Positions 1 through 64,000 of a DNA stretch of 64,000 nucleotides are shown here, piece after piece. The notes beneath the pieces were generated by a model that saw only the letters and a list, made by a program, of their open reading frames with translations, made no database searches and had not been told where the DNA came from. Source of the DNA: Monocercomonoides exilis PA203 (taxonomy: Eukaryota > Protista > Preaxostyla); the NCBI GenBank assembly GCA_001643675.2, contig LSRY02000013.1, positions 1,240,001-1,304,000 of the forward strand, given 5' to 3'. Each line of letters starts with the position of its first letter. Positions within the stretch are counted from its first letter, which is position 1. The position numbers and the translations under genes are program-made.

Positions 1-2
1 CA

Positions 3-2531
3 GAGGGAGGAATTCTTGAAATTGTGAATTGCTCATTCACCACAAAACAATTGACGGACGGAGTTAATGCAACTGTTGCAAACATTCCATTTCACATTAT
101 CAACATGGAAAAAGGAGAATTTCAACTTGATGGATGCACAATATCAAATCTCAATCTTCGTGAATCAGCTTTGCATCTTTCATCTTCTCTTCCATCAGTT
201 ATTTATTTATTAACGATTAACAATTCAACAATAGAAACCTCTTTGATAGGTATTAATGAATGTGGACAATTAACAATCAAGGATTTCAATACAGAAAATA
301 TTTCAGTTGAAGGAAATGAAGAATCATTGATATCTTGCTTGACAATGAAAAAGACAGTGCAATTGGCAAATTGCACAATGAGAAAAACAAATTCAAAGAC
401 CACAAAAGGAAAATTGATAAAACTGGAGGATTGTTTGGATGTGAAAATTGATAGTTGCATTTTCGATGGAATGACAAAGGAAAGAAACGAGAAGAATTTG
501 AATATTGAAGAAGAGATATGCAGATGGGAAGGATCTCTTGTGGATATTGTGAAGAGTTCTGTGTTTATGAAAGACATAATATTCTCGAATTCAGCAGAAG
601 GTGGAATAACAATGAGTGGAGGAAATGTGATAATTGAAGCCGGGAATTTATCAAGCAATAATCCATTCATTGAAAAATATCCCTCACTTCGTAGAAACAT
701 CATTTGTTCGGAGTCTGCATCGCTGTCCATTTCCAGCTTGAAAGGAGGAGATGGGTTGATGCCCAATTCTTCTCTTTGGATCCTGAATGATGGATGCATC
801 CTCGAAGGAATTATTGGAGAAAGGCCATCTCCATTTTTCATTCCAAAGCTCGAAGAGGCGTCTCTCATTGATAATGGAAACAATGTTTCAATAAAATTCA
901 AGGGATCTCTTTTTGTGCCATGTGACTTGTCATTCAGACTGGTGTATAAAACAGGGGATGTGGAGTTGGTTGAGACATATCCTTTTGAGGATGATGATTT
1001 TGTATCTGAAGATGAAGTGATTGGAACAATCCCATCAGAAAATATTTCAAAGATCGGAGATGAAACAGAGGTTTCTGTGATGATTCTGTTTGGAAAACAA
1101 TTGGCTGCGACTTCTCCACAGATACTGAAGAACAGAAGTGAGTCCAATGTGAATGGAGATGAAAGGATTTCTGAGGGAGGAAAAGAAGGAAAATCTTATT
1201 TGTTGCTCATTGTTATCATCCTTGTTGTGGTTTTGTTGATTGTTCTTATTGTTTCTGTTATTCTTGCAGTCAGATGGAGAAAGGCAAAGAATGAAAACAA
1301 AGATCTGAGAGAGATTGTGAATGATACTGTGAGAAAAGATCCAAAGCTGATTGAAATGACAACAATGGAGATGTCTCCTGAGGAGCAGTGGAGGAGAGCT
1401 GAGAGAGAGGCTGAGAAGAAGAATGAAGAGAGGATCAAGAAGAGAATATATGATACGAACATGCAACACTCTGAGTCATCAGAGCATTTGCTGGCTGAGA
1501 GCGGATCAACTGAATATATATTGGGGAGAGATTCAGACAAGATTCCTGATTGGGCATTGGAAAAAGTGGAAGAGGAAGAGATTAGAAAGAAAACACCATC
1601 ACCATCAATTTCTTCAACATGTTCAACTGATTCAGATTCAACATTTGTTCGGAGAGAGGATCTGTGCCCAACCACATCATCGATGTCGAATCTGGTGGAT
1701 GCAATGGCCTGTTCATCGCCTCATGAGAAACTGATTGTTGATCTGAGGGATTCGTTGTTTATGTTGTTGCACGGAAGGAATAAGACAAAGGAGATGGCGA
1801 TTGGCACATTGAAGGAGAGGGAACAGACAGCTGCTCAAATCTTGTTCTGTGTGGCTAATCTCTCACTTCACTCGTTTGATGAAATGGAAAGCCCTCTTCA
1901 ATCTCTTGCCAATCTGAGCCCTCACATTGTATTATTCTCGGAGCACATGGTCATCTGCATCGTGATGTATTCAGACTTATTGTCTGATGATGATTCTGAT
2001 TCATCATCGATCTCATCATCAACTGTTGTAACATCTGCAAGTGATAATGATGATGATGACGATGACTCTCTTCTCTCATCTGCCTTTGAGGATGAGGATA
2101 CATTCAAAAAGGAGTGTTTAAGGTGGAAGGCACCGGAACTGTTGATCAACAAGAACATGGAAGCATCAAAAGAGTCGGTTTCATTCTCGATCGGGATGAT
2201 GCTGTGGGAGTGTCTGACACTCCAGATCCCGTTTGGTGATTATGAAGCAGAGGTGGCTGGGCAGAAGATAGTGAATGGTGAGAGGACAGATATGGCTGCA
2301 GTTAGTGGCTCTTCTTTTTGTGAGTTAATAAAGTTGATGGTGAGTGAGAAACAGAGTGCAAGGCCAACACTGAGCGATCTGAAACGAGAATTCATCCAGA
2401 AATTCCCAGCTGGAGCTGTGATTCTCACCGTGTCTGATGCAGTCACAAACCAAGAAGGATCTCGAGAAAAATCAAAAGAGGAGCAATCTGAATCTTTGGA
2501 TTCTTCAGAAATAATGTTTATCAACAGCTAA
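3..2531 (+). CDS. Large single-pass receptor-like protein, 5'-partial: Cys-rich ectodomain, TM helix, TKL-like pseudokinase tail (type A)
   Basis: The frame is open from the window edge (EGGILEIVNC...). TM segment YLLLIVIILVVVLLIVLIVSVILAV is followed by basic RWRKAK. Kinase C-lobe motifs RWKAPE, FSIGMMLWECLTLQIPF and RPTL are present; HRD and DFG are absent. The ectodomain closely matches that of the 57413-64000 gene. Confidence 0.85.
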   Translation, partial: EGGILEIVNCSFTTKQLTDGVNATVANIPFHIINMEKGEFQLDGCTISNLNLRESALHLSSSLPSVIYLLTINNSTIETSLIGINECGQLTIKDFNTENISVEGNEESLISCLTMKKTVQLANCTMRKTNSKTTKGKLIKLEDCLDVKIDSCIFDGMTKERNEKNLNIEEEICRWEGSLVDIVKSSVFMKDIIFSNSAEGGITMSGGNVIIEAGNLSSNNPFIEKYPSLRRNIICSESASLSISSLKGGDGLMPNSSLWILNDGCILEGIIGERPSPFFIPKLEEASLIDNGNNVSIKFKGSLFVPCDLSFRLVYKTGDVELVETYPFEDDDFVSEDEVIGTIPSENISKIGDETEVSVMILFGKQLAATSPQILKNRSESNVNGDERISEGGKEGKSYLLLIVIILVVVLLIVLIVSVILAVRWRKAKNENKDLREIVNDTVRKDPKLIEMTTMEMSPEEQWRRAEREAEKKNEERIKKRIYDTNMQHSESSEHLLAESGSTEYILGRDSDKIPDWALEKVEEEEIRKKTPSPSISSTCSTDSDSTFVRREDLCPTTSSMSNLVDAMACSSPHEKLIVDLRDSLFMLLHGRNKTKEMAIGTLKEREQTAAQILFCVANLSLHSFDEMESPLQSLANLSPHIVLFSEHMVICIVMYSDLLSDDDSDSSSISSSTVVTSASDNDDDDDDSLLSSAFEDEDTFKKECLRWKAPELLINKNMEASKESVSFSIGMMLWECLTLQIPFGDYEAEVAGQKIVNGERTDMAAVSGSSFCELIKLMVSEKQSARPTLSDLKREFIQKFPAGAVILTVSDAVTNQEGSREKSKEEQSESLDSSEIMFINS

Positions 2532-4540
2532 AACACTCCCAACTGAATGAGCCGAGAAATGACCAATATCAAAGTTGAAGTGAAAACCGACGAATAATCA
2601 AGCAAACCATTTTCTATAGGAAAAAAAAGAAATGTTCAACCAAGTATTAAGAGTGAAACCCAGATTGAAAAGGAAGCAGAAATTCCTCTTCAATCTTGTT
2701 TTTTTTTTAGCTCTTCATGAAGTGAATTTGCAATTGGATTATTGCTTCATTGAAAACCTGATTTGGATAATTATCCAAAACATAATCCAAAAATCAATCT
2801 TTGTTTTTTTGACAATTATTCCATGAGACTTTTATTTTGTTTTTCAATTGCATTTGATATAACTTGAAAAAGAGTTTTTTCCTTCTTTTTCTCAACTTTT
2901 TTTCCGGCGGACCTTTGTTGTCATTGCCCTGTAACTCCTCTTCTGTATATTCACAACTTTTGTATTCATGTAACTCAAACATCACAAAATTCAATCTTAC
3001 ACATTTTTGATTTATCCAAAGCCATTTCAATTTGTTTTTAATTTTGAATTCATTCCGTTATAATGATATCTGTGAAGATTTCAACACATTTGAATTTTCT
3101 TTTTCTATGTTTTTCATTCACGGGAGAAGAAATAGAAAAACCTCATCCTTATTGAGAAACATTCTGATTCAAAACTTTTGATTCATAGAAGCATAAAAAG
3201 ACCAAAACTTTCATTTTGAAAAGGATTTAAAAATTTAAAAGATGAAGTATTTGAAGAGATAATTCAATGTTGAAAATGACGAGAACTTTAAAATTTATCC
3301 GAAACTCCAGAAAAATTGAATTGGTGGAATAAACTCTCAGAAATTTTATTTCGAATAAAATCGATCAAAATGATATTTTGATTTGAAGAAAAAAAAAATA
3401 ATACATACATTGGAACATTGCTGCGAATAAGTTTGAACATGTTTTTTAAACAGATTTTGTTTCATTTGCTTCAAATATTTCTTTCTTTGAAATTGTTGAA
3501 ACTTTGTCTTCATTGCATCTTTGAGAGAAAACAGTTTATTACAGAATGGAAAAAAAAATAAAAAGTGAAATTCATCATCTCCTTCAATTTCAATGAGCGA
3601 AAACCACATTGTTATTTTCAATTTGATCAACCCAAACTTCTTTCAAAAAAGAATGTTCAATATCATATATGAGAATGCAACTCACCAAAGACAGTGTGAT
3701 AATGTCAATGTATTGAAGAAATTCCTTTGACATCATTGTCTTTGTCAAATGCAATCAGTCCTCTATTCCATTTTATTTCGTCCTTGAATGAAAGTGGTGG
3801 AAGAAAAAGAAAAGATAAATCCCATATGCATTAAGAATTATTTGTCACTAATATGTGTCCTCCTTGGCAACAGTTGTTTATTCAAAGAAATAAACAGAAA
3901 AAATCAACAGCATTTTATCATTTTTCAACAATCTCAATCTCTCTTTCACATTCATATCCTTATCAACTTTTCGATTTCTTCAAAGTCAACATCATCATCC
4001 AAATCGCATTTTCGTTTAAGTTTGTTTTTTTCCTGTCTTTATCCAAAAATTGAACAATTGCTTTAACGAATGATGTTTTCAATTATTCACTTTATAAAAG
4101 GAAATGATCAATTTTGATTGTCATTCCAATAAGCATCTTATTCATTCATTCACTTATTTCTCTTTCTCTCTCATCACTTTTAAAGCACCACACTCTATTC
4201 CTTCCTTTGCATCATTTTCTCATCCCCTTCTCTCAATATCCTTCTCTCTTCATTTTCCCATCTTTTTCAATCTTTTCTTTCTTTTCTTTCTTTTCTCAAC
4301 GATATCCATTTCCACTCCTTATTCCTCCTCCAATGTTTCTCTTTCTAACTCACTCACTTCTTCATCGAGTCTGTTTATTTTTCCACAAACACTTGTAGGG
4401 TAATAATTTTATCTTGACCTATTTTAAAAAAGACATTATATCGTCTTATTAAAAACTTTTCCTTCAATTTCGTATTTTTAAAGAATTTTTCGCATATATA
4501 TGAATTCAATTGATTTTAATGAATACATGTTGAAACAAAC

Positions 4541-4623
4541 CCAATTTCGCATGGGAGGGAGATGGGGGGGGGGGGGGGGGGGGGGGGGTTAAGCCCCTTC
4601 ATTGAACTTCTGTGTGGAATTGG
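4541..4623 (+). other. Nested stem-loop containing a 25-nt G run in the transposon 5' region
   Basis: CCAATTTCGCATGGGAG (4541-4557) pairs with CTTCTGTGTGGAATTGG (4607-4623) when G-U pairs are allowed. The inner G run 4564-4588 can pair with AAGCCCCTTCAT. Confidence 0.5.
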
Positions 4624-4801
4624 AGGGTTGCATGGGGCATAAAACCTTAAGCTTGTTAAAAAATGTTATTTTTTGATTTTTTTTCATTTCATTTCAATTA
4701 AAAAAATAAAAAATTATTATGATCTTAAAAATATTATTAAAAAAATGAAAATATCAACAGAAATAAAATTAAAAGAAGGTCAGAAAAAATTACAGAGAGC
4801 A

Positions 4802-6388
4802 ATGTCTTCGCGCAAGGATAGAAAATACAACAGTCGGCTGGAGCGAATGGCTCACATCGTTGTTGATGGAGTTGTTCGTATAACTGATGCCATTAATTCC
4901 AAGGAATTCAGCCGTCCAGGTATCAAAAATGAAGTTAGAGCGATGAGAAAAGGAAGCCTGGTTGGAAAAGTTGGCAGACCTGCAGCAGTCGTTGGCGAAA
5001 AGGAACAAAGAGTTTTGGATATTATTCACATTGAAGCAAAGTCTGGAACATGTTTAACTTTAAGAAAAACAAGAGAATTGGTTTGCTTTATTTTTATTTA
5101 TATGTTTTTATTATTTGTTTTTCAGATAGAAAATGTTATAAACGACAACGATGATGAAGACGCACCATTTGCTGAAGTTTCAATGTCTGCTACGTACAGC
5201 TTTGTCAAGCGTCATCCTGAGCTGATGACTGGAACGCTGAAGAATTTGGACATCAATAGACTGGCTGTTTCGTACAGAAGTGTTTCAAAACCCTGGTGCA
5301 AAACACTCAACGCGTTGCATGAAAAGTTCCATTATAATCCAGCTTTGATGATAAATGTCGATGAATCTTCAACGCGCGTTCCTACAGATTCAAAACAGCT
5401 TGTTGTGCATTCATCAGACACAAAAGCAGGTTTTTCGAGTGAGACACCGAGAATGATAAATTCCACATTCGTGGCAGCTGTTACAGCAGATGGATATGCC
5501 TTTCCTTCTGTCATTTTGTGTCCAAGTGCAAAGCTGCCAGAAGAGCTGAAAAGCCTCAAATCTCCAACGCTTGAGATATGGGCAAATGGAAGCGGCTGGA
5601 TGGATAACGAGTGCTTAAAAATGTCTGCTCTCACCAATCATCTTTTTTTGATTGTCAAAAGAAGAAAGCACATGTTATTTGAAAATGAACGTATTCTTCT
5701 CCTTCTTGATTCTCATGCATCTCGCGCAGATCCATCTATCTGGCGAGAATTCCAAAAACAACAAGTCGACGTTTTAACCTTCGTGCCACACAGCACACAT
5801 CTCTGTCAACCACTGGACAGAGGAGTGTTTGCAGTGTTCAAATTTGAATTAACAAACAGATTTGAAGCTCCACATTCCTCTTCATCTTCCTCCAAACGAG
5901 CGGAAATTTCTTTCGTTCTGCCTCAAGCCATCCACACTGCATCATCTCCTTCTGTAATTCAGAAAGCTTTCGTCTGCAGTGGTGTTCTTCACAATTCTTC
6001 TGGGAAAGTTCTTTTGAAACTGCCAGAATCATCAATTTTCCCTCTTCCATCCCGAAGAAATAGATTCAACTTTTATGGAAAAGTGATAACCTACGAAAAT
6101 CTTTTAGAGAAATGGGAAAATCATTTGAAAATGAATATTGAAAGGAAAAATGAAATGGATGAAAATGAGAAAGTTGAAGTGAAGACTGTTGTGGATGAAA
6201 AGAAAAAAATAAAAAGAAAAAGTCTCCATGTGAAAAACGATGAATCTGACGATGAAAAGAAAGATCATGCATTAAATCGAGGTGAAGGAAAAAGAAAAGT
6301 TATCAGAAGAATTAATTCTGATTTTGTTTTCTTTTCATTTTGTTGTTTTTTTGAATTTTTTTCACTTCATTTTTTTGGGTCAGAATAA
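4802..6388 (+). CDS. DDE_1/pogo-type transposase with a 45-nt intron (5081-5125)
   Basis: Catalytic motifs INVDES, LLLDSH and THLCQPLD, with 35 residues between the 2nd and 3rd Asp. N-terminal GRP/HTH-like region. The in-frame GT..AG intron reads as VCFIFIYMFLLFVFQ. The start could instead be the ATG at 4745. Confidence 0.85.
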   Translation: MSSRKDRKYNSRLERMAHIVVDGVVRITDAINSKEFSRPGIKNEVRAMRKGSLVGKVGRPAAVVGEKEQRVLDIIHIEAKSGTCLTLRKTRELVCFIFIYMFLLFVFQIENVINDNDDEDAPFAEVSMSATYSFVKRHPELMTGTLKNLDINRLAVSYRSVSKPWCKTLNALHEKFHYNPALMINVDESSTRVPTDSKQLVVHSSDTKAGFSSETPRMINSTFVAAVTADGYAFPSVILCPSAKLPEELKSLKSPTLEIWANGSGWMDNECLKMSALTNHLFLIVKRRKHMLFENERILLLLDSHASRADPSIWREFQKQQVDVLTFVPHSTHLCQPLDRGVFAVFKFELTNRFEAPHSSSSSSKRAEISFVLPQAIHTASSPSVIQKAFVCSGVLHNSSGKVLLKLPESSIFPLPSRRNRFNFYGKVITYENLLEKWENHLKMNIERKNEMDENEKVEVKTVVDEKKKIKRKSLHVKNDESDDEKKDHALNRGEGKRKVIRRINSDFVFFSFCCFFEFFSLHFFGSE

Positions 6389-7969
6389 AGAAAAAGGGTC
6401 AGGATAAAATTATAACCCTAAATGCAAATCTCTCTCCATTCCCAACGAGATAATCCTGTTTGATGGAATATTCAAATCAACAAAGTTTTATCCATTATCG
6501 TTGCAACTGTCCCAATAACAACAATTTAAATACCATTGTTTATTTGTGATTTTTCAACAAAAATGGAAAACAAACGATTGTCACAATATTTCCCGTTAAG
6601 TTATCAAGAAATCAATAAGTGAAAACAAATAATTGTCAAGGCCAAATCTTTTTTTTATTATGAATCCTTTTTTTTCAAAACTCACTCAAATACTGTGATA
6701 GCAGCCTTTTAATCTTTTCCTTGGAACTTGTTGAATTGAAAATTAATATATTTCATTGTTAACCTTGTGAATGTGTTCTGAGCATTTGCCAAGTGAAAAA
6801 ATTGAATTGTTTTCTTTCTCTGAACAAAAAAACAACCATTTCTCCATTTATCAGTTGTGAAAACGTATCCTGAGAAAAAATGTCTTCTTCACAGACGATT
6901 AATGAAATAAAGTTTAACTCTCATTCGTTATCCAAATCAGTCACACAAAAATCTGTGGTTAATAAGCAGTAACCTTATCAGAAATTTTCACTGAATTGCA
7001 GACCCCATCGAGATTCGATGAAGCAGAAGGATAAGCAGAAATGAAATCAGAAGTTGAAAAATATGGAATTTGAGCATAAATGCTGATTGAGCTCGAACTT
7101 GAGACATTCCCTTCCAAAATGCTGATTTTTCAAAATGTTATGAGATTCTGAATTTCGACAAATTTTGAAGACAAAGGATAATTTTTTAAAACCGCATGTA
7201 AAATAGCTGATGCACTTTATAATTTATTCTTTTGATAGTCGCCCTGCAATGCTTCTTATTTGAAGTGTTTCTTCCTGATATAAAGCTGTGAATATATTTT
7301 TCCCATAAAAAAACAATTTGAAGTTGTATTATTTCAATCAAAGATCAACGAAATTTTCGTTTTTAAAATTTTTATTTTTTGACAACTCATTATTCGAAAT
7401 ATAACTTGTCTTATTTTGAATAAAAAGAGACAAATTTTCAGTCGTTTTAAAAAGTTTCATTTCATTTTTTTTCTATTGTTTTTTCAATTTATGTTTTGAT
7501 ATTTGGATAACGTTTATAAGAAAAAATGTGATCGAAATCATATAAAAGAATAAGTTGCAATCTTGAATTTCTGAAATATTAAAAGTTGGTTATGATATTT
7601 TCAATCAAAAGCTGGCAAGTGGAGTAGATCCTGGTACCAATGAGATCCTACCAACCATTTTCATAATTTTCATTTTTTAAAAATCTCTTCCAGGGTTAAC
7701 ACTAACCCTAATTTTGCTCCGTAAAACCCTTAATCACAACAATATCCAATGTTAACTTGTTTAATTCGTCAAAATCCTAAAACCTAATAAACACAATAAG
7801 AATATATCAAAGACTTTTTGTTATTAAGGGCATTGATCATGTGATACCATGATCTTTTCCATTTACCCAAAAGCTTGACAAATTTGGAAAATTTGAAACT
7901 ATCATATGTGTGATTTTTAATGAGATCATAAGATCGTTGTGTCGTTGATCTTTCATAAGAAACTTTTGT

Positions 7970-8502
7970 GGCATAGGTGAAATTTGGACCACTTTCATTT
8001 TGCACTTTTTCAAATTTTGAATATTATGGTGTTAATCTACATAATTAAATCAAGCGATTCAAGGAGGGAAATTTCGAAATTCGATCAAAAAATTTTCAAC
8101 AGAATTTTCAATTTTGGAGACCCATAATATTTTTATGTTGATCACTGCAAACTTAAAATTCGATTTCTTGGCTCCTAAAAGTTCAAATGTGTTTATTAAT
8201 TCAATTATACAAGTAAAAATATAGTGTTTAATGTTTGTCAAGATGTTTTTCCCTCTATATTATTTTTTATGTTGCTAATTCTTAAAAATAAGGTTATAAA
8301 AATTTACACAAGCATTCGTGCAGTTATTGATTTTCACTTTTAAGAAAAATAGATGACAACTTTATTGAAATGGATGTGCATGTTTGATTGTTGAATATTA
8401 TTTTTAATTATGAGATTTTCATTGGTACTTAATAATTTTTGATTTATATTTCATGAAAAGCATCGGATTCGTTGGAACTGAGATGAAACTCCGTTTATGA
8501 AA
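7970..8502 (+). repeat. Left inverted arm of element A
   Basis: Reverse complement of 13791-14323. The nearly identical 60-aa ORFs at 8059-8241(-) and 14052-14234(+) reflect this repeat. Confidence 0.95.
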
Positions 8503-9830
8503 TGATGAAAGTGTACATATATTTATGAGATTGTGTTAATATTGTTCGAGAAATGAACGATTCAGGCAGAATATTTGAACGATAGAAATATTAAAGGAAG
8601 CAGTAAAGAGAAGTTAAAGTCCGTTGCAATATGTCTGGGAGAAGAATGAGAGATAAAAGCTACACAAGCTGATGATTGGATGTGCTGCGATGCTGAGAAG
8701 AAAGATGCTCAGAGCTGATGGGAGTGACAATGAAAACAAAGGGTGTTGCACAAAGTTAGACGTGAATACTGGAGCTTGGTTATTGAGCTTGGTATTAATG
8801 GAAAGTCGGGCGAAGAGGATTACGAAGATGAATTATGGATTGCAGATATTGTGATGAGAAAATGAAATGGGGTGAGGAGTGTTTGCAGGTGTGATGATTA
8901 CACGCTTGGAAATGTTGTTGGCGATGTTGAAGGAGGTGACAGATACTATGTGTTTTGGAGCAGAAAGGATGAGAAAAGTAGACAGAAGAAATGAAAGAGA
9001 ATGGTGAGAGGCAGGCTGTGGGGAGTGAGGATGAAGCTGAGGAAAGGGTGATGGATGGACATATGCCCCATGGAGCAGATGTGTTTGTTGAGTTAGGTTG
9101 AGGGGCAGTTTTTTTATTGGAAGGGAGAGGAAAGAAGAGGGAGATGGAGAACATATGGAGGGTGTGTTGCTTGTTGTAACAAAAGAAGGAAAGTGAAGGA
9201 AAGGATGGAATTTGAATGATATAATGCACAGAGTGGATGGAAATTTATTCGAAAATTTACAAATAAATAGTTTTGTGAATTTTTTTGAGAGATTTCAAAC
9301 TCTGTATTCTCTGTTTTTTCTCCTCCACATTTTTGTTTACTTTTTCATTTCATATTTTTTCATTCATTGATGTTTGCAGTTTATTGTTGTTCGTGCAAAA
9401 TTATTATTTTCTTGTTTTTGACAAAGTTTTCACAACAAGCTCGATTATAACTATGTATAAATGTTTTATTATAGCTTTGCAAAGCTGCTGACCTTTGCAA
9501 ACGCATTTATAAAAGAAATGAGTGTGAATTAGCAAAAACTTGCTTGAATATAAAGCAATTGGTTCAATTATTCATCATTTTTAAAGTTTTTAAAAAGAAA
9601 AGAGAAATAAATAGCAATGAATAAACAGCGCATTTAATTAATTGGTAAAAAATCACAAAGCTGGTTCAAAAAAGATCTTCTTCCCAAATCACGAATTATG
9701 TGTCACTATCTACGTGTGTGATTCGATATTTGTGCTGCAGCGTCTGAATCGACTTTTTTTTCTTCAATAGCAATTACTGCAAACTGTGGTCAAGTGTGAA
9801 CAAATAACAATTCCACGATAGGACTCTTTA

Positions 9831-12044
9831 AGACATGGACAAAACCCGGGAATGTCTAATGAAAAACTCAAAAAAGAAAAAGTGAATAAATGAAATTGAT
9901 ATTGAGAATAACAAACGCTTTCATATTGCTCTTCAATTATTCGATGCTATCATTTTTTGAAAATATGAAAATTCAGATTTTTTTTAATAGAATGTTAGGA
10001 TAAAAAAGCCATTATGTTTGCTTTTTCTTGCAATATGTCTTCTTTTCATTCTTCATCGGAACTTTCAGAGGTTTTAGCCACTGCAGAATATAGAAAATTA
10101 AATTCAAAAGTAGAAAAAAATTAATTTTCTTCTTTCAAGAAAAGAGATTACACATAAAAGCATAATTTCATCTGGCTCAGTTTCTTCTTCAGCTCTATAT
10201 CGACATATCTCTTCTTTAAATCAGGGAAGAGATCTCCAACACAATGGCAGACCCAATTTGTTCAACAAAGATGAACAAGAAGAAATAGAAGACTGTGCCA
10301 AATCTCTTTTTCTTTCAACGGATAAAATTTCATTCAAAGATATCATCAAAATAGTTTGGTTTTTGTTTAAAAATATAAATTAACCTTTAATGATGTTGTA
10401 TTTTCAGGATGAACACGTCTTGCAAAGAAAAAATCGAAAAAAGGATGACAACAGCGAATTGGCAGAAATTAATGAAAAATTTGCAAGACGGTTCATTTAA
10501 AGAAGCAATGCCTTGCAAATGGAAAAACCAAAATCCATTGATGTGAAAAGGTTGCTTGCATCTTCAATGGAAAACATTTCAGCGTGGTTTTCATTGCTGG
10601 GGGACACAATAAGAACGAACAAAATTTGCTCCGATCTAATATTAAATATAGACGAAACAGGAGTCAGTTTGTGTCAATCTGATAACGATTTCGTAATCAA
10701 ACGATCAGATCAAGAAGACCCAATGTTGCACTCCCAACATCATCAGCCCAACGAAACATTGGTTTTCGGAGTGTTTGCAGATGGATCTTCTATTAATCCA
10801 GTGATGCTTTGGTCCTCAAAAACTGAACCAAAAGATCTTGCAGTATTAAAGTATCATCGACTTGAAATAGTTGCCAACGGAAGCTGGTGGATGACAAAAA
10901 ATGACTTTGAAAAATTCATGATGAAAAACATATTACCAACAGTTAACAAAAAAAGAGTTGAACTTCATGGATCGGAAGCATCGGCGCTAATTATAATGGA
11001 TGGGCATTCGTCGAGGCTTTGCTTGCCTGTTATCACATGGTGTCGTGAACATTCAATCGAAATTATTATTCTTCCTTCGCACACCACACACTTGACACAA
11101 CCGCTTAATCGGTATGTGTTTGCGCGATTCAAAAAAAGACTGTATTCATCTTTTCAGCCTCCAACCGAAAGCGGAATATCGTCATATCGAAAAGCTCTTG
11201 TGCCAACATTGGCAGATGCTGTGAGTGCTGCGTAAAAACCTAGAACTATCAAAAAATCGTTCAACGCTTGCGGGATTGAGCCATTTGATCCATCAATTGT
11301 TTAAGACCGACTGCCCAATCAGTCTTCAATTACAAAAATATCTTCAATTAGTTCATCGGAACATGCTCCAAATGGAGTCTTTAACATGAAAGTTTAAACA
11401 AGTGATGATTTTGTTCAGGAGAACGAACAAAGTGAAAAAGGTTTGAAAATTTTTATAAAATTTGAATGAAATGATCATCGAGTTTATTCTTATTTTATTG
11501 TTCCGAGAAAAAGATAAAAGTGAATTGTGTAACTTGAAAAACAGTCTGAAAAAGCAAATGTCAGAGAGGAAAGCAAACGAGGATAAATGCGATGAGAAAA
11601 CAAAATTCAAGAGGTCAGAACAAACTCGTGAAGAAGAAATAGATGAATCTTTTTTGTTTTCAGGAGAAAAACGAAAAAGAAATCAAGTGTCCGAAAAAAA
11701 ATGGGGAAAACTATTTTATTTCAGCTGAAAGCGTCTTTTCTTTTCAAACAATTTTGTTTTGCAACTTGATAATAGAATTTTTTTTCATTTTGTTCGATTA
11801 TTTTTATATGGTTTCATATCAGCCAATGTAACTTTTCGATAGTGATTTTGAATGCTCGTTTCATTTATAATCAAGAAAAACTTATATAAAAAACATCGCA
11901 TGAATATTTTGACAAATATATATTTATTTTTGTTAATTCAAAAAAAAAAAAAAGAAATCAGGAAGTGGAGTCAATTGTTGAAATACTTTTCAATTGATTG
12001 GACATTCCCGGGTTTTGTCCGTTTCCCGGGTTTTGTCCATGTCT
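9831..12044 (+). mobile_element. Degenerate pogo-like transposon nested in element A
   Basis: Left TIR AGACATGGACAAAACCCGGGAA at 9831; right end TTCCCGGGTTTTGTCCATGTCT ending at 12044. TA on the left, TT on the right. Confidence 0.8.
10035..11330 (+). pseudogene. Disrupted DDE_1 transposase
   Basis: Motifs LNIDETG, IMDGHSSR and THLTQPLN (3rd Asp replaced by Asn). In-frame stops at 10498 and 11233. Intron-like GT..AG at 10354-10407. Confidence 0.8.
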
Positions 12045-12046
12045 TT

Positions 12047-13651
12047 TCATTCAAACCTGGGGTCAACCTTAATTTTGGCAAGCATAAATATTTTTTCATC
12101 AGCAAACATCACAAACACTCTTGGTGATAAACTTCTCATCGAGTTGTGATCGATCCCCAAATGACCCACCTCCAGCTGACCAGAAGATATGCTAAACAGC
12201 GTTATCGAAGAGAGTGGATTCGTCCCAATCACACTCGCTGTCTTCCCTCTCCCAACAACAGAAATCTTCTTTTCCCCAACACTGATTGTCACTCCTTCAC
12301 TCACATGCTTCCCACCCAACACTGTGATTGTCGAGCTCAGCTGCGCCATGCTCGACCCCACTGCATGCTCCACGGTCTTGCAAGGCGCAGACTCACTCAT
12401 CCCACACAGATTGCTCGTGTCATCCCCACTCACCCCAACAAACCGATCCTTCATTCCCTCCTTCAACCATCCCTTCTTTTCTGTATGTTGAAGGCTATTA
12501 CCATTATAGCACACTCTCTTCTCATTTGTATTCGTTGTGTACGATTCATAGAACGGGCTATTCGAAGAGAAGAGATTGCTTCCATCTGAAAAATACACAT
12601 CGTGGCCACATAGATTGGAATTTGTGCATCTGCAATCATGGAAAAAGAAGAAATAGCAATAAATATTGTTGCTTGGAGCTGTTTGTTGGTTTGGCCAGAA
12701 ATCCATTCCTCCACCATATGACACAGCCGAACAAGAAATAAACTGCAGACTCCTCATTTTGAATGCGGCCGGAACATTTTGACAATACATCCCTCCGCCA
12801 AATCTATCTGTCCGTGAGCACAAAGTGAAAAAACACTCAAACACACAAGCGCTCTTCCCGTTCTCACTTTCTGTTCCAATGCAGGAAGATCCAGAAATAT
12901 TAAAATAATCGAGATAAAGTCCTCCTCCCCAATTACTTGCATTACATTTCTGAAATTCACACCCGCTGATCCGAACACATGTTGAAATTCCATACACATA
13001 CAATCCTCCTCCGTAATGGTTTTGCGCTGTACAGGCATTGAACACATTATTTTCGATACGCACAGATTTTATTGTATGACACATAATCCCTCCACCACGG
13101 CTGTATGCAAGACAGTTATTAAACAGACAATTCGAAACAGAAAGTTCTCCAGAATTGAGATTGTACATGCAGATGGCCCCTCCACTCGATACCCCGTCCG
13201 TAACGGAATCGCTTTCTCCTGTTGTCCTTGATCCGTTCCACTCACACCATATAAATGTATTCGCTCCATTTTCTGTTTCGTTCTGTCTGTCTGGAGTTAG
13301 CTTATGATCTGCATTTCCTTCACATTTAACATTTCTTGTTCGACAACATCCAATGAATGAAGTGTTTGAAACAGCCAAAGAGGCCAAGGGATTGTTGAGG
13401 GAATGAACAATCCCTCCATCATACACATCGCAAACAGAAGAAAATGAGCAGCTGCTCATTAAACAAGTGGTTTGGGTTGACATTGTGGTTGAAGACAAAC
13501 ATGCCTCATTTGCTGTTGAGATGTTGAAAAAAGTGAGTCTGGAGAGGGATATTAGGGGTATTGGGAAGATGAGAAAAAATTTGCAAAAAGATGAGAAATG
13601 CAACACGATAAAGAAATTATTCCTTTCCATTCTTTTGATTTTCATATGCAT
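12047..13651 (-). pseudogene. Fragment of the N-terminal beta-helix region of the giant receptor family
   Basis: Collinear with the 34292-43255 protein from ISLS.L.FFNISTAN to about SP.V.V (shared SCSFSSVCD.YDGGIVHSLNNP, WCEWNGS.TTGESDS, QHTEK). No TM or tail; both ORF ends run into non-homologous sequence. Confidence 0.8.
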
Positions 13652-13790
13652 GTTAGCATCTTGTCAAAAAATATCCCATTAAGCTTGAGTACTTCTTCTC
13701 TTTTTTTTCAACAACTGCTTTCGCAAAGAATAAAGCGTATCAAATATGAATAAATTCTTTTTGTTATTCTCTTCAATATAATTTTATTTT

Positions 13791-14323
13791 TTTCATAAAC
13801 GGAGTTTCATCTCAGTTCCAACGAATCCGATGCTTTTCATGAAATATAAATCAAAAATTATTAAGTACCAATGAAAATCTCATAATTAAAAATAATATTC
13901 AACAATCAAACATGCACATCCATTTCAATAAAGTTGTCATCTATTTTTCTTAAAAGTGAAAATCAATAACTGCACGAATGCTTGTGTAAATTTTTATAAC
14001 CTTATTTTTAAGAATTAGCAACATAAAAAATAATATAGAGGGAAAAACATCTTGACAAACATTAAACACTATATTTTTACTTGTATAATTGAATTAATAA
14101 ACACATTTGAACTTTTAGGAGCCAAGAAATCGAATTTTAAGTTTGCAGTGATCAACATAAAAATATTATGGGTCTCCAAAATTGAAAATTCTGTTGAAAA
14201 TTTTTTGATCGAATTTCAAAATTTCCCTCCTTGAATCGCTTGATTTAATTATGTAGATTAACACCATAATATTCAAAATTTGAAAAAGTGCAAAATGAAA
14301 GTGGTCCAATTTTCACCTATGCC
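13791..14323 (-). repeat. Right inverted arm of element A
   Basis: Reverse complement of 7970-8502. Confidence 0.95.
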
Positions 14324-14972
14324 ATTTTTATTGAAATTTTATGTTTTCATTATAAAATATATGTTTGATAATCTGAAAAGAGATCGTTGAAAAAGATGAA
14401 AACATGCAATCAATCGATGATATTTTTTTTAAATATTTGTAATAATAAAAATGAATATAAACTTTTGATAATTCAATTATCTTTTTTCCGTTAAAGAAAA
14501 TATATCGGATTGGAGAAGAGAAAAAGAACATTTTCTGAAGGATAGTAGTGGAAATTTAGAACGGTTCCAAGGTCAGTGACAGCGGGGAATTGATGATAGA
14601 ATTTGGCAAGATGACTTTTTTTGAAAAGCATCTTTGAAGGAAATTCATTTTTCAAAATAACATTGGGTGGTTTTTTTATCCGGACAAAAATTTTAATAAT
14701 TAGTTTAATCAACTCACTTTTAATATTTTGTTAGTTGTTTTTCGTATATAAGGACAAGTCAACAGTTTGAAATTTTGATTAAATTACTAGACCTAATCTC
14801 TGATGGGGGGGAGTTAGCTCCTCCATCTCTGATTTGTGCCTCCGCTGAAGAGATTAGGAAATAGCAAGGGGTATTACTTAGATAGAATTTGATCGAATTT
14901 TTTTAGATTTTTTTTTCATTTCAAAAAAATTTTATTAAAAATAAATAAAATCATAACAAATATTAAATTTGG

Positions 14973-15610
14973 ATGAATGTTGTCAAACAAAGAGAAGAAA
15001 GTGGATTTCCGAAATTGAGAGATATAATATTATCTTACCAGTTTCATCAAATCAAAAATCGATTAGTTCGAATTGCTTCAATAATTGCTGATGGAAAATG
15101 TCGTGTTACCGACGATGTTTATCTAAATGAATTCTCTTGTTCATCGATAAACCGAGCCTTTACTGCTGTTGAAAAGTGAAGAACCATGGGTAAAGTTGGT
15201 CTTCCAGAGCTATTCACGAAAGAAGATAAAGAAGTGATAACCGGAGTCATCAGAATCGAAAGTGTGACAGGAGTGAGTTATTCTGTAACTCAAACAAAAT
15301 GATTGGTTTGTATTCAATGCTTCATCTTATCTATATTTATTATTAATAATAATTAAAGATGGAATCAGTGCTAACTGATTGAAAAATTCGAAGTGGAGAA
15401 GAAGAACCGGAAGTCAAAATTTTAAAATCAACTTCTTATCTCTTTGTCAAAAAAATTCAGATCTCAAAACATTAATTCATTATATCGTTGGCATTGAACG
15501 TATATCTGTCTAAAACAAACAATCTCTTCAACCTTTCTTCTCTCTTATGCAATCACTTCATGATGCTCACAAATACTCTCTTTCTCTCATCTTCAACACC
15601 GACGAATCCT
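14973..15610 (+). pseudogene. Truncated pogo-type transposase related to the one at 4802
   Basis: NRLVRIASIIADGKCRVTD..GKVGLP matches SRLERMAHIVVDGVVRITD..GKVGRP. Contains stops and an intron at 15306-15358. Ends at IFNTDES, exactly where element B begins. Confidence 0.8.
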
Positions 15611-16326
15611 GGCATAGGTGTATTTAAGGTCCTTTTCCAATTCTCGATTATTCTTTAAAACAATATGATAAATAAAAAGGATATTTAATAATAAAACATT
15701 TGTATGGACTGGAATTTTGAAATTCTTTTTGATCCTTGAGAAAAAACTATTTTTAAAAATCACCCATAAATCTGAGTAATTTTTCAAAATTTTAATAAAA
15801 ATTGATAATTTAAAATAATAAGCTGCTAGAAGGTCATTTATTATTACGCACTCTTATTACATTTATGATTTTTCAAAAAATAAAACATTTCAAAAAATAA
15901 ATAAATAAATATAAATTATTTGATCAAACCCACAATTATATTTTGAATTATTGAATAGAAAATTTTGTCTTTTTTGTTTGATGTGTGGTTTATACACTTG
16001 TGAATGAATGATAAATTAAACATATAAATATTTATAAATTATATGCACTGATTATTGTTAAAGATAATTTTATGTTTTTGTTTGAATGTTGTTAAATTAT
16101 GAAGCCTTTATGAATGCAATGTGAAACTATATGAATTCGGCATTATAAGATAGAATTACAAATTCATTTTGAATGCAGATGGACGTTTTCTTTTCTTTTT
16201 TTTTATAATTATTACACAAATATGATAACTTGATACTTAATAAATCATATCTTTTCTTCTTTATCAATATGGAATGTTGAAAATAAGATAGAAACAAGAA
16301 AATAAGGAAGAAAAATATCCTTCACA

Positions 16327-17116
<790 letters not shown>

Positions 17117-17335
17117 ATAAAAGAACATGAAAAAATAAAGTTGATACAACTGAAAAGCATTTGATTCACAAAAGCATCAAAATGTTATCAAATTCTCCTT
17201 AAACTCATTCGAATAGCAAGAGCACATTAAAAAACAAAAAAATACAACATTTTCCCTTCACCTTCTCCCCTTTTCTTCAAACACACCTTCCCCTCCTCTC
17301 TTTCTTTCTCTCTTTTCTTTCTCTCTTTCTTTCTC

Positions 17336-18530
17336 TCATTCCTCCCACACCTTCTCACCAAACAGCCTCGCTGTCTCGTCTGAGCACTTGCACGACGAAC
17401 AAAATATCAAAATGTGTTTTCTTGGCGGAATATCATTTGCGATTCTGTTCAGCTGCACAGCCGTTACTGCATCGAAGATGCGACTCGGAATGAGTGTGGA
17501 GTGAACCTGCTTCCGTGCAGCCATTGAGACGCGAGAGAGAGAATAAGCCAGACAGTGGAGGAAGAGGCGGGTGCTGTCGCGGATAGTTGCGAGCTGGGAG
17601 AGGGAGATAGTGAGGGAAGAAGAAGAGGAGGGAGAAGAAGAAGAGGGAGAGGGGGAAGAAGAAGAAGAAGAGGAAGAGGAAGGGGAAGATGATGACTGAG
17701 AAGTGTTTGGTTGAGAAGAAAAAGATGACAAAGAAGACAAAGAGGAAGAATAAGAAAAAGAAGCAGAAGCATACGAAGCAATTGACAACTGTCGCTGATT
17801 CATTGAAGGTGCTCTGCAATAGTTCATCACTTTCTCCAAAGTGACTCCAGCGGCTGCGACACTCCGTGTGAGCTGAGAGAGAATCTGTGCATATGATGAA
17901 ACCCCTTTCCTCTGATTGATCGGAGGCAGAATCTCAAGATATTCCTTTTTTATTATTTAAAAAAAAAAATTGAATTATCAATGAAAAATTAATAGATAAA
18001 TAAATAAATATAATTGAAAGAATAAGATAAATTTTCAACAAATAATAAAGCAAGTCATCATCGTCATCATCAATATAATAAATTTCAATATTATCAAAAT
18101 AAATAGATACATATTTCCATCTCTCTCTCTCCCTCCTTCCCTCCCCAACAAAGCACCCCTCCCTCCCCTCTTCCCTTCAAAACCCCAATTCCACAACACA
18201 GGAGGAAACAGCCCCAGCCCCTTCAGCTACTTCAGCTTTTGCACATGCTGCTGCGCATACAGCGTGTTCGCAAACTGCTCCGCAATCTTCCTCCCGCTCG
18301 GATCGTCCATCCGGTTCAAAGTCGCTGTCATCCCCAGAACATACCTCAGTTTCAGCGCATTTTCACACAAAGATTCGAAAAGAGAGCGGAATGAAGGGGA
18401 GAGGACGTGATGTGCTTCATCGACAATGAGATGGGTTACTCGTTCCTGGACGGCTCTGATCACTTTGCCAAGCGACTGGAACAAGACAAACACAAAATGC
18501 GCGTTCTGCAGCCGGCAGATGAGGGAGGAA
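17336..18530 (-). pseudogene. Fragment of an SF2 DEAH-type (ResIII/Irc3-like) helicase gene with an intron
   Basis: Motif II LIVDEAHH and motif III LGMTAT (18227-18493); motif IV-like HILIFCSS..DETARLF (17336-17839). An AT-rich intron-like gap lies between them. Walker A and motifs V/VI are not seen. Confidence 0.65.
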
Positions 18531-19784
18531 GATAGATGGAATAATAATAATAATAATAATAATAATGAGGAGAAGTGATGCTATTTTTGAAAAAGGAAAT
18601 AGAGTTAACTGTGTATATAGTAATCATCGAATTATCTAAATTTTGTCGTTGTTTTTGAGAGCTCTTATAATTGAAACAGTTATATGAAAGAACATGCCTT
18701 GAAAGAGAGCGCTTGGTATTTATTATATGAAATAGCAACATGGAATTCGGAGTTAAAGAAATCACTTTAACATTTTTTATTGATAGTATTAAATCAAGTA
18801 TTAAAGTATTAATATTTCAAATCTATTCATTTTATATAAATAATAGCTATATCAATTTGAAAAGTGACTGGAAAAGAACAAAAAGAAAAATATTATCTTT
18901 TGTATTTGAAAAAAAAGCAAAAAATTGAAAAAATTAAAAATGAAATATATAAAAGGAACTTTGAAAAGCTAAAACCTGATAATAAATTTTCACAATCAAT
19001 AGTGATCATCCGTTGTGTTTTATGTGGATCGAAAACCAATTAATACACACAAAAACAATTTTTGAAATTAAATGCAGCAAAGTGAAAGCAGTCTGAGTTA
19101 ATTTTGCAGGTAATTATCTCTCTATGAAAGGATGGAAATAATTAGTGACGATAACGTTATTATATAAAGCATTAATACTTTATATCATGCAGAAAAGCAA
19201 AATTTTCTTTTTAATAATTCAAAATATAATTGTGGGTTTGATCAAAGAATTTTGATTTTTTTATTTATTTTTGTAAATGTTTTATTTTTTGAAAAATCAT
19301 AAATGTAATAAGAGTGCGTAATAATAAATGACCTTCTAGCAGCTTATTATTTTAAATTATCAATTTTTATTAAAATTTTGAAAAATTACTCAGATTTATG
19401 GGTGATTTTTAAAAATAGTTTTTTCTCAAGGATCAAAAAGAATTTCAAAATTCCAGTCCATACAAATGTTTTATTATTAAATATCCTTTTTATTTATCAT
19501 ATTGTTTTAAAGAATAATCGAGAATTGGAAAAGGACCTTAAATACACCTATGCCTAATCACATTCATTTATTGTCTCATTTTTCGATGCACCGACATTTT
19601 TTGCTTGTTTTTCATTCATTTTTCATCGCATATAATCACTGGGCCGGAAATATATAATCACATTTTTTATTAATTTGAGTGTTTTTTTCGATGAAAAATC
19701 TCAATTTTCTGATCTTTTGAAAATGCGCTCGAATAAGTCCAAATAATATGTGTTTCACTATTTATTATTCAAATTAGGTGAACT

Positions 19785-20041
19785 GGGTGATAATTTTTGA
19801 AATCATATTATTTCATTCAACAATTTCTGTGCAAAAATATTTCTCGAATATCAATTAAAAAATTTTGAAAAGAGATAAGACTTATTGAATTTATTTTAAT
19901 CTTTGATTCGGAAAAACCATTTGTTTTCAAAAACAATTATTATGCTTTTTCTCTTTTGAATTTAAATTATTCTTTCAAAAACGAACAATCTTTGAAAAAT
20001 TAACGCACCGAAAAAAAATATGATCTCAAAAATAATCACCC
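19785..20041. mobile_element. 257-bp MITE with GGG/CCC ends and a 4-bp TSD (Sola-like)
   Basis: TIRs GGGTGATAATTTTTGAAATCATATT and AATATGATCTCAAAAATAATCACCC. AACT is duplicated at 19781-84 and 20042-45. Removal restores a 22-bp repeat unit. Confidence 0.8.
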
Positions 20042-20210
20042 AACTTATTATTCGAAATTATTAAACTTTTAATTCAAAATTGGTCAACTAATTATTCGAT
20101 TTTGGTAAACTTATTATTCAAAGTTGTTAAACTAATTATTCAAAATTGTTAAACTAATTATTCAAAATTGTTAAACTTATTATTCGAAATTGGCAAACTT
20201 ATTCAAAATT
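20042..20210 (+). repeat. 22-bp tandem array, consensus ~AAACTWATTATTCRAAATTGTT
   Basis: Units start at 20107, 20129 and 20151 (period 22). Inverted copies at 22554-22591 and 22858-22930. Confidence 0.9.
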
Positions 20211-20872
20211 AATAAAATCCAGTATTTTTTATTAAAAATTTTTTTGATATAATATAATCACTGACCGAGTGTCGGAAAATGAATAAAATGTTTTGTTTTT
20301 TCATTATTCTAAAAAAGGATGAAAAATTGAACCTCTGGTATTATTATTTGTCGAAAAACATGAAGTTTTTTGATTTTGCACAAAAAATTCATCATCATGG
20401 AAATCGGATAATTTTTGAATTATTTCACTTAACTTTGTAAAATAATAAATAATTCATTCTTGAATTGTTATTTGAAATTAAAGATCTTAAGATAAACAAA
20501 AAATAACAATTTAAGAATTCAGAAAACGCATTCATGGATTTATTCAGTTGTGAAAAATATTTTCATATTGTTGTGCAAAATTGATGCAAAAAACTTTTCT
20601 TTATTGAAAAATGCATGTATTAACAACGTGAGGTTTATTCATTTGAAAAATTATCCGATTTCATGGATGATGAATTTTTTTCTGAAAAATCAAAAAACTT
20701 CATGTTTTTCGACAAATAATAATACCAGAGGTTCAATTTTTCATCCTTTTTAAGAATAATGAAAAAACAAAACATTTTAATCACTTTCTGACACTCAACC
20801 AATGATAATATTATATCAAAAAATTTTTTTACAAAAAATACTGATTTTAATAAATTTCGAATAAGAAGTTTA

Positions 20873-22551
20873 CAGATATTCCCTGTTCTTGTTAATTGTT
20901 AATTCTTTTTGAAATATCGATATTTAAAAAATCAAACTTTTGATGAGTATTTTGATTATAATGTCATGTTTTTTTTGAAATGATTGATTTAATACGAATG
21001 ATTATAACTCTTCAACATTTCAATTGTTCAAAAACAAAAATCTATTGCGGAAGTCCAAAATAAACTGGCATTCTATCGATGTTCATTATTCCACATTCAC
21101 CTTCCTTTGTTTGTCTTGTTTTTCTTGAACATGAAAGCGGCAATGATTTGTTGAACAATTTCACAATTTCCATCACTTTTTGGAAGCTTTCTTCGAAGAT
21201 CTAAGCTGTTGAAGGAGTTTTTTGAAAATCATTCACAAGTCAACTTTCTTTAAATGCAGAAAAAATGTTGATCGATGTAGAAACTTGCAGAATAGCATTC
21301 GCTGCAACCCACAAAAGTTGTTCCATACTATCATGCGTTGAACCTGATCTAACCTGTTGAATTTGAAGTTTCCAAAGTGAAAAAATTAATAAATCCAATG
21401 ACTGCAACAAGTGTGTTGTATTCGGAGGCAAAACAAAAAGCAAAATATTTTCATTTGCAAGTCGAGTCAATACACTATCAGAGAGGTGGATTCTGCACCC
21501 ATCAAGCATTAACACTGTTTATGCATGTTTATCTGGTGAACTCATTCTTTTAATGTTGATAAGAGGAATGAAAACTTTCTCAATCCAGTTTTCAAACAAC
21601 TCCTTTGTGAAACAAGACGAATTTCCGATTTCCACACAACCATGAATTCCTGCTTGATAGTCTAGAGAATGAAGGGGTCTTATGTTGAATGGTTTTTGCA
21701 CCAGAAAACAAGGAGGAACAAAAGTTCCATCATGCGAAATGCAATGGAGCAATAAAATCCTTTTTTCTCCTCTGTCCACAGGCGTGCGATCAATTTCACG
21801 ATTTTCATTTGTTCCAATAATAAGATTCACATTTCTTGTATCTTCATAGGCATGATAACCTGATTCATCAGCACAGAAGATCATGGATGAATAATTTCCA
21901 CACACATATTGAACAAAATAATTTTTCAAAGTGATTATGCTTTGTTCCGTTATTTTCATTCTTTTTTCGTCTCTCACGCTTGAAGAGACGACCATCAATT
22001 CCTCGCTGTGCCTTTTTATGAATGAAGAATGAAAATTGTGAGAAGGCGTTTTATGACAAACTTTCGCAACAACGGCTCTCAGCGTTTTCGGTGTGATTTG
22101 CTTTCTTTTATCTCTCAAAATTTTCAGTATTTCCATGACTCGTTTTTCTTGCTTTCGAGTCATCAACATGTTTTTTTTCTCAATTTCCTTTTTCCTTATA
22201 TATCCGGTTCTGACCTGGCAGACAAGGCTCGGTGTGCAGTTGAGTGCCTTTGCAATTCGCACGTTTGAATGAATTTTGATTTTTCTCATTTTGCAAGCGT
22301 CGAAGAAGGAACGAATCAATGAAACTTTTGTTTTTGAAGTGTCTCGAGATAAGACGGATGAAATGAAGTGCAGGTCTATTTTTGGAATAAATTTTGTTTA
22401 AACTGTTTCAAACAAAGATGGACGAAAAGTTGAAATAACGAAAGGCATTTCCAATAAAAAGATAGACAAATTTGTTTATCTGAAACAACCATAATAATAA
22501 AAGAATTATTGTGACAAACATTTAACAATTAACATGAATAGTGAGTGACTG
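20873..22551 (-). mobile_element. pogo-like transposon (CAG..CTG ends, TA TSD)
   Basis: ~30-bp imperfect TIRs CAGATATTCCCTGTTCTTGTTAATTGTTAA and TTAACAATTAACATGAATAGTGAGTGACTG. TA at 20871-72 and 22552-53. Confidence 0.8.
21240..22319 (-). pseudogene. DD35D transposase split by an in-frame stop
   Basis: Motifs FCADESG, LMLDGCRIH and TTHLLQSLD; HTH-like RIAKALNCTPSLV. ORFs 21519-22319 and 21240-21515 are in the same frame across one TAA. Confidence 0.82.
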
Positions 22552-22591
22552 TACCAAAATCGAATAATTTGTTTATTAATTTTGAATAATT

Positions 22592-22857
22592 CGGGGAAAA
22601 TATGGATTTTCAAGCTTTTATTGCACAATGCATGAAAAAATTGTTTCACTTATAACATTTTTAAACTTTCCCAGATTTCAAAAACAATTTGATTTTCATA
22701 TCTGTTCACAAATATCATTGATATAAAACATAAAATTTTGTGACATTCCATGAATGTCAAAAAATAAACCCATTTTTTTCTAATTTTTTGGTAACAAAAA
22801 GATCATCTTTGATGCAAAATTTGTAATGAAAATGCCTGAAGTCAAATATTTTGTCCC
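22592..22857. mobile_element. 266-bp degenerate MITE with a 4-bp AATT TSD (Sola-like)
   Basis: Imperfect TIRs CGGGGAAAATATGGATTTTCAAGC and GCCTGAAGTCAAATATTTTGTCCC. AATT at 22588-91 and 22858-61. Removal restores the repeat array. Confidence 0.62.
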
Positions 22858-23652
22858 AATTAGTTGACCAATTTTGAATAATAAGTTTAACAATTTCAAA
22901 TAATAAGTTCACCAAATTTGAATAAAAATTAGTGAAATGATAAAAATTGTTATTTCAATTGAAAAAATGTGTTTTTGTGAATAATTTCCAAAAATAAAAA
23001 AAACTTGATTTATTATTAATCATATCAAAAAAAATTTTTTTTATATTTCTGTGAAATGTCACATTGTTTATAATGACAATCGGATATAGACATAAAAAGC
23101 AGTGCATAAATCGATGTGATAATACCCGATTTAGACTGAATTTCAAATATTTTTATCATTAAAAAAAATTTTCTTCTTCTTTTATTTAACACTGAAATGA
23201 AAGATTTATAATAAATAGGTTGTAACAAAGAAATGGAACAAAGAATTGTTTTCTTCTTTATTTAATAATATTTCTGGAATATCTGCAAAATTAAGGAACA
23301 TTATCAATTAACCTTTGAATTCTATTTTGAACCAAGAATTGTTAACATATTATATTTAATGATAAGCTTGAATTTTTATTCGTTTTTGATTAAAATTTTA
23401 TTTTTCAACAGAAATTATTTGTTATGGAAGTTCTCTGAAAAGATTATTTTTTATTTATTAGGAATTGCGAAATAAATAGAAACTGAACAATAAAAAATTA
23501 AAATGAACAAAGAAGCTATGCATTTAACCCCAGTAATTGCTTTTTTAGAAGGTTTTCATTGTTTGCAAGCTTTGACACGATATTTTTTTGAGTTTTTATT
23601 ATGCTTTTCAAGAAATATAAATAATTAGAAAATTAAACACCAATTACTTGAA

Positions 23653-25214
23653 ATGAGCGGAACAAAGCCTGACAGAGATTTTGTCAAGATGCATTACGAA
23701 GCTTTGCTCGAAGGACAAGAAGAATGCGAGAAAGAACTGTTTCGTTACAAAAAAGTGCTGAAAGAATATCATCAATTGCAAGAATCAATTGACCAAAAAT
23801 GTCAAAAGCATAGAAAGCAACTCGAGGCTACGAAAAAACTTGTGAAGAATGCAGATATGCCTGAAACAGAAAAAACAGAAAAATTGAATGCAATATCAGA
23901 AATGAAAGTGAAGGCATATTCATGGAGATCTCTTTTTCCGTGCGAGAGCAAAGGATTTTTGGCTTATTTTATTGGAGCTGCAAATGTTAGAATGCTCAAA
24001 CCTTCTGAACGTTTAAACTACAAAATGGTGTAATTTTCTTTTATCTTTTTTTATATTTTTAACAAGCAAATTCACAGGAATACAACAAGTTCAGACAGAA
24101 TTATTCATACATTTTTATTTTATTTAATTTTGTGTTGGGCTTTCTTTTGAATTATCATCTACTCGATATTTTATGGTTTGGATGGAATGTCACTTTTTAT
24201 TTGGCAGTTTCGCTGAGAGAGCGCATTTTGCGAGTGAACGGATCACACATCAGAGGATGGTGGAAAGTGCATCACATGTGCTGTCTCCTCTTCTGTTGCG
24301 GGCTTGTTGCGTGGTTTGATTCTCGGCAATACCAGGAGATGCGGCGATCGCTGTATGCAGTTGGTGTTTACACAGGAGCCGTGCAATATTTGCAGGCAAA
24401 GTATCAGATGTCGCGCTTGTATACGCTCGTGTCCTTGGGGAAAGTGAGCGAGATGGACGTGCCGAACAGAGACTCTGCTCCTCTGCACTGGTCGATCAAC
24501 ATGACCCTTTTACTTCCATTTCTTCTGATCGGGTATTTTTTGCAGTTCTACATGGGATTCCGGATGTGCGCGCTTTACGTGACGAGGCGTGTGTTCAAGG
24601 AGTGGAACCTGGTTTTTGTGGGTGGGATTTTCATATTCCTTTCAGTGGGAAACACATTGGCCACTGGCATCACAGCGATCAAGTCACACGGAGGGAAGAG
24701 AGTGAACTATGTGGTCGAATGGACATCGCAGTTCCTGTACGGAGGGAGCGGATATACTGAGCGTCTGGCACAGCCCCAGCCCCAGCCCCAGCCTCATTCT
24801 CTGCCTCAGTCAAATCTTCAGTCTAATCTTCAGTGTAATCTACAGTCTCAACTTGAACCTCAGAATAAATCTCAGTGTAATCTTTTATCTCAATCTCAAT
24901 CTTCTTCACAACAACCACAATCAAAATCCAAATTGAATCCGAAATTGCAACAGCAGCAGCAGCATTCACAAGAGCAGGTGAAGATGATGCAGGCGAAGCT
25001 GTCGAAGGGAATGAAGGCAAATGCCATTGATACAATGCAGACTGCTGGTGGAATTGGTACTTTGCCATCATCATCATCATCATCATCGTTAACCTCAACA
25101 TCTTCTTCTCTTTCTTTTTCTCCTCCTCCTTCTTCCTCAACACAAGAATTTTCCTTGGCTAACATCAAATCGAATACAAAAATCAATCACACTTCATTTT
25201 TTGGAAAGAAATAA
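23653..25214 (+). CDS. TMEM120: TMEM120/TMPIT-family membrane protein (2 exons; intron 24028-24077)
   Basis: N-terminal coiled coil; splicing gives LNYKM^EYNKFR. LRERILRVNGSHIRGWWKVHH and YLQAKYQMSRLY match the TMEM120 signature. Multiple TM segments and a Q/S-rich tail. Confidence 0.85.
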
Positions 25215-26072
25215 TCACTTGCTTCTTCTGCCTCTTCCAAATCAACATAATTCCAAAAAAATAATTGATTTGAGCATTTCTATCTTTTTCTTCTCTTTCT
25301 TCCCTTTTTTCATTTAATAGTTACTGGTTTTTTGTGATTTTTCTCAAACTAATTAATTTTTTTAAACTTTTTTAAACGATCATTTGAGCTTTTTGATTAT
25401 TATTTTTAGTTAAAATGACTGAAAACTTTTTCTTTGCTTCATTATTTGAAAGTTGAATGACTTTCAATAATAAAAATAATTATTTATTTGTTTGTTTTAA
25501 TAAAAAATGAGAAACAATGAACTTTTTTTTTGTTTTAGTTTCTTTTGCATAAACCGCTATTTTTATTATGAAACAAAATTTTGTGTCAAATGAAACAAAT
25601 TCTCCATATGGCAAGGGAAAAGTGTTAAACTTCAAGAAAATGCACTGGAACTTGATTTCACTTGTCAAAAACATTTAGAGTTTCTTGTCTGTAACAGAGA
25701 AGTATTTTTTCTGTTCTCAAACAAACTCCGAAGAGTATTGCAGTTAAGCTTGGATTTGCATTTCTTTATAAAGACAAAAAAAAGTTTATCACGAATGTTG
25801 TTTCTTATATACTATTTATTTTTTATGTGAGAAAAAATATTGTGAAAAATTAAAGAAGAAAGAAAATAATAACTTTCCTATTTTGAAAAAAAAATAAATA
25901 CTATTGTAACTGTTAATGAATTCAATTCATAAAAATACATTTGAAAGAAGCATAATTTTTTTTTCTTTTCTTCTTTTTTTTTCTCAAAAATAAAATAAAA
26001 TAAAATTATTTTTAAATTTTATTCCAGTTTCAAAGAAAATAACTTTGATGTTTTGTTTTTTTGTTTTATTTT

Positions 26073-31642
<5,570 letters not shown>

Positions 31643-31889
31643 TTGAGTATCAAAACTGAAATTTTAAATTTTTGATATCAAATAAAAATATATATTAAGG
31701 TTATATAAAATATTAGATTTGTTTTTAAAAACATCTTTTTTCGGAAGTTTCTTTTTGATAACTTATTTGAACGATAACTTAAACATCAATTTCGAAAACT
31801 AATTATATTAGACATTTTTGATCAGAACAGATTTCCTTTCTTGTATTCTTTTGTGTTAGTGATAATTACAATTCTTTTGTTAATTGATT

Positions 31890-33377
31890 ATGTGGAAAAA
31901 TATTACAAAGAGTTTTATATCACTGATACTACCATTTTTGCCTGTTTTTTACGGATTATTGAATGGACACTTGCTTCCAACTCTTATTGTTATGAATGAC
32001 TCGATATATGGAAAAATTGTTTGCGCATTGTTTTTAACTAAAAAATGTTACAATAACGTTTTGCTCCAGTATTTTATTTTGACAATTTCCAGCTGCTTTC
32101 TAACAATGTTTCAACTTTTGATTCTTCTTTTATTTGGAAGACTTAGACCGGCAGAACGATTTGTATGCTATTTTTTTTATCTCATTTTTTAGAAATGTCT
32201 TATTTTATATGCACCTTTTTTTAAGTTAATTTTCGAATCATTGAAAAGTTACATAAGTGTTAATGTACTTTTTATTGTAATTGTTGGAGTGCCAATAACG
32301 ACTTTAAACTGCACAATTATTTTGCTTCTTTGCCTAAATGAAGTTTTGCTAGAAATGTGCATATTCCGTATTGACTATTACTCAAGCCAAGCTTCTGCTC
32401 CTTTCTTGTTTCATGTTCAATTATTGTTCATTATATCATTGTGCTGTTACTCTGAATATTCTCTAATAAATTGGGGTCGCACAAATGTGTATAAAAGCAA
32501 GATTTCAGTTATGGTTATTTATGAATCGGCCAAATTCATAGCGAAGGAATGCTCAGTGATATATAACTACATCATCAGGCTTATGGAGCACAACATCCCT
32601 TCGTTCGACTCACAAACGCACAAAATATCCGTCTTCACGAAGCTGTTCAACATCGTTGTCCAGTGCATCGAGCCAGCGTGTGTTTTGTTCCTCCTCTCGT
32701 TCTACGACGTGAACCCCGTCCGCTCCATCCTGATGCTGCTGATGAGCTACAACAAAATCCGCAACGAGATTCTCGAGCTGCGGTCGATGATTGCGCTGCG
32801 CCTGCCCGACGCCACTGAGGAGCAGCTGGCAGCGTCTGACCGCACGTGCCTCATCTGCCGGCTAGAGATGGAGACAGCGAAGAGAGCGCCCTGTGGGCAC
32901 ATGTTCCACGACGAGTGCATCAAAGAGTGGATGCTGCGCCAGAAGTTCTGCCCGACCTGCCGCCGGCCGCTGATAAGAGACCCGAATGAAAGAGAAGGAA
33001 ACGAGCAGAATGAGAATGTGAATGGGAATGAGAGAGAAGAAGAGGCACATGTAGGGGGTGATGCAGAATCTTTGGAAGAATTATCTGCAGATTCATCTGC
33101 TTCTTCTTCTTCTTCTTCTTCTTCTTCAAGTTCTGGCTCTTCTTCTAGTTCGTCGTCATCGTCATCATCATCATCTTCTTCTTCTTCTTCCATTAATGCT
33201 TCACTTGCCTCTCTTTCTAATTCTTCATCTGAATCTGCTTCGTCGTCTTCTCAAACGAGCAATGTCTACGCGACGAAAGAGGAATTAGCAAAGATAATTT
33301 TGTCGTTGGTGAAGGCAATTGATAAAGTCAACAGCCAGGCTCAGAAGGAAGTGGAAAGAGTGAGAAATTCTTCTTCT

Positions 33378-33412
<35 letters not shown>

Positions 33413-33729
33413 TTCTTCCTCCTCTTCTTCTACTTCCTCCTCCTCTTCCTCCTCTTCTTTCCCTATTCATTTTATTTGTTCTCAGCTGAAAAACATCACA
33501 CTTGAAGACTTAGAAAGCAAAACATACGATCAGCTGAAATATCTTTCAGAAATAATTTGTGAAGATGGGATGCAATTTTTGGACAAATGCGAACAGCTTA
33601 TGAAAGATTACAAGGGAAACAGAAAGAATGCTCTGTTAGAAAAGAAAGGAGAAAAAGAAAAAGAAAAAGAAAAAGAAAAAGATGGAAGTGAAGATGATGA
33701 CGAAGGAGAAGGAGAAGGAGAAGGTGATC

Positions 33730-33761
<32 letters not shown>

Positions 33762-33848
33762 CTTCATGAAGCGATGAAGAGAGTTGAAGAATCAATGATT
33801 ACACTTCATGACTTGAATGAAGGAAAAGATGTTAGAAAAAGGCATTGA
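31890..33848 (+). CDS. HRD1: HRD1/gp78-like multi-TM RING-H2 E3 ubiquitin ligase
   Basis: LLFGRLRPAE resembles HRD1 FFGQLRAAE. PDATEEQLAASDRTCLICRLEM..APCGHMFHDECIKEWMLRQKFCPTCR is a RING-H2 domain. Intron 32163-32225 restores the frame; a possible in-frame intron lies at 32019-32069. Confidence 0.78.
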
Positions 33849-34079
33849 AAGCAAACCCCTGTTGCGTTCTAAACAAAAAGTGGTTTATTTTTTTATTTGA
33901 TTGTTATTCACTACACTTTTTTTTTCTTTTCTTTGCTTTTTATTTTTTTTTTAAGTTTGTTTACTTATTATTGTATGTTTTGATGCGTATTCTTTTGGCA
34001 ATTCATTTGATTTATGTTTAAAATCACATTCAAAAAGCATATTTTATGATTAATGATTTATCGTTTTCAAAACACACAC

Positions 34080-34080
<1 letters not shown>

Positions 34081-34135
<55 letters not shown>
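34081..34135 (+). repeat. poly(A) tract, ~55 nt
   Basis: Directly visible. Confidence 0.9.
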
Positions 34136-34138
<3 letters not shown>

Positions 34139-34291
34139 TACGAAGCAACAATATTAATAATGCTTTTCAAAAGTTTCAATTTGTGTATTTCTATTCAATT
34201 ATATTTTTTTTTTGCAAATTTCTCTATCTTTAACTCCCTTAATAAATGAAAACAGATATCAATTTTTCTAATTGTAGATCTTGTGATAGAG

Positions 34292-37200
34292 ATGCAGTTA
34301 TCGGTTATATTTTTCACATTCCTAGCATGCATTTTTAACGGCAATGCTGAAGAGAATAAGTATTCTATCGAGCAACAACCTGACGATGAGCGCGAAAGCG
34401 AGAAGATATTTTTAAATCCTCAGGTGCACAGTCATCTTGGATATTCATCGATACCTAAAACATTTTACAACAATTCATTTCATTGCATGAGAAAATTTCA
34501 GCAGAGCACCAGCGTTGGAAACACTGAAGTTGAAGGAGAAATCGAAAAGATCAATTTCAGAAATAATATGAAGGAAACCAGAAACATTTCGCAGACTTTT
34601 GCACCAGAAACATCAAGCAAATATTTTATGCGCTATTCCAAAAAATACTTCAGTGCGCACATCCAAAGTGAGATTGAGGGATGCATTTGTGGATGGAACT
34701 CATCCATTGAATTGTGGGAGATTGAGCTGGTGGGAGGTGAGTGCGGGGGTGTGATGCGTGGAAGGAAGGGGAGTGTGGTTGTTGTGAGAGGGTGCGTTGT
34801 GGGGATGGGGAAGGACAATGAGGCAGGGGCATTTGATCTGAGTGGGAGCATTGGGGTGTTGGCAAACATCACATTGAAAGGGTGGGGAAGAGAGGGAGAG
34901 ATATATTCAGGCAGACTGTTTGGAGGGAAGGGAGATGGAGGGGAGAAGAGTGGAGGTGAAGAAAAAGAAGGAGGAGAAAGAGGAAGGGGAAGAGGAAGAG
35001 AAGGAGATGGTGATGGAGAAGACATTGAAGGGAGTATTTCGGTGAGTGAATCACGATTCTCTTCTTTTTGTGTCTCATCGGCTCCATTCCTCTCATCACC
35101 TTCAATATCCCTTATATCCCTCTCCAAATTATCATTTTTCAATATCTCAACAGCAAATGATGCATGCTCATCTCCAACAGCTTCATTTTCCCAAACCTCA
35201 TGTCTGATGAATAGTTGTTCATTTTCGTCTGTTTGTGATGCATATGATGGCGGGATTGTTCATTCCCTCAACAACCCCTATGCCACTCTGACTGTTTCAA
35301 ACACTTCATTCATTGGATGTTATCGAGTAAGAAATGTTGAACATATTGGAACTGAAGAAGAAAAGAAACATCCAGGGAGGCAAAACATTACAGAGAATGG
35401 AGAAAATACATTTGTTTGGTGCGAATGGAACGGATCAAAGACAACAGGAGAAAGTGACTCATGGTCGGATGGAATATCGAGTGGTGGGGCCATCTGCATG
35501 TACAGTCAATTGTCGGCAGCTGTTTCAGTTTCGCATTGTGCATTCAATGAATGTGTCGCGCATTGGTGCGGTGGAGGTATTAGTTGCTATTATATTAGAT
35601 CTGTTGAGATTGAAAACAATTCGTTCAACTCATGCACAGCTCAAACTTATTTAGGAGGAGGAATGTGCATTGTGTCAATTTCATCGTGTGTTCGGATCAG
35701 CGGATGTGAATTCCAGAATTGCAAAGCAATTGGCTATGGTGGAGGGCTTCATCTCGAAAATTTTCAGGTTTCTGGAATAGGGTGTGTTGGAAATGAAAGT
35801 GGAGAAGGGGAGAGCGCGTGTGTGTTTGACTGCTGTTTCACTTCATGCTCAATCACAAATAATTATGGAGGAGGCATGCGTTGTTACAATTTTCCTGTTC
35901 AAGTTAAGATTAGAAGCATTCAATTTATTTCATGTTCTGCATTAAGAGAAGGCGGAGGATTAGGCTTTGATCCAAATCGAGCAACAGCACCTGATGATGG
36001 AATCTATTGTTATTTTTTGTTTTTTCACGAATGCAAATGTTCTGCAAATACGCTATATGGGCATGATGTGATGTACTATGATCGCTATGGTCTTTTTAAT
36101 TCTTCAAACAATCCTTTCTATGAATGCTACACAACAAATGAAAATGACAAGAGAGTGTGTTATGGATATGATTATTCGAGTACAGGGAGTTGGAAATATC
36201 AGCACACAGAAAAGTGGGATTGGTTGAAGGACAAGACGATTTATGTTTCAGTGAAAGGGAATGATTCATCTCTTCTTTGCGGGGCAAATGAAACATTTCC
36301 TTGTCTGACAGTGAAAAAGGCGTTTGAGATGTGCGAAATACAGATAAGCTTGGCAATCACGTTGATGGAAGGGAATCATGTGAGTGAGACAACAACTATT
36401 GAGATTGGAGAAAAGAAGATTTTAGTCATTGGGACGGGCAAAGATAAGAGTTCGATTGGAACAGGAGCACTTTCATCGGTAGGAGCGTTGTTCAGTGTGA
36501 CAACAGGTAACCTTGGTTTATTGCACATGAAAGTTGATTGCAACTCAAATGCAAGTCCTTCTTCACCGAGTGTGGTTGTGGTGTCTGATGGGGGTGGGTC
36601 ACTCTCGTTGGAGGATGTTGTGATCACCACGAGTAAAACAGGAGACTATGTGATGTCGTCGTCAGTGTTTGTGGTGCCGCTGTCGCAGCTGTCGATGGTT
36701 GGTGTGGAGATCAAAGATATGAATGTCTCAAAACCATTGTTTTCCGAGCCGAATCTCTCTTCTCCTTCTTCTTCTTCTTCATTGTCGTCATCTGCACTGT
36801 ATCTGACAGCCACAGCATCAAGAGATAGCGTGCTTGCGAATGCAAAGGTGACGAATGTGAAGTTGACTGAAGGAGATGGGGTTGTTGTAGCAAAGAGTGT
36901 GAAGGTGGGAGAGACATTTGTGGTCAAGAATATGACAATTGAGGATTGCGAGTGCAAGGATGGAAGTGGTGGCGGGATCAAGGTTGAGATGGAAACAGAT
37001 ACATGCAAGCTTCAGGTTGAAAGAACAACAGCAATCAAGAGATGCAGAAGTGGCAAATATGGAGGAGGAATGATGCTGTATCTGGCTGAAAACTCGATTG
37101 ACTTCTCAATTGTGTCAGTTGACTTTTCAGGGTGTTCTGCTTCATTGGGAGGGAATTATGTGTTTGTGAATGGGAGCAATTCAGCGAGCTGGGGAATAAC

Positions 37201-40200
37201 AACAGAAAAGCTGGATGTCCAACATGACGATTCAAAATACAATGAGCTTGTGGGATATGATCGGAGTGACACAACAATGGGGCTGTTCCCATTGAATGTA
37301 TATTTGGACAGATATCCAGATGCAGCACATGTGGGGAAGGGGAAGAATGGGCTGGGTGGATACAACTCGTGGTTCTGTGGGTTTGATTATTATCCGTGTG
37401 CAACCATCACCCATGCAACGCAGGTGAGATATCCCGGCACAAACAAGAAGATCGAATTGGATTCAGGATATGAGCTTGCTGAAGAGGTTGGAATGACAGA
37501 TGGCCATGAATGGGAGATTTCATGTGCAACAAAAGGAATGGAGGTTGGGGTGAAAGCACCAGAGAATTTTGAGTCGTCATGTCTGATTGATGTTCAGAGC
37601 ATATGTTCAGTGAGAAACATCAAATTCTGTATTCCATCTGCTCTGTCTTGTGCATCATCATCATCTCTGATCACATCCAACTCCACACTCCTCACGCTCA
37701 CTGATTGTTCTGTTGTTTGTTCCTCTGAGAATTCCATTGGATACAGTTTTGTGAATGTGATTGGGGGAAAAGTGAAAGTGGAGGGATTGGTGATCACAGA
37801 AACATTGATATTTGGAGAACATTCACTGATTGAGTTTGGTGAAGGGGTGGAATCAGTTGTGTTTTGTGGATGTGAGGTGAACAACATTGAGAAGAGAAGT
37901 GGAGATGGAGGATGGGTGAGTGGGGTGGTTGGGCCAGAGAGAGATGAGGGGAAGAATGGGATAATTGTGATTGAATCGTGTGTTGTGAAGGGGTGCAGGT
38001 GTGCTGGTGGAAGAGGAGGAGGGATGAGTGTTGTTGTGAAGGGGGAAGGGAGTGTTATTGTGAATGGGAGTTGTGTGATTGATGGGTGTGAGGCGAAGGG
38101 TTCAGGGGAGAGTTCAGATGGGAAAGGGGGAGGGAGAGGGGGAGGGATGATGATTGTGATGGAGAGCAGGGATGGTTCAATGAAAATGGAATCTGGAAGA
38201 GAGGGTTTGTTTGTGTTTGGAGAGAATAACAAAGCTTCATATGGGAAAGATGTGTTTGTTGGTTGTGGTGGAGGAGTGTTATTGGAATCGAAAGTGAATG
38301 GGAGTTCATTTGCATTTTTTGATTATCGTGTGATTCCAACAGATGTGTTGAAGTTGTGTGGGAGTGAGGATGGGAGAGAAGGGGAAGTGATTCCGCTGTT
38401 TGTGTATTTGTGTTCAATTGGCTCGAAGTTGAGAGTTGATGGGAGAGGAGAGAGGGCACTGGATCAGAGCCATTGTGGGTTTGAGGAGTTTGGGTGTTTG
38501 ACGATTGACTATTGTGTTGAGAAGAGAGCGAGCAGCAATGTGAATGAAATCGAAGTTGCCTCAGAATCATGGATAAAGAATGAGATGAAAGTGGCATTAT
38601 TTGGTGTGAGTGTTTCAGGGAAAGAAGAAGGGATGAGGGTGATTGTGAGAGATGAAGGATCGATAAGCCAGAATAACCTTATTGAGTGCACAAAATCATT
38701 TGAGATGAGACATTTGTCATTTGTGCTGAATGAAGAGATGAATGGGAGGAGAAGTGGATTTATCCACTCCTCCTCATCATTATCAACCATCACAATGACC
38801 AGCTGTTCAATCTCATTTGGAAATGATGAAATGATTGGATACAATGTGATATGTGTTGAGGGAGGAGGGCTGATTGTGGATGGATTTGTGATGGAAGGGG
38901 GAGTGACACTGAAGATGAATGGGAAATCGCCAATTGTTATTTCAAATGGAGTTGAATTGGAGATGAATCACAGTCGAATGAATGGAGTGGGAGTTACAGG
39001 TGGAAATGGAGGAGGAGGAGGAGGATGTTTGAATGTGGAGATGAAAGGAGGAAGTGCAAAAATTGAAGAATGCAATTTGTCATCAGTGTGTTCAGGGGGG
39101 AGCGGGATGAAAGGGGGAGGGATGAAGATATCAGTGGGGAAGGGAGGGAGGTTGGAAATGAAAAATGTGAAATATTCAGGGTGTGAAGTGCCAAGAGAGG
39201 ATATTGAGGAGGGAGGGAGAGGAATGGGAGGAGGGATGTTTGTGAAGCTGGCAGATGAGATGGGAACATTTGTGATGGAAGGGATGGAATTTGTGGGATG
39301 CGATGCTTGGAAGGGGAAGAATATGTTTGTTTCTGGATGGGATCTGAGAGAGATTGTGAATGAGGAGCACCTGAAATGGGAGATGAGTGAAAGGGGGTTG
39401 AGATCGTTGGATGGGTTGTGTGGATGGGAGAGGATGACAACAGGAGAGGAGGGATATGTGATTCCTTTGGTTGTGTATTTGTGGAGAAACTGGAGTGGGG
39501 ATGGGTTTGTTTCTCGAGAGAAAGGAGGAGACTTCAGTGGGTGTGGGTATTCAGAAGCACCCTGCTCATCGATTGACCACTTGATATCACTTCGATATCC
39601 AATTCTTGGAGAAGGGGATACACACATCAGGATTGTGGGATCAGGGCTGCTGAGTCATTCCATTTCATTTTCATCATCAATATCAGAGTCACAAAAAGTG
39701 GTGATTGAAGGAACAAAGAAAGGGACAGGAGTGACGCTCAGTGATGAAGATGAGAATGATCTGGATAATGGCTCAATGATATCCTCGAATGTGAGTCTGT
39801 CATTTGTGAATGTGTCATTCACCAAGCCAGCCATCACAACCCATCATGAAGCGTTGATTGAATCCTCTGGAGCAAACACATTATTGTCGGTTTCAGATTG
39901 TTCATTTGGCCCATGGAGAGGGGTGGCAGAAAGTTTTGGATATTATGTGATGAGAGTGGATGGGGGGAGTGTATTGATTGAGAAATGCACGATGAATTTG
40001 ATTTCTGATTTGAAAGGGTTGATTGCCTTCAGGCCTAGTGCAGCTGAGGTGACTGTTCAGAATATGAACATTTCATTTGTCGATGTGACAGAAAGAAGCC
40101 TGATTTCGATGATGGAAGAGGCGGACAAGATGAATGGAGAAAAGAAGGTTTTTTCAAATGGGAACAGACCAGTTTTGAGGGTTGTTGGATGCTCATTTTC

Positions 40201-43200
40201 CAATATCACGAATGAAGGGATTGGAGCGAGTGTTGTTGATGTGGGATCATTTGAGGATGGAGTGGAGTGTGTGGTGGATGAATGTTCGATGTCGAGTTGC
40301 AAGAGTGGTTTGAGCATTGAAGGAGGGGGGATGAAAGTGGTGCTGAAGAGCGAAGAAACAGTTTTTAAAATCAACGATAGCTCTTTTTCGATGTGCAAGT
40401 GCTCGAAGGAATCAGGGTGTGGAGGAGGGCTGTTCATTGATGGGTCTGACCCACATGCGAATTATGGAAATGAAAGTCAGATTCCGCCTCTGAATTTCAA
40501 GATTGTGAACATCCTGTTTGTGATGAATGAGGCACATGTTGGGAAAGACATATTTGTCAGATGCCACTCAATTGCTCATCAGATCAACGAAACACTGTTT
40601 GCACTGAACTACAACCAGGAATCACTGAACTCAAACAACTCGATCTGTGGGAGAGATGCTTCGAGCGAGGGAGATGTTGATCTGATTCCGCTGATCACAT
40701 TCTATTATGGGCTTCAAGTGTTTCTTAGTTCTACAGGGACGGATGGGAGAAGATGTGGGGCTCAAATCAATCCATGTTCCAGTATCAACTGCGGGATTGA
40801 CCACATCCAGGAAGGGGTGATGAATGCGATTCTGATTGATGGGGAAGGGACTGTTTCGGGAGAATGTGCAATTGAAGATCTGGTTGTGACTTCATTCAAA
40901 AAGGCACAGGCGATTGTGAAGCTGAAATCCAAGATTGAAAAATCGACAGAGAAGGATTGCATCATGGAGTTTGTGAATGAATGTGGAGTGGAGAGGTGCT
41001 CATTCCAGTTTGAAGATGGATTTGAATCAATTCACAATTATCTTTTGAAGGTGAAGAATGGATCACTGGAGATACAGAAATGTGAATTCTTCTCCTCTAC
41101 CGATGAACTGAAATTGAACAATTCAGTTATGAGTGTTGAAAGCGGAGAACTGATGATATTTGATTCAACATTCAGAGATGTTCATTCTGCAAGATCGGTG
41201 CTTTTATTCAACAAAGAATCCTATGTGATAATTGATGAAACAAGAATATTGAATGTGGAATGTGAGAAAGATGTTGTGAGTATTGGAGGAAAAGCGAAGG
41301 TGGAGATGAAAGAAATGGAAGCTGAAAATGTGACTCTGTTGTCGAGAAGGTGCGTGATTGCGATGGAAGACGCTGAGCAAGAGGTGAGCATGCTGAACTG
41401 CTCGTTTGGTAAATATGTGAATTCGGTTGATAAGGGAAGCATGATGCAGATCAGGAATTCCAAGGATGTGAGGGTTGAGATATGTGTGTTTGATGGAGAA
41501 AAAGAAGCAGATGCAGTCAATGAAGAACAAGAAAGAGTAGAGAAATTATGCAAATGGAATGGGTCATTGGTTGATATTGAGAGGAGCAATGTGGAGATGA
41601 AGGAAACAACAATCAGAAACAGCAAGGCAGGTGGGTTGTGGGCGAGTGGAGGAAGTTTAATGATTGAAAAAGGAGAATTTGAGAACAACAACCCAGAGAT
41701 TGAAGGATATCCATCAGCTAGAAGGAATGTGATCTGTGCAGGGAATGGGGGATTGAATGTTGTTTGTTTGAAAGGGGGAGATGGACTGAAAGATAACTCA
41801 TCGCTTTGGATGTTGAATGATGGGTGCAGCTTTGAAGGAATCGCAGGAGAAAGGTTATCATCATTTTTCATCCCAGTTCTGGAAGAAGTGAAGAATACAA
41901 CGCAGCCAACAGGAGAAATGGAACTGATCATTCATGGGAAGTTGCTTCTTCCGTGCAATCTGTCAGTGAAGATAAGCATGAAAGACGGGGAAGTTGAGCG
42001 TATCCAAACACAAAAGATCGAAGAAGATGGGTTTGTATCAGAGAACGAGGTGCATTTAAGAATTTCATCAGAACTGATGAAAGTGATGGAGAAGAAAACA
42101 GAAGTGAGTGTGTGGATGGTGTTTGGAAAAGATGAATCATGTTTTTCGAATGGAATTGTGGTGATAAACAAGAGTGAGTCTCAATCAAAAGGAGATGAGA
42201 ATGAGAATGAAGGAGATGACAATATCAATAAAGGAGAATCGAATAATGAATGGATGTTGATTGTTATTGTTGTGATGGGTGTGCTGTTTGTGATATTCAT
42301 GTTTATATTTGCTGCAGTTGTTGTGCTTTTGCGAAAGAAACTGAGGAAAGCCGAAAAGAGAGTTGAAAAAGAGAGATTAGAAAACGAGCAGATAATGGAG
42401 AAGCTTGAGAAGAGAAGAAGGGAAAACAATGGAGGAAGCTTTGAGATGAGTGAAATGCCACCCACATTGCTGGAAGGGATGACAAGTCAGATTCCACTTC
42501 TGATTGACAACGATGAAGAAGATCTTCCAGATCCTCCTTCAACGAACAGCGATGAAATTCTGAATGAAAATGATCTGCCCGATCTGGTACCTCCATTGCC
42601 ATTTTCAGAGAATGCTTCTGCTTCTGGAATACCTCAATCTCATCCATTCAACGTGATATCAGCGAAGAAGCCATTTCGAGAAAAGGAGAAAAGGAACATC
42701 AAAGCATTGCATTCGGTGATTCATTCAGTTCAAGGTGATTTCACGCTGGGAACAAGAGCGATGGATGTTGTTGATGGGAAGGAGGTGGTTTTGGCAGTGG
42801 CAGAGCTGTTTGAGCATTTGATTTCAGTTGGAGACGAAAGGGTGGAAATGATGGCAAGACAGCTGTGCCCATATGCGATATTTGTTGAAGAAGGAAACGA
42901 AAATGAAATATACCTATTGACAGAAGAACTGACTGATGAAAAGCAGAAAGAAGAAATGAAGCGATGGAAGGCACCTGAAGCGGGAGATGAAGAAGAGGGA
43001 ATTGAAAAGGCAGTTGTTTTTTCACTTGGACTGATTCTGCATGAGATGACAACAGGGGAAGTGCCATTGAGTGAATGCAATGCAGAAGAAGCACAGGAGA
43101 TGATAAGGGATGGAGTGCGACCGCTGACAGAAGGAATCGAAGGAGAGGAGCTGATTGAGGTGATGGAGAAGATGTGGACAGATGAGCCAAATGATAGACC

Positions 43201-43255
43201 CAGTTTGACAGAAGTGAAAAAATCAATAAAGAAAATAATGATAGAGGAAGGATGA
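34292..43255 (+). CDS. Giant (~2990 aa) intronless type I membrane receptor-like protein: signal peptide, Pmp/pectin-lyase-like beta-helix repeats, TM helix, TKL-like pseudokinase tail (type B)
   Basis: Signal-like MQLSVIFFTFLACIFNGNA. Repeated F..C.A...GGG[ILM] rungs and CG....PC.[TS][IV] modules. TM segment WMLIVIVVMGVLFVIFMFIFAAVVVLL followed by RKK. Tail motifs RWKAPE, VFSLGLILHEMTTGEVP and RPS. Confidence 0.88.
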   Translation: MQLSVIFFTFLACIFNGNAEENKYSIEQQPDDERESEKIFLNPQVHSHLGYSSIPKTFYNNSFHCMRKFQQSTSVGNTEVEGEIEKINFRNNMKETRNISQTFAPETSSKYFMRYSKKYFSAHIQSEIEGCICGWNSSIELWEIELVGGECGGVMRGRKGSVVVVRGCVVGMGKDNEAGAFDLSGSIGVLANITLKGWGREGEIYSGRLFGGKGDGGEKSGGEEKEGGERGRGRGREGDGDGEDIEGSISVSESRFSSFCVSSAPFLSSPSISLISLSKLSFFNISTANDACSSPTASFSQTSCLMNSCSFSSVCDAYDGGIVHSLNNPYATLTVSNTSFIGCYRVRNVEHIGTEEEKKHPGRQNITENGENTFVWCEWNGSKTTGESDSWSDGISSGGAICMYSQLSAAVSVSHCAFNECVAHWCGGGISCYYIRSVEIENNSFNSCTAQTYLGGGMCIVSISSCVRISGCEFQNCKAIGYGGGLHLENFQVSGIGCVGNESGEGESACVFDCCFTSCSITNNYGGGMRCYNFPVQVKIRSIQFISCSALREGGGLGFDPNRATAPDDGIYCYFLFFHECKCSANTLYGHDVMYYDRYGLFNSSNNPFYECYTTNENDKRVCYGYDYSSTGSWKYQHTEKWDWLKDKTIYVSVKGNDSSLLCGANETFPCLTVKKAFEMCEIQISLAITLMEGNHVSETTTIEIGEKKILVIGTGKDKSSIGTGALSSVGALFSVTTGNLGLLHMKVDCNSNASPSSPSVVVVSDGGGSLSLEDVVITTSKTGDYVMSSSVFVVPLSQLSMVGVEIKDMNVSKPLFSEPNLSSPSSSSSLSSSALYLTATASRDSVLANAKVTNVKLTEGDGVVVAKSVKVGETFVVKNMTIEDCECKDGSGGGIKVEMETDTCKLQVERTTAIKRCRSGKYGGGMMLYLAENSIDFSIVSVDFSGCSASLGGNYVFVNGSNSASWGITTEKLDVQHDDSKYNELVGYDRSDTTMGLFPLNVYLDRYPDAAHVGKGKNGLGGYNSWFCGFDYYPCATITHATQVRYPGTNKKIELDSGYELAEEVGMTDGHEWEISCATKGMEVGVKAPENFESSCLIDVQSICSVRNIKFCIPSALSCASSSSLITSNSTLLTLTDCSVVCSSENSIGYSFVNVIGGKVKVEGLVITETLIFGEHSLIEFGEGVESVVFCGCEVNNIEKRSGDGGWVSGVVGPERDEGKNGIIVIESCVVKGCRCAGGRGGGMSVVVKGEGSVIVNGSCVIDGCEAKGSGESSDGKGGGRGGGMMIVMESRDGSMKMESGREGLFVFGENNKASYGKDVFVGCGGGVLLESKVNGSSFAFFDYRVIPTDVLKLCGSEDGREGEVIPLFVYLCSIGSKLRVDGRGERALDQSHCGFEEFGCLTIDYCVEKRASSNVNEIEVASESWIKNEMKVALFGVSVSGKEEGMRVIVRDEGSISQNNLIECTKSFEMRHLSFVLNEEMNGRRSGFIHSSSSLSTITMTSCSISFGNDEMIGYNVICVEGGGLIVDGFVMEGGVTLKMNGKSPIVISNGVELEMNHSRMNGVGVTGGNGGGGGGCLNVEMKGGSAKIEECNLSSVCSGGSGMKGGGMKISVGKGGRLEMKNVKYSGCEVPREDIEEGGRGMGGGMFVKLADEMGTFVMEGMEFVGCDAWKGKNMFVSGWDLREIVNEEHLKWEMSERGLRSLDGLCGWERMTTGEEGYVIPLVVYLWRNWSGDGFVSREKGGDFSGCGYSEAPCSSIDHLISLRYPILGEGDTHIRIVGSGLLSHSISFSSSISESQKVVIEGTKKGTGVTLSDEDENDLDNGSMISSNVSLSFVNVSFTKPAITTHHEALIESSGANTLLSVSDCSFGPWRGVAESFGYYVMRVDGGSVLIEKCTMNLISDLKGLIAFRPSAAEVTVQNMNISFVDVTERSLISMMEEADKMNGEKKVFSNGNRPVLRVVGCSFSNITNEGIGASVVDVGSFEDGVECVVDECSMSSCKSGLSIEGGGMKVVLKSEETVFKINDSSFSMCKCSKESGCGGGLFIDGSDPHANYGNESQIPPLNFKIVNILFVMNEAHVGKDIFVRCHSIAHQINETLFALNYNQESLNSNNSICGRDASSEGDVDLIPLITFYYGLQVFLSSTGTDGRRCGAQINPCSSINCGIDHIQEGVMNAILIDGEGTVSGECAIEDLVVTSFKKAQAIVKLKSKIEKSTEKDCIMEFVNECGVERCSFQFEDGFESIHNYLLKVKNGSLEIQKCEFFSSTDELKLNNSVMSVESGELMIFDSTFRDVHSARSVLLFNKESYVIIDETRILNVECEKDVVSIGGKAKVEMKEMEAENVTLLSRRCVIAMEDAEQEVSMLNCSFGKYVNSVDKGSMMQIRNSKDVRVEICVFDGEKEADAVNEEQERVEKLCKWNGSLVDIERSNVEMKETTIRNSKAGGLWASGGSLMIEKGEFENNNPEIEGYPSARRNVICAGNGGLNVVCLKGGDGLKDNSSLWMLNDGCSFEGIAGERLSSFFIPVLEEVKNTTQPTGEMELIIHGKLLLPCNLSVKISMKDGEVERIQTQKIEEDGFVSENEVHLRISSELMKVMEKKTEVSVWMVFGKDESCFSNGIVVINKSESQSKGDENENEGDDNINKGESNNEWMLIVIVVMGVLFVIFMFIFAAVVVLLRKKLRKAEKRVEKERLENEQIMEKLEKRRRENNGGSFEMSEMPPTLLEGMTSQIPLLIDNDEEDLPDPPSTNSDEILNENDLPDLVPPLPFSENASASGIPQSHPFNVISAKKPFREKEKRNIKALHSVIHSVQGDFTLGTRAMDVVDGKEVVLAVAELFEHLISVGDERVEMMARQLCPYAIFVEEGNENEIYLLTEELTDEKQKEEMKRWKAPEAGDEEEGIEKAVVFSLGLILHEMTTGEVPLSECNAEEAQEMIRDGVRPLTEGIEGEELIEVMEKMWTDEPNDRPSLTEVKKSIKKIMIEEG

Positions 43256-45365
43256 AGGATAAAGCGATAGAAAATTGTTCCAAAAATTGTTCCTAAATAA
43301 TGAATATTTCTCTCTTTAATATTCCATTGTAAAATTGTACTGTTTTGTAATTATGCAAATGGAGCTTTTCACATCACTTGTGCTTTGAGTTTTTTAAATT
43401 TTATGAAACATTGGTAAATTACCACTCACTGTTCACTTTGGTTTCATGAATAACAAATTATTGCTCATTAAAGTTTCGTTGCTATCCGATTGTTATATTT
43501 TCACATTCACCATTATGAAGATTTCATTCTTAATGTTGCATTTGGATGCTTGACCCTTTGTATTGATTTTTTTTTTTTTGAAATATTCAAATGAAACAAA
43601 ATTTATTTCTTTATCATATCAATAAAATTAACTTTTGAGAGAAAAAATCACTCTCTTTTTGAATTCTCTAAATGCATTTCTGTTCGATTCACACTTCAAA
43701 ATTTCAACTGTTTGTCATTTCGAATAATAACCACAAATTATAAGAGGTTTAATTATTGTGACAATATTTTTCTTTTCTTTTCTTTCTTTCTTTTTTTTGA
43801 ACTCAATTAAAACAAAATCGATAAAGAGCTAACGGTTTTACTCCAATAAATTTTGAGTTCATTGAAGATAAATCATTTTGCACATAAAATTACAATCTTT
43901 TAATTATTTTTTTTTTTTTTTATTTTCTTTTTTTTTATTTATTTATTTATTTATTTATTTTTTTTTTTTTTTTTTTTTTTTTGCATTAAAATAAAATACT
44001 TATTATGATATTATTTCAAAAAAGTTTGGAACAAATCGTTGTTTTTTCATATATGCAAAAATTTTGCCTTATGCAAAATAGAAGGAAAGAATTAAAGAAA
44101 TGGCAAGAAGTTTTGACTTTTTAGAAAATTTGAAAATATTAATAAAGATTAGCATAAAGCATTTATCTTGATGAAATAATGACTTTCAACACAAAAGAAA
44201 TAAATGTATAAATTAAAAATTGAATACAAGCGAATAAATATCAAATATAAAAAAATAAATAAAACAAAATGTTTAATCTTAAAAAAAATGCTCATTTTGA
44301 TAGAAATAAATTCTTTGCCAAAATACATAGCATTTACATAATACTTTAACAAAGGATAAAATAATAGATTTTTGATTGGCAAAAATCGTATCAATTATGA
44401 AACGTGAATGTATAATTCAAATCAGACATGATAAATAAAATTCATTCGGCATTCAAATAACTATAAAACTAAAATGAGGTGAGATTTTTATAATCTGAAG
44501 CAAAAAATATAAAAATGATAAAAATGTAATGAAATATCCAATATATATATATATATAGCTTCACAAGAGCTATAATGTGATCAAAATAACTATAACAAGA
44601 AAATTTGTTCATGTTCCATTAAAATGAATGTGCAAACTATATTCATAATAATAATAATAATAATAATAAAGGAAAAGCAAAATTTTCCCCTCATTTTTCA
44701 TCAAAAAATTCGCAAAATGAACAACGAAACAGAACAAATTGTTCCACTTCAATCTTAAAAAAGAAAGTGTAAAATCTGAAAAATAGAATAAAATAAATAA
44801 ATAAATTAAGGATTAAAAAAAAGAAGAAGAAGAAGAAGAAAGAAAGAAAGAAAGAAAGAAAAGCAGGAAAAACTTCACTTTAAATTTTATTTTCAATGAA
44901 AAAACCTGAAAAATTAAAAAAAAGCAACAAAAGCATCGAATTTCTGTAAAATTGAAAAAAAATATCTGAAATGCCATATTAATGATAATTTGTTTCTATA
45001 AGCATCTTTTGTCGTTTTCGAAGTCAAATTCAAATAAGATCTCCTTTCATTCTAATAAACAATGCTCGAATGAATATGAAGTGATATTGAAGAAGATAAT
45101 GGAAATGCATTTAGCTTTGCAGATGAAGAGGAGTATGAAGAGGAGTATGAAGAGAAAGAAGTCGTTGTTTATAATATAAATAGAAATATCTATGTTTATG
45201 TAATTAATAATTATGATAATGATGATAATAATAATTACAATAAGAAAGATAAAGATGAAGATGAAGACAAACATAATGGAAATGACAATGATGATAAGAA
45301 TAAAGAAGAGTTTTGTGAATGTGATAAGCTGAATGAATTGCTCAATACACAAATGTACAGAAAAG

Positions 45366-46197
45366 CTAAGGTGGCAAGCTTGGGAGCCGGGCAGGGGGAG
45401 AAATAGAATGAGATTTGGTCTTCCGAATGCTGGAAGAAGAGGAATTTAATGAAGAAGAAGAAGAAGAAGAAGAAACAGAAGCAGCAGCAGAAGAAGAAGA
45501 AGAAGAAGAAGAAGAAGCGATTGAATCAAATAGAAGTGATGGTTTTGTTGTCGATGTTATTGCTGAAGCAGATAAAGGTGCATTAGGCTGATGATGGGAA
45601 GATGAGAGAGGAGAAAGAGGAGAAAGTGGAGGAAGAGGAAGAAGAGGAGGAAGAGGACGCAGAGGCTGCTGCTGTTTTTGATTGGGACTGATCGATTTGG
45701 ACTTTGGAGAAGAAGAAGGATTGCGTTTGTTTGGCAGCTGGGAAGAGAGAGAAATGTGCCGAGAAGAATGAGAAGAATTAGAAGAATTAGATGAATAAGA
45801 GCGAGAAAGAGATTTGAAGGGAGGGGAAGAAGAAGAGGAAGAGGAAAAGGAAGCGGAAGAAGCAATTGAAGAAGAAGAAGGCGAGGTAGAAAAAGAGAAA
45901 GATGAAGATTTCGGCGAAGAAGCAAGAGCAATAGAGTTAGATCTGTAAGATGGAGAACGCTGTGGAATGAATGAGACAAAGTTAGATTGAGATGTGTGTT
46001 GAGGAGTGGAATTGTGATGACGGAGAAGAGAAGAAGAAGAAGATGATGATGATGATGATGGTAACAATGATGATGATGATGATGATGAAGATGATGATGA
46101 TGGAGAAGAAGATATGACAGTATTTGATGATGTGGGAAGGGATTGATCATCTGTTGAAGAGGGCGGCAATGAAGAAGAAGAAGAAGAAGAAGAAGAA

Positions 46198-46229
<32 letters not shown>

Positions 46230-49200
46230 AGAAGATGATGATGATGATGATGATGATATTGAATTAGATTGCCTTGATAATTCAGAAATTGGAGGAAGAA
46301 TGACTGACTGTGAAGATGATGAGTGTGTTAGCTGTTGGGGATGTTGAACATTGTTTGATAAAGAATTTGAAGTGGATGGATTTTGAATGGAAGAAGAAGA
46401 GGAAGAGGAAGAAGAGGAAGAAGAGGAAGAAGAAGAGGAGGAGGAGGAGGAAGAAGAAGAGGAAGAGAAAGAAGGAGGAGATGATGAAGGTAATAATCTT
46501 CCATATAATACTTGACTATCTTTGTCTTCTGCTTTTTTTGCACATTCGCTTTTTTCTTGTTTGTCTTTCTTTGAAACCCCATTACTTCCCTCTTTTTCTT
46601 CTCCTTCTTTTTCTTCTGTTTCTATTTTCTTTGCTTTTTCTTTTTCTTCTTCCTTTTTTTCAATCTCTTTCTCTTTCTCTTTCTCTTTTTCTTTTTCTTT
46701 CTCTTTCTCTTTCTCTCTTTCCTTCTCTTTCTCTCTTTCCTTCTCTTTCTCCTTCTCTTTCTCCTTCTCTTTCTCCTTCTCCTTCTCCCTCTTTCTTCTC
46801 CATTCTGTTGAGTGCATTTCCTTCACAGCTGCATAGAAATGCGGGTGAATAGCCAGTTCGATGTCTGTGAAGTTAAACAGAGGAGGCATTGGAGTGCTGT
46901 CGGGCATAAGAGAGCCTTCTTCATCGCACAAGTCAGCAAAATAGGGGTGAGATAGAGCCTGGGGAAAGAGGAAGAGGGGGAAGGAGAGAGGGGAAAGAGA
47001 AAAGATGAGGAAGAGGTAAGGGGAAAGGGGAAAGATATAAGAGGAAAGGGGAAAGATGAGGAAAGGGATAATGATTAGAATAAAAAAACAAATGATTTCA
47101 AGTTAAAAATGCCAAAAAACGAAGAAAATAATAAAAACTGAAAATAAGTTTTTTCTTATCCAATTACAAAAACTTTATTCATTCAATCACAAACAAACAG
47201 CCCCCCTCCTCCACTCCCCCCCTCCCCTCCCCTCCACAAAAAAGACATCTTGTTCAAAACATTGATAATCGCACCTGAAGTGCAGTTATGCGCTGTTGAG
47301 GAGGATAAACCAAAAAGCGAGAGATTAAATCAATGGCATTGCGATCAACACACGGGTGGAATAGCTATGTGAAAGTCAGTTATGAATAATTGATCAAAAG
47401 TGAAATGAAAAAAGAATTATGAAAAAAAAAATTGAGAAATAAAATTTAAAAAAGAAAAAAGAAAGAAAGAAAGAAAGAAAGAAAAAAGAAAAGAAAAGAA
47501 AAGAAAAGAAAAGAAAAGAAAAGAAAAGAAAAGAAAAAAAAAGAAAAAAGAAGAAGAATGCGAATTTTTACAAAAAAATCTTAAAAAATAAAAATATTCC
47601 AAAATAAATCCATTCTTTCTTTCACGCTTTCACTCCTCCATACTTTTCCGAACCCTCTTCCTCTGAATGTTTGTGAAGTGAAGTCAAATGCTTTGATATG
47701 AGAAGCATCCACACCCATTGAATTCAGCTGGGAAGGTGTTGGTGTGCCAAGAATCTGATAAGAAAAAAAAGAAGAAAGAAGAAGAAAGAAGGAGGAGGAA
47801 AAACGTATTTTATTAAGAATATTAATTAAATAGAATGAATTTTGAAATAAAAAAAGAAAAATTAAATCGAATAAAAAAAAAAAAAAAAAAAAAAAAAAAC
47901 ATGCTTTTTAAACCATATTTTAAAACATCCAGAAAAAGAAAGAAAGAAAAAAGAATATGTTACTATACGCATTGTCATTCTCTAATCTCACACACTTTTA
48001 TAATCTCCACCATCTGATCTAAGCTACTTTCGCCTGGAAACAAAGGCCTTCCCAAAAGCATTTCAGCTATCACACACCCCAGCGACCACAAATCTGAGGT
48101 GAATGATTGATGGAAAGGGAAAATAACAGAGAAAATTAAATCAGAAGAGAATAAGCATTCAATGTGTATATATTGAGAAAAGAAAGATACAAAAAAGAAA
48201 AAAGAAAAGAAAAGAAATTTGCAAAAAGAAGAATGAAGTTATGAAGAAATGAATGAATGAAGAATGATAATAAATAAATAAATAAATAAAATAAAATAAA
48301 ATAAAATAAAATAAAATAAAATAAAATAAAATAAAATAAAATAAAATAAAATAAAATAAAATAAAATAAAATAAAATAAAATAAAATAAAATAAAATAAA
48401 ATAAACATACCCACAGAAGTAGAATAATATGTAGCCCCCAGAATAAGCTCAGGTGCTCTGTAATATCTGCTGCATATGTATGAAACTGATGCCTCGTCTG
48501 GGCGAAGTGCCTTTGAGCTAAAATATGTTTCATACAAAATGTGTTATTTCAATTGTTATTGTGAATGATGGTAAGGAAATTGAATTTATAATTGTCAAAT
48601 GAAATCAAATGAAAATGTTGATTTTTTTTTTTTTTGGAAAAAAGGATATCATTTCATTTCAAGGTGAAAAAAAATAAATAAAACAACCTTCCGAAATCGC
48701 AAAGCTTAACCACTCCTTTAACGGTGTCAACAAGAATGTTTTCTAAATGCACGAGGATAGCAAATGAATCAAAAAAAATATATTACATTAAAATTTCATT
48801 TAAAATTTTTTGAATAACAAAATGATTTTAAAATTTTTTTGTTTTGAATATGAAGGAAATTTCAATTGAAAAAATTAGAAGTACAAATACAAACGAGGTT
48901 TAATGTCACGATGGCAGATTCCGATGCCGTGTATGTATGCTAATGATCTGCACAATTGATATGAATACAATTTGGCATAGAAAGAAGGCATAGTTTTTCG
49001 TTGCTTTGCAAAGTACCTGCAGACGCTGTAAACTGTCTGCGGAACATATTCAAGAACCATATTGAGATATGTTTTTGTTGTCTTTAAAATTTTGCATTAA
49101 AATGCTGAAAAAATCTTGAAAAAATGGCAAACTTTGGAATCTTGTGAGAAAAAATATGTTTTCATTTTAACGCAATTAGGATGATCAACTATTTTCATTA

Positions 49201-49651
49201 CTTGCAATTCACGATTCTAAAAAGTGATTGTGCTGATAGAGATTCATAAGCAAATGCAATAAACCTTATATTTGCGATCCTGAACAACTTTTTTAATTGC
49301 AACTAAATCTCCAGTCTCTTTAAGAACAGCCTGGAATACAGTTCCAAAACTACCCGTTCCAGCAAGACGTTCGTGCGAAAATTCAAGTGGATTGCTTTCA
49401 CTTACAAAAATTGAATCGTTGTCTTTCAAAATTTCATGAGATTAAAGATTTGTAAAAATCAAGTAAATACCGCAATCAAGTGTTATTAAAGCTTTCATTA
49501 TAGTTCTTAGTTTTTCTTTCCCTTGCGATGATAAATCTTGTTCAGTTTTATTTTCTCCTGTTGAAGTGCCTGATGAATTTTGAGTAGGTTGAGAAAGTTC
49601 TGCTTCCTCCGTCTTTTGAGCGCAGCTTTGGGGTGAAAGGGAAGCGCTCAT
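45366..49651 (-). CDS. GSK3: Glycogen synthase kinase-3 family CMGC kinase, ~10 exons, with a long E/K- and Ser-rich C-terminal extension
   Basis: Exons give [24 protein letters not shown]^[25 protein letters not shown]^[51 protein letters not shown] and ALSHPYF. Confidence 0.93.
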
Positions 49652-50525
49652 TTATTAAGATTCTGAATGAACAAATTGAACAACAATCGAAATTTCTATT
49701 GCAACAAAATTAGTCTCTTCTTTTTAATTGTAAAAAAAAGTGTTTTGATCAATAAATCAAACAAAGGTTCATTTTATTAGTGAAAAATCAATAGAATTTT
49801 TTATCCAATTTCAGTGTGGAAAATTAAAGCATTGAAATATCTTATTATTGTTTATGAGAATTTTTTTTTCTCAATAAGAAACAATACACCAAAAATTATT
49901 CAAAATCGAAAAAGTTTCATTCAAGATCGAAAATTATTATTCGAAATCGGAAAACTTTAATTCGAAATTGAAAATATTTAATTCAATATCAAAAATTTTT
50001 TGTCTTGAGAAATTTTTAAAAAAATTTAAAAATTCAAACTCATGTCAGTTGCTTTTCTTTCAGTTATTGATCTGAGAAATTTGTCAATTTCAATTTGAAA
50101 AATATTTTTTAATGTTTTTTTATTGTTTGATTGAGTGAAATAGTGGAAATAGGATAAAACTGAATTGTAATAAAAATCTTCACATGTTTTCTGGAGATTA
50201 TAAGGAATTGATGAAAAAAACAAAAGAAATAGGGTAGTTCATGATCTTATTTTGTGCGCAAAAATACAAAAATTCATTTCATTTCTTGAAAATTAAATGT
50301 TTTGTTTTTCGTTTATTGCATTGGAAACTGATAAAATAAAACTTTTTCAATCTTGAAAATGATCAAAGAATCAATTGATATCAGTCTTGAATACAAAAAA
50401 TAGAAGTCAAAAACGAAAGAATAACATTATTAATTAATGAACATTTGTGACTGTTAACACTTGTTTCAAAAAAACTTTTTTGGTCTTGACTTTAATTGAA
50501 ATTATGAACAAATAATCAGCTTTTT

Positions 50526-51159
50526 GGTATAATCCGAAGATATCATCATCCTCAGATCTTAATGAAATTTTGTCTGTAACTCAACAATGCATTGTACATT
50601 TAAGCTGTGCTATTGTCGTATGTCGGAAGTTCATGATTTTGGAGAAAAAAAAATTTTATTTATTTTTGTGATCAAAAAATTAATAAATAAAATTTTTTTA
50701 TTAAAGTGATTTATTTCCATCAAATTTATATGGAAAACGTTGCATTTGATAAAAATGACAAGTAATAATCATCTTCAATAATTTTTAGGGTTCCAAAAAG
50801 ATGAAAATTAATTTTCCTTTTTACAGAAATAAATTTTTCAATAAAGATTTCACATTTATTTGTGATTTTTTTAAATTAATATAAAAGATAAATCATTCTA
50901 CAAATCTTTAAAACCAAGATGCAAATGAATTTATTTAGATATTCATTCTTTTCAAAGAATTAAAGCTCCAAAACAAAAAAATTAATTTAGATCAAAACCC
51001 ATGAAACAAAAAATAGTAATTAATAGAGTGAATTTTTTAATCTGAAAAAACACATTTTCGATACACAAAACAAATATATTCGTTCTTGGAATATGTTAAC
51101 AAGATAAAACTATTATGAATTAGTGTGTTTTGAAGATGACGATATCTTCGGATCATGCC
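50526..51159. mobile_element. Merlin-type non-autonomous element (GG ends, 8-bp TSD)
   Basis: TIRs GGTATAATCCGAAGATATCATCATCCTCA and TGAAGATGACGATATCTTCGGATCATGCC. Flanks AGCTTTTT and AACTTTTT (7/8 match). Confidence 0.7.
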
Positions 51160-51209
51160 AACTTTTTCGATATTGGATTAAACTTTTTCGATGTTGAATT
51201 AAATATTTT

Positions 51210-52697
51210 GGTAAGTGGGCAGATAGCGACCGGTAAAAAAATGAGTTTTTTTCGTTTATTTTTTCATGGATAAGATACAAAGACAAATGCAGAACATGAT
51301 TATTCTTTATTTTTCTGAAAATGAAGTGCAGAAAAAATAGAATGAATTTTAAATCAAAAAAAAAATGATAACTAAGATCGGAATTTTTCATGAAAATTCT
51401 GCATATTCAGATGCAGATTCACCATCGCCAGCTCCATTAATGTCACTTTCAGTTGATGAAACAAGATCATCAACTAATGGAGTCAATGATTCGTCTTCAC
51501 TTTCTGATTCATTCGAATCACTATCATCGCTTTCTTCTTCTGTTGGAACAGTAAATAGAATTTTTTTCACATAATCAACAAAAGAGTATTTTCGTGAGGA
51601 ATGGAACATTTAACTTGCAATGTAGTCATCGATAAACTTATTGTTAACTCCTGTTTTTGGTAAATATTGGCGAAATCTGGACCATAATCCTTCTATTCCG
51701 TTCGTGCAGACACCAGAAAGTGGATTTTTGAAATTGAATTTATGGCATACTGATAAATGTGAATAATCGTATTCAGATAAGCAATTATAAGCATGCCATT
51801 CGTCACTGTAAATCATTGTCTTGGGTCTTATATTTGCTAGGATGATGGTAAGCAAGGTATCTTTTTTTCTATTTTTGACCCTAACAATAAAAAATCTTCC
51901 TCCGAATTTTTCGCTTTTTCTTTCAATACCTCCGAAAAGCCATATCTTTGATTTTTTTCTTCCCTTGTGGAATTTTCTCCGTCTTAGAATAGCCTCGTTA
52001 ATTTCTACAATTTCTCCATCACCTCCATTTGGCTGAAAATCCTGAAATGTGATTTTCGAAGAAATTGCACGACACTGAGAATACCAAAAACAAACGGTCT
52101 TTCTGTTGATATCTAGGAGAAAACTTGTTTGAGTGATATTCAATTTCAAACAAAAATGCAAAATGATTCTGAGAAGTTTGTTCAATGGTATTTTCGAGTT
52201 AAAGAATGAAGTATTTTCTAATAAACAAATCGATTTGTCGCATTTTGCACATTTGTATTGTTTTTTAGTTTCTGATCTCGAATAAATGAACATTTTATTC
52301 AAACATCTCGGACATTTTTAATTGACAACTTTCAGCACATTCTTGATGAGCCAATCAAATGAACATGAAACGCAAGAAAATTTATCATTCAAATCTGCAA
52401 TATCCTTTCTCGAATCGTTGATACTTGTTGACATTGAATAGAAATCAAGCAATAAATCATTTATTTTATTTTGTTATATATAATATTCAAATATGATTGA
52501 TAACAATTTGCACACAAATTTATTATTTTGTTAATGGGAAAATTGAGTTTTTATTTATTTTTTATCAGTTATAATCAGAAATAAAATATCAAAAAAACGA
52601 ATTGAACGAAATCATTATATCCTATTGTGTTCAAATAAATTGTAAAAAATTTCACAAAATAACAAAAAAAACACCGGTCGCTATGTACCCTCTTACC
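51210..52697 (-). mobile_element. Merlin (IS1595/ISXO2-like) DNA transposon
   Basis: 25-bp TIRs GGTAAGTGGGCAGATAGCGACCGGT and ACCGGTCGCTATGTACCCTCTTACC (3 mismatches). Perfect 8-bp TSD AATATTTT at 51202-09 and 52698-705. Confidence 0.92.
51388..52434 (-). pseudogene. Disrupted Merlin/ISXO2 transposase
   Basis: Zn ribbon CPRC..CAKC; VEINE (catalytic Asp replaced by Asn), WLFGGIER, IYSDEWHAY, H.SVCH and TNGIEGLWS. Two in-frame TAA stops (before KCPRC and at 51610). Confidence 0.85.
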
Positions 52698-53079
52698 AAT
52701 ATTTTCGATAACAAATTAAAGTTTTCCGATTTCGAATAATAATTTTCGATGTTGAATTAAAGTTTTTCGATGTTATATAATTTTTGGTGTAATTAACGAA
52801 ATCGCAAAATTATTTGGTGAATATTTTTTTATATAAAAAATAATATTCAGCACTTTCATTGAGTTGATGTTTTCTTTATTGACAAATTTAGTGGTTCAAA
52901 GATGTTACTAATTTAATATAAAATTGAAAAAAGTTTTGATTTCGAAAAAAAATTTTTTCATCGTATTGACAGTCAATGATATCACAATTTTTCACAAAAA
53001 AGCTTTTATTTCATCAACGAAAGAAAAGTCTTGATAAAATGTTGAAATGTTAGTTCAATCATGTTAATGGGTATTGATC

Positions 53080-56000
53080 ATGACCGAAACATTCACTGGG
53101 CTCAGTCACTTTATCAGTGATATTCGTTTCAGTATGCTTTCTTAATATTATTACTGTTATATTACCTTGTGAACAAAACTGAAAAATTCATTTAAAAAGG
53201 CAAAACTAGGGATCAAGAGGAACAAAGAGTTGAACAAGAACTTTCACATATTCGAGAAGCTTTTATAAATCCCAAAAAGCTTGATACTTATAACAGGAAG
53301 AAATATGTTTTGAAGTTGATGTATATTGATATTCTGGGGTATTCTGTTGATTTTGGTCACATGGAGGCGATGGAACTTTTGCACAGCACCAAGTATCCGG
53401 ACAAGCTCATCGTATGATTTTTTAATATCTTTACAAACGTGCACATGAAAAATTTGACTCATTTTGTTTTAGGGATACATTGTGCTTGGATCACTTGTTA
53501 ATGAAAAATCTGAAATGATTCGTTTGGTTAACCAAGCACTGCTTTCAGACTTAACATCAAAGCGTGAATGCTTCCAAACACTTGCACTTGCATTTATTGC
53601 AAACTGTGGAAATATTGAAACAGCTGAAACTTTGGCAAACAACGTGAGCAAACTTTTAATGAATAAATCTGCTTCCCGTTACATTGTGAAAAAGGCTTCT
53701 CTTTGCCTTCTTCACATGTTCAGGAAAAATCCTGAGGCTGTGCAACAGGAAAGCTGGGATGAGCGTCTTTCGGCTCTTTTGCAAAATCGAGATGGTGGAG
53801 TTTTGACATGCGTCATGTCACTTTTACATGCATTTGCAAATTCAAACCCACCTGCATATGTTTCAATGATACCAATTGTCTGTAAAATGGTGAAGAGTGT
53901 GGTGCTGGAAAAGGCAGTCACAGGAGATTACATGTACGATCATATCCCCGCACCATGGCTTGTGGTGAAAGTGTTCCAATTCTTACAGCATTACACAGAC
54001 TTCGAGTCTGATGAGGCTCTTAGCGACATAATGCAAGTGCTCCGCAAGATCATCAACACCGAAACGAAGCACTTCCTCACAGTCGACCCAGCATCGCACA
54101 CAGTGAAGAGGCATAATGCGATGCTTGCTGTGCTGTTTGAGGCAATCCATCTGGCAGTTGCGCTGCGGATTGAGCTGGAGCTGATCCAGCGGTGCATCCA
54201 GCACGTGCGGTACTTCCTCACCATCAACGACCCAGACATCCGCTATCTGTCTTTGGAGGTGATGCAGCGCCTGTGCCCGCTCGACCCGTCGACCACAGGA
54301 GACGATGAGGTGTTTGTGGGGCAAGTGGAAAGAATGCTGGTGCATCCTGATATTTCTCTGAGAAGGCGTGCGATGGACGTGCTGTTTGAGCTGTGCAGTG
54401 AGAAGAACTCGTCTGTCGTTGTCGGGAAGCTCGTGAACTACTTGGACCAGGCAGAGTACGAAATAAAAGAGGAGCTGGTGTGTTTTTACAAGTTAATTAT
54501 TTATGTTATGATAAAACTGAATTTATTTTCTTCTTTTTTTAACTCTTATTCTTATTCTAAAATTTTTTCAAATTATTATGAAATTTTTTATTCGCATTTA
54601 TCTGATTACTAAATAATAATAATAAATATATAATTAAATAGGTTCTCAAAATCGCCATTCTAGCCGAGAAATATCCATCTTCGATGGAGTGGTACATCGA
54701 CGTGATCCTTCGCCTTCTCCAATGTGCTGGTGATGCTACCCCTCAGGAGATCTGGTTCCGAACAGTCCAAATTGTGTCAACCAACCCGCCTATGCAGTCG
54801 TATGCTGCTGCAACCGCTGCTGTGATGCTGAGGCAGATCAACCTGCCTGACAGCGCTGTGCGGATGTGCTCATACCTCGTGGGCGAATACCATTCGCAGG
54901 TGAATCCAGCAGAGATGCCAGCGTCGGAGATCGTGGAGAAGCTGGGGATGCACTTGGAACACACAAAGCCAGCCACAAAGAGCATCATCTTGTCTGCACT
55001 GGCGAAGATTGGCGCATCCACCCCAGACACATCCAACGCAGTGAATGAGCTGCTCACAAAGTACTCCACATTCATTGCAGAAGATGCACAAGAGAGAAGC
55101 TGTGAGTTCTTGTCGTTGTTGACTAACTCCATCAGCGATGCGAAGACAACACTGGCACCACTGCCACCGTTTCCAGAGAGACAGTCGATTCTTCTGAAGG
55201 ATCTGAAGAAGAAAGTGCAAGAAAGCGGTGTGGTGGAAAGGGCATCAAGACACCTGGAAGGCGTGAAGGACGAGAAAGAAGACGAGGAAGGAAACGAAGG
55301 AAACGAAGAGGCCGGAGGAGGAGCACCTTCACAAATGCAGTTTGCAGCAGCTTCTGAGGCTGCTTCAGCGGTGGGTGGATATTCTTCAGAGCAACCCGCA
55401 CCAACTGCTGTTGCAGCTGGTGAGGAAGACGACGACATGATTGACTTGAGCGACTTTGGAGTGTCAACAAAGCCAGTTGCAGTTGCCTCTTCTTCTGCAG
55501 CAGGAGCAGCAAATTCCGCAGTGGTGGACACCTCCTCATTCGATCCAGCAGCACTTCTGGAGAACCTGATGACAACACCCGCACAGCAGAGTTCGTCATC
55601 ATCTGTGCCTGGTCAGCCAATGGGTGCAGCTATTGCAGCAGCTTTGCCACCCCCCGAGGCGAATCAGCAGCTGGAGCTGTTCCACAATGCTCTGATGTGC
55701 AATGTGGAAGGCAAACTCTATGAGGATGCGAACTTGTGCATTACGTGCCATCACGAGTATCAGAAGCACGAAGGGCGGATGCTGCTGACGTGGACGAACA
55801 AGACTGGGGTGATGGGCGGAGCACCGCCGCAGACGCTGATGAGTGTCAGTGGAACGATCGAGAGCACAGCAGAGCTGACAATCCAGGCAGAGCCTGTGCC
55901 GACGACGATCAACCCGTCTGCCTCTGCCCCGCAGCGCATCATGATTGCCCACAACCAGCCAGTGGCGAAAGCTCCTCTTTTGACTCTCTCTTACACTGTG

Positions 56001-56429
56001 GGTGTGACAACACACAGGGCGCTTGTGAAGATTCCGGCGGTGGGGATCAAGTTCTTCCAGCCAGTCACCCCTCCGAAGGAGGTGTTTGTCAGCCAGTGGC
56101 AGTCTGTGCCCGCAAACTCGCCGATGACAGCCACAGACACGTTCTTCTTTATGAACGCCCCGCTGAATCCGCAGTCGTTCCAGCAGGTAGTAGCGTTCCT
56201 GCAGGGGCCTGCTAAGATGCAGCCTCTTCCCGGCTATGACGACACCCCTCAGACACTCTGCTTTGCTGCGGGCGTGTGCTGCGGGAGCGCGCCACAGCCG
56301 ATGCCGTTGATGTTCAAAATGCAGATGTCTCCGATTGACGGGAAGTTAATATTGACAGTGAAAGGATGCACCCCTCAGGTTGCAGAAGTGACGAAAAAAT
56401 TTGTCATTGAAATGCTGAAGAAAATGTGA
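53080..56429 (+). CDS. AP2A: AP-2 complex alpha subunit (alpha-adaptin), 4 exons
   Basis: GLSHFISDIR, RKKYVLKLMY..DFGHMEA, IPAPWLVVK, DISLRRRAMDVLF and EEL^VLKIAILAEKY; hinge and ear region GKLYEDANL. Introns 53132-53199, 53412-53472 and 54478-54641 keep the frame. Confidence 0.95.
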
Positions 56430-56567
56430 GGGATTTTTCATTACCATTTTGAAAATTTTTTATTTTATCTTTTTCACATCTTAAAGGTTAATGTAATTCT
56501 TATTATAAGTGCTCAATTCCAAATAAATCGTTTTTCAAATAACTTAATAAGGTTTTTGATCAAAAGA

Positions 56568-57165
56568 ATGTCAAAAGAATCTGTTGAACCAGAGGTTTCT
56601 GGGACGCCGGAAGGAGATGAATTGGATAGACTTTTAGAGCACGATAAAGCAACAACTGAATGGATGAAGCAACAATGTTCAGCTGAAATTGAGTCGTTCA
56701 AACCAAAAAGAATAAATTTAATTCCTTTGAAGGTAATGTGGAAGTTATTTTGAGGATTATTGACGACATATGTTTATTTTTCTTAGGTTCGTAATACATC
56801 AATTCTTCAAGGCAAGCCTCTTGTTAATCGTGTGGAATTTAATACGGGATTTGATTTTGAAAAAGTTACCCAAATACTGACCGGAAAGCCACAGCCATGC
56901 CCAACCAAAAAGGTTTGTTTTAACCGCTTCTTTGAATAATAAGTTCTTTCTCATTTTTATTTAATTTGTTTTTTTGATGAAAATTTTATTGTTTCAAAAG
57001 GGATTTGTTTATATAAATGTAATTTTAATGGTGGATGGATTGTCACCTTTTATATTTCCATATCTTTTCAAAGACGATCCAAAAAACGCTCTCACTCACT
57101 GGCTTTTTATTAACAATAAGCTTGAAAGGGCTCAACATGTTGTTGACTCATTCACACAACTTTAA
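56568..57165 (+). CDS. 151-aa hypothetical protein, 3 exons
   Basis: Exons 56568-56732, 56787-56912 and 57001-57165 splice in frame via GT-AG introns to give MSKESVEPE..RINLIPLK^VRNTSILQGKPLVNRVEFN..CPTKK^GFVYINVIL..INNKLERAQHVVDSFTQL. Confidence 0.75.
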
Positions 57166-57412
57166 GCACAAACTGGGGAAAAAAAAACATTTCATTCATT
57201 TCATTTTTATTTATTTGGGTGATTTCAAAGCTTTTCTTCTTTTTTTATGTGATTATTTATAAAAATTTCCACAAAGATATTAGCGTTTTTTCATTGTGCA
57301 ATGCTTTAAAATCCTTTTAGAAAACGCAAAGATAAATGCAAGAAAAAATCTCTTTCATAATGCATATTGCATTTTCAAGTTGTTAAAAATTGAATTAAAG
57401 ACTTATGAAACT

Positions 57413-60400
57413 TTACATTGTTCTCCGTATTTTCTTTATTGATTTTTTCACTTCTACCAAACTTGGTCTATTATTTGGCTCATCTGCCCACATACTTTCC
57501 ATCAGCTCAACCAGATCTTCTCCTTCGATTCCTTCTGTCAGCGGTCGCACCCCATCCCTTATCATTTCCTGCGCTTCTTCTGCATTGCATTCACTCAAAG
57601 GCACTTCCCCGGTTGTCATCTCATGCAGAATCAGTCCAAGTGAAAAAACAACTGCCTTTTCAATTCCCTCTTCTTCATCTCCCGCTTCAGGCGCATTCCA
57701 TCGCTTCATTTCTTCCTTCTGCTTTTCATCAGTCAGTTCTTCTGTCAATAGGTATATTTCATTTTCGTTTCCTTCTTCAACAAAGATTGAATATGGGCAC
57801 AACTGCCTCCCCATCATTTCCACCCTTTCATCATCAACTGAAATCAAATGCTCAAACAGCTCTGCAACTGCCAAAACCACCTCCTTCCCATCAACAACAT
57901 CCATCGCTCTTGTTCCCAGTGTGAAATAACCTTGAACTGAATGAATCATCGAATGCAATGCTTTGATGTTCCTTTTCTCCTTCTCTCGAAACGGCTTCTT
58001 CGCTGATATTACGTTGAATGAATTATTCTGATGAACTCCAGAAGCAGAAGCATTCTCAGAAAATGGCAATGAAGATTCCAAATCTGGAAGATCATTTTCA
58101 TTCAAAATTCCATCGTTGCTCATCGAAGGAGGATCTGGAAGATCTTCTTCATCGTTGTCAATCAGAAGTGGAATTTGGCTTGTCATCCCTTCCAGCAGCG
58201 TGGATTGCATTTCACTCATCTCAAAGCTTCCTCCATTGTTTTCCTTTCTTCTCCTCTCAATCTTCCCCATTATCTCCTCATTTTCCAATCTCTCTTTTTC
58301 AACCCTCTTTTCGGCTTCCCTCAGTTTCTTTCGCAAAAGCACAACAACTGCAACAAATATTAGCATGAATATCACAAACAGCACACCCATCACAACAATA
58401 ACAATCAAATTCCATGTTGATTTCCCTTCTTTTCCTCCCTCAGAAATCCTTTCATCTCCATTCACCTTGGATTCACTTCTGTTCTTCAGAATCTGCGGAG
58501 AAGTCGCAGCCAATTGCTTCCCAAACAGAATCATCACAGATACTTCTGTTTCATCTGCAATCGTTGAAATATTTTCTGATGGGATTGTTCCAATCACTTC
58601 ATCTTCAGACACAAAACTGTTTTCATCAAATGGATATGTCTCAACCAACTCCACATCCTCCGTTTTGAATATTAATCTGAATGACAAATCACAAGGAAGA
58701 AGAAGTGCTCCATTGAATTTCACAGCAATGTTGCTGTCATTTTCAATGAGAGATGCCTCTTCGAGTTTTGGAATGAAGAAAGGAGATGATCTTTCTCCTG
58801 ATATTCCACCAAGGGTGCATCCATCATTCAGAATCCAAAGAGATGAATTTGGCATCAATCCATCTCCTCCCTTCAAACTGGAAATAGTCAGTGAAGCAGA
58901 ATCAGAGCAAATGATGTTTCGGCGAAGAGAGGGATATTTTTCAACGAATGGATTGTTGTTCATAAACTCTCCTTTCTCAATTGTCACATTGCCAGCAGAT
59001 ATGGACAATCCTCCTGACGAAGAATTCGATATTGTTGTATCTTTCATCATCACAGAACCCTTCTCAATATCCACAAGAGATCCTTCCCATCTGCACATCT
59101 CTTCTTCCTCATTCAAATTCTGCTCATTTCTTTCCTTTGTACTCCCATCAAATATGCAATTGTCCATTTTCACATCAATGCAATCCTCCAATTTCATCAT
59201 TTTCCCTTTTGGTTTGTTAGAATTGACTCCATCCATTGTACAATTTGTCAACTGCATCATCTTTTTCATTGACAAGCAAGATATCAATGATTCTTCATTT
59301 CCTTCAACTGTGATATTTTCTGAATGATACTTTTCCATGTTTAATTGTCCACATTCATTAATATCGATCAGAGAAGTTTCTATTGTTGAATTACAAATCG
59401 TTAATGAATCTATCACTGATGGAAGTGGAGATAAAAGATATAATGCAGATTCATGAAGCACAAGATTTGATATTGTGCATCCATCAAGTTGAAATTCTCC
59501 TTTTTCCATGTTTATTATGTGAAATCGAATATTTGCAAAACCGGTATTTCCTTCTTCTATAAATTTCTTTGAGCTGAATGAACAATTCATAATTTCAAGA
59601 ATCCCTCCCTCTGGTGATATTAATGATTCATGCTGAGAGATGAAATTTGAATCAAACACAAAATTCACTCTCACCAATGAGACTGTTCCGATTGTTGTAA
59701 CCAATGCATCCTTTGTTTTTGCAATCTCTGATTTCACTTCAACCTTGCAATTTTCTCTGCTTTTTGAACTCAGACTCATTTCCTTCAGATTTATCTCTTC
59801 ACCAATCACGCTCTCTCCGACAACAATCATTTGGCTCATGAAATCTGAAGACAGATGCATCAGTCCATAATCAATCGAAGCACATGGAAGTGTGCTTGTT
59901 CCACATTGTCTCTCATTCGATCCATTCACTCTGCTCACAACAATTGTGTCACTCTGATGAATTGTCACAAAATTAATCAGATCTGTATCATTTGTGTGCT
60001 CACAACTATCAATTCCATATATCGCATTGTGGCGAGTATAATGACCTTCTCGAAGATCAAACTGAAATTGGCTTTCATTGATCTGCAATGTGATGTTGAA
60101 ACATTCAATGAAAATATCATTCCCCACTCTTGCTGAATTTGAACTAAACTTCATTCCCACAAATGAAAAATTCAAATCTCCTCTTTCCTTTGTTACTAGA
60201 TACACCCCTCCTCCTTTCCCATTGGTGCAGCTGCAATGGCTGATTGTAGAGTCAATCATCTTCATTGATCCTGAAGAACACAATGTGAAGAATATTGCTC
60301 CTCCTTTTTCACTCAATTCTACCTTGTCTTCTGTAATGTCGCTCTCATTCACAACCAAACATATATTTTTCTCACTCTTTGACTCCAAAATGCTTGCTCC

Positions 60401-63400
60401 ATTGTCACTTCTCTTCACTCCTGAAAATGATGAATTATCAATTTTGAGACTCATTTCCTCTCCTCCTTCATTAATTTTTGTTGCTAATTCGGATCCTTTG
60501 ATCTGAAGAAGACATCCTCTGCTTTCATTCAACGAATCCACTCGAACATTCACAAAATGGCAAGAAACTCCAGCATCGTGAATGACAAATATGTTGTTTC
60601 CAATATTACATGATTCCATCGACAAATCATTCACTTCCACGCTTCCTCCAATTGCATCCACAAACACGCAATCAAATCCATTGTTCACTCCCGCTTCTGA
60701 ATGGAATGAACATCCACTTATCACTAAATTTCCATTTTTGTTTGATATAATTGTTTTGGCTGAGTTGTCAAATCCAGTTGATAGTCGAAGTTGGATATTT
60801 GTCAATTCAAGATGAATATCATTTTTCATGAAATATTCCAGTTGACTTCCAATTGACTTTTCAAAATTCAATATCGCTTTCACATTCTCTTCTCCCATCT
60901 TCACACTCTTTTTGATCCGATAATTTGACATATTGAATGAATCTCGAATAATTGTCGATCCTTCAATCTGAATTGTTTTCATTTCATCTCCCTCTTTCAT
61001 GTTTTCCATCCCTTTCCACATTGTGAAGCATGGCTCTTCTTCACTTCCACAACGCGCAACATCAAATCCTTCTGATGAGATAAATATCTCAAATGAGCTG
61101 TATGGAATCAGAAACATGAACAAATCCTTTTCTTGGTGATAGTTATCACTTCCAACAAACAAATTGTCATCATCCTTCATTGAGGAATAATCAAACTTGA
61201 ATGACTCATTTGCCACAGAACTATTCAAATCCTTTCCCAAAATGAACACATTTTTTCCAATTGTTGCTTTGTTGTTCTCAAATGTTAAGTCAGATTCAAA
61301 AAAAATTGGCTTTTCATTCAAGCAATTCTGACAATCCAAATACAAGAATCCTCCTTTTCCATTGTTCTTTAAAAGCGAACATGATGATGCATTTGTTGAT
61401 TTCATCACCAATTCTTCATTCCCTTGCAATGTCACTTTTGCAACACCTCCTTCTTCGCTGCCTTTGTTCTCAATATTCGAAAAGTTGTTGCTTTCAAACA
61501 AAACGGAAGAAGATATCATCAATGGATATTCACAAAATGAGGAATCATCCAAACTGCATGCTTCCATTGTGCAATTCAACAGTTTCACTCTGAATTCGTC
61601 TTCATTCACAGTTCCGTGTGAAGGAGAAATTGAAAACAGCGCGACTGATGATTTCACATCTGAAATCGTGACAGAGTCCAGCTCAACCATCTTTCCCGTT
61701 GATCTGATCAAGGAAAATCCAATTGTGCTTCCCTTCCCTCCAATCACACTGATCGCACAATTCTTCATGTGCAACTCTCCATTTTGAGTGGTTGATTCAA
61801 TCACCGATGTGATTGTTCTGTTAAATCTTGATGGAACAATAATCCCAATAAATTCCATTTCTGTCAGTGATGTTGATTTCATGATGCATTCTTCAGAACC
61901 ACTAACTTCTCTTTTGCATTCAACCTGCACAACTGCACCCTCCTTTGCTTTCACATTGATTCCTCCAACATCCAAGCATCCTGTTACAGATGAATTTGCA
62001 CATAGAATAATCTCCTGTCTTATATTCAGCGTTCTCTTCAAACGCCCCATTCCATAATTCACATTCAAACATGGTGCCTTTTCTATTCCACAATACACCT
62101 TCTCCATTCCAGATGTTCCATCCACATATACAGAGTCAGCTGTATATCCTTCAAGAAATATAAACAAGTCAGCATCCCAATCATTAAACATATCTGTTCT
62201 ATCATGTCCAACAATCGAGTTGTCTTTCTGAGTGATGCTTCTCATGAAGGCAAACAAGGGCTCTTTCACAGAAGCGACAAGGGAATCACACACAAAATAC
62301 ACATCTCTTCCTACACTGGCCTTGTTGGCTGAAAACACGATATTGGTGATGGAAAAGGAGGATTCCGACACTTCTGAATTATCCTTGTACTCGATCATAA
62401 GAGCACCGCCTCTTCCTCCAGAACTTGTATCCTCGCTCACAGAGCAGCTGGAGAAATTTGTGTCACTCACTGAAAAGGAGTTGGCAGGGGCAGATGAGGC
62501 GAATGAGATGCACCCGCCATTGGTGGGAGTCTGTTGGCTCAACTGTTCTGAGTTGATACTGGTGATGGTGCAGTTGGCGAGGGAGAGGGAGAGGGCAGGG
62601 GAGGTGGCAGAGGAGAGGACACAGCTGGTGGGAGTGGAAGTGGAGGTGATATCGGTGATGCTGGAGGAGTTGAGGGTGAGGGGAGCTGTGAGGGAGGTGA
62701 GGTGGAAGATGCTTTGACTGTTGAGGGCGAGACTGGTGATTGCTGTGTGATTGAGGGCGAGGGAGCCAGCAGTGAGGAAGAAGAGGGGAGTTGTGATTGA
62801 TGATGAAGATGAGGCTGTTCCGGTGATGGTGGTTGTGTTGAGTTTGAGGGAAGGGGAGTTTTCGGAGAGGTGGAAGAGGATGGGGGTGATAGGATTTGAG
62901 GAGTTGTGAGCGATGGCGAGGGCAGAAACTGTGAGGGAGCCCTGAGTTTGTTGGAAGAGGGCAGAAGAGGCAGATGGATCTGGTAAAGAGGAAGAAGACG
63001 ATGATGTTTGAGAAATGCCATATGAAGAGATAATTGTGGTATCTGTGCCATTTCCGGTGATGTTGGTGTCAACTGCGCTGAAAGTGAGTGTTTGAGAAGG
63101 AATAAATATTGAGTTGAGGAGAGTGAGGGAGGTGTTTTGGAGGTGGGAAATGAAGCCGTTGAGGGCATACTCGATGGTGGCACATGGTGTGTGCTGAGGT
63201 CTACCACAGGTTTCCATATCAATTCCGCTATTGGACACGATTTTGTTCTGGGCTATGAGAGGAAGCCAGCCATTGTACTCAACATTATCAGCTGTTCCTT
63301 GATTCCAAACTCTTTGAGTGATGGTTGTTGAGCCACACTGATTGAATGGTGATTGAGTGATACTTGTGCCATTGAAGAACACATCATTTCCTCTTCCATT

Positions 63401-64000
63401 TGCAGCTGCGTTGCCATCAAAGAAACAAAATGTGATGAATTTATTTCCGCTCATCCAGTCGTATGTCCTGGTGCAATGAATGCCAGCACCTCCATAAGTC
63501 GATGAAGCATTCAGCTTATTATTTAAGAGCTGGCACTCTTGGAGTAAGCACTGTTTTGGTTTTTGTGGTGGAAGCCAATTGAATGTTACTGCACCAGTCG
63601 CATCACCTCCGGTATTTGCAATGCAGACACAATTTTTGAATAGGAATTGACCGTCTGATGGCATGTTATCGAGACCAAAATACCAACCAGTTCCACACCA
63701 GTTTGTGATTGAACAACTTTCCACTCTGTTATCTTGGAATGCCCAAACAGAATTTGATTGTGGATAAGCTATGCAAGTTGCTCCTCCATAAGCAGCATAA
63801 CAACTGGTGAAATTGGATTTTGCGATATCAACTTTTAACAAATAATCGCAACGTATTGCTCCACCATGATCACCAGTTGAACAATTGCTGAATGAACAAG
63901 AAGTGATTGTGAGATTTGCATTTGCGCGGTTAACATAAAGTGCACCACCAGATGAAGATCCACCAGTTGAATCATTCCATTCGCACCATTCGAAGCGATG
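57413..64000 (-). CDS. Giant receptor-like protein, 5'-partial: beta-helix ectodomain, TM helix, pseudokinase tail (type B)
   Basis: The frame is open to the window edge (HRFEWCEWNDSTGG..GGALYV). Same CG...PC modules as the other receptors. TM and tail are nearly identical to those of the 34292 gene. Confidence 0.88.
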   Translation of the reverse strand, partial: HRFEWCEWNDSTGGSSSGGALYVNRANANLTITSCSFSNCSTGDHGGAIRCDYLLKVDIAKSNFTSCYAAYGGATCIAYPQSNSVWAFQDNRVESCSITNWCGTGWYFGLDNMPSDGQFLFKNCVCIANTGGDATGAVTFNWLPPQKPKQCLLQECQLLNNKLNASSTYGGAGIHCTRTYDWMSGNKFITFCFFDGNAAANGRGNDVFFNGTSITQSPFNQCGSTTITQRVWNQGTADNVEYNGWLPLIAQNKIVSNSGIDMETCGRPQHTPCATIEYALNGFISHLQNTSLTLLNSIFIPSQTLTFSAVDTNITGNGTDTTIISSYGISQTSSSSSSLPDPSASSALFQQTQGSLTVSALAIAHNSSNPITPILFHLSENSPSLKLNTTTITGTASSSSSITTPLFFLTAGSLALNHTAITSLALNSQSIFHLTSLTAPLTLNSSSITDITSTSTPTSCVLSSATSPALSLSLANCTITSINSEQLSQQTPTNGGCISFASSAPANSFSVSDTNFSSCSVSEDTSSGGRGGALMIEYKDNSEVSESSFSITNIVFSANKASVGRDVYFVCDSLVASVKEPLFAFMRSITQKDNSIVGHDRTDMFNDWDADLFIFLEGYTADSVYVDGTSGMEKVYCGIEKAPCLNVNYGMGRLKRTLNIRQEIILCANSSVTGCLDVGGINVKAKEGAVVQVECKREVSGSEECIMKSTSLTEMEFIGIIVPSRFNRTITSVIESTTQNGELHMKNCAISVIGGKGSTIGFSLIRSTGKMVELDSVTISDVKSSVALFSISPSHGTVNEDEFRVKLLNCTMEACSLDDSSFCEYPLMISSSVLFESNNFSNIENKGSEEGGVAKVTLQGNEELVMKSTNASSCSLLKNNGKGGFLYLDCQNCLNEKPIFFESDLTFENNKATIGKNVFILGKDLNSSVANESFKFDYSSMKDDDNLFVGSDNYHQEKDLFMFLIPYSSFEIFISSEGFDVARCGSEEEPCFTMWKGMENMKEGDEMKTIQIEGSTIIRDSFNMSNYRIKKSVKMGEENVKAILNFEKSIGSQLEYFMKNDIHLELTNIQLRLSTGFDNSAKTIISNKNGNLVISGCSFHSEAGVNNGFDCVFVDAIGGSVEVNDLSMESCNIGNNIFVIHDAGVSCHFVNVRVDSLNESRGCLLQIKGSELATKINEGGEEMSLKIDNSSFSGVKRSDNGASILESKSEKNICLVVNESDITEDKVELSEKGGAIFFTLCSSGSMKMIDSTISHCSCTNGKGGGVYLVTKERGDLNFSFVGMKFSSNSARVGNDIFIECFNITLQINESQFQFDLREGHYTRHNAIYGIDSCEHTNDTDLINFVTIHQSDTIVVSRVNGSNERQCGTSTLPCASIDYGLMHLSSDFMSQMIVVGESVIGEEINLKEMSLSSKSRENCKVEVKSEIAKTKDALVTTIGTVSLVRVNFVFDSNFISQHESLISPEGGILEIMNCSFSSKKFIEEGNTGFANIRFHIINMEKGEFQLDGCTISNLVLHESALYLLSPLPSVIDSLTICNSTIETSLIDINECGQLNMEKYHSENITVEGNEESLISCLSMKKMMQLTNCTMDGVNSNKPKGKMMKLEDCIDVKMDNCIFDGSTKERNEQNLNEEEEMCRWEGSLVDIEKGSVMMKDTTISNSSSGGLSISAGNVTIEKGEFMNNNPFVEKYPSLRRNIICSDSASLTISSLKGGDGLMPNSSLWILNDGCTLGGISGERSSPFFIPKLEEASLIENDSNIAVKFNGALLLPCDLSFRLIFKTEDVELVETYPFDENSFVSEDEVIGTIPSENISTIADETEVSVMILFGKQLAATSPQILKNRSESKVNGDERISEGGKEGKSTWNLIVIVVMGVLFVIFMLIFVAVVVLLRKKLREAEKRVEKERLENEEIMGKIERRRKENNGGSFEMSEMQSTLLEGMTSQIPLLIDNDEEDLPDPPSMSNDGILNENDLPDLESSLPFSENASASGVHQNNSFNVISAKKPFREKEKRNIKALHSMIHSVQGYFTLGTRAMDVVDGKEVVLAVAELFEHLISVDDERVEMMGRQLCPYSIFVEEGNENEIYLLTEELTDEKQKEEMKRWNAPEAGDEEEGIEKAVVFSLGLILHEMTTGEVPLSECNAEEAQEMIRDGVRPLTEGIEGEDLVELMESMWADEPNNRPSLVEVKKSIKKIRRTM

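Follow-up and report, generated by a model that had tools for sequence, protein, structure and literature searches.

Within the window, a stretch of 64,000 nucleotides on contig LSRY02000013.1 of the anaerobic gut protist Monocercomonoides exilis PA203, the segment 35480-36230 appears to encode five rungs of a beta-helix, the membrane-distal "head" of a giant type I receptor whose tail is a dead kinase, and in every one of these rungs the residues flanking a GGG corner vary at the same register among the copies of the family. We consider it probable (roughly 60%) that these positions form a stripe that is a putative binding site, and that the family provides an old germline repertoire of specificities, maintained and recombined by gene conversion. 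The observations that carry this reading concern the fold of the head, the register and composition of its variable sites, their restriction to the head, the old dS of the family and its mosaic tracts.

The segment is in frame with ORF 34283..43255 (+), a full-length receptor gene of 2990 aa whose first ATG is codon 4 (34292), and it corresponds to aa 400-650 of the product. The N-terminus reads as signal-peptide-like (MQLSVIFFTFLACIFNGNA) and is followed by a beta-helix ectodomain containing 19 GGG motifs, one membrane helix read from the sequence (aa 2658-2683; 42254..42331, +) and a kinase-like tail that lacks catalytic motifs; the predicted product is a giant type I membrane protein of a surface receptor family of M. 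exilis. After the single transmembrane helix a kinase C-lobe is recognisable at aa 2882-2981 (42926..43225, +), matching positions 157-257 of the 258 in PF07714 with an E-value of 4.5e-12, which marks the region as a kinase-fold receptor tail. A motif scan of aa 2691-2990 found the G-loop, VAIK, HRD and DFG motifs all absent from the tail, APE at 2897 being the only kinase motif left. As none of these motifs is present and the Pfam match covers the end of the model only, an active TKL-group protein kinase was ruled out; the tail is probably a pseudokinase, and the receptor may signal through it. RNA runs contained 17-27% of the 31-mers from the first 4 kb of the gene, part of which may stem from paralogs, and this gives a weak indication that the receptor gene is expressed.

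Pfam searches with the whole protein and with aa 258-780 returned no match to the ectodomain, even at E <= 1. Among the 99 family members, PF13229 (Beta_helix) was matched by five, the best E-value being 2.3e-4, and is carried by one annotated paralog; the receptor at 34283..43255 was itself unmatched. The AF2 model had pLDDT values of 63-90 across aa 400-642 (35480..36208, +), and DSSP of the model placed strand triplets at a spacing of 28 residues over aa 404-600. A Foldseek search of the PDB with the half-disordered model retrieved nothing at E <= 0.001; with its low-confidence parts set aside by VIA-align, about 200-250 residues of the head were aligned to many right-handed parallel beta-helices (Z 13-17, rmsd 3-4 Å), including tailspikes, alginate epimerases, PL6 and GH110. 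The model thus identifies aa 400-642, the core that bears the variable stripe, as a right-handed parallel beta-helix of the pectin-lyase fold, and the beta-helix that the original prediction had read into this region is borne out by both the pLDDT and the VIA-align scores.

In the model the strand after each GGG leads into turns that can take insertions, and the remaining two strands are linked by a two-residue Asn turn. Assigned from this order of strands and turns, the hypervariable sites would sit on the T3/PB1/T1 edge of the beta-helix, an edge that is the usual ligand groove of right-handed beta-helices. Each 28-residue rung would then have a conserved inward framework (Cys, Ile, Phe and Asn) and a conserved GGG corner, with hypervariability at the last two or three T3 residues before the corner, at the outward PB1 residues after it and at the start of T1, and the side chains of the stripe would be exposed outwards. 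In GH28 enzymes, PB1 forms the floor of the groove and the specificity positions are carried on the T1/T3 loops (PMC8952511).

A BLASTP search with aa 1-1000 against the ORF at 12047..13651 (-) gave 298 identities in 514 positions (58%, E = 0), and so recovered the predicted alignment of the region with a fragment at ~12490-13200. The framework motifs named in that prediction are conserved in this alignment and agree with the family consensus, and the flanks of every GGG are replaced as described: AHWC-GGG-ISCYY by AYSR-GGG-IMCHT, QTYL-GGG-MCIVS by QNHY-GGG-LYVYG, AIGY-GGG-LHLEN by ASNW-GGG-LYLDY, and, in the last two rungs, TNNY-GGG-MRCYN by TDRF-GGG-MYCQN and ALRE-GGG-LGFD by AVSY-GGG-MDFW. 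The five GGG turns, all on the + strand, lie at aa 430-432 (35570..35578), with hypervariable flanks at aa 427-429, 434, 436 and 437; at aa 458-460 (35654..35662; flanks aa 455-457, 462, 464 and 465); at aa 486-488 (35738..35746; flanks aa 483-485, 490, 492 and 493); at aa 529-531 (35867..35875; flanks aa 526-528, 533, 535 and 536); and at aa 557-559 (35951..35959; flanks aa 554-556, 561 and 563). Downstream of the third turn there is a variable T1 insertion of 15 aa (aa 497-511), downstream of the fifth a variable T1 loop (aa 564-574), and more variable sites lie off the stripe at aa 355-371, 390-398, 587-609, 662-663 and 700.

That the variability keeps to one register had been noted from two sequences, and per-site entropy in 99 unique head copies from the same genome upheld it. 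Mean entropy was 2.41 bits at positions -3 to -1, +2, +4 and +5 relative to GGG, against 1.33 bits at other variable registers and less than 1 bit in the framework. In all five rungs the -1 position reached 2.6-3.2 bits and the -2 position 2.0-2.9 bits; when the 28 registers were ranked in each of the four regular rungs, -1 came 1st, 1st, 1st and 3rd, and -2 came 2nd, 2nd, 3rd and 5th. Because the variable sites share one register per rung they must stack along the helix axis, and they would form a single stripe about 25 Å long on the face where beta-helix enzymes and tailspikes have their ligand groove. In a set of 11 proteins, the -2/-1 positions of eight GGG rungs downstream of the head had only 0.42-0.54 bits (background 0.67) compared with 2.1-2.3 bits in the heads of these same proteins, and since identical registers are variable in the head and conserved downstream, the variability does not reflect a general tolerance of the fold.

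The residues that occupy the stripe are strongly biased. Over the 99 copies the -2/-1 positions contain 22.6% Tyr, 6.0% Trp and 0.2% Lys, the respective values being 5.3%, 0.3% and 3.3% at other variable sites and 3.5%, 1.4% and 16.9% under the neutral codon equilibrium expectation. The stripe is enriched in Tyr, Trp, Arg, His, Ser and Asn and is nearly free of Lys, so that the aromatic- and Arg-rich character first seen in two sequences extends to the family, and 95 different ten-residue signatures were found in the 99 copies.

The original prediction went on to call this a diversifying surface, a claim on which the codon tests were divided. Unbiased split-half pairwise omega was ~1.1 at -2/-1 (95% intervals of 0.82-1.46, 0.96-1.27 and 1.03-1.25 in three divergence bins), 0.8-0.9 at other patch sites and 0.31-0.36 in the rest; at -2/-1 a one-rate test gave 1.27-1.61 and a two-rate class test 0.8-1.0, with 0.62 for the whole patch. 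The one-rate site test returned 16 sites with omega > 1, seven of them flanking a GGG (456 and 457 at turn 2; 528 and 535 at turn 4; 554, 555 and 561 at turn 5). Two-rate site tests scored 555 and 556 at turn 5 as positive among 22 sites, and these 22 were not relied on as most were driven by near-zero synonymous estimates. We also set aside a patch pN/pS of 2-4 (apparent 3.6) obtained in rung windows picked for low pS, as this was conditioning bias in which the "rest" also rose to 0.79; a split-half design with independent pairs removed the bias and brought the patch down to 0.8-1.1. The tree and codon tests excluded nine exact duplicates and two copies with internal stops (L051 and L078), and alignment A1 excluded six loci with a stop inside the extended match; median dS was 0.94, near saturation, and recombination violates the single tree behind the site tests. 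Diversifying selection on the stripe is thus suggested by an omega of ~1 (0.8-1.6 by method) against ~0.3 elsewhere, but the value is model-dependent and not clearly above 1.

An omega near 1, as given by both the unbiased estimate (0.8-1.25) and the two-rate class test (0.8-1.0), is also what relaxed constraint alone could produce, if the exposed turn by the GGG tolerated any side chain and a functionless stripe drifted neutrally, and solenoid proteins do generally vary at outward positions. However, drift of this kind would not account for Tyr at 6 times and Trp at 4 times the neutral expectation with Lys at 0.2% instead of 16.9%, the same registers are conserved in the eight downstream GGG rungs, and outward positions on the other two faces of the helix are conserved as well (omega 0.1-0.56); we therefore regard this explanation as unlikely.

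The ORF at 12047..13651 (-) is a truncated copy of the head domain with an open frame of 534 aa, homologous to aa 258-769 of the receptor and 57% identical to it over aa 340-706. It is held in an element whose left inverted arm (7969..8502, 534 nt) is 100% complementary to the right arm (13791..14324), situated directly upstream of the copy's 5' end, and the RNA unitigs found on it were of 39-88 nt only, all in family-conserved segments. About 95 of the 111 scored copies lie in open frames 410-830 aa long that cluster on three contigs as arrays of 5'- and 3'-truncated copies; the arrays are often arranged as inverted pairs, and single copies such as 12047-13651 occur too. Over 367 codons 109 of the 111 copies had no stop, at a dS of about 0.9. 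Full-length genes of 2700-3100 aa number in the dozens and are spread over many contigs.

Perfect tracts of 70-600 nt were found within pairs of copies that are only 70-89% identical overall. At least 70 identical nt were common to 96 of 3076 short-short pairs and 16 of 1264 full-short pairs, and the tracts covered all parts of the domain to a similar degree (10-25 per bin). Between sister genes dS was 0.12-0.25 mid-gene and 0.6-1.4 in the head; as the head's excess of divergence over the rest is matched by this excess of dS, it reflects old lineages and mosaicism and not fast amino-acid change. No recent whole-cassette transfer was seen in the sample, where short copies were separated from every full-length gene by a dS of at least 0.36. 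These comparisons indicate that the diversity of the head is old and that segmental gene conversion reshuffles it among over 100 copies, the majority of which are truncated but have open frames, and conversion among full-length and truncated copies alike would serve to maintain as well as recombine it.

Such conversion could in principle create variable patches as a mutational by-product, the GGG codons and framework acting as microhomology anchors for short tract swaps in the flanks with no selection on the surface. The frequency of the tracts among both short-short and full-short pairs would fit this, as would a somewhat raised synonymous rate of patch codons (alpha 3.7-7.7 versus 2.3; own pS 0.52-0.73 versus 0.47), but part of this rise is an artefact of path averaging at multi-hit codons, tract coverage does not follow the patches, and the downstream rungs are not variable despite having the same GGG anchors. 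As conversion only moves existing variants and leaves the residue bias unexplained, we consider a by-product very improbable. The arrays of open-frame truncated copies and the mosaic tracts also resemble the donor archives of antigenic variation, and the variable part is membrane-distal, so that the stripe might vary to escape host antibodies and not to bind different ligands. Against immune evasion, many full-length genes have their own heads where one or few expression sites would be looked for, the diversity is old (dS 0.6-1.4) with omega about 1, the Tyr/Trp-rich and Lys-poor make-up is typical of binding surfaces and not of decoy epitopes, and M. exilis is a commensal bacterivore; we judge it quite improbable. 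By analogy with cassette systems, the truncated heads might still be a dedicated donor archive from which short tracts are copied into full-length receptors, renewing the beta-helix binding repertoire. We find this proposal doubtful; were it true, it would be a counterpart of the VLR and vls cassettes on a different fold, for recognition and not evasion, and a protist lineage or even a clone would keep renewing its putative binding-site repertoire.

Under our preferred reading, an inherited repertoire of binding specificities, the stripe would most likely bind glycans or other surface polymers of eaten bacteria or of the host gut. In animals and plants, variable receptors of the solenoid type are known with an LRR scaffold; the design of a fixed framework with one variable, aromatic-rich face here recurs on a right-handed beta-helix, to which a dead kinase is joined. 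Bacteria are the food of M. exilis, which takes them up by phagocytosis (PMC12308965). Should bacterial or host glycans be the ligands of the stripe, the family would give this unicellular predator a large, inherited set of recognition receptors, would account for about one third of the "repeats" in its genome and would supply a natural library of rigid glycan binders. The positions of the stripe are known precisely enough to be swapped between paralogs.

In the portions of the literature that we searched, M. exilis is credited with 332 PTKs, mostly TKL, overlapping "unclassified repeats" that make up 35% of the assembly (PMC6759080, PMC8767320). This TKL family, the largest gene family of the genome, is the tail family of our receptor, whose own tail lacks the catalytic motifs; in the same portions it goes under no other names than "tyrosine kinases" and "unclassified repeats", with no mention found of an ectodomain, a variable head or truncated copies. 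Pectin-lyase-fold proteins (tailspikes, polygalacturonases, alginate epimerases and PL6 lyases) share with the head the three-strand rungs (Z 13-17) and hold their substrate at the PB1 floor and the T3/T1 loops, which are the head's variable positions. Unlike these proteins, the head has no identified catalytic motifs and no Pfam ectodomain match, and the receptor is eukaryotic, membrane-anchored and equipped with a kinase-like tail and an invariant GGG corner in every rung, the single genome containing over 100 diverged paralogs. Chlamydial Pmp repeats (GGA[ILV]/FxxN, PF02415) likewise form large families of surface proteins with rungs of Gly-Gly-small-hydrophobic and Phe-x-x-Asn/Cys, and the first rung of the head reads GGAI...FNEC, the others GGG[ILM] and F-x-x-C; identity with these repeats was rejected since neither the receptor nor any of the 99 members matched PF02415, and the receptor, unlike the Pmp autotransporters, is by its sequence a eukaryotic type I membrane protein. 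The likeness to lamprey VLRs and plant LRR receptors that had been proposed holds as a functional analogy only, the fold being a beta-helix with no LRR family found by Pfam. Rigid repeats with aromatic-rich variation at the same register of one face are shared with lamprey VLRs, plant LRR receptor kinases and NLRs, and so is a large repertoire accompanied by partial cassettes elsewhere in the genome; however, the head lacks the LxxLxLxxN motif, its variable sites are on a corner and outer strand instead of a concave sheet, and the kinase tail is probably catalytically dead. Donor-cassette systems (Borrelia vls, Anaplasma msp2 "functional pseudogenes", Neisseria pilS and trypanosome VSG) resemble the family in their arrays of truncated copies kept open and in segmental identity tracts between copies, fewer of which involve full-length genes here, but they serve one or a few expression sites, whereas this family has dozens of full-length genes on many contigs.

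The segment at 35480-36230 corresponds to aa 400-650 of a receptor gene (34283..43255, + strand) that forms one uninterrupted ORF of 2990 aa, with a signal-peptide-like N-terminus (the first ATG is codon 4), a long ectodomain carrying 19 GGG motifs, and a single transmembrane helix (aa 2658-2683). Its C-terminal tail matched PF07714 at model positions 157-257 of 258 (E 4.5e-12), i.e., over the C-lobe of the kinase fold only; a motif scan of the tail found no G-loop, VAIK, HRD or DFG, with APE alone left, and we read the product as a putative pseudokinase. All named relatives are MONOS_ proteins of M. exilis. In the passages searched, the genome papers (PMC6759080, PMC8767320) place the family, as protein tyrosine kinases with 332 members, in overlap with the 'unclassified repeats' (35% of the assembly), and give no description of the ectodomain; our literature search found no paper that mentions a beta-helix head.

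The original prediction had compared this segment, which lies in the head of the receptor, with a single partner, the truncated 534-aa ORF at 12047..13651 (-), and described a conserved framework with replaced residues flanking each GGG. The alignment is real: BLASTP matched the two proteins at 58% identity across 514 residues and returned every string that had been quoted. The observation is confirmed and generalises to the family. Querying the same genome in six frames with aa 340-706 yielded 1888 first-look candidates, and the 111 that were scored all had E < 1e-158 and 63-74% identity, 109 of them being without a stop. Among the 99 unique copies left after removal of duplicates and the two stop-containing copies, entropy maxima fell at the same registers in every rung: 2.6-3.2 bits at the residue before the GGG (-1), 2.0-2.9 at -2, 1.5-3.0 at -3, and about 2-3 bits at residues 2, 4 and 5 after it. 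These six registers, which we call the stripe, averaged 2.41 bits across the four regular rungs of 28 residues, versus 1.33 for the other variable registers and <1 for the framework; ranked among the 28 registers, -1 came 1st, 1st, 1st and 3rd, and -2 came 2nd, 2nd, 3rd and 5th. The ten -2/-1 residues made up 95 distinct signatures in the 99 copies.

Three results argue against this pattern being just the general behaviour of a solenoid. The outward positions on the other two faces are conserved (omega 0.1-0.56). In 11 full-length proteins the -2/-1 sites of the head rungs reached 2.1-2.3 bits over a background of 1.05, whereas those of eight downstream GGG rungs in the same proteins, at 0.42-0.54 bits, lay under the local background of 0.67. 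Finally, residue composition at -2/-1 (Tyr 22.6%, Trp 6.0%, Arg 7.6%, Lys 0.2%) is not neutral, as it differs both from the other variable sites (Tyr 5.3%, Trp 0.3%, Lys 3.3%) and from an equilibrium prediction based on four-fold-site base composition (Tyr 3.5%, Trp 1.4%, Lys 16.9%). Register, composition and the downstream-rung control support the proposed variable surface on one face.

Diversifying selection, also part of the original prediction, is only suggested. Pairwise dS among the copies is near saturation (median 0.94), and overall omega is 0.26 (0.319 under the IQ-TREE GY model). A fixed-tree site likelihood grid with a constant synonymous rate gave omega > 1 (p < 0.01) at 16 of 367 sites, seven of which flank a GGG (456, 457, 528, 535, 554, 555 and 561); when the synonymous rate was allowed to differ between sites, 490, 555 and 556 alone stayed near a GGG. 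Pooled by register, omega was 1.61 at -1 and 1.27 at -2 with one rate, and 1.00 and 0.79 with two. We rejected a pairwise estimate of pN/pS 2-4 at the stripe from windows picked for low pS, and redesigned the test because such windows had inflated the 'rest' class as well. In the new design half of the framework codons picked the pairs and the other half gave pS, each sequence being used once per rung; pN/pS was then 1.1 at -2/-1 (95% intervals 0.82-1.46, 0.96-1.27 and 1.03-1.25 in three divergence bins), 0.8-0.9 at -3, 0.8-0.94 on the + side and 0.31-0.36 for the rest. The rate at stripe sites is thus close to neutral and threefold that of the framework, and dN/dS above 1 depends on the method. 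Because residue types are clearly constrained while average omega is near 1, the data hint at some component of positive selection.

Sister genes differ by dS 0.12-0.25 over aa 900-2100 versus 0.6-1.4 over aa 300-750 and >1.2 before aa 300, which argues that the heads belong to much older lineages rather than being the fast-evolving portion of one common genealogy. Homogenisation has affected the middle of the genes and not the head, which either escapes it or was replaced. Some 30 paralogs (contigs C26 and C21) share 88-92% identity with the gene at 36600-40500 (aa 780-2100; dS 0.12-0.25), their heads just 55-68%. In the N-terminal part (aa 1-256, 34283-35050) the first ~200 aa, which run into a Gly/Glu/Arg-rich low-complexity linker (aa ~205-250), have diverged between sister genes still further than the part with the stripe: identity is 15-35%, and dS exceeds 2 or could not be computed. 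At the other end, the tail (42300-43255, aa 2700-2990) is 73-86% identical to those of two family loci (L105 and L108) whose middles are only 52-57% identical to this gene, but against the tails of its sisters L099 and L100 the figure is only 21-36%; tails and ectodomains have thus been reassorted.

Full-length and truncated copies were wholly interspersed in a head-domain tree (17 label changes versus 18.4 with shuffled labels), and the two classes agreed in their entropy profiles (rho 0.91) and in framework omega (0.23). Perfect tracts of 70-600 nt occurred in pairs just 70-89% identical overall: in 96 of 3076 short-short pairs, 16 of 1264 full-short pairs (longest 140 nt) and three of 316 pairs with mid-length copies (open frames of 975-1350 aa; up to 238 nt). 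These tracts reflect segmental gene conversion, so the single-tree codon tests are to be read with caution.

The truncated copies, annotated by NCBI as uncharacterized proteins of 316-874 aa, start inside the stretch homologous to the gene's aa 150-260, without a signal peptide, and many share an end point; neutral decay cannot account for their open frames at dS ~0.9. Most of the 111 scored copies lie in three blocks (contigs C80, 1.15-1.85 Mb; C53, 0.2-0.52 Mb; C71, 0.02-0.17 Mb), with open frames of 410-830 aa and often as convergent inverted pairs ~4-5.5 kb apart with identical scores. The comparison partner (12047-13651, -) sits between perfect inverted arms of 534 nt (7969-8502 and 13791-14324), which enclose 5.3 kb holding this head copy and a DDE_1 transposase remnant (10513-11232; PF03184, E 5.8e-11); the head copy follows only one arm. 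RNA contigs of a 2024 metatranscriptome contained 17-27% of the 31-mers from the first 4 kb of the gene. Over 12200-13600, within the truncated copy, the same runs gave RNA unitigs of 39-88 nt in family-conserved segments only, some at depth up to 486, and its flanks (8401-12200 and 13600-14400) had no RNA contig, the DNA run covering all bins.

A head profile search returned 6414 proteins at E <= 0.001, 92 of them at E <= 1e-30, and ten matches looked up from outside the top came from M. exilis, from the oxymonad Streblomastix strix (proteins with multiple rungs) and from metagenomes (unnamed proteins). Three large S. strix proteins (P0146, P0153 and P0155) align with the rung portion of the profile at 15-20 separate places (E 1e-59 to 1e-72); the GGG-rung module, being present in another oxymonad, is therefore older than M. 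exilis.

With the 99-row alignment, AF2 was confident only at aa 400-642 (pLDDT 63-90), where it placed short strands at 28-residue intervals, and gave no confident structure for aa 1-256. PF13229 matched weakly in five of the 99 family members. In every rung conserved and variable residues alternate along the strand after the GGG (registers 3-8); the turn that follows tolerates insertions (15 aa at 497-511, 10 aa at 564-574), a two-residue Asn turn links the other two strands, and a long turn then returns to the GGG. The standard order in a beta-helix is PB1-T1-PB2-T2-PB3-T3. Going by this order of strands, the variable sites would lie where T3 ends, on the outward face of PB1 and where T1 begins. 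Ligand binding is the most likely function of the stripe, the putative ligands probably being glycans or bacterial surfaces, and the family may constitute a germline repertoire of head binding sites that is reshuffled by gene conversion. A Foldseek search with the half-disordered model gave no significant match; VIA-align matched 200-250 residues (Z 13-17, rmsd 3-4 A) to right-handed parallel beta-helices, namely tailspikes, alginate epimerases, PL6 lyases and GH110. PB1 forms the bottom of the binding groove in beta-helix enzymes, and the T1 and T3 loops build the subsites and hold the specificity-determining positions (PMC8952511).

Follow-up and report, generated by a model that had tools for sequence, protein, structure and literature searches.

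How did a single gene come to carry the ectodomain of one paralog and the cytoplasmic tail of another? Gene B raises this question in the gut protist Monocercomonoides exilis, the first eukaryote shown to be without mitochondria. It is one of three large continuous ORFs of one family (genes A, B, and C) within the 64,000-nucleotide stretch of DNA analyzed here (the window; Table 1). An earlier reading based on the letters alone (hereafter the sequence-only reading) had described these genes as intronless in this stretch, which holds since all three ORFs are uninterrupted. In the genome assembly, the open frame of gene B comprises 2551 aa, and the tail region of gene C lies convergent with it at a distance of 14 kb. 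The same reading had proposed that recombination or gene conversion at one sharp site in the juxtamembrane linker couples ectodomains as sensors to alternative tails as signalling modules, which would result in a combinatorial repertoire of receptors.

Table 1. Coordinates of the three paralogs in the window and breakpoints in further loci of the family.
Feature	Position	Strand	Description and basis
Gene A	3..2531	+	5' end cut by window; X-type proximal ectodomain 1-1195; TM + class-A tail ~1254-2531
Gene C	34283..43255	+	2990-aa paralog; Y-type proximal ectodomain; class-B TM + tail 42250-43237
Gene B	57413..64000	-	Giant intronless type-I membrane protein; 5' part beyond window edge
Gene B TM helix + class-B cytoplasmic tail + stop codon	57413..58414	-	92.1% nt identity to gene C 42250-43237; Pfam PF07714; structure model
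Gene B breakpoint interval	58409..58418	-	blastn, maximum chi-square scan, junction alignment, independent contigs; invariant W codon inside
Gene B membrane-proximal ectodomain "X"	58419..59613	-	82.3% nt identity to gene A 1-1195; sliding nearest neighbour; model + fold search
L018	-64 to -51 nt from TM		Parents L050 / L022
L021	-92 to -90 nt from TM		Parents L045 / L005
L022	-92 to -85 nt from TM		Parents L035 / L018
L014	-257 to -252 nt from TM		Parents L015 / L010

In a three-way protein alignment, genes A and B are 60–93% identical per window of 30 residues over the last ~400 ectodomain residues up to an EGGKEGKS linker, and 7–30% identical beyond it. Genes B and C, compared in the same way, are 17–63% identical in the ectodomain and 79–100% identical in most of the TM helix and tail. 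On the nucleotide level, blastn aligned gene B 59613-58419 with gene A 1-1195 (82.3% over 1196 nt) and gene B 58415-57428 with gene C 42250-43237 (92.1% over 988 nt). Both resemblances described in the sequence-only reading, i.e., a proximal ectodomain like that of gene A whose similarity then stops, and a TM helix and tail like those of gene C from the W codon onward, were thus recovered, with coordinates accurate to within a few bases (W codon at 58414-58412). The switch is confined to about 10 nt around this codon. A maximum chi-square scan with genes A and C as parents placed the breakpoint within +/-2 nt of the W-codon column (value 790.6, reached in 0 of 1000 permutations); A-like informative sites make up 523 of 602 on its left and 15 of 522 on its right. 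The codons ACA and AAT flank the invariant TGG and were found only in gene B and locus L004 among ten aligned loci.

Such a junction could stem from an assembly chimera, in which reads of two paralogs were wrongly merged at a short common stretch, and the family is indeed very large and overlaps with the "unclassified repeats" of the published assembly. However, independent reads cross the junction. Logan contigs, which are short contigs and not long reads, were counted as bridging when they crossed 58409-58418 with at least 31 nt on either side. Contig X4 from a DNA run of 2016 spans 58379-58455 with 0 mismatches. Contig X2 from an RNA library of 2024, which belongs to a different study, spans 58215-58505 with 1 mismatch, and contig X6 from a second 2024 RNA library of that study spans 58369-58471 with 0 mismatches. 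The two RNA contigs are compatible with transcription, without proving it. The same junction also recurs in other copies: L004 (C7:1176629) carries it including the ACA and AAT codons; its identity to gene B amounts to 95% over the junction, and elsewhere the two differ. In a third copy (C7:1380113-1381996), coordinates and identities place a class-B tail (91% identical) against an X-type ectodomain (78%) at the exact residue found in gene B. Furthermore, the paralogs are 80–92% identical and thereby too diverged to collapse. Bridging DNA and RNA contigs, together with the recurrence in diverged copies, rule out an assembly artefact with near certainty. A single event gave rise to the junction, and at least three genes of one contig carry it today. 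This event is old, as the copies sharing the junction differ by 5–20%.

The relatives of gene B were traced in sliding windows of 150 nt. Between -1503 and -600 nt, tail-B genes (L020, L011, L009, and L024) predominate as nearest relatives, except for three windows led by the tail-A genes L032/L031. The stretch between -680 and -80 nt is closest to the tail-A genes L058, L034, and L032 (87–93%), and the junction itself to L004 (95%). In coordinates of the window, tail-A genes are the nearest relatives over about 58417-59095, and tail-B genes farther upstream. Within the tail, the nearest gene shifts every 150–300 nt through a succession of class-B genes. L019, for example, is 99% identical to the tail of gene B over 150 nt, yet the tail proteins are only 77% identical; it also reaches 99–100% identity to L001 or L004 over windows of 150 nt, i.e., near-identical tracts are embedded in a diverged background. 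Profiles of left/right discordance within the classes revealed mosaicism spread across ectodomain and tails, and a GENECONV-like scan returned 177 pairs above the global 5% threshold. Gene B is hence a fine patchwork and not a two-piece chimera. About 650 nt of tail-A-like proximal ectodomain are placed between a tail-B-like distal ectodomain and a tail-B-like TM helix and tail, and the sharp W-codon junction is the downstream edge of this patch.

In a simpler history, one crossover, either unequal or illegitimate, would have taken place at the TM boundary via TGG/TTGATTGT microhomology, by which a class-B tail replaced the whole class-A tail of an X-type gene. Gene B would then be the product of a genuine domain swap, and not a class-B gene with a conversion patch. 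The sharpness of the junction, with two lineage-specific codons beside the invariant TGG, and the B/C similarity continuing through the entire tail would both fit. One crossover does not account for the distal ectodomain of gene B, which is nearest to tail-B genes, so that the A-like stretch is bounded on both sides, at about -650 and at 0. It also conflicts with a tail that is itself assembled from several class-B genes, and with a 3' flank that is like neither the A-type nor the C-type flanks. We therefore regard this history as improbable.

The flanks were informative in their own right. The B/C match ends about 12 nt short of the stop codons, blastn revealed no homology between the 3' flanks of genes B and C, and the 3' flank of gene B matched none of the other 59 loci of the family sample introduced below; homology with the tail relatives therefore stops at the stop codon. 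A degenerate palindrome containing genes B and C was discarded, as the two have only the 988-nt tail-coding stretch in common in inverted orientation and nothing in the flanks. Elsewhere in the family, four tail-A genes (L031-L034, at C7:1239754, C7:1144402, C30:719434, and C7:1391140, respectively) have a 3' flank of 0.9–1.5 kb in common (84–90%), which identifies them as segmental duplicates including downstream DNA.

For a family-wide view, we compared 60 loci, half of them closest to tail B and half closest to tail A (30 each), and included 1.5 kb of the ectodomain upstream in every case. These loci and 120 annotated proteins were picked by similarity to genes A, B, and C from several hundred to more than 1000 copies, and the true donors may thus lie outside this subset. 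The tail tree shows a clean A/B split, with a separating branch as long as about 7 substitutions per site, and needs 1 class change. The ectodomain tree of 59 loci demands 7–8 changes of tail class, with the proviso that trees of mosaic sequences are averages, and a single tail-B clade was rejected on the ectodomain data (AU test, delta lnL 1172, p = 0.0004). Addition of the annotated proteins resulted in 148 unique genes (84 with tail class A, 57 with class B, and 7 with class C). Their proximal-ectodomain tree requires 24 tail-class changes, compared to 51.6 for shuffled labels, and the strongly supported branches alone demand at least 16–18. The test that the sequence-only reading had suggested, a comparison of separate ectodomain and tail trees, therefore came out as discordance, and its core proposal, that recombination or gene conversion joins ectodomains and tails of different lineages, is borne out by the 7–8 and 24 class changes in the two samples.

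The proposed position of the exchanges did not hold up equally well. Seven parent–recombinant triplets gave maximum chi-square values of 156–791, each reached in 0 of 1000 permutations. The breakpoints had been expected to cluster at one sharp juxtamembrane site; apart from the junction in gene B, they were located at about -55, -90, and -255 nt (Table 1). By eye, L014 (C49:159824-163804) appears as a triple mosaic of Y-type ectodomain, A-type linker and TM helix, and class-B cytoplasmic tail; the class switch in this locus would therefore fall just after the TM helix and not before it. We further calculated, per gene and position, the share of locally nearest genes with the same tail class. 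This coupling is 1.00 in the TM helix and tail, decreases to 0.94 at -9 aa, 0.82 at -54 aa, and 0.72 at -84 aa, and reaches a plateau of 0.6–0.7 from about -100 aa out to -414 aa (random pairing, 0.47). As the decay extends over about 100 aa, ectodomains and tails become uncoupled across a zone, and GGKEGKS is not the one site at which this happens. A lone hot spot at this motif is ruled out by the mosaicism throughout ectodomain and tail and by breakpoints that are specific to each event. Of the mechanism put forward in the sequence-only reading, the joining of lineages by recombination or gene conversion stands, and the linker as the one sharp site of exchange has to be given up. Single-linkage clustering of linker and TM segments lumped too much for discrete cassette types.

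Identity between A- and B-class genes amounts to 40–80% just upstream of the TM helix and is at background level after it. The conserved islands in this upstream part encode ILFG, FILKNRSE, and GDER, and the class-switch breakpoints are found in or beside them. One could read the ~100-aa juxtamembrane zone, which comprises the Ig/Fn3-like domain, the disordered linker, and the first part of the TM helix, as a selected recombination hinge, with DNA islands kept so that ectodomains could be joined anew to three pseudokinase tail classes of distinct function; we consider this unlikely.

The explanation we favor, with a probability of roughly 0.8, is that the mosaic of gene B reflects ectopic (non-allelic) gene conversion among paralogs, in which exchanges between tail classes end where homology ends. 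Frequent ectopic conversion or recombination between paralogs would turn every gene of the family into a patchwork. For gene B, the sequence of events may have started with a class-B gene resident at the locus. Sequence from a tail-A gene would then have replaced the last ~650 nt of its ectodomain up to the limit of A/B homology, and the resulting junction would have spread or been inherited among neighbours on contig C7. We infer both the direction of this transfer and the end of the tract at the homology boundary. The ACA and AAT codons could alternatively mark an imprecise join of the microhomology type. Junctions would be resolved in or beside the short conserved islands ILFG, FILKNRSE, GDER, and W-LIVI, and the juxtamembrane zone is probably where exchanges between tail-A and tail-B genes end because the DNA of the two classes cannot be aligned beyond it. 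In M. exilis, HR was reported as complete and NHEJ as absent (PMC6759080), a combination that would favor repair from paralogs. Over evolutionary time, ectodomain types would thereby come to be combined with three tail classes, for which a dedicated swapping mechanism seems neither needed nor indicated.

Besides the three paralogs, the window contains fragments of the family within elements that the sequence-only reading had described as Pack-type. Element A harbors a 534-aa ORF (12047-13651, minus strand), an isolated N-terminal "head" of the family without body, TM helix, or tail, which is 58% identical to residues 258-752 of gene C (DNA, 72% over 1069 nt). A chimeric fragment is encoded by a 173-aa ORF in element B (16609-17130, plus strand): its residues 2-25 match the ectodomain of gene B about 730 aa upstream of the TM helix, residues 26-125 correspond to tail A at the beginning of its cytoplasmic part, and the remainder contains a long low-complexity run of (RE)n. 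Between the receptor genes, several ORFs resemble transposases by eye, of the DDE/pogo and ISXO2 types (4673-6388, 10513-11235, 21519-22319, and 51610-52302).

The presence of family fragments within the transposon-like elements at 12047-13651 and 16609-17130, and of transposase ORFs nearby, lends some appeal to the idea that a programmed diversification system, or capture by Pack-type elements, shifts tails or ectodomain cassettes between receptors. However, the homology of the gene B tail to gene C ends at both limits of the tail-coding DNA, and neither terminal repeats nor shared flanks were seen in the comparisons. The 5–20% difference between junction-sharing copies points to an old event and not to ongoing switching, and breakpoints vary from event to event. 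Such a system is thus very improbable as the source of the mosaic, and ectopic gene conversion remains our preferred reading.

Further features of the window concern its composition. A gene resembling, by eye, an adaptor-complex large subunit (AP-2 alpha) is present in two ORFs (53482-56429, plus strand); it is convergent with gene B and sits between the unique 3' flank of gene B and gene C, and its GC content is about 0.51 in surroundings of 0.27–0.39. A long trinucleotide repeat with more than 150 isoleucine codons (28751-29250, minus strand) forms the end of ORF 28751-31231, and the neighbouring ORFs show extreme low-complexity richness in Ser, Glu, and Lys.

Regarding the encoded proteins, the family follows a common plan of parallel beta-helix, Ig/Fn3-like domain, disordered linker, TM helix, and remnant of a kinase C-lobe. 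The last 500 ectodomain residues of gene B were modelled with a pLDDT of 80.6. The model comprises a right-handed parallel beta-helix, an Ig/Fn3-like sandwich of ~100 residues (residues 385-480), and a disordered linker of about 15 residues ahead of the TM helix. Foldseek matched it to phage tailspikes and PL6 lyases (E-values of 3e-5 or weaker, probability up to 1.0), with low TM-scores of 0.2–0.36, and the Pfam Beta_helix match was below the cut-off (17.5 vs 25.9 bits). Judged by the model, the proximal ectodomain of gene B is predicted to adopt a parallel beta-helix fold. Chlamydial Pmp-like repeats (PF02415 Chlam_PMP) surfaced only as a weak feature-based lead, and no piece of genes A, B, or C matched this profile at E ≤ 0.1.

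In the tails, PF07714 was detected with 48.7 bits (tail B) and 33.2 bits (tail A; cut-off, 23.1), and the match is limited to profile positions 157–257 of 258, which correspond to the C-lobe. PDB kinases align to the tail mostly only from the APE region onwards. Direct reading of tail B revealed GRQ and TEE at the positions expected for HRD and DFG. In the tail model, the TM helix runs on as a long helix, followed by a disordered stretch of ~90 residues and a helical domain; a beta-sheet N-lobe is missing from the model, which has a low-confidence pLDDT of 56.8 and is relied on for this point only. Based on profile matches and model, tails A and B are kinase-derived and, lacking a complete catalytic domain, cannot be active kinases. 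In the combinatorial repertoire envisaged in the sequence-only reading, the putative signalling modules would be tails of this catalytically dead kind.

When the C-terminal 741 residues of gene C were used as a query, 334 matches were obtained; all 120 matches listed come from M. exilis, and several carry the name "putative Protein tyrosine and serine/threonine kinase". A first look at the genome assembly (82,301,135 bases in 101 contigs) yielded 1100–1700 family candidates. The family of genes A, B, and C is the published "protein tyrosine kinase / TKL" expansion of M. exilis. With 332 "protein tyrosine kinases", mostly TKL, it ranks as the organism's largest gene family (Karnkowska et al. 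2019, PMC6759080; Treitli et al. 2021, PMC8767320), and it overlaps with the "unclassified repeats" of the published assembly (PMC6759080; PMC8767320). Both papers give counts and a name only for the kinase family, and "gene conversion" is mentioned 0 times in them. The beta-helix ectodomain, the loss of the kinase N-lobe, the tail classes, and the mosaic evolution, all described here, are not part of these accounts (PMC6759080; PMC8767320). Literature searches on the M. exilis kinase family did not reveal a description of recombination.

Large surface-protein families with chimeric genes, produced by ectopic recombination or gene conversion among paralogs, include Plasmodium var, the VSG mosaics of Trypanosoma, and Giardia VSP, and their breakpoints tend toward conserved stretches between variable blocks. 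The M. exilis family resembles them as a mosaic multigene family of surface proteins. In contrast to var, VSG, and VSP, it is without evidence of antigenic variation, mutually exclusive expression, or ongoing somatic switching; moreover, M. exilis is a commensal, and the exchanged unit includes a cytoplasmic pseudokinase tail. A second comparison concerns the transmembrane kinases of Entamoeba and other receptor-kinase expansions in protists and plants, which are single-pass proteins that join a large, repetitive ectodomain to a kinase-related tail. These expansions are lineage-specific, and many of their members are predicted to be inactive. The M. exilis family shares these features and the topology; however, its ectodomain combines a tailspike-like parallel beta-helix with an Ig/Fn3-like domain in place of CXXC/EGF or LRR repeats, and its tail keeps only the C-lobe.

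The underlying process, ectopic gene conversion in a surface-protein family, is already familiar. What it means for M. exilis is that a family named after kinases, which may fill a sizeable share of the genome yet has been published only as a count of "tyrosine kinases", is revealed to consist of beta-helix surface proteins with dead-kinase tails. The mosaic nature of this family explains much of the "unclassified repeat" content of the genome. If the juxtamembrane zone were a selected hinge after all, M. exilis would possess a truly combinatorial receptor repertoire built without introns. The repeated re-pairing of ectodomains and tails by recombination near the membrane illustrates in concrete terms how a receptor family free of introns diversifies.
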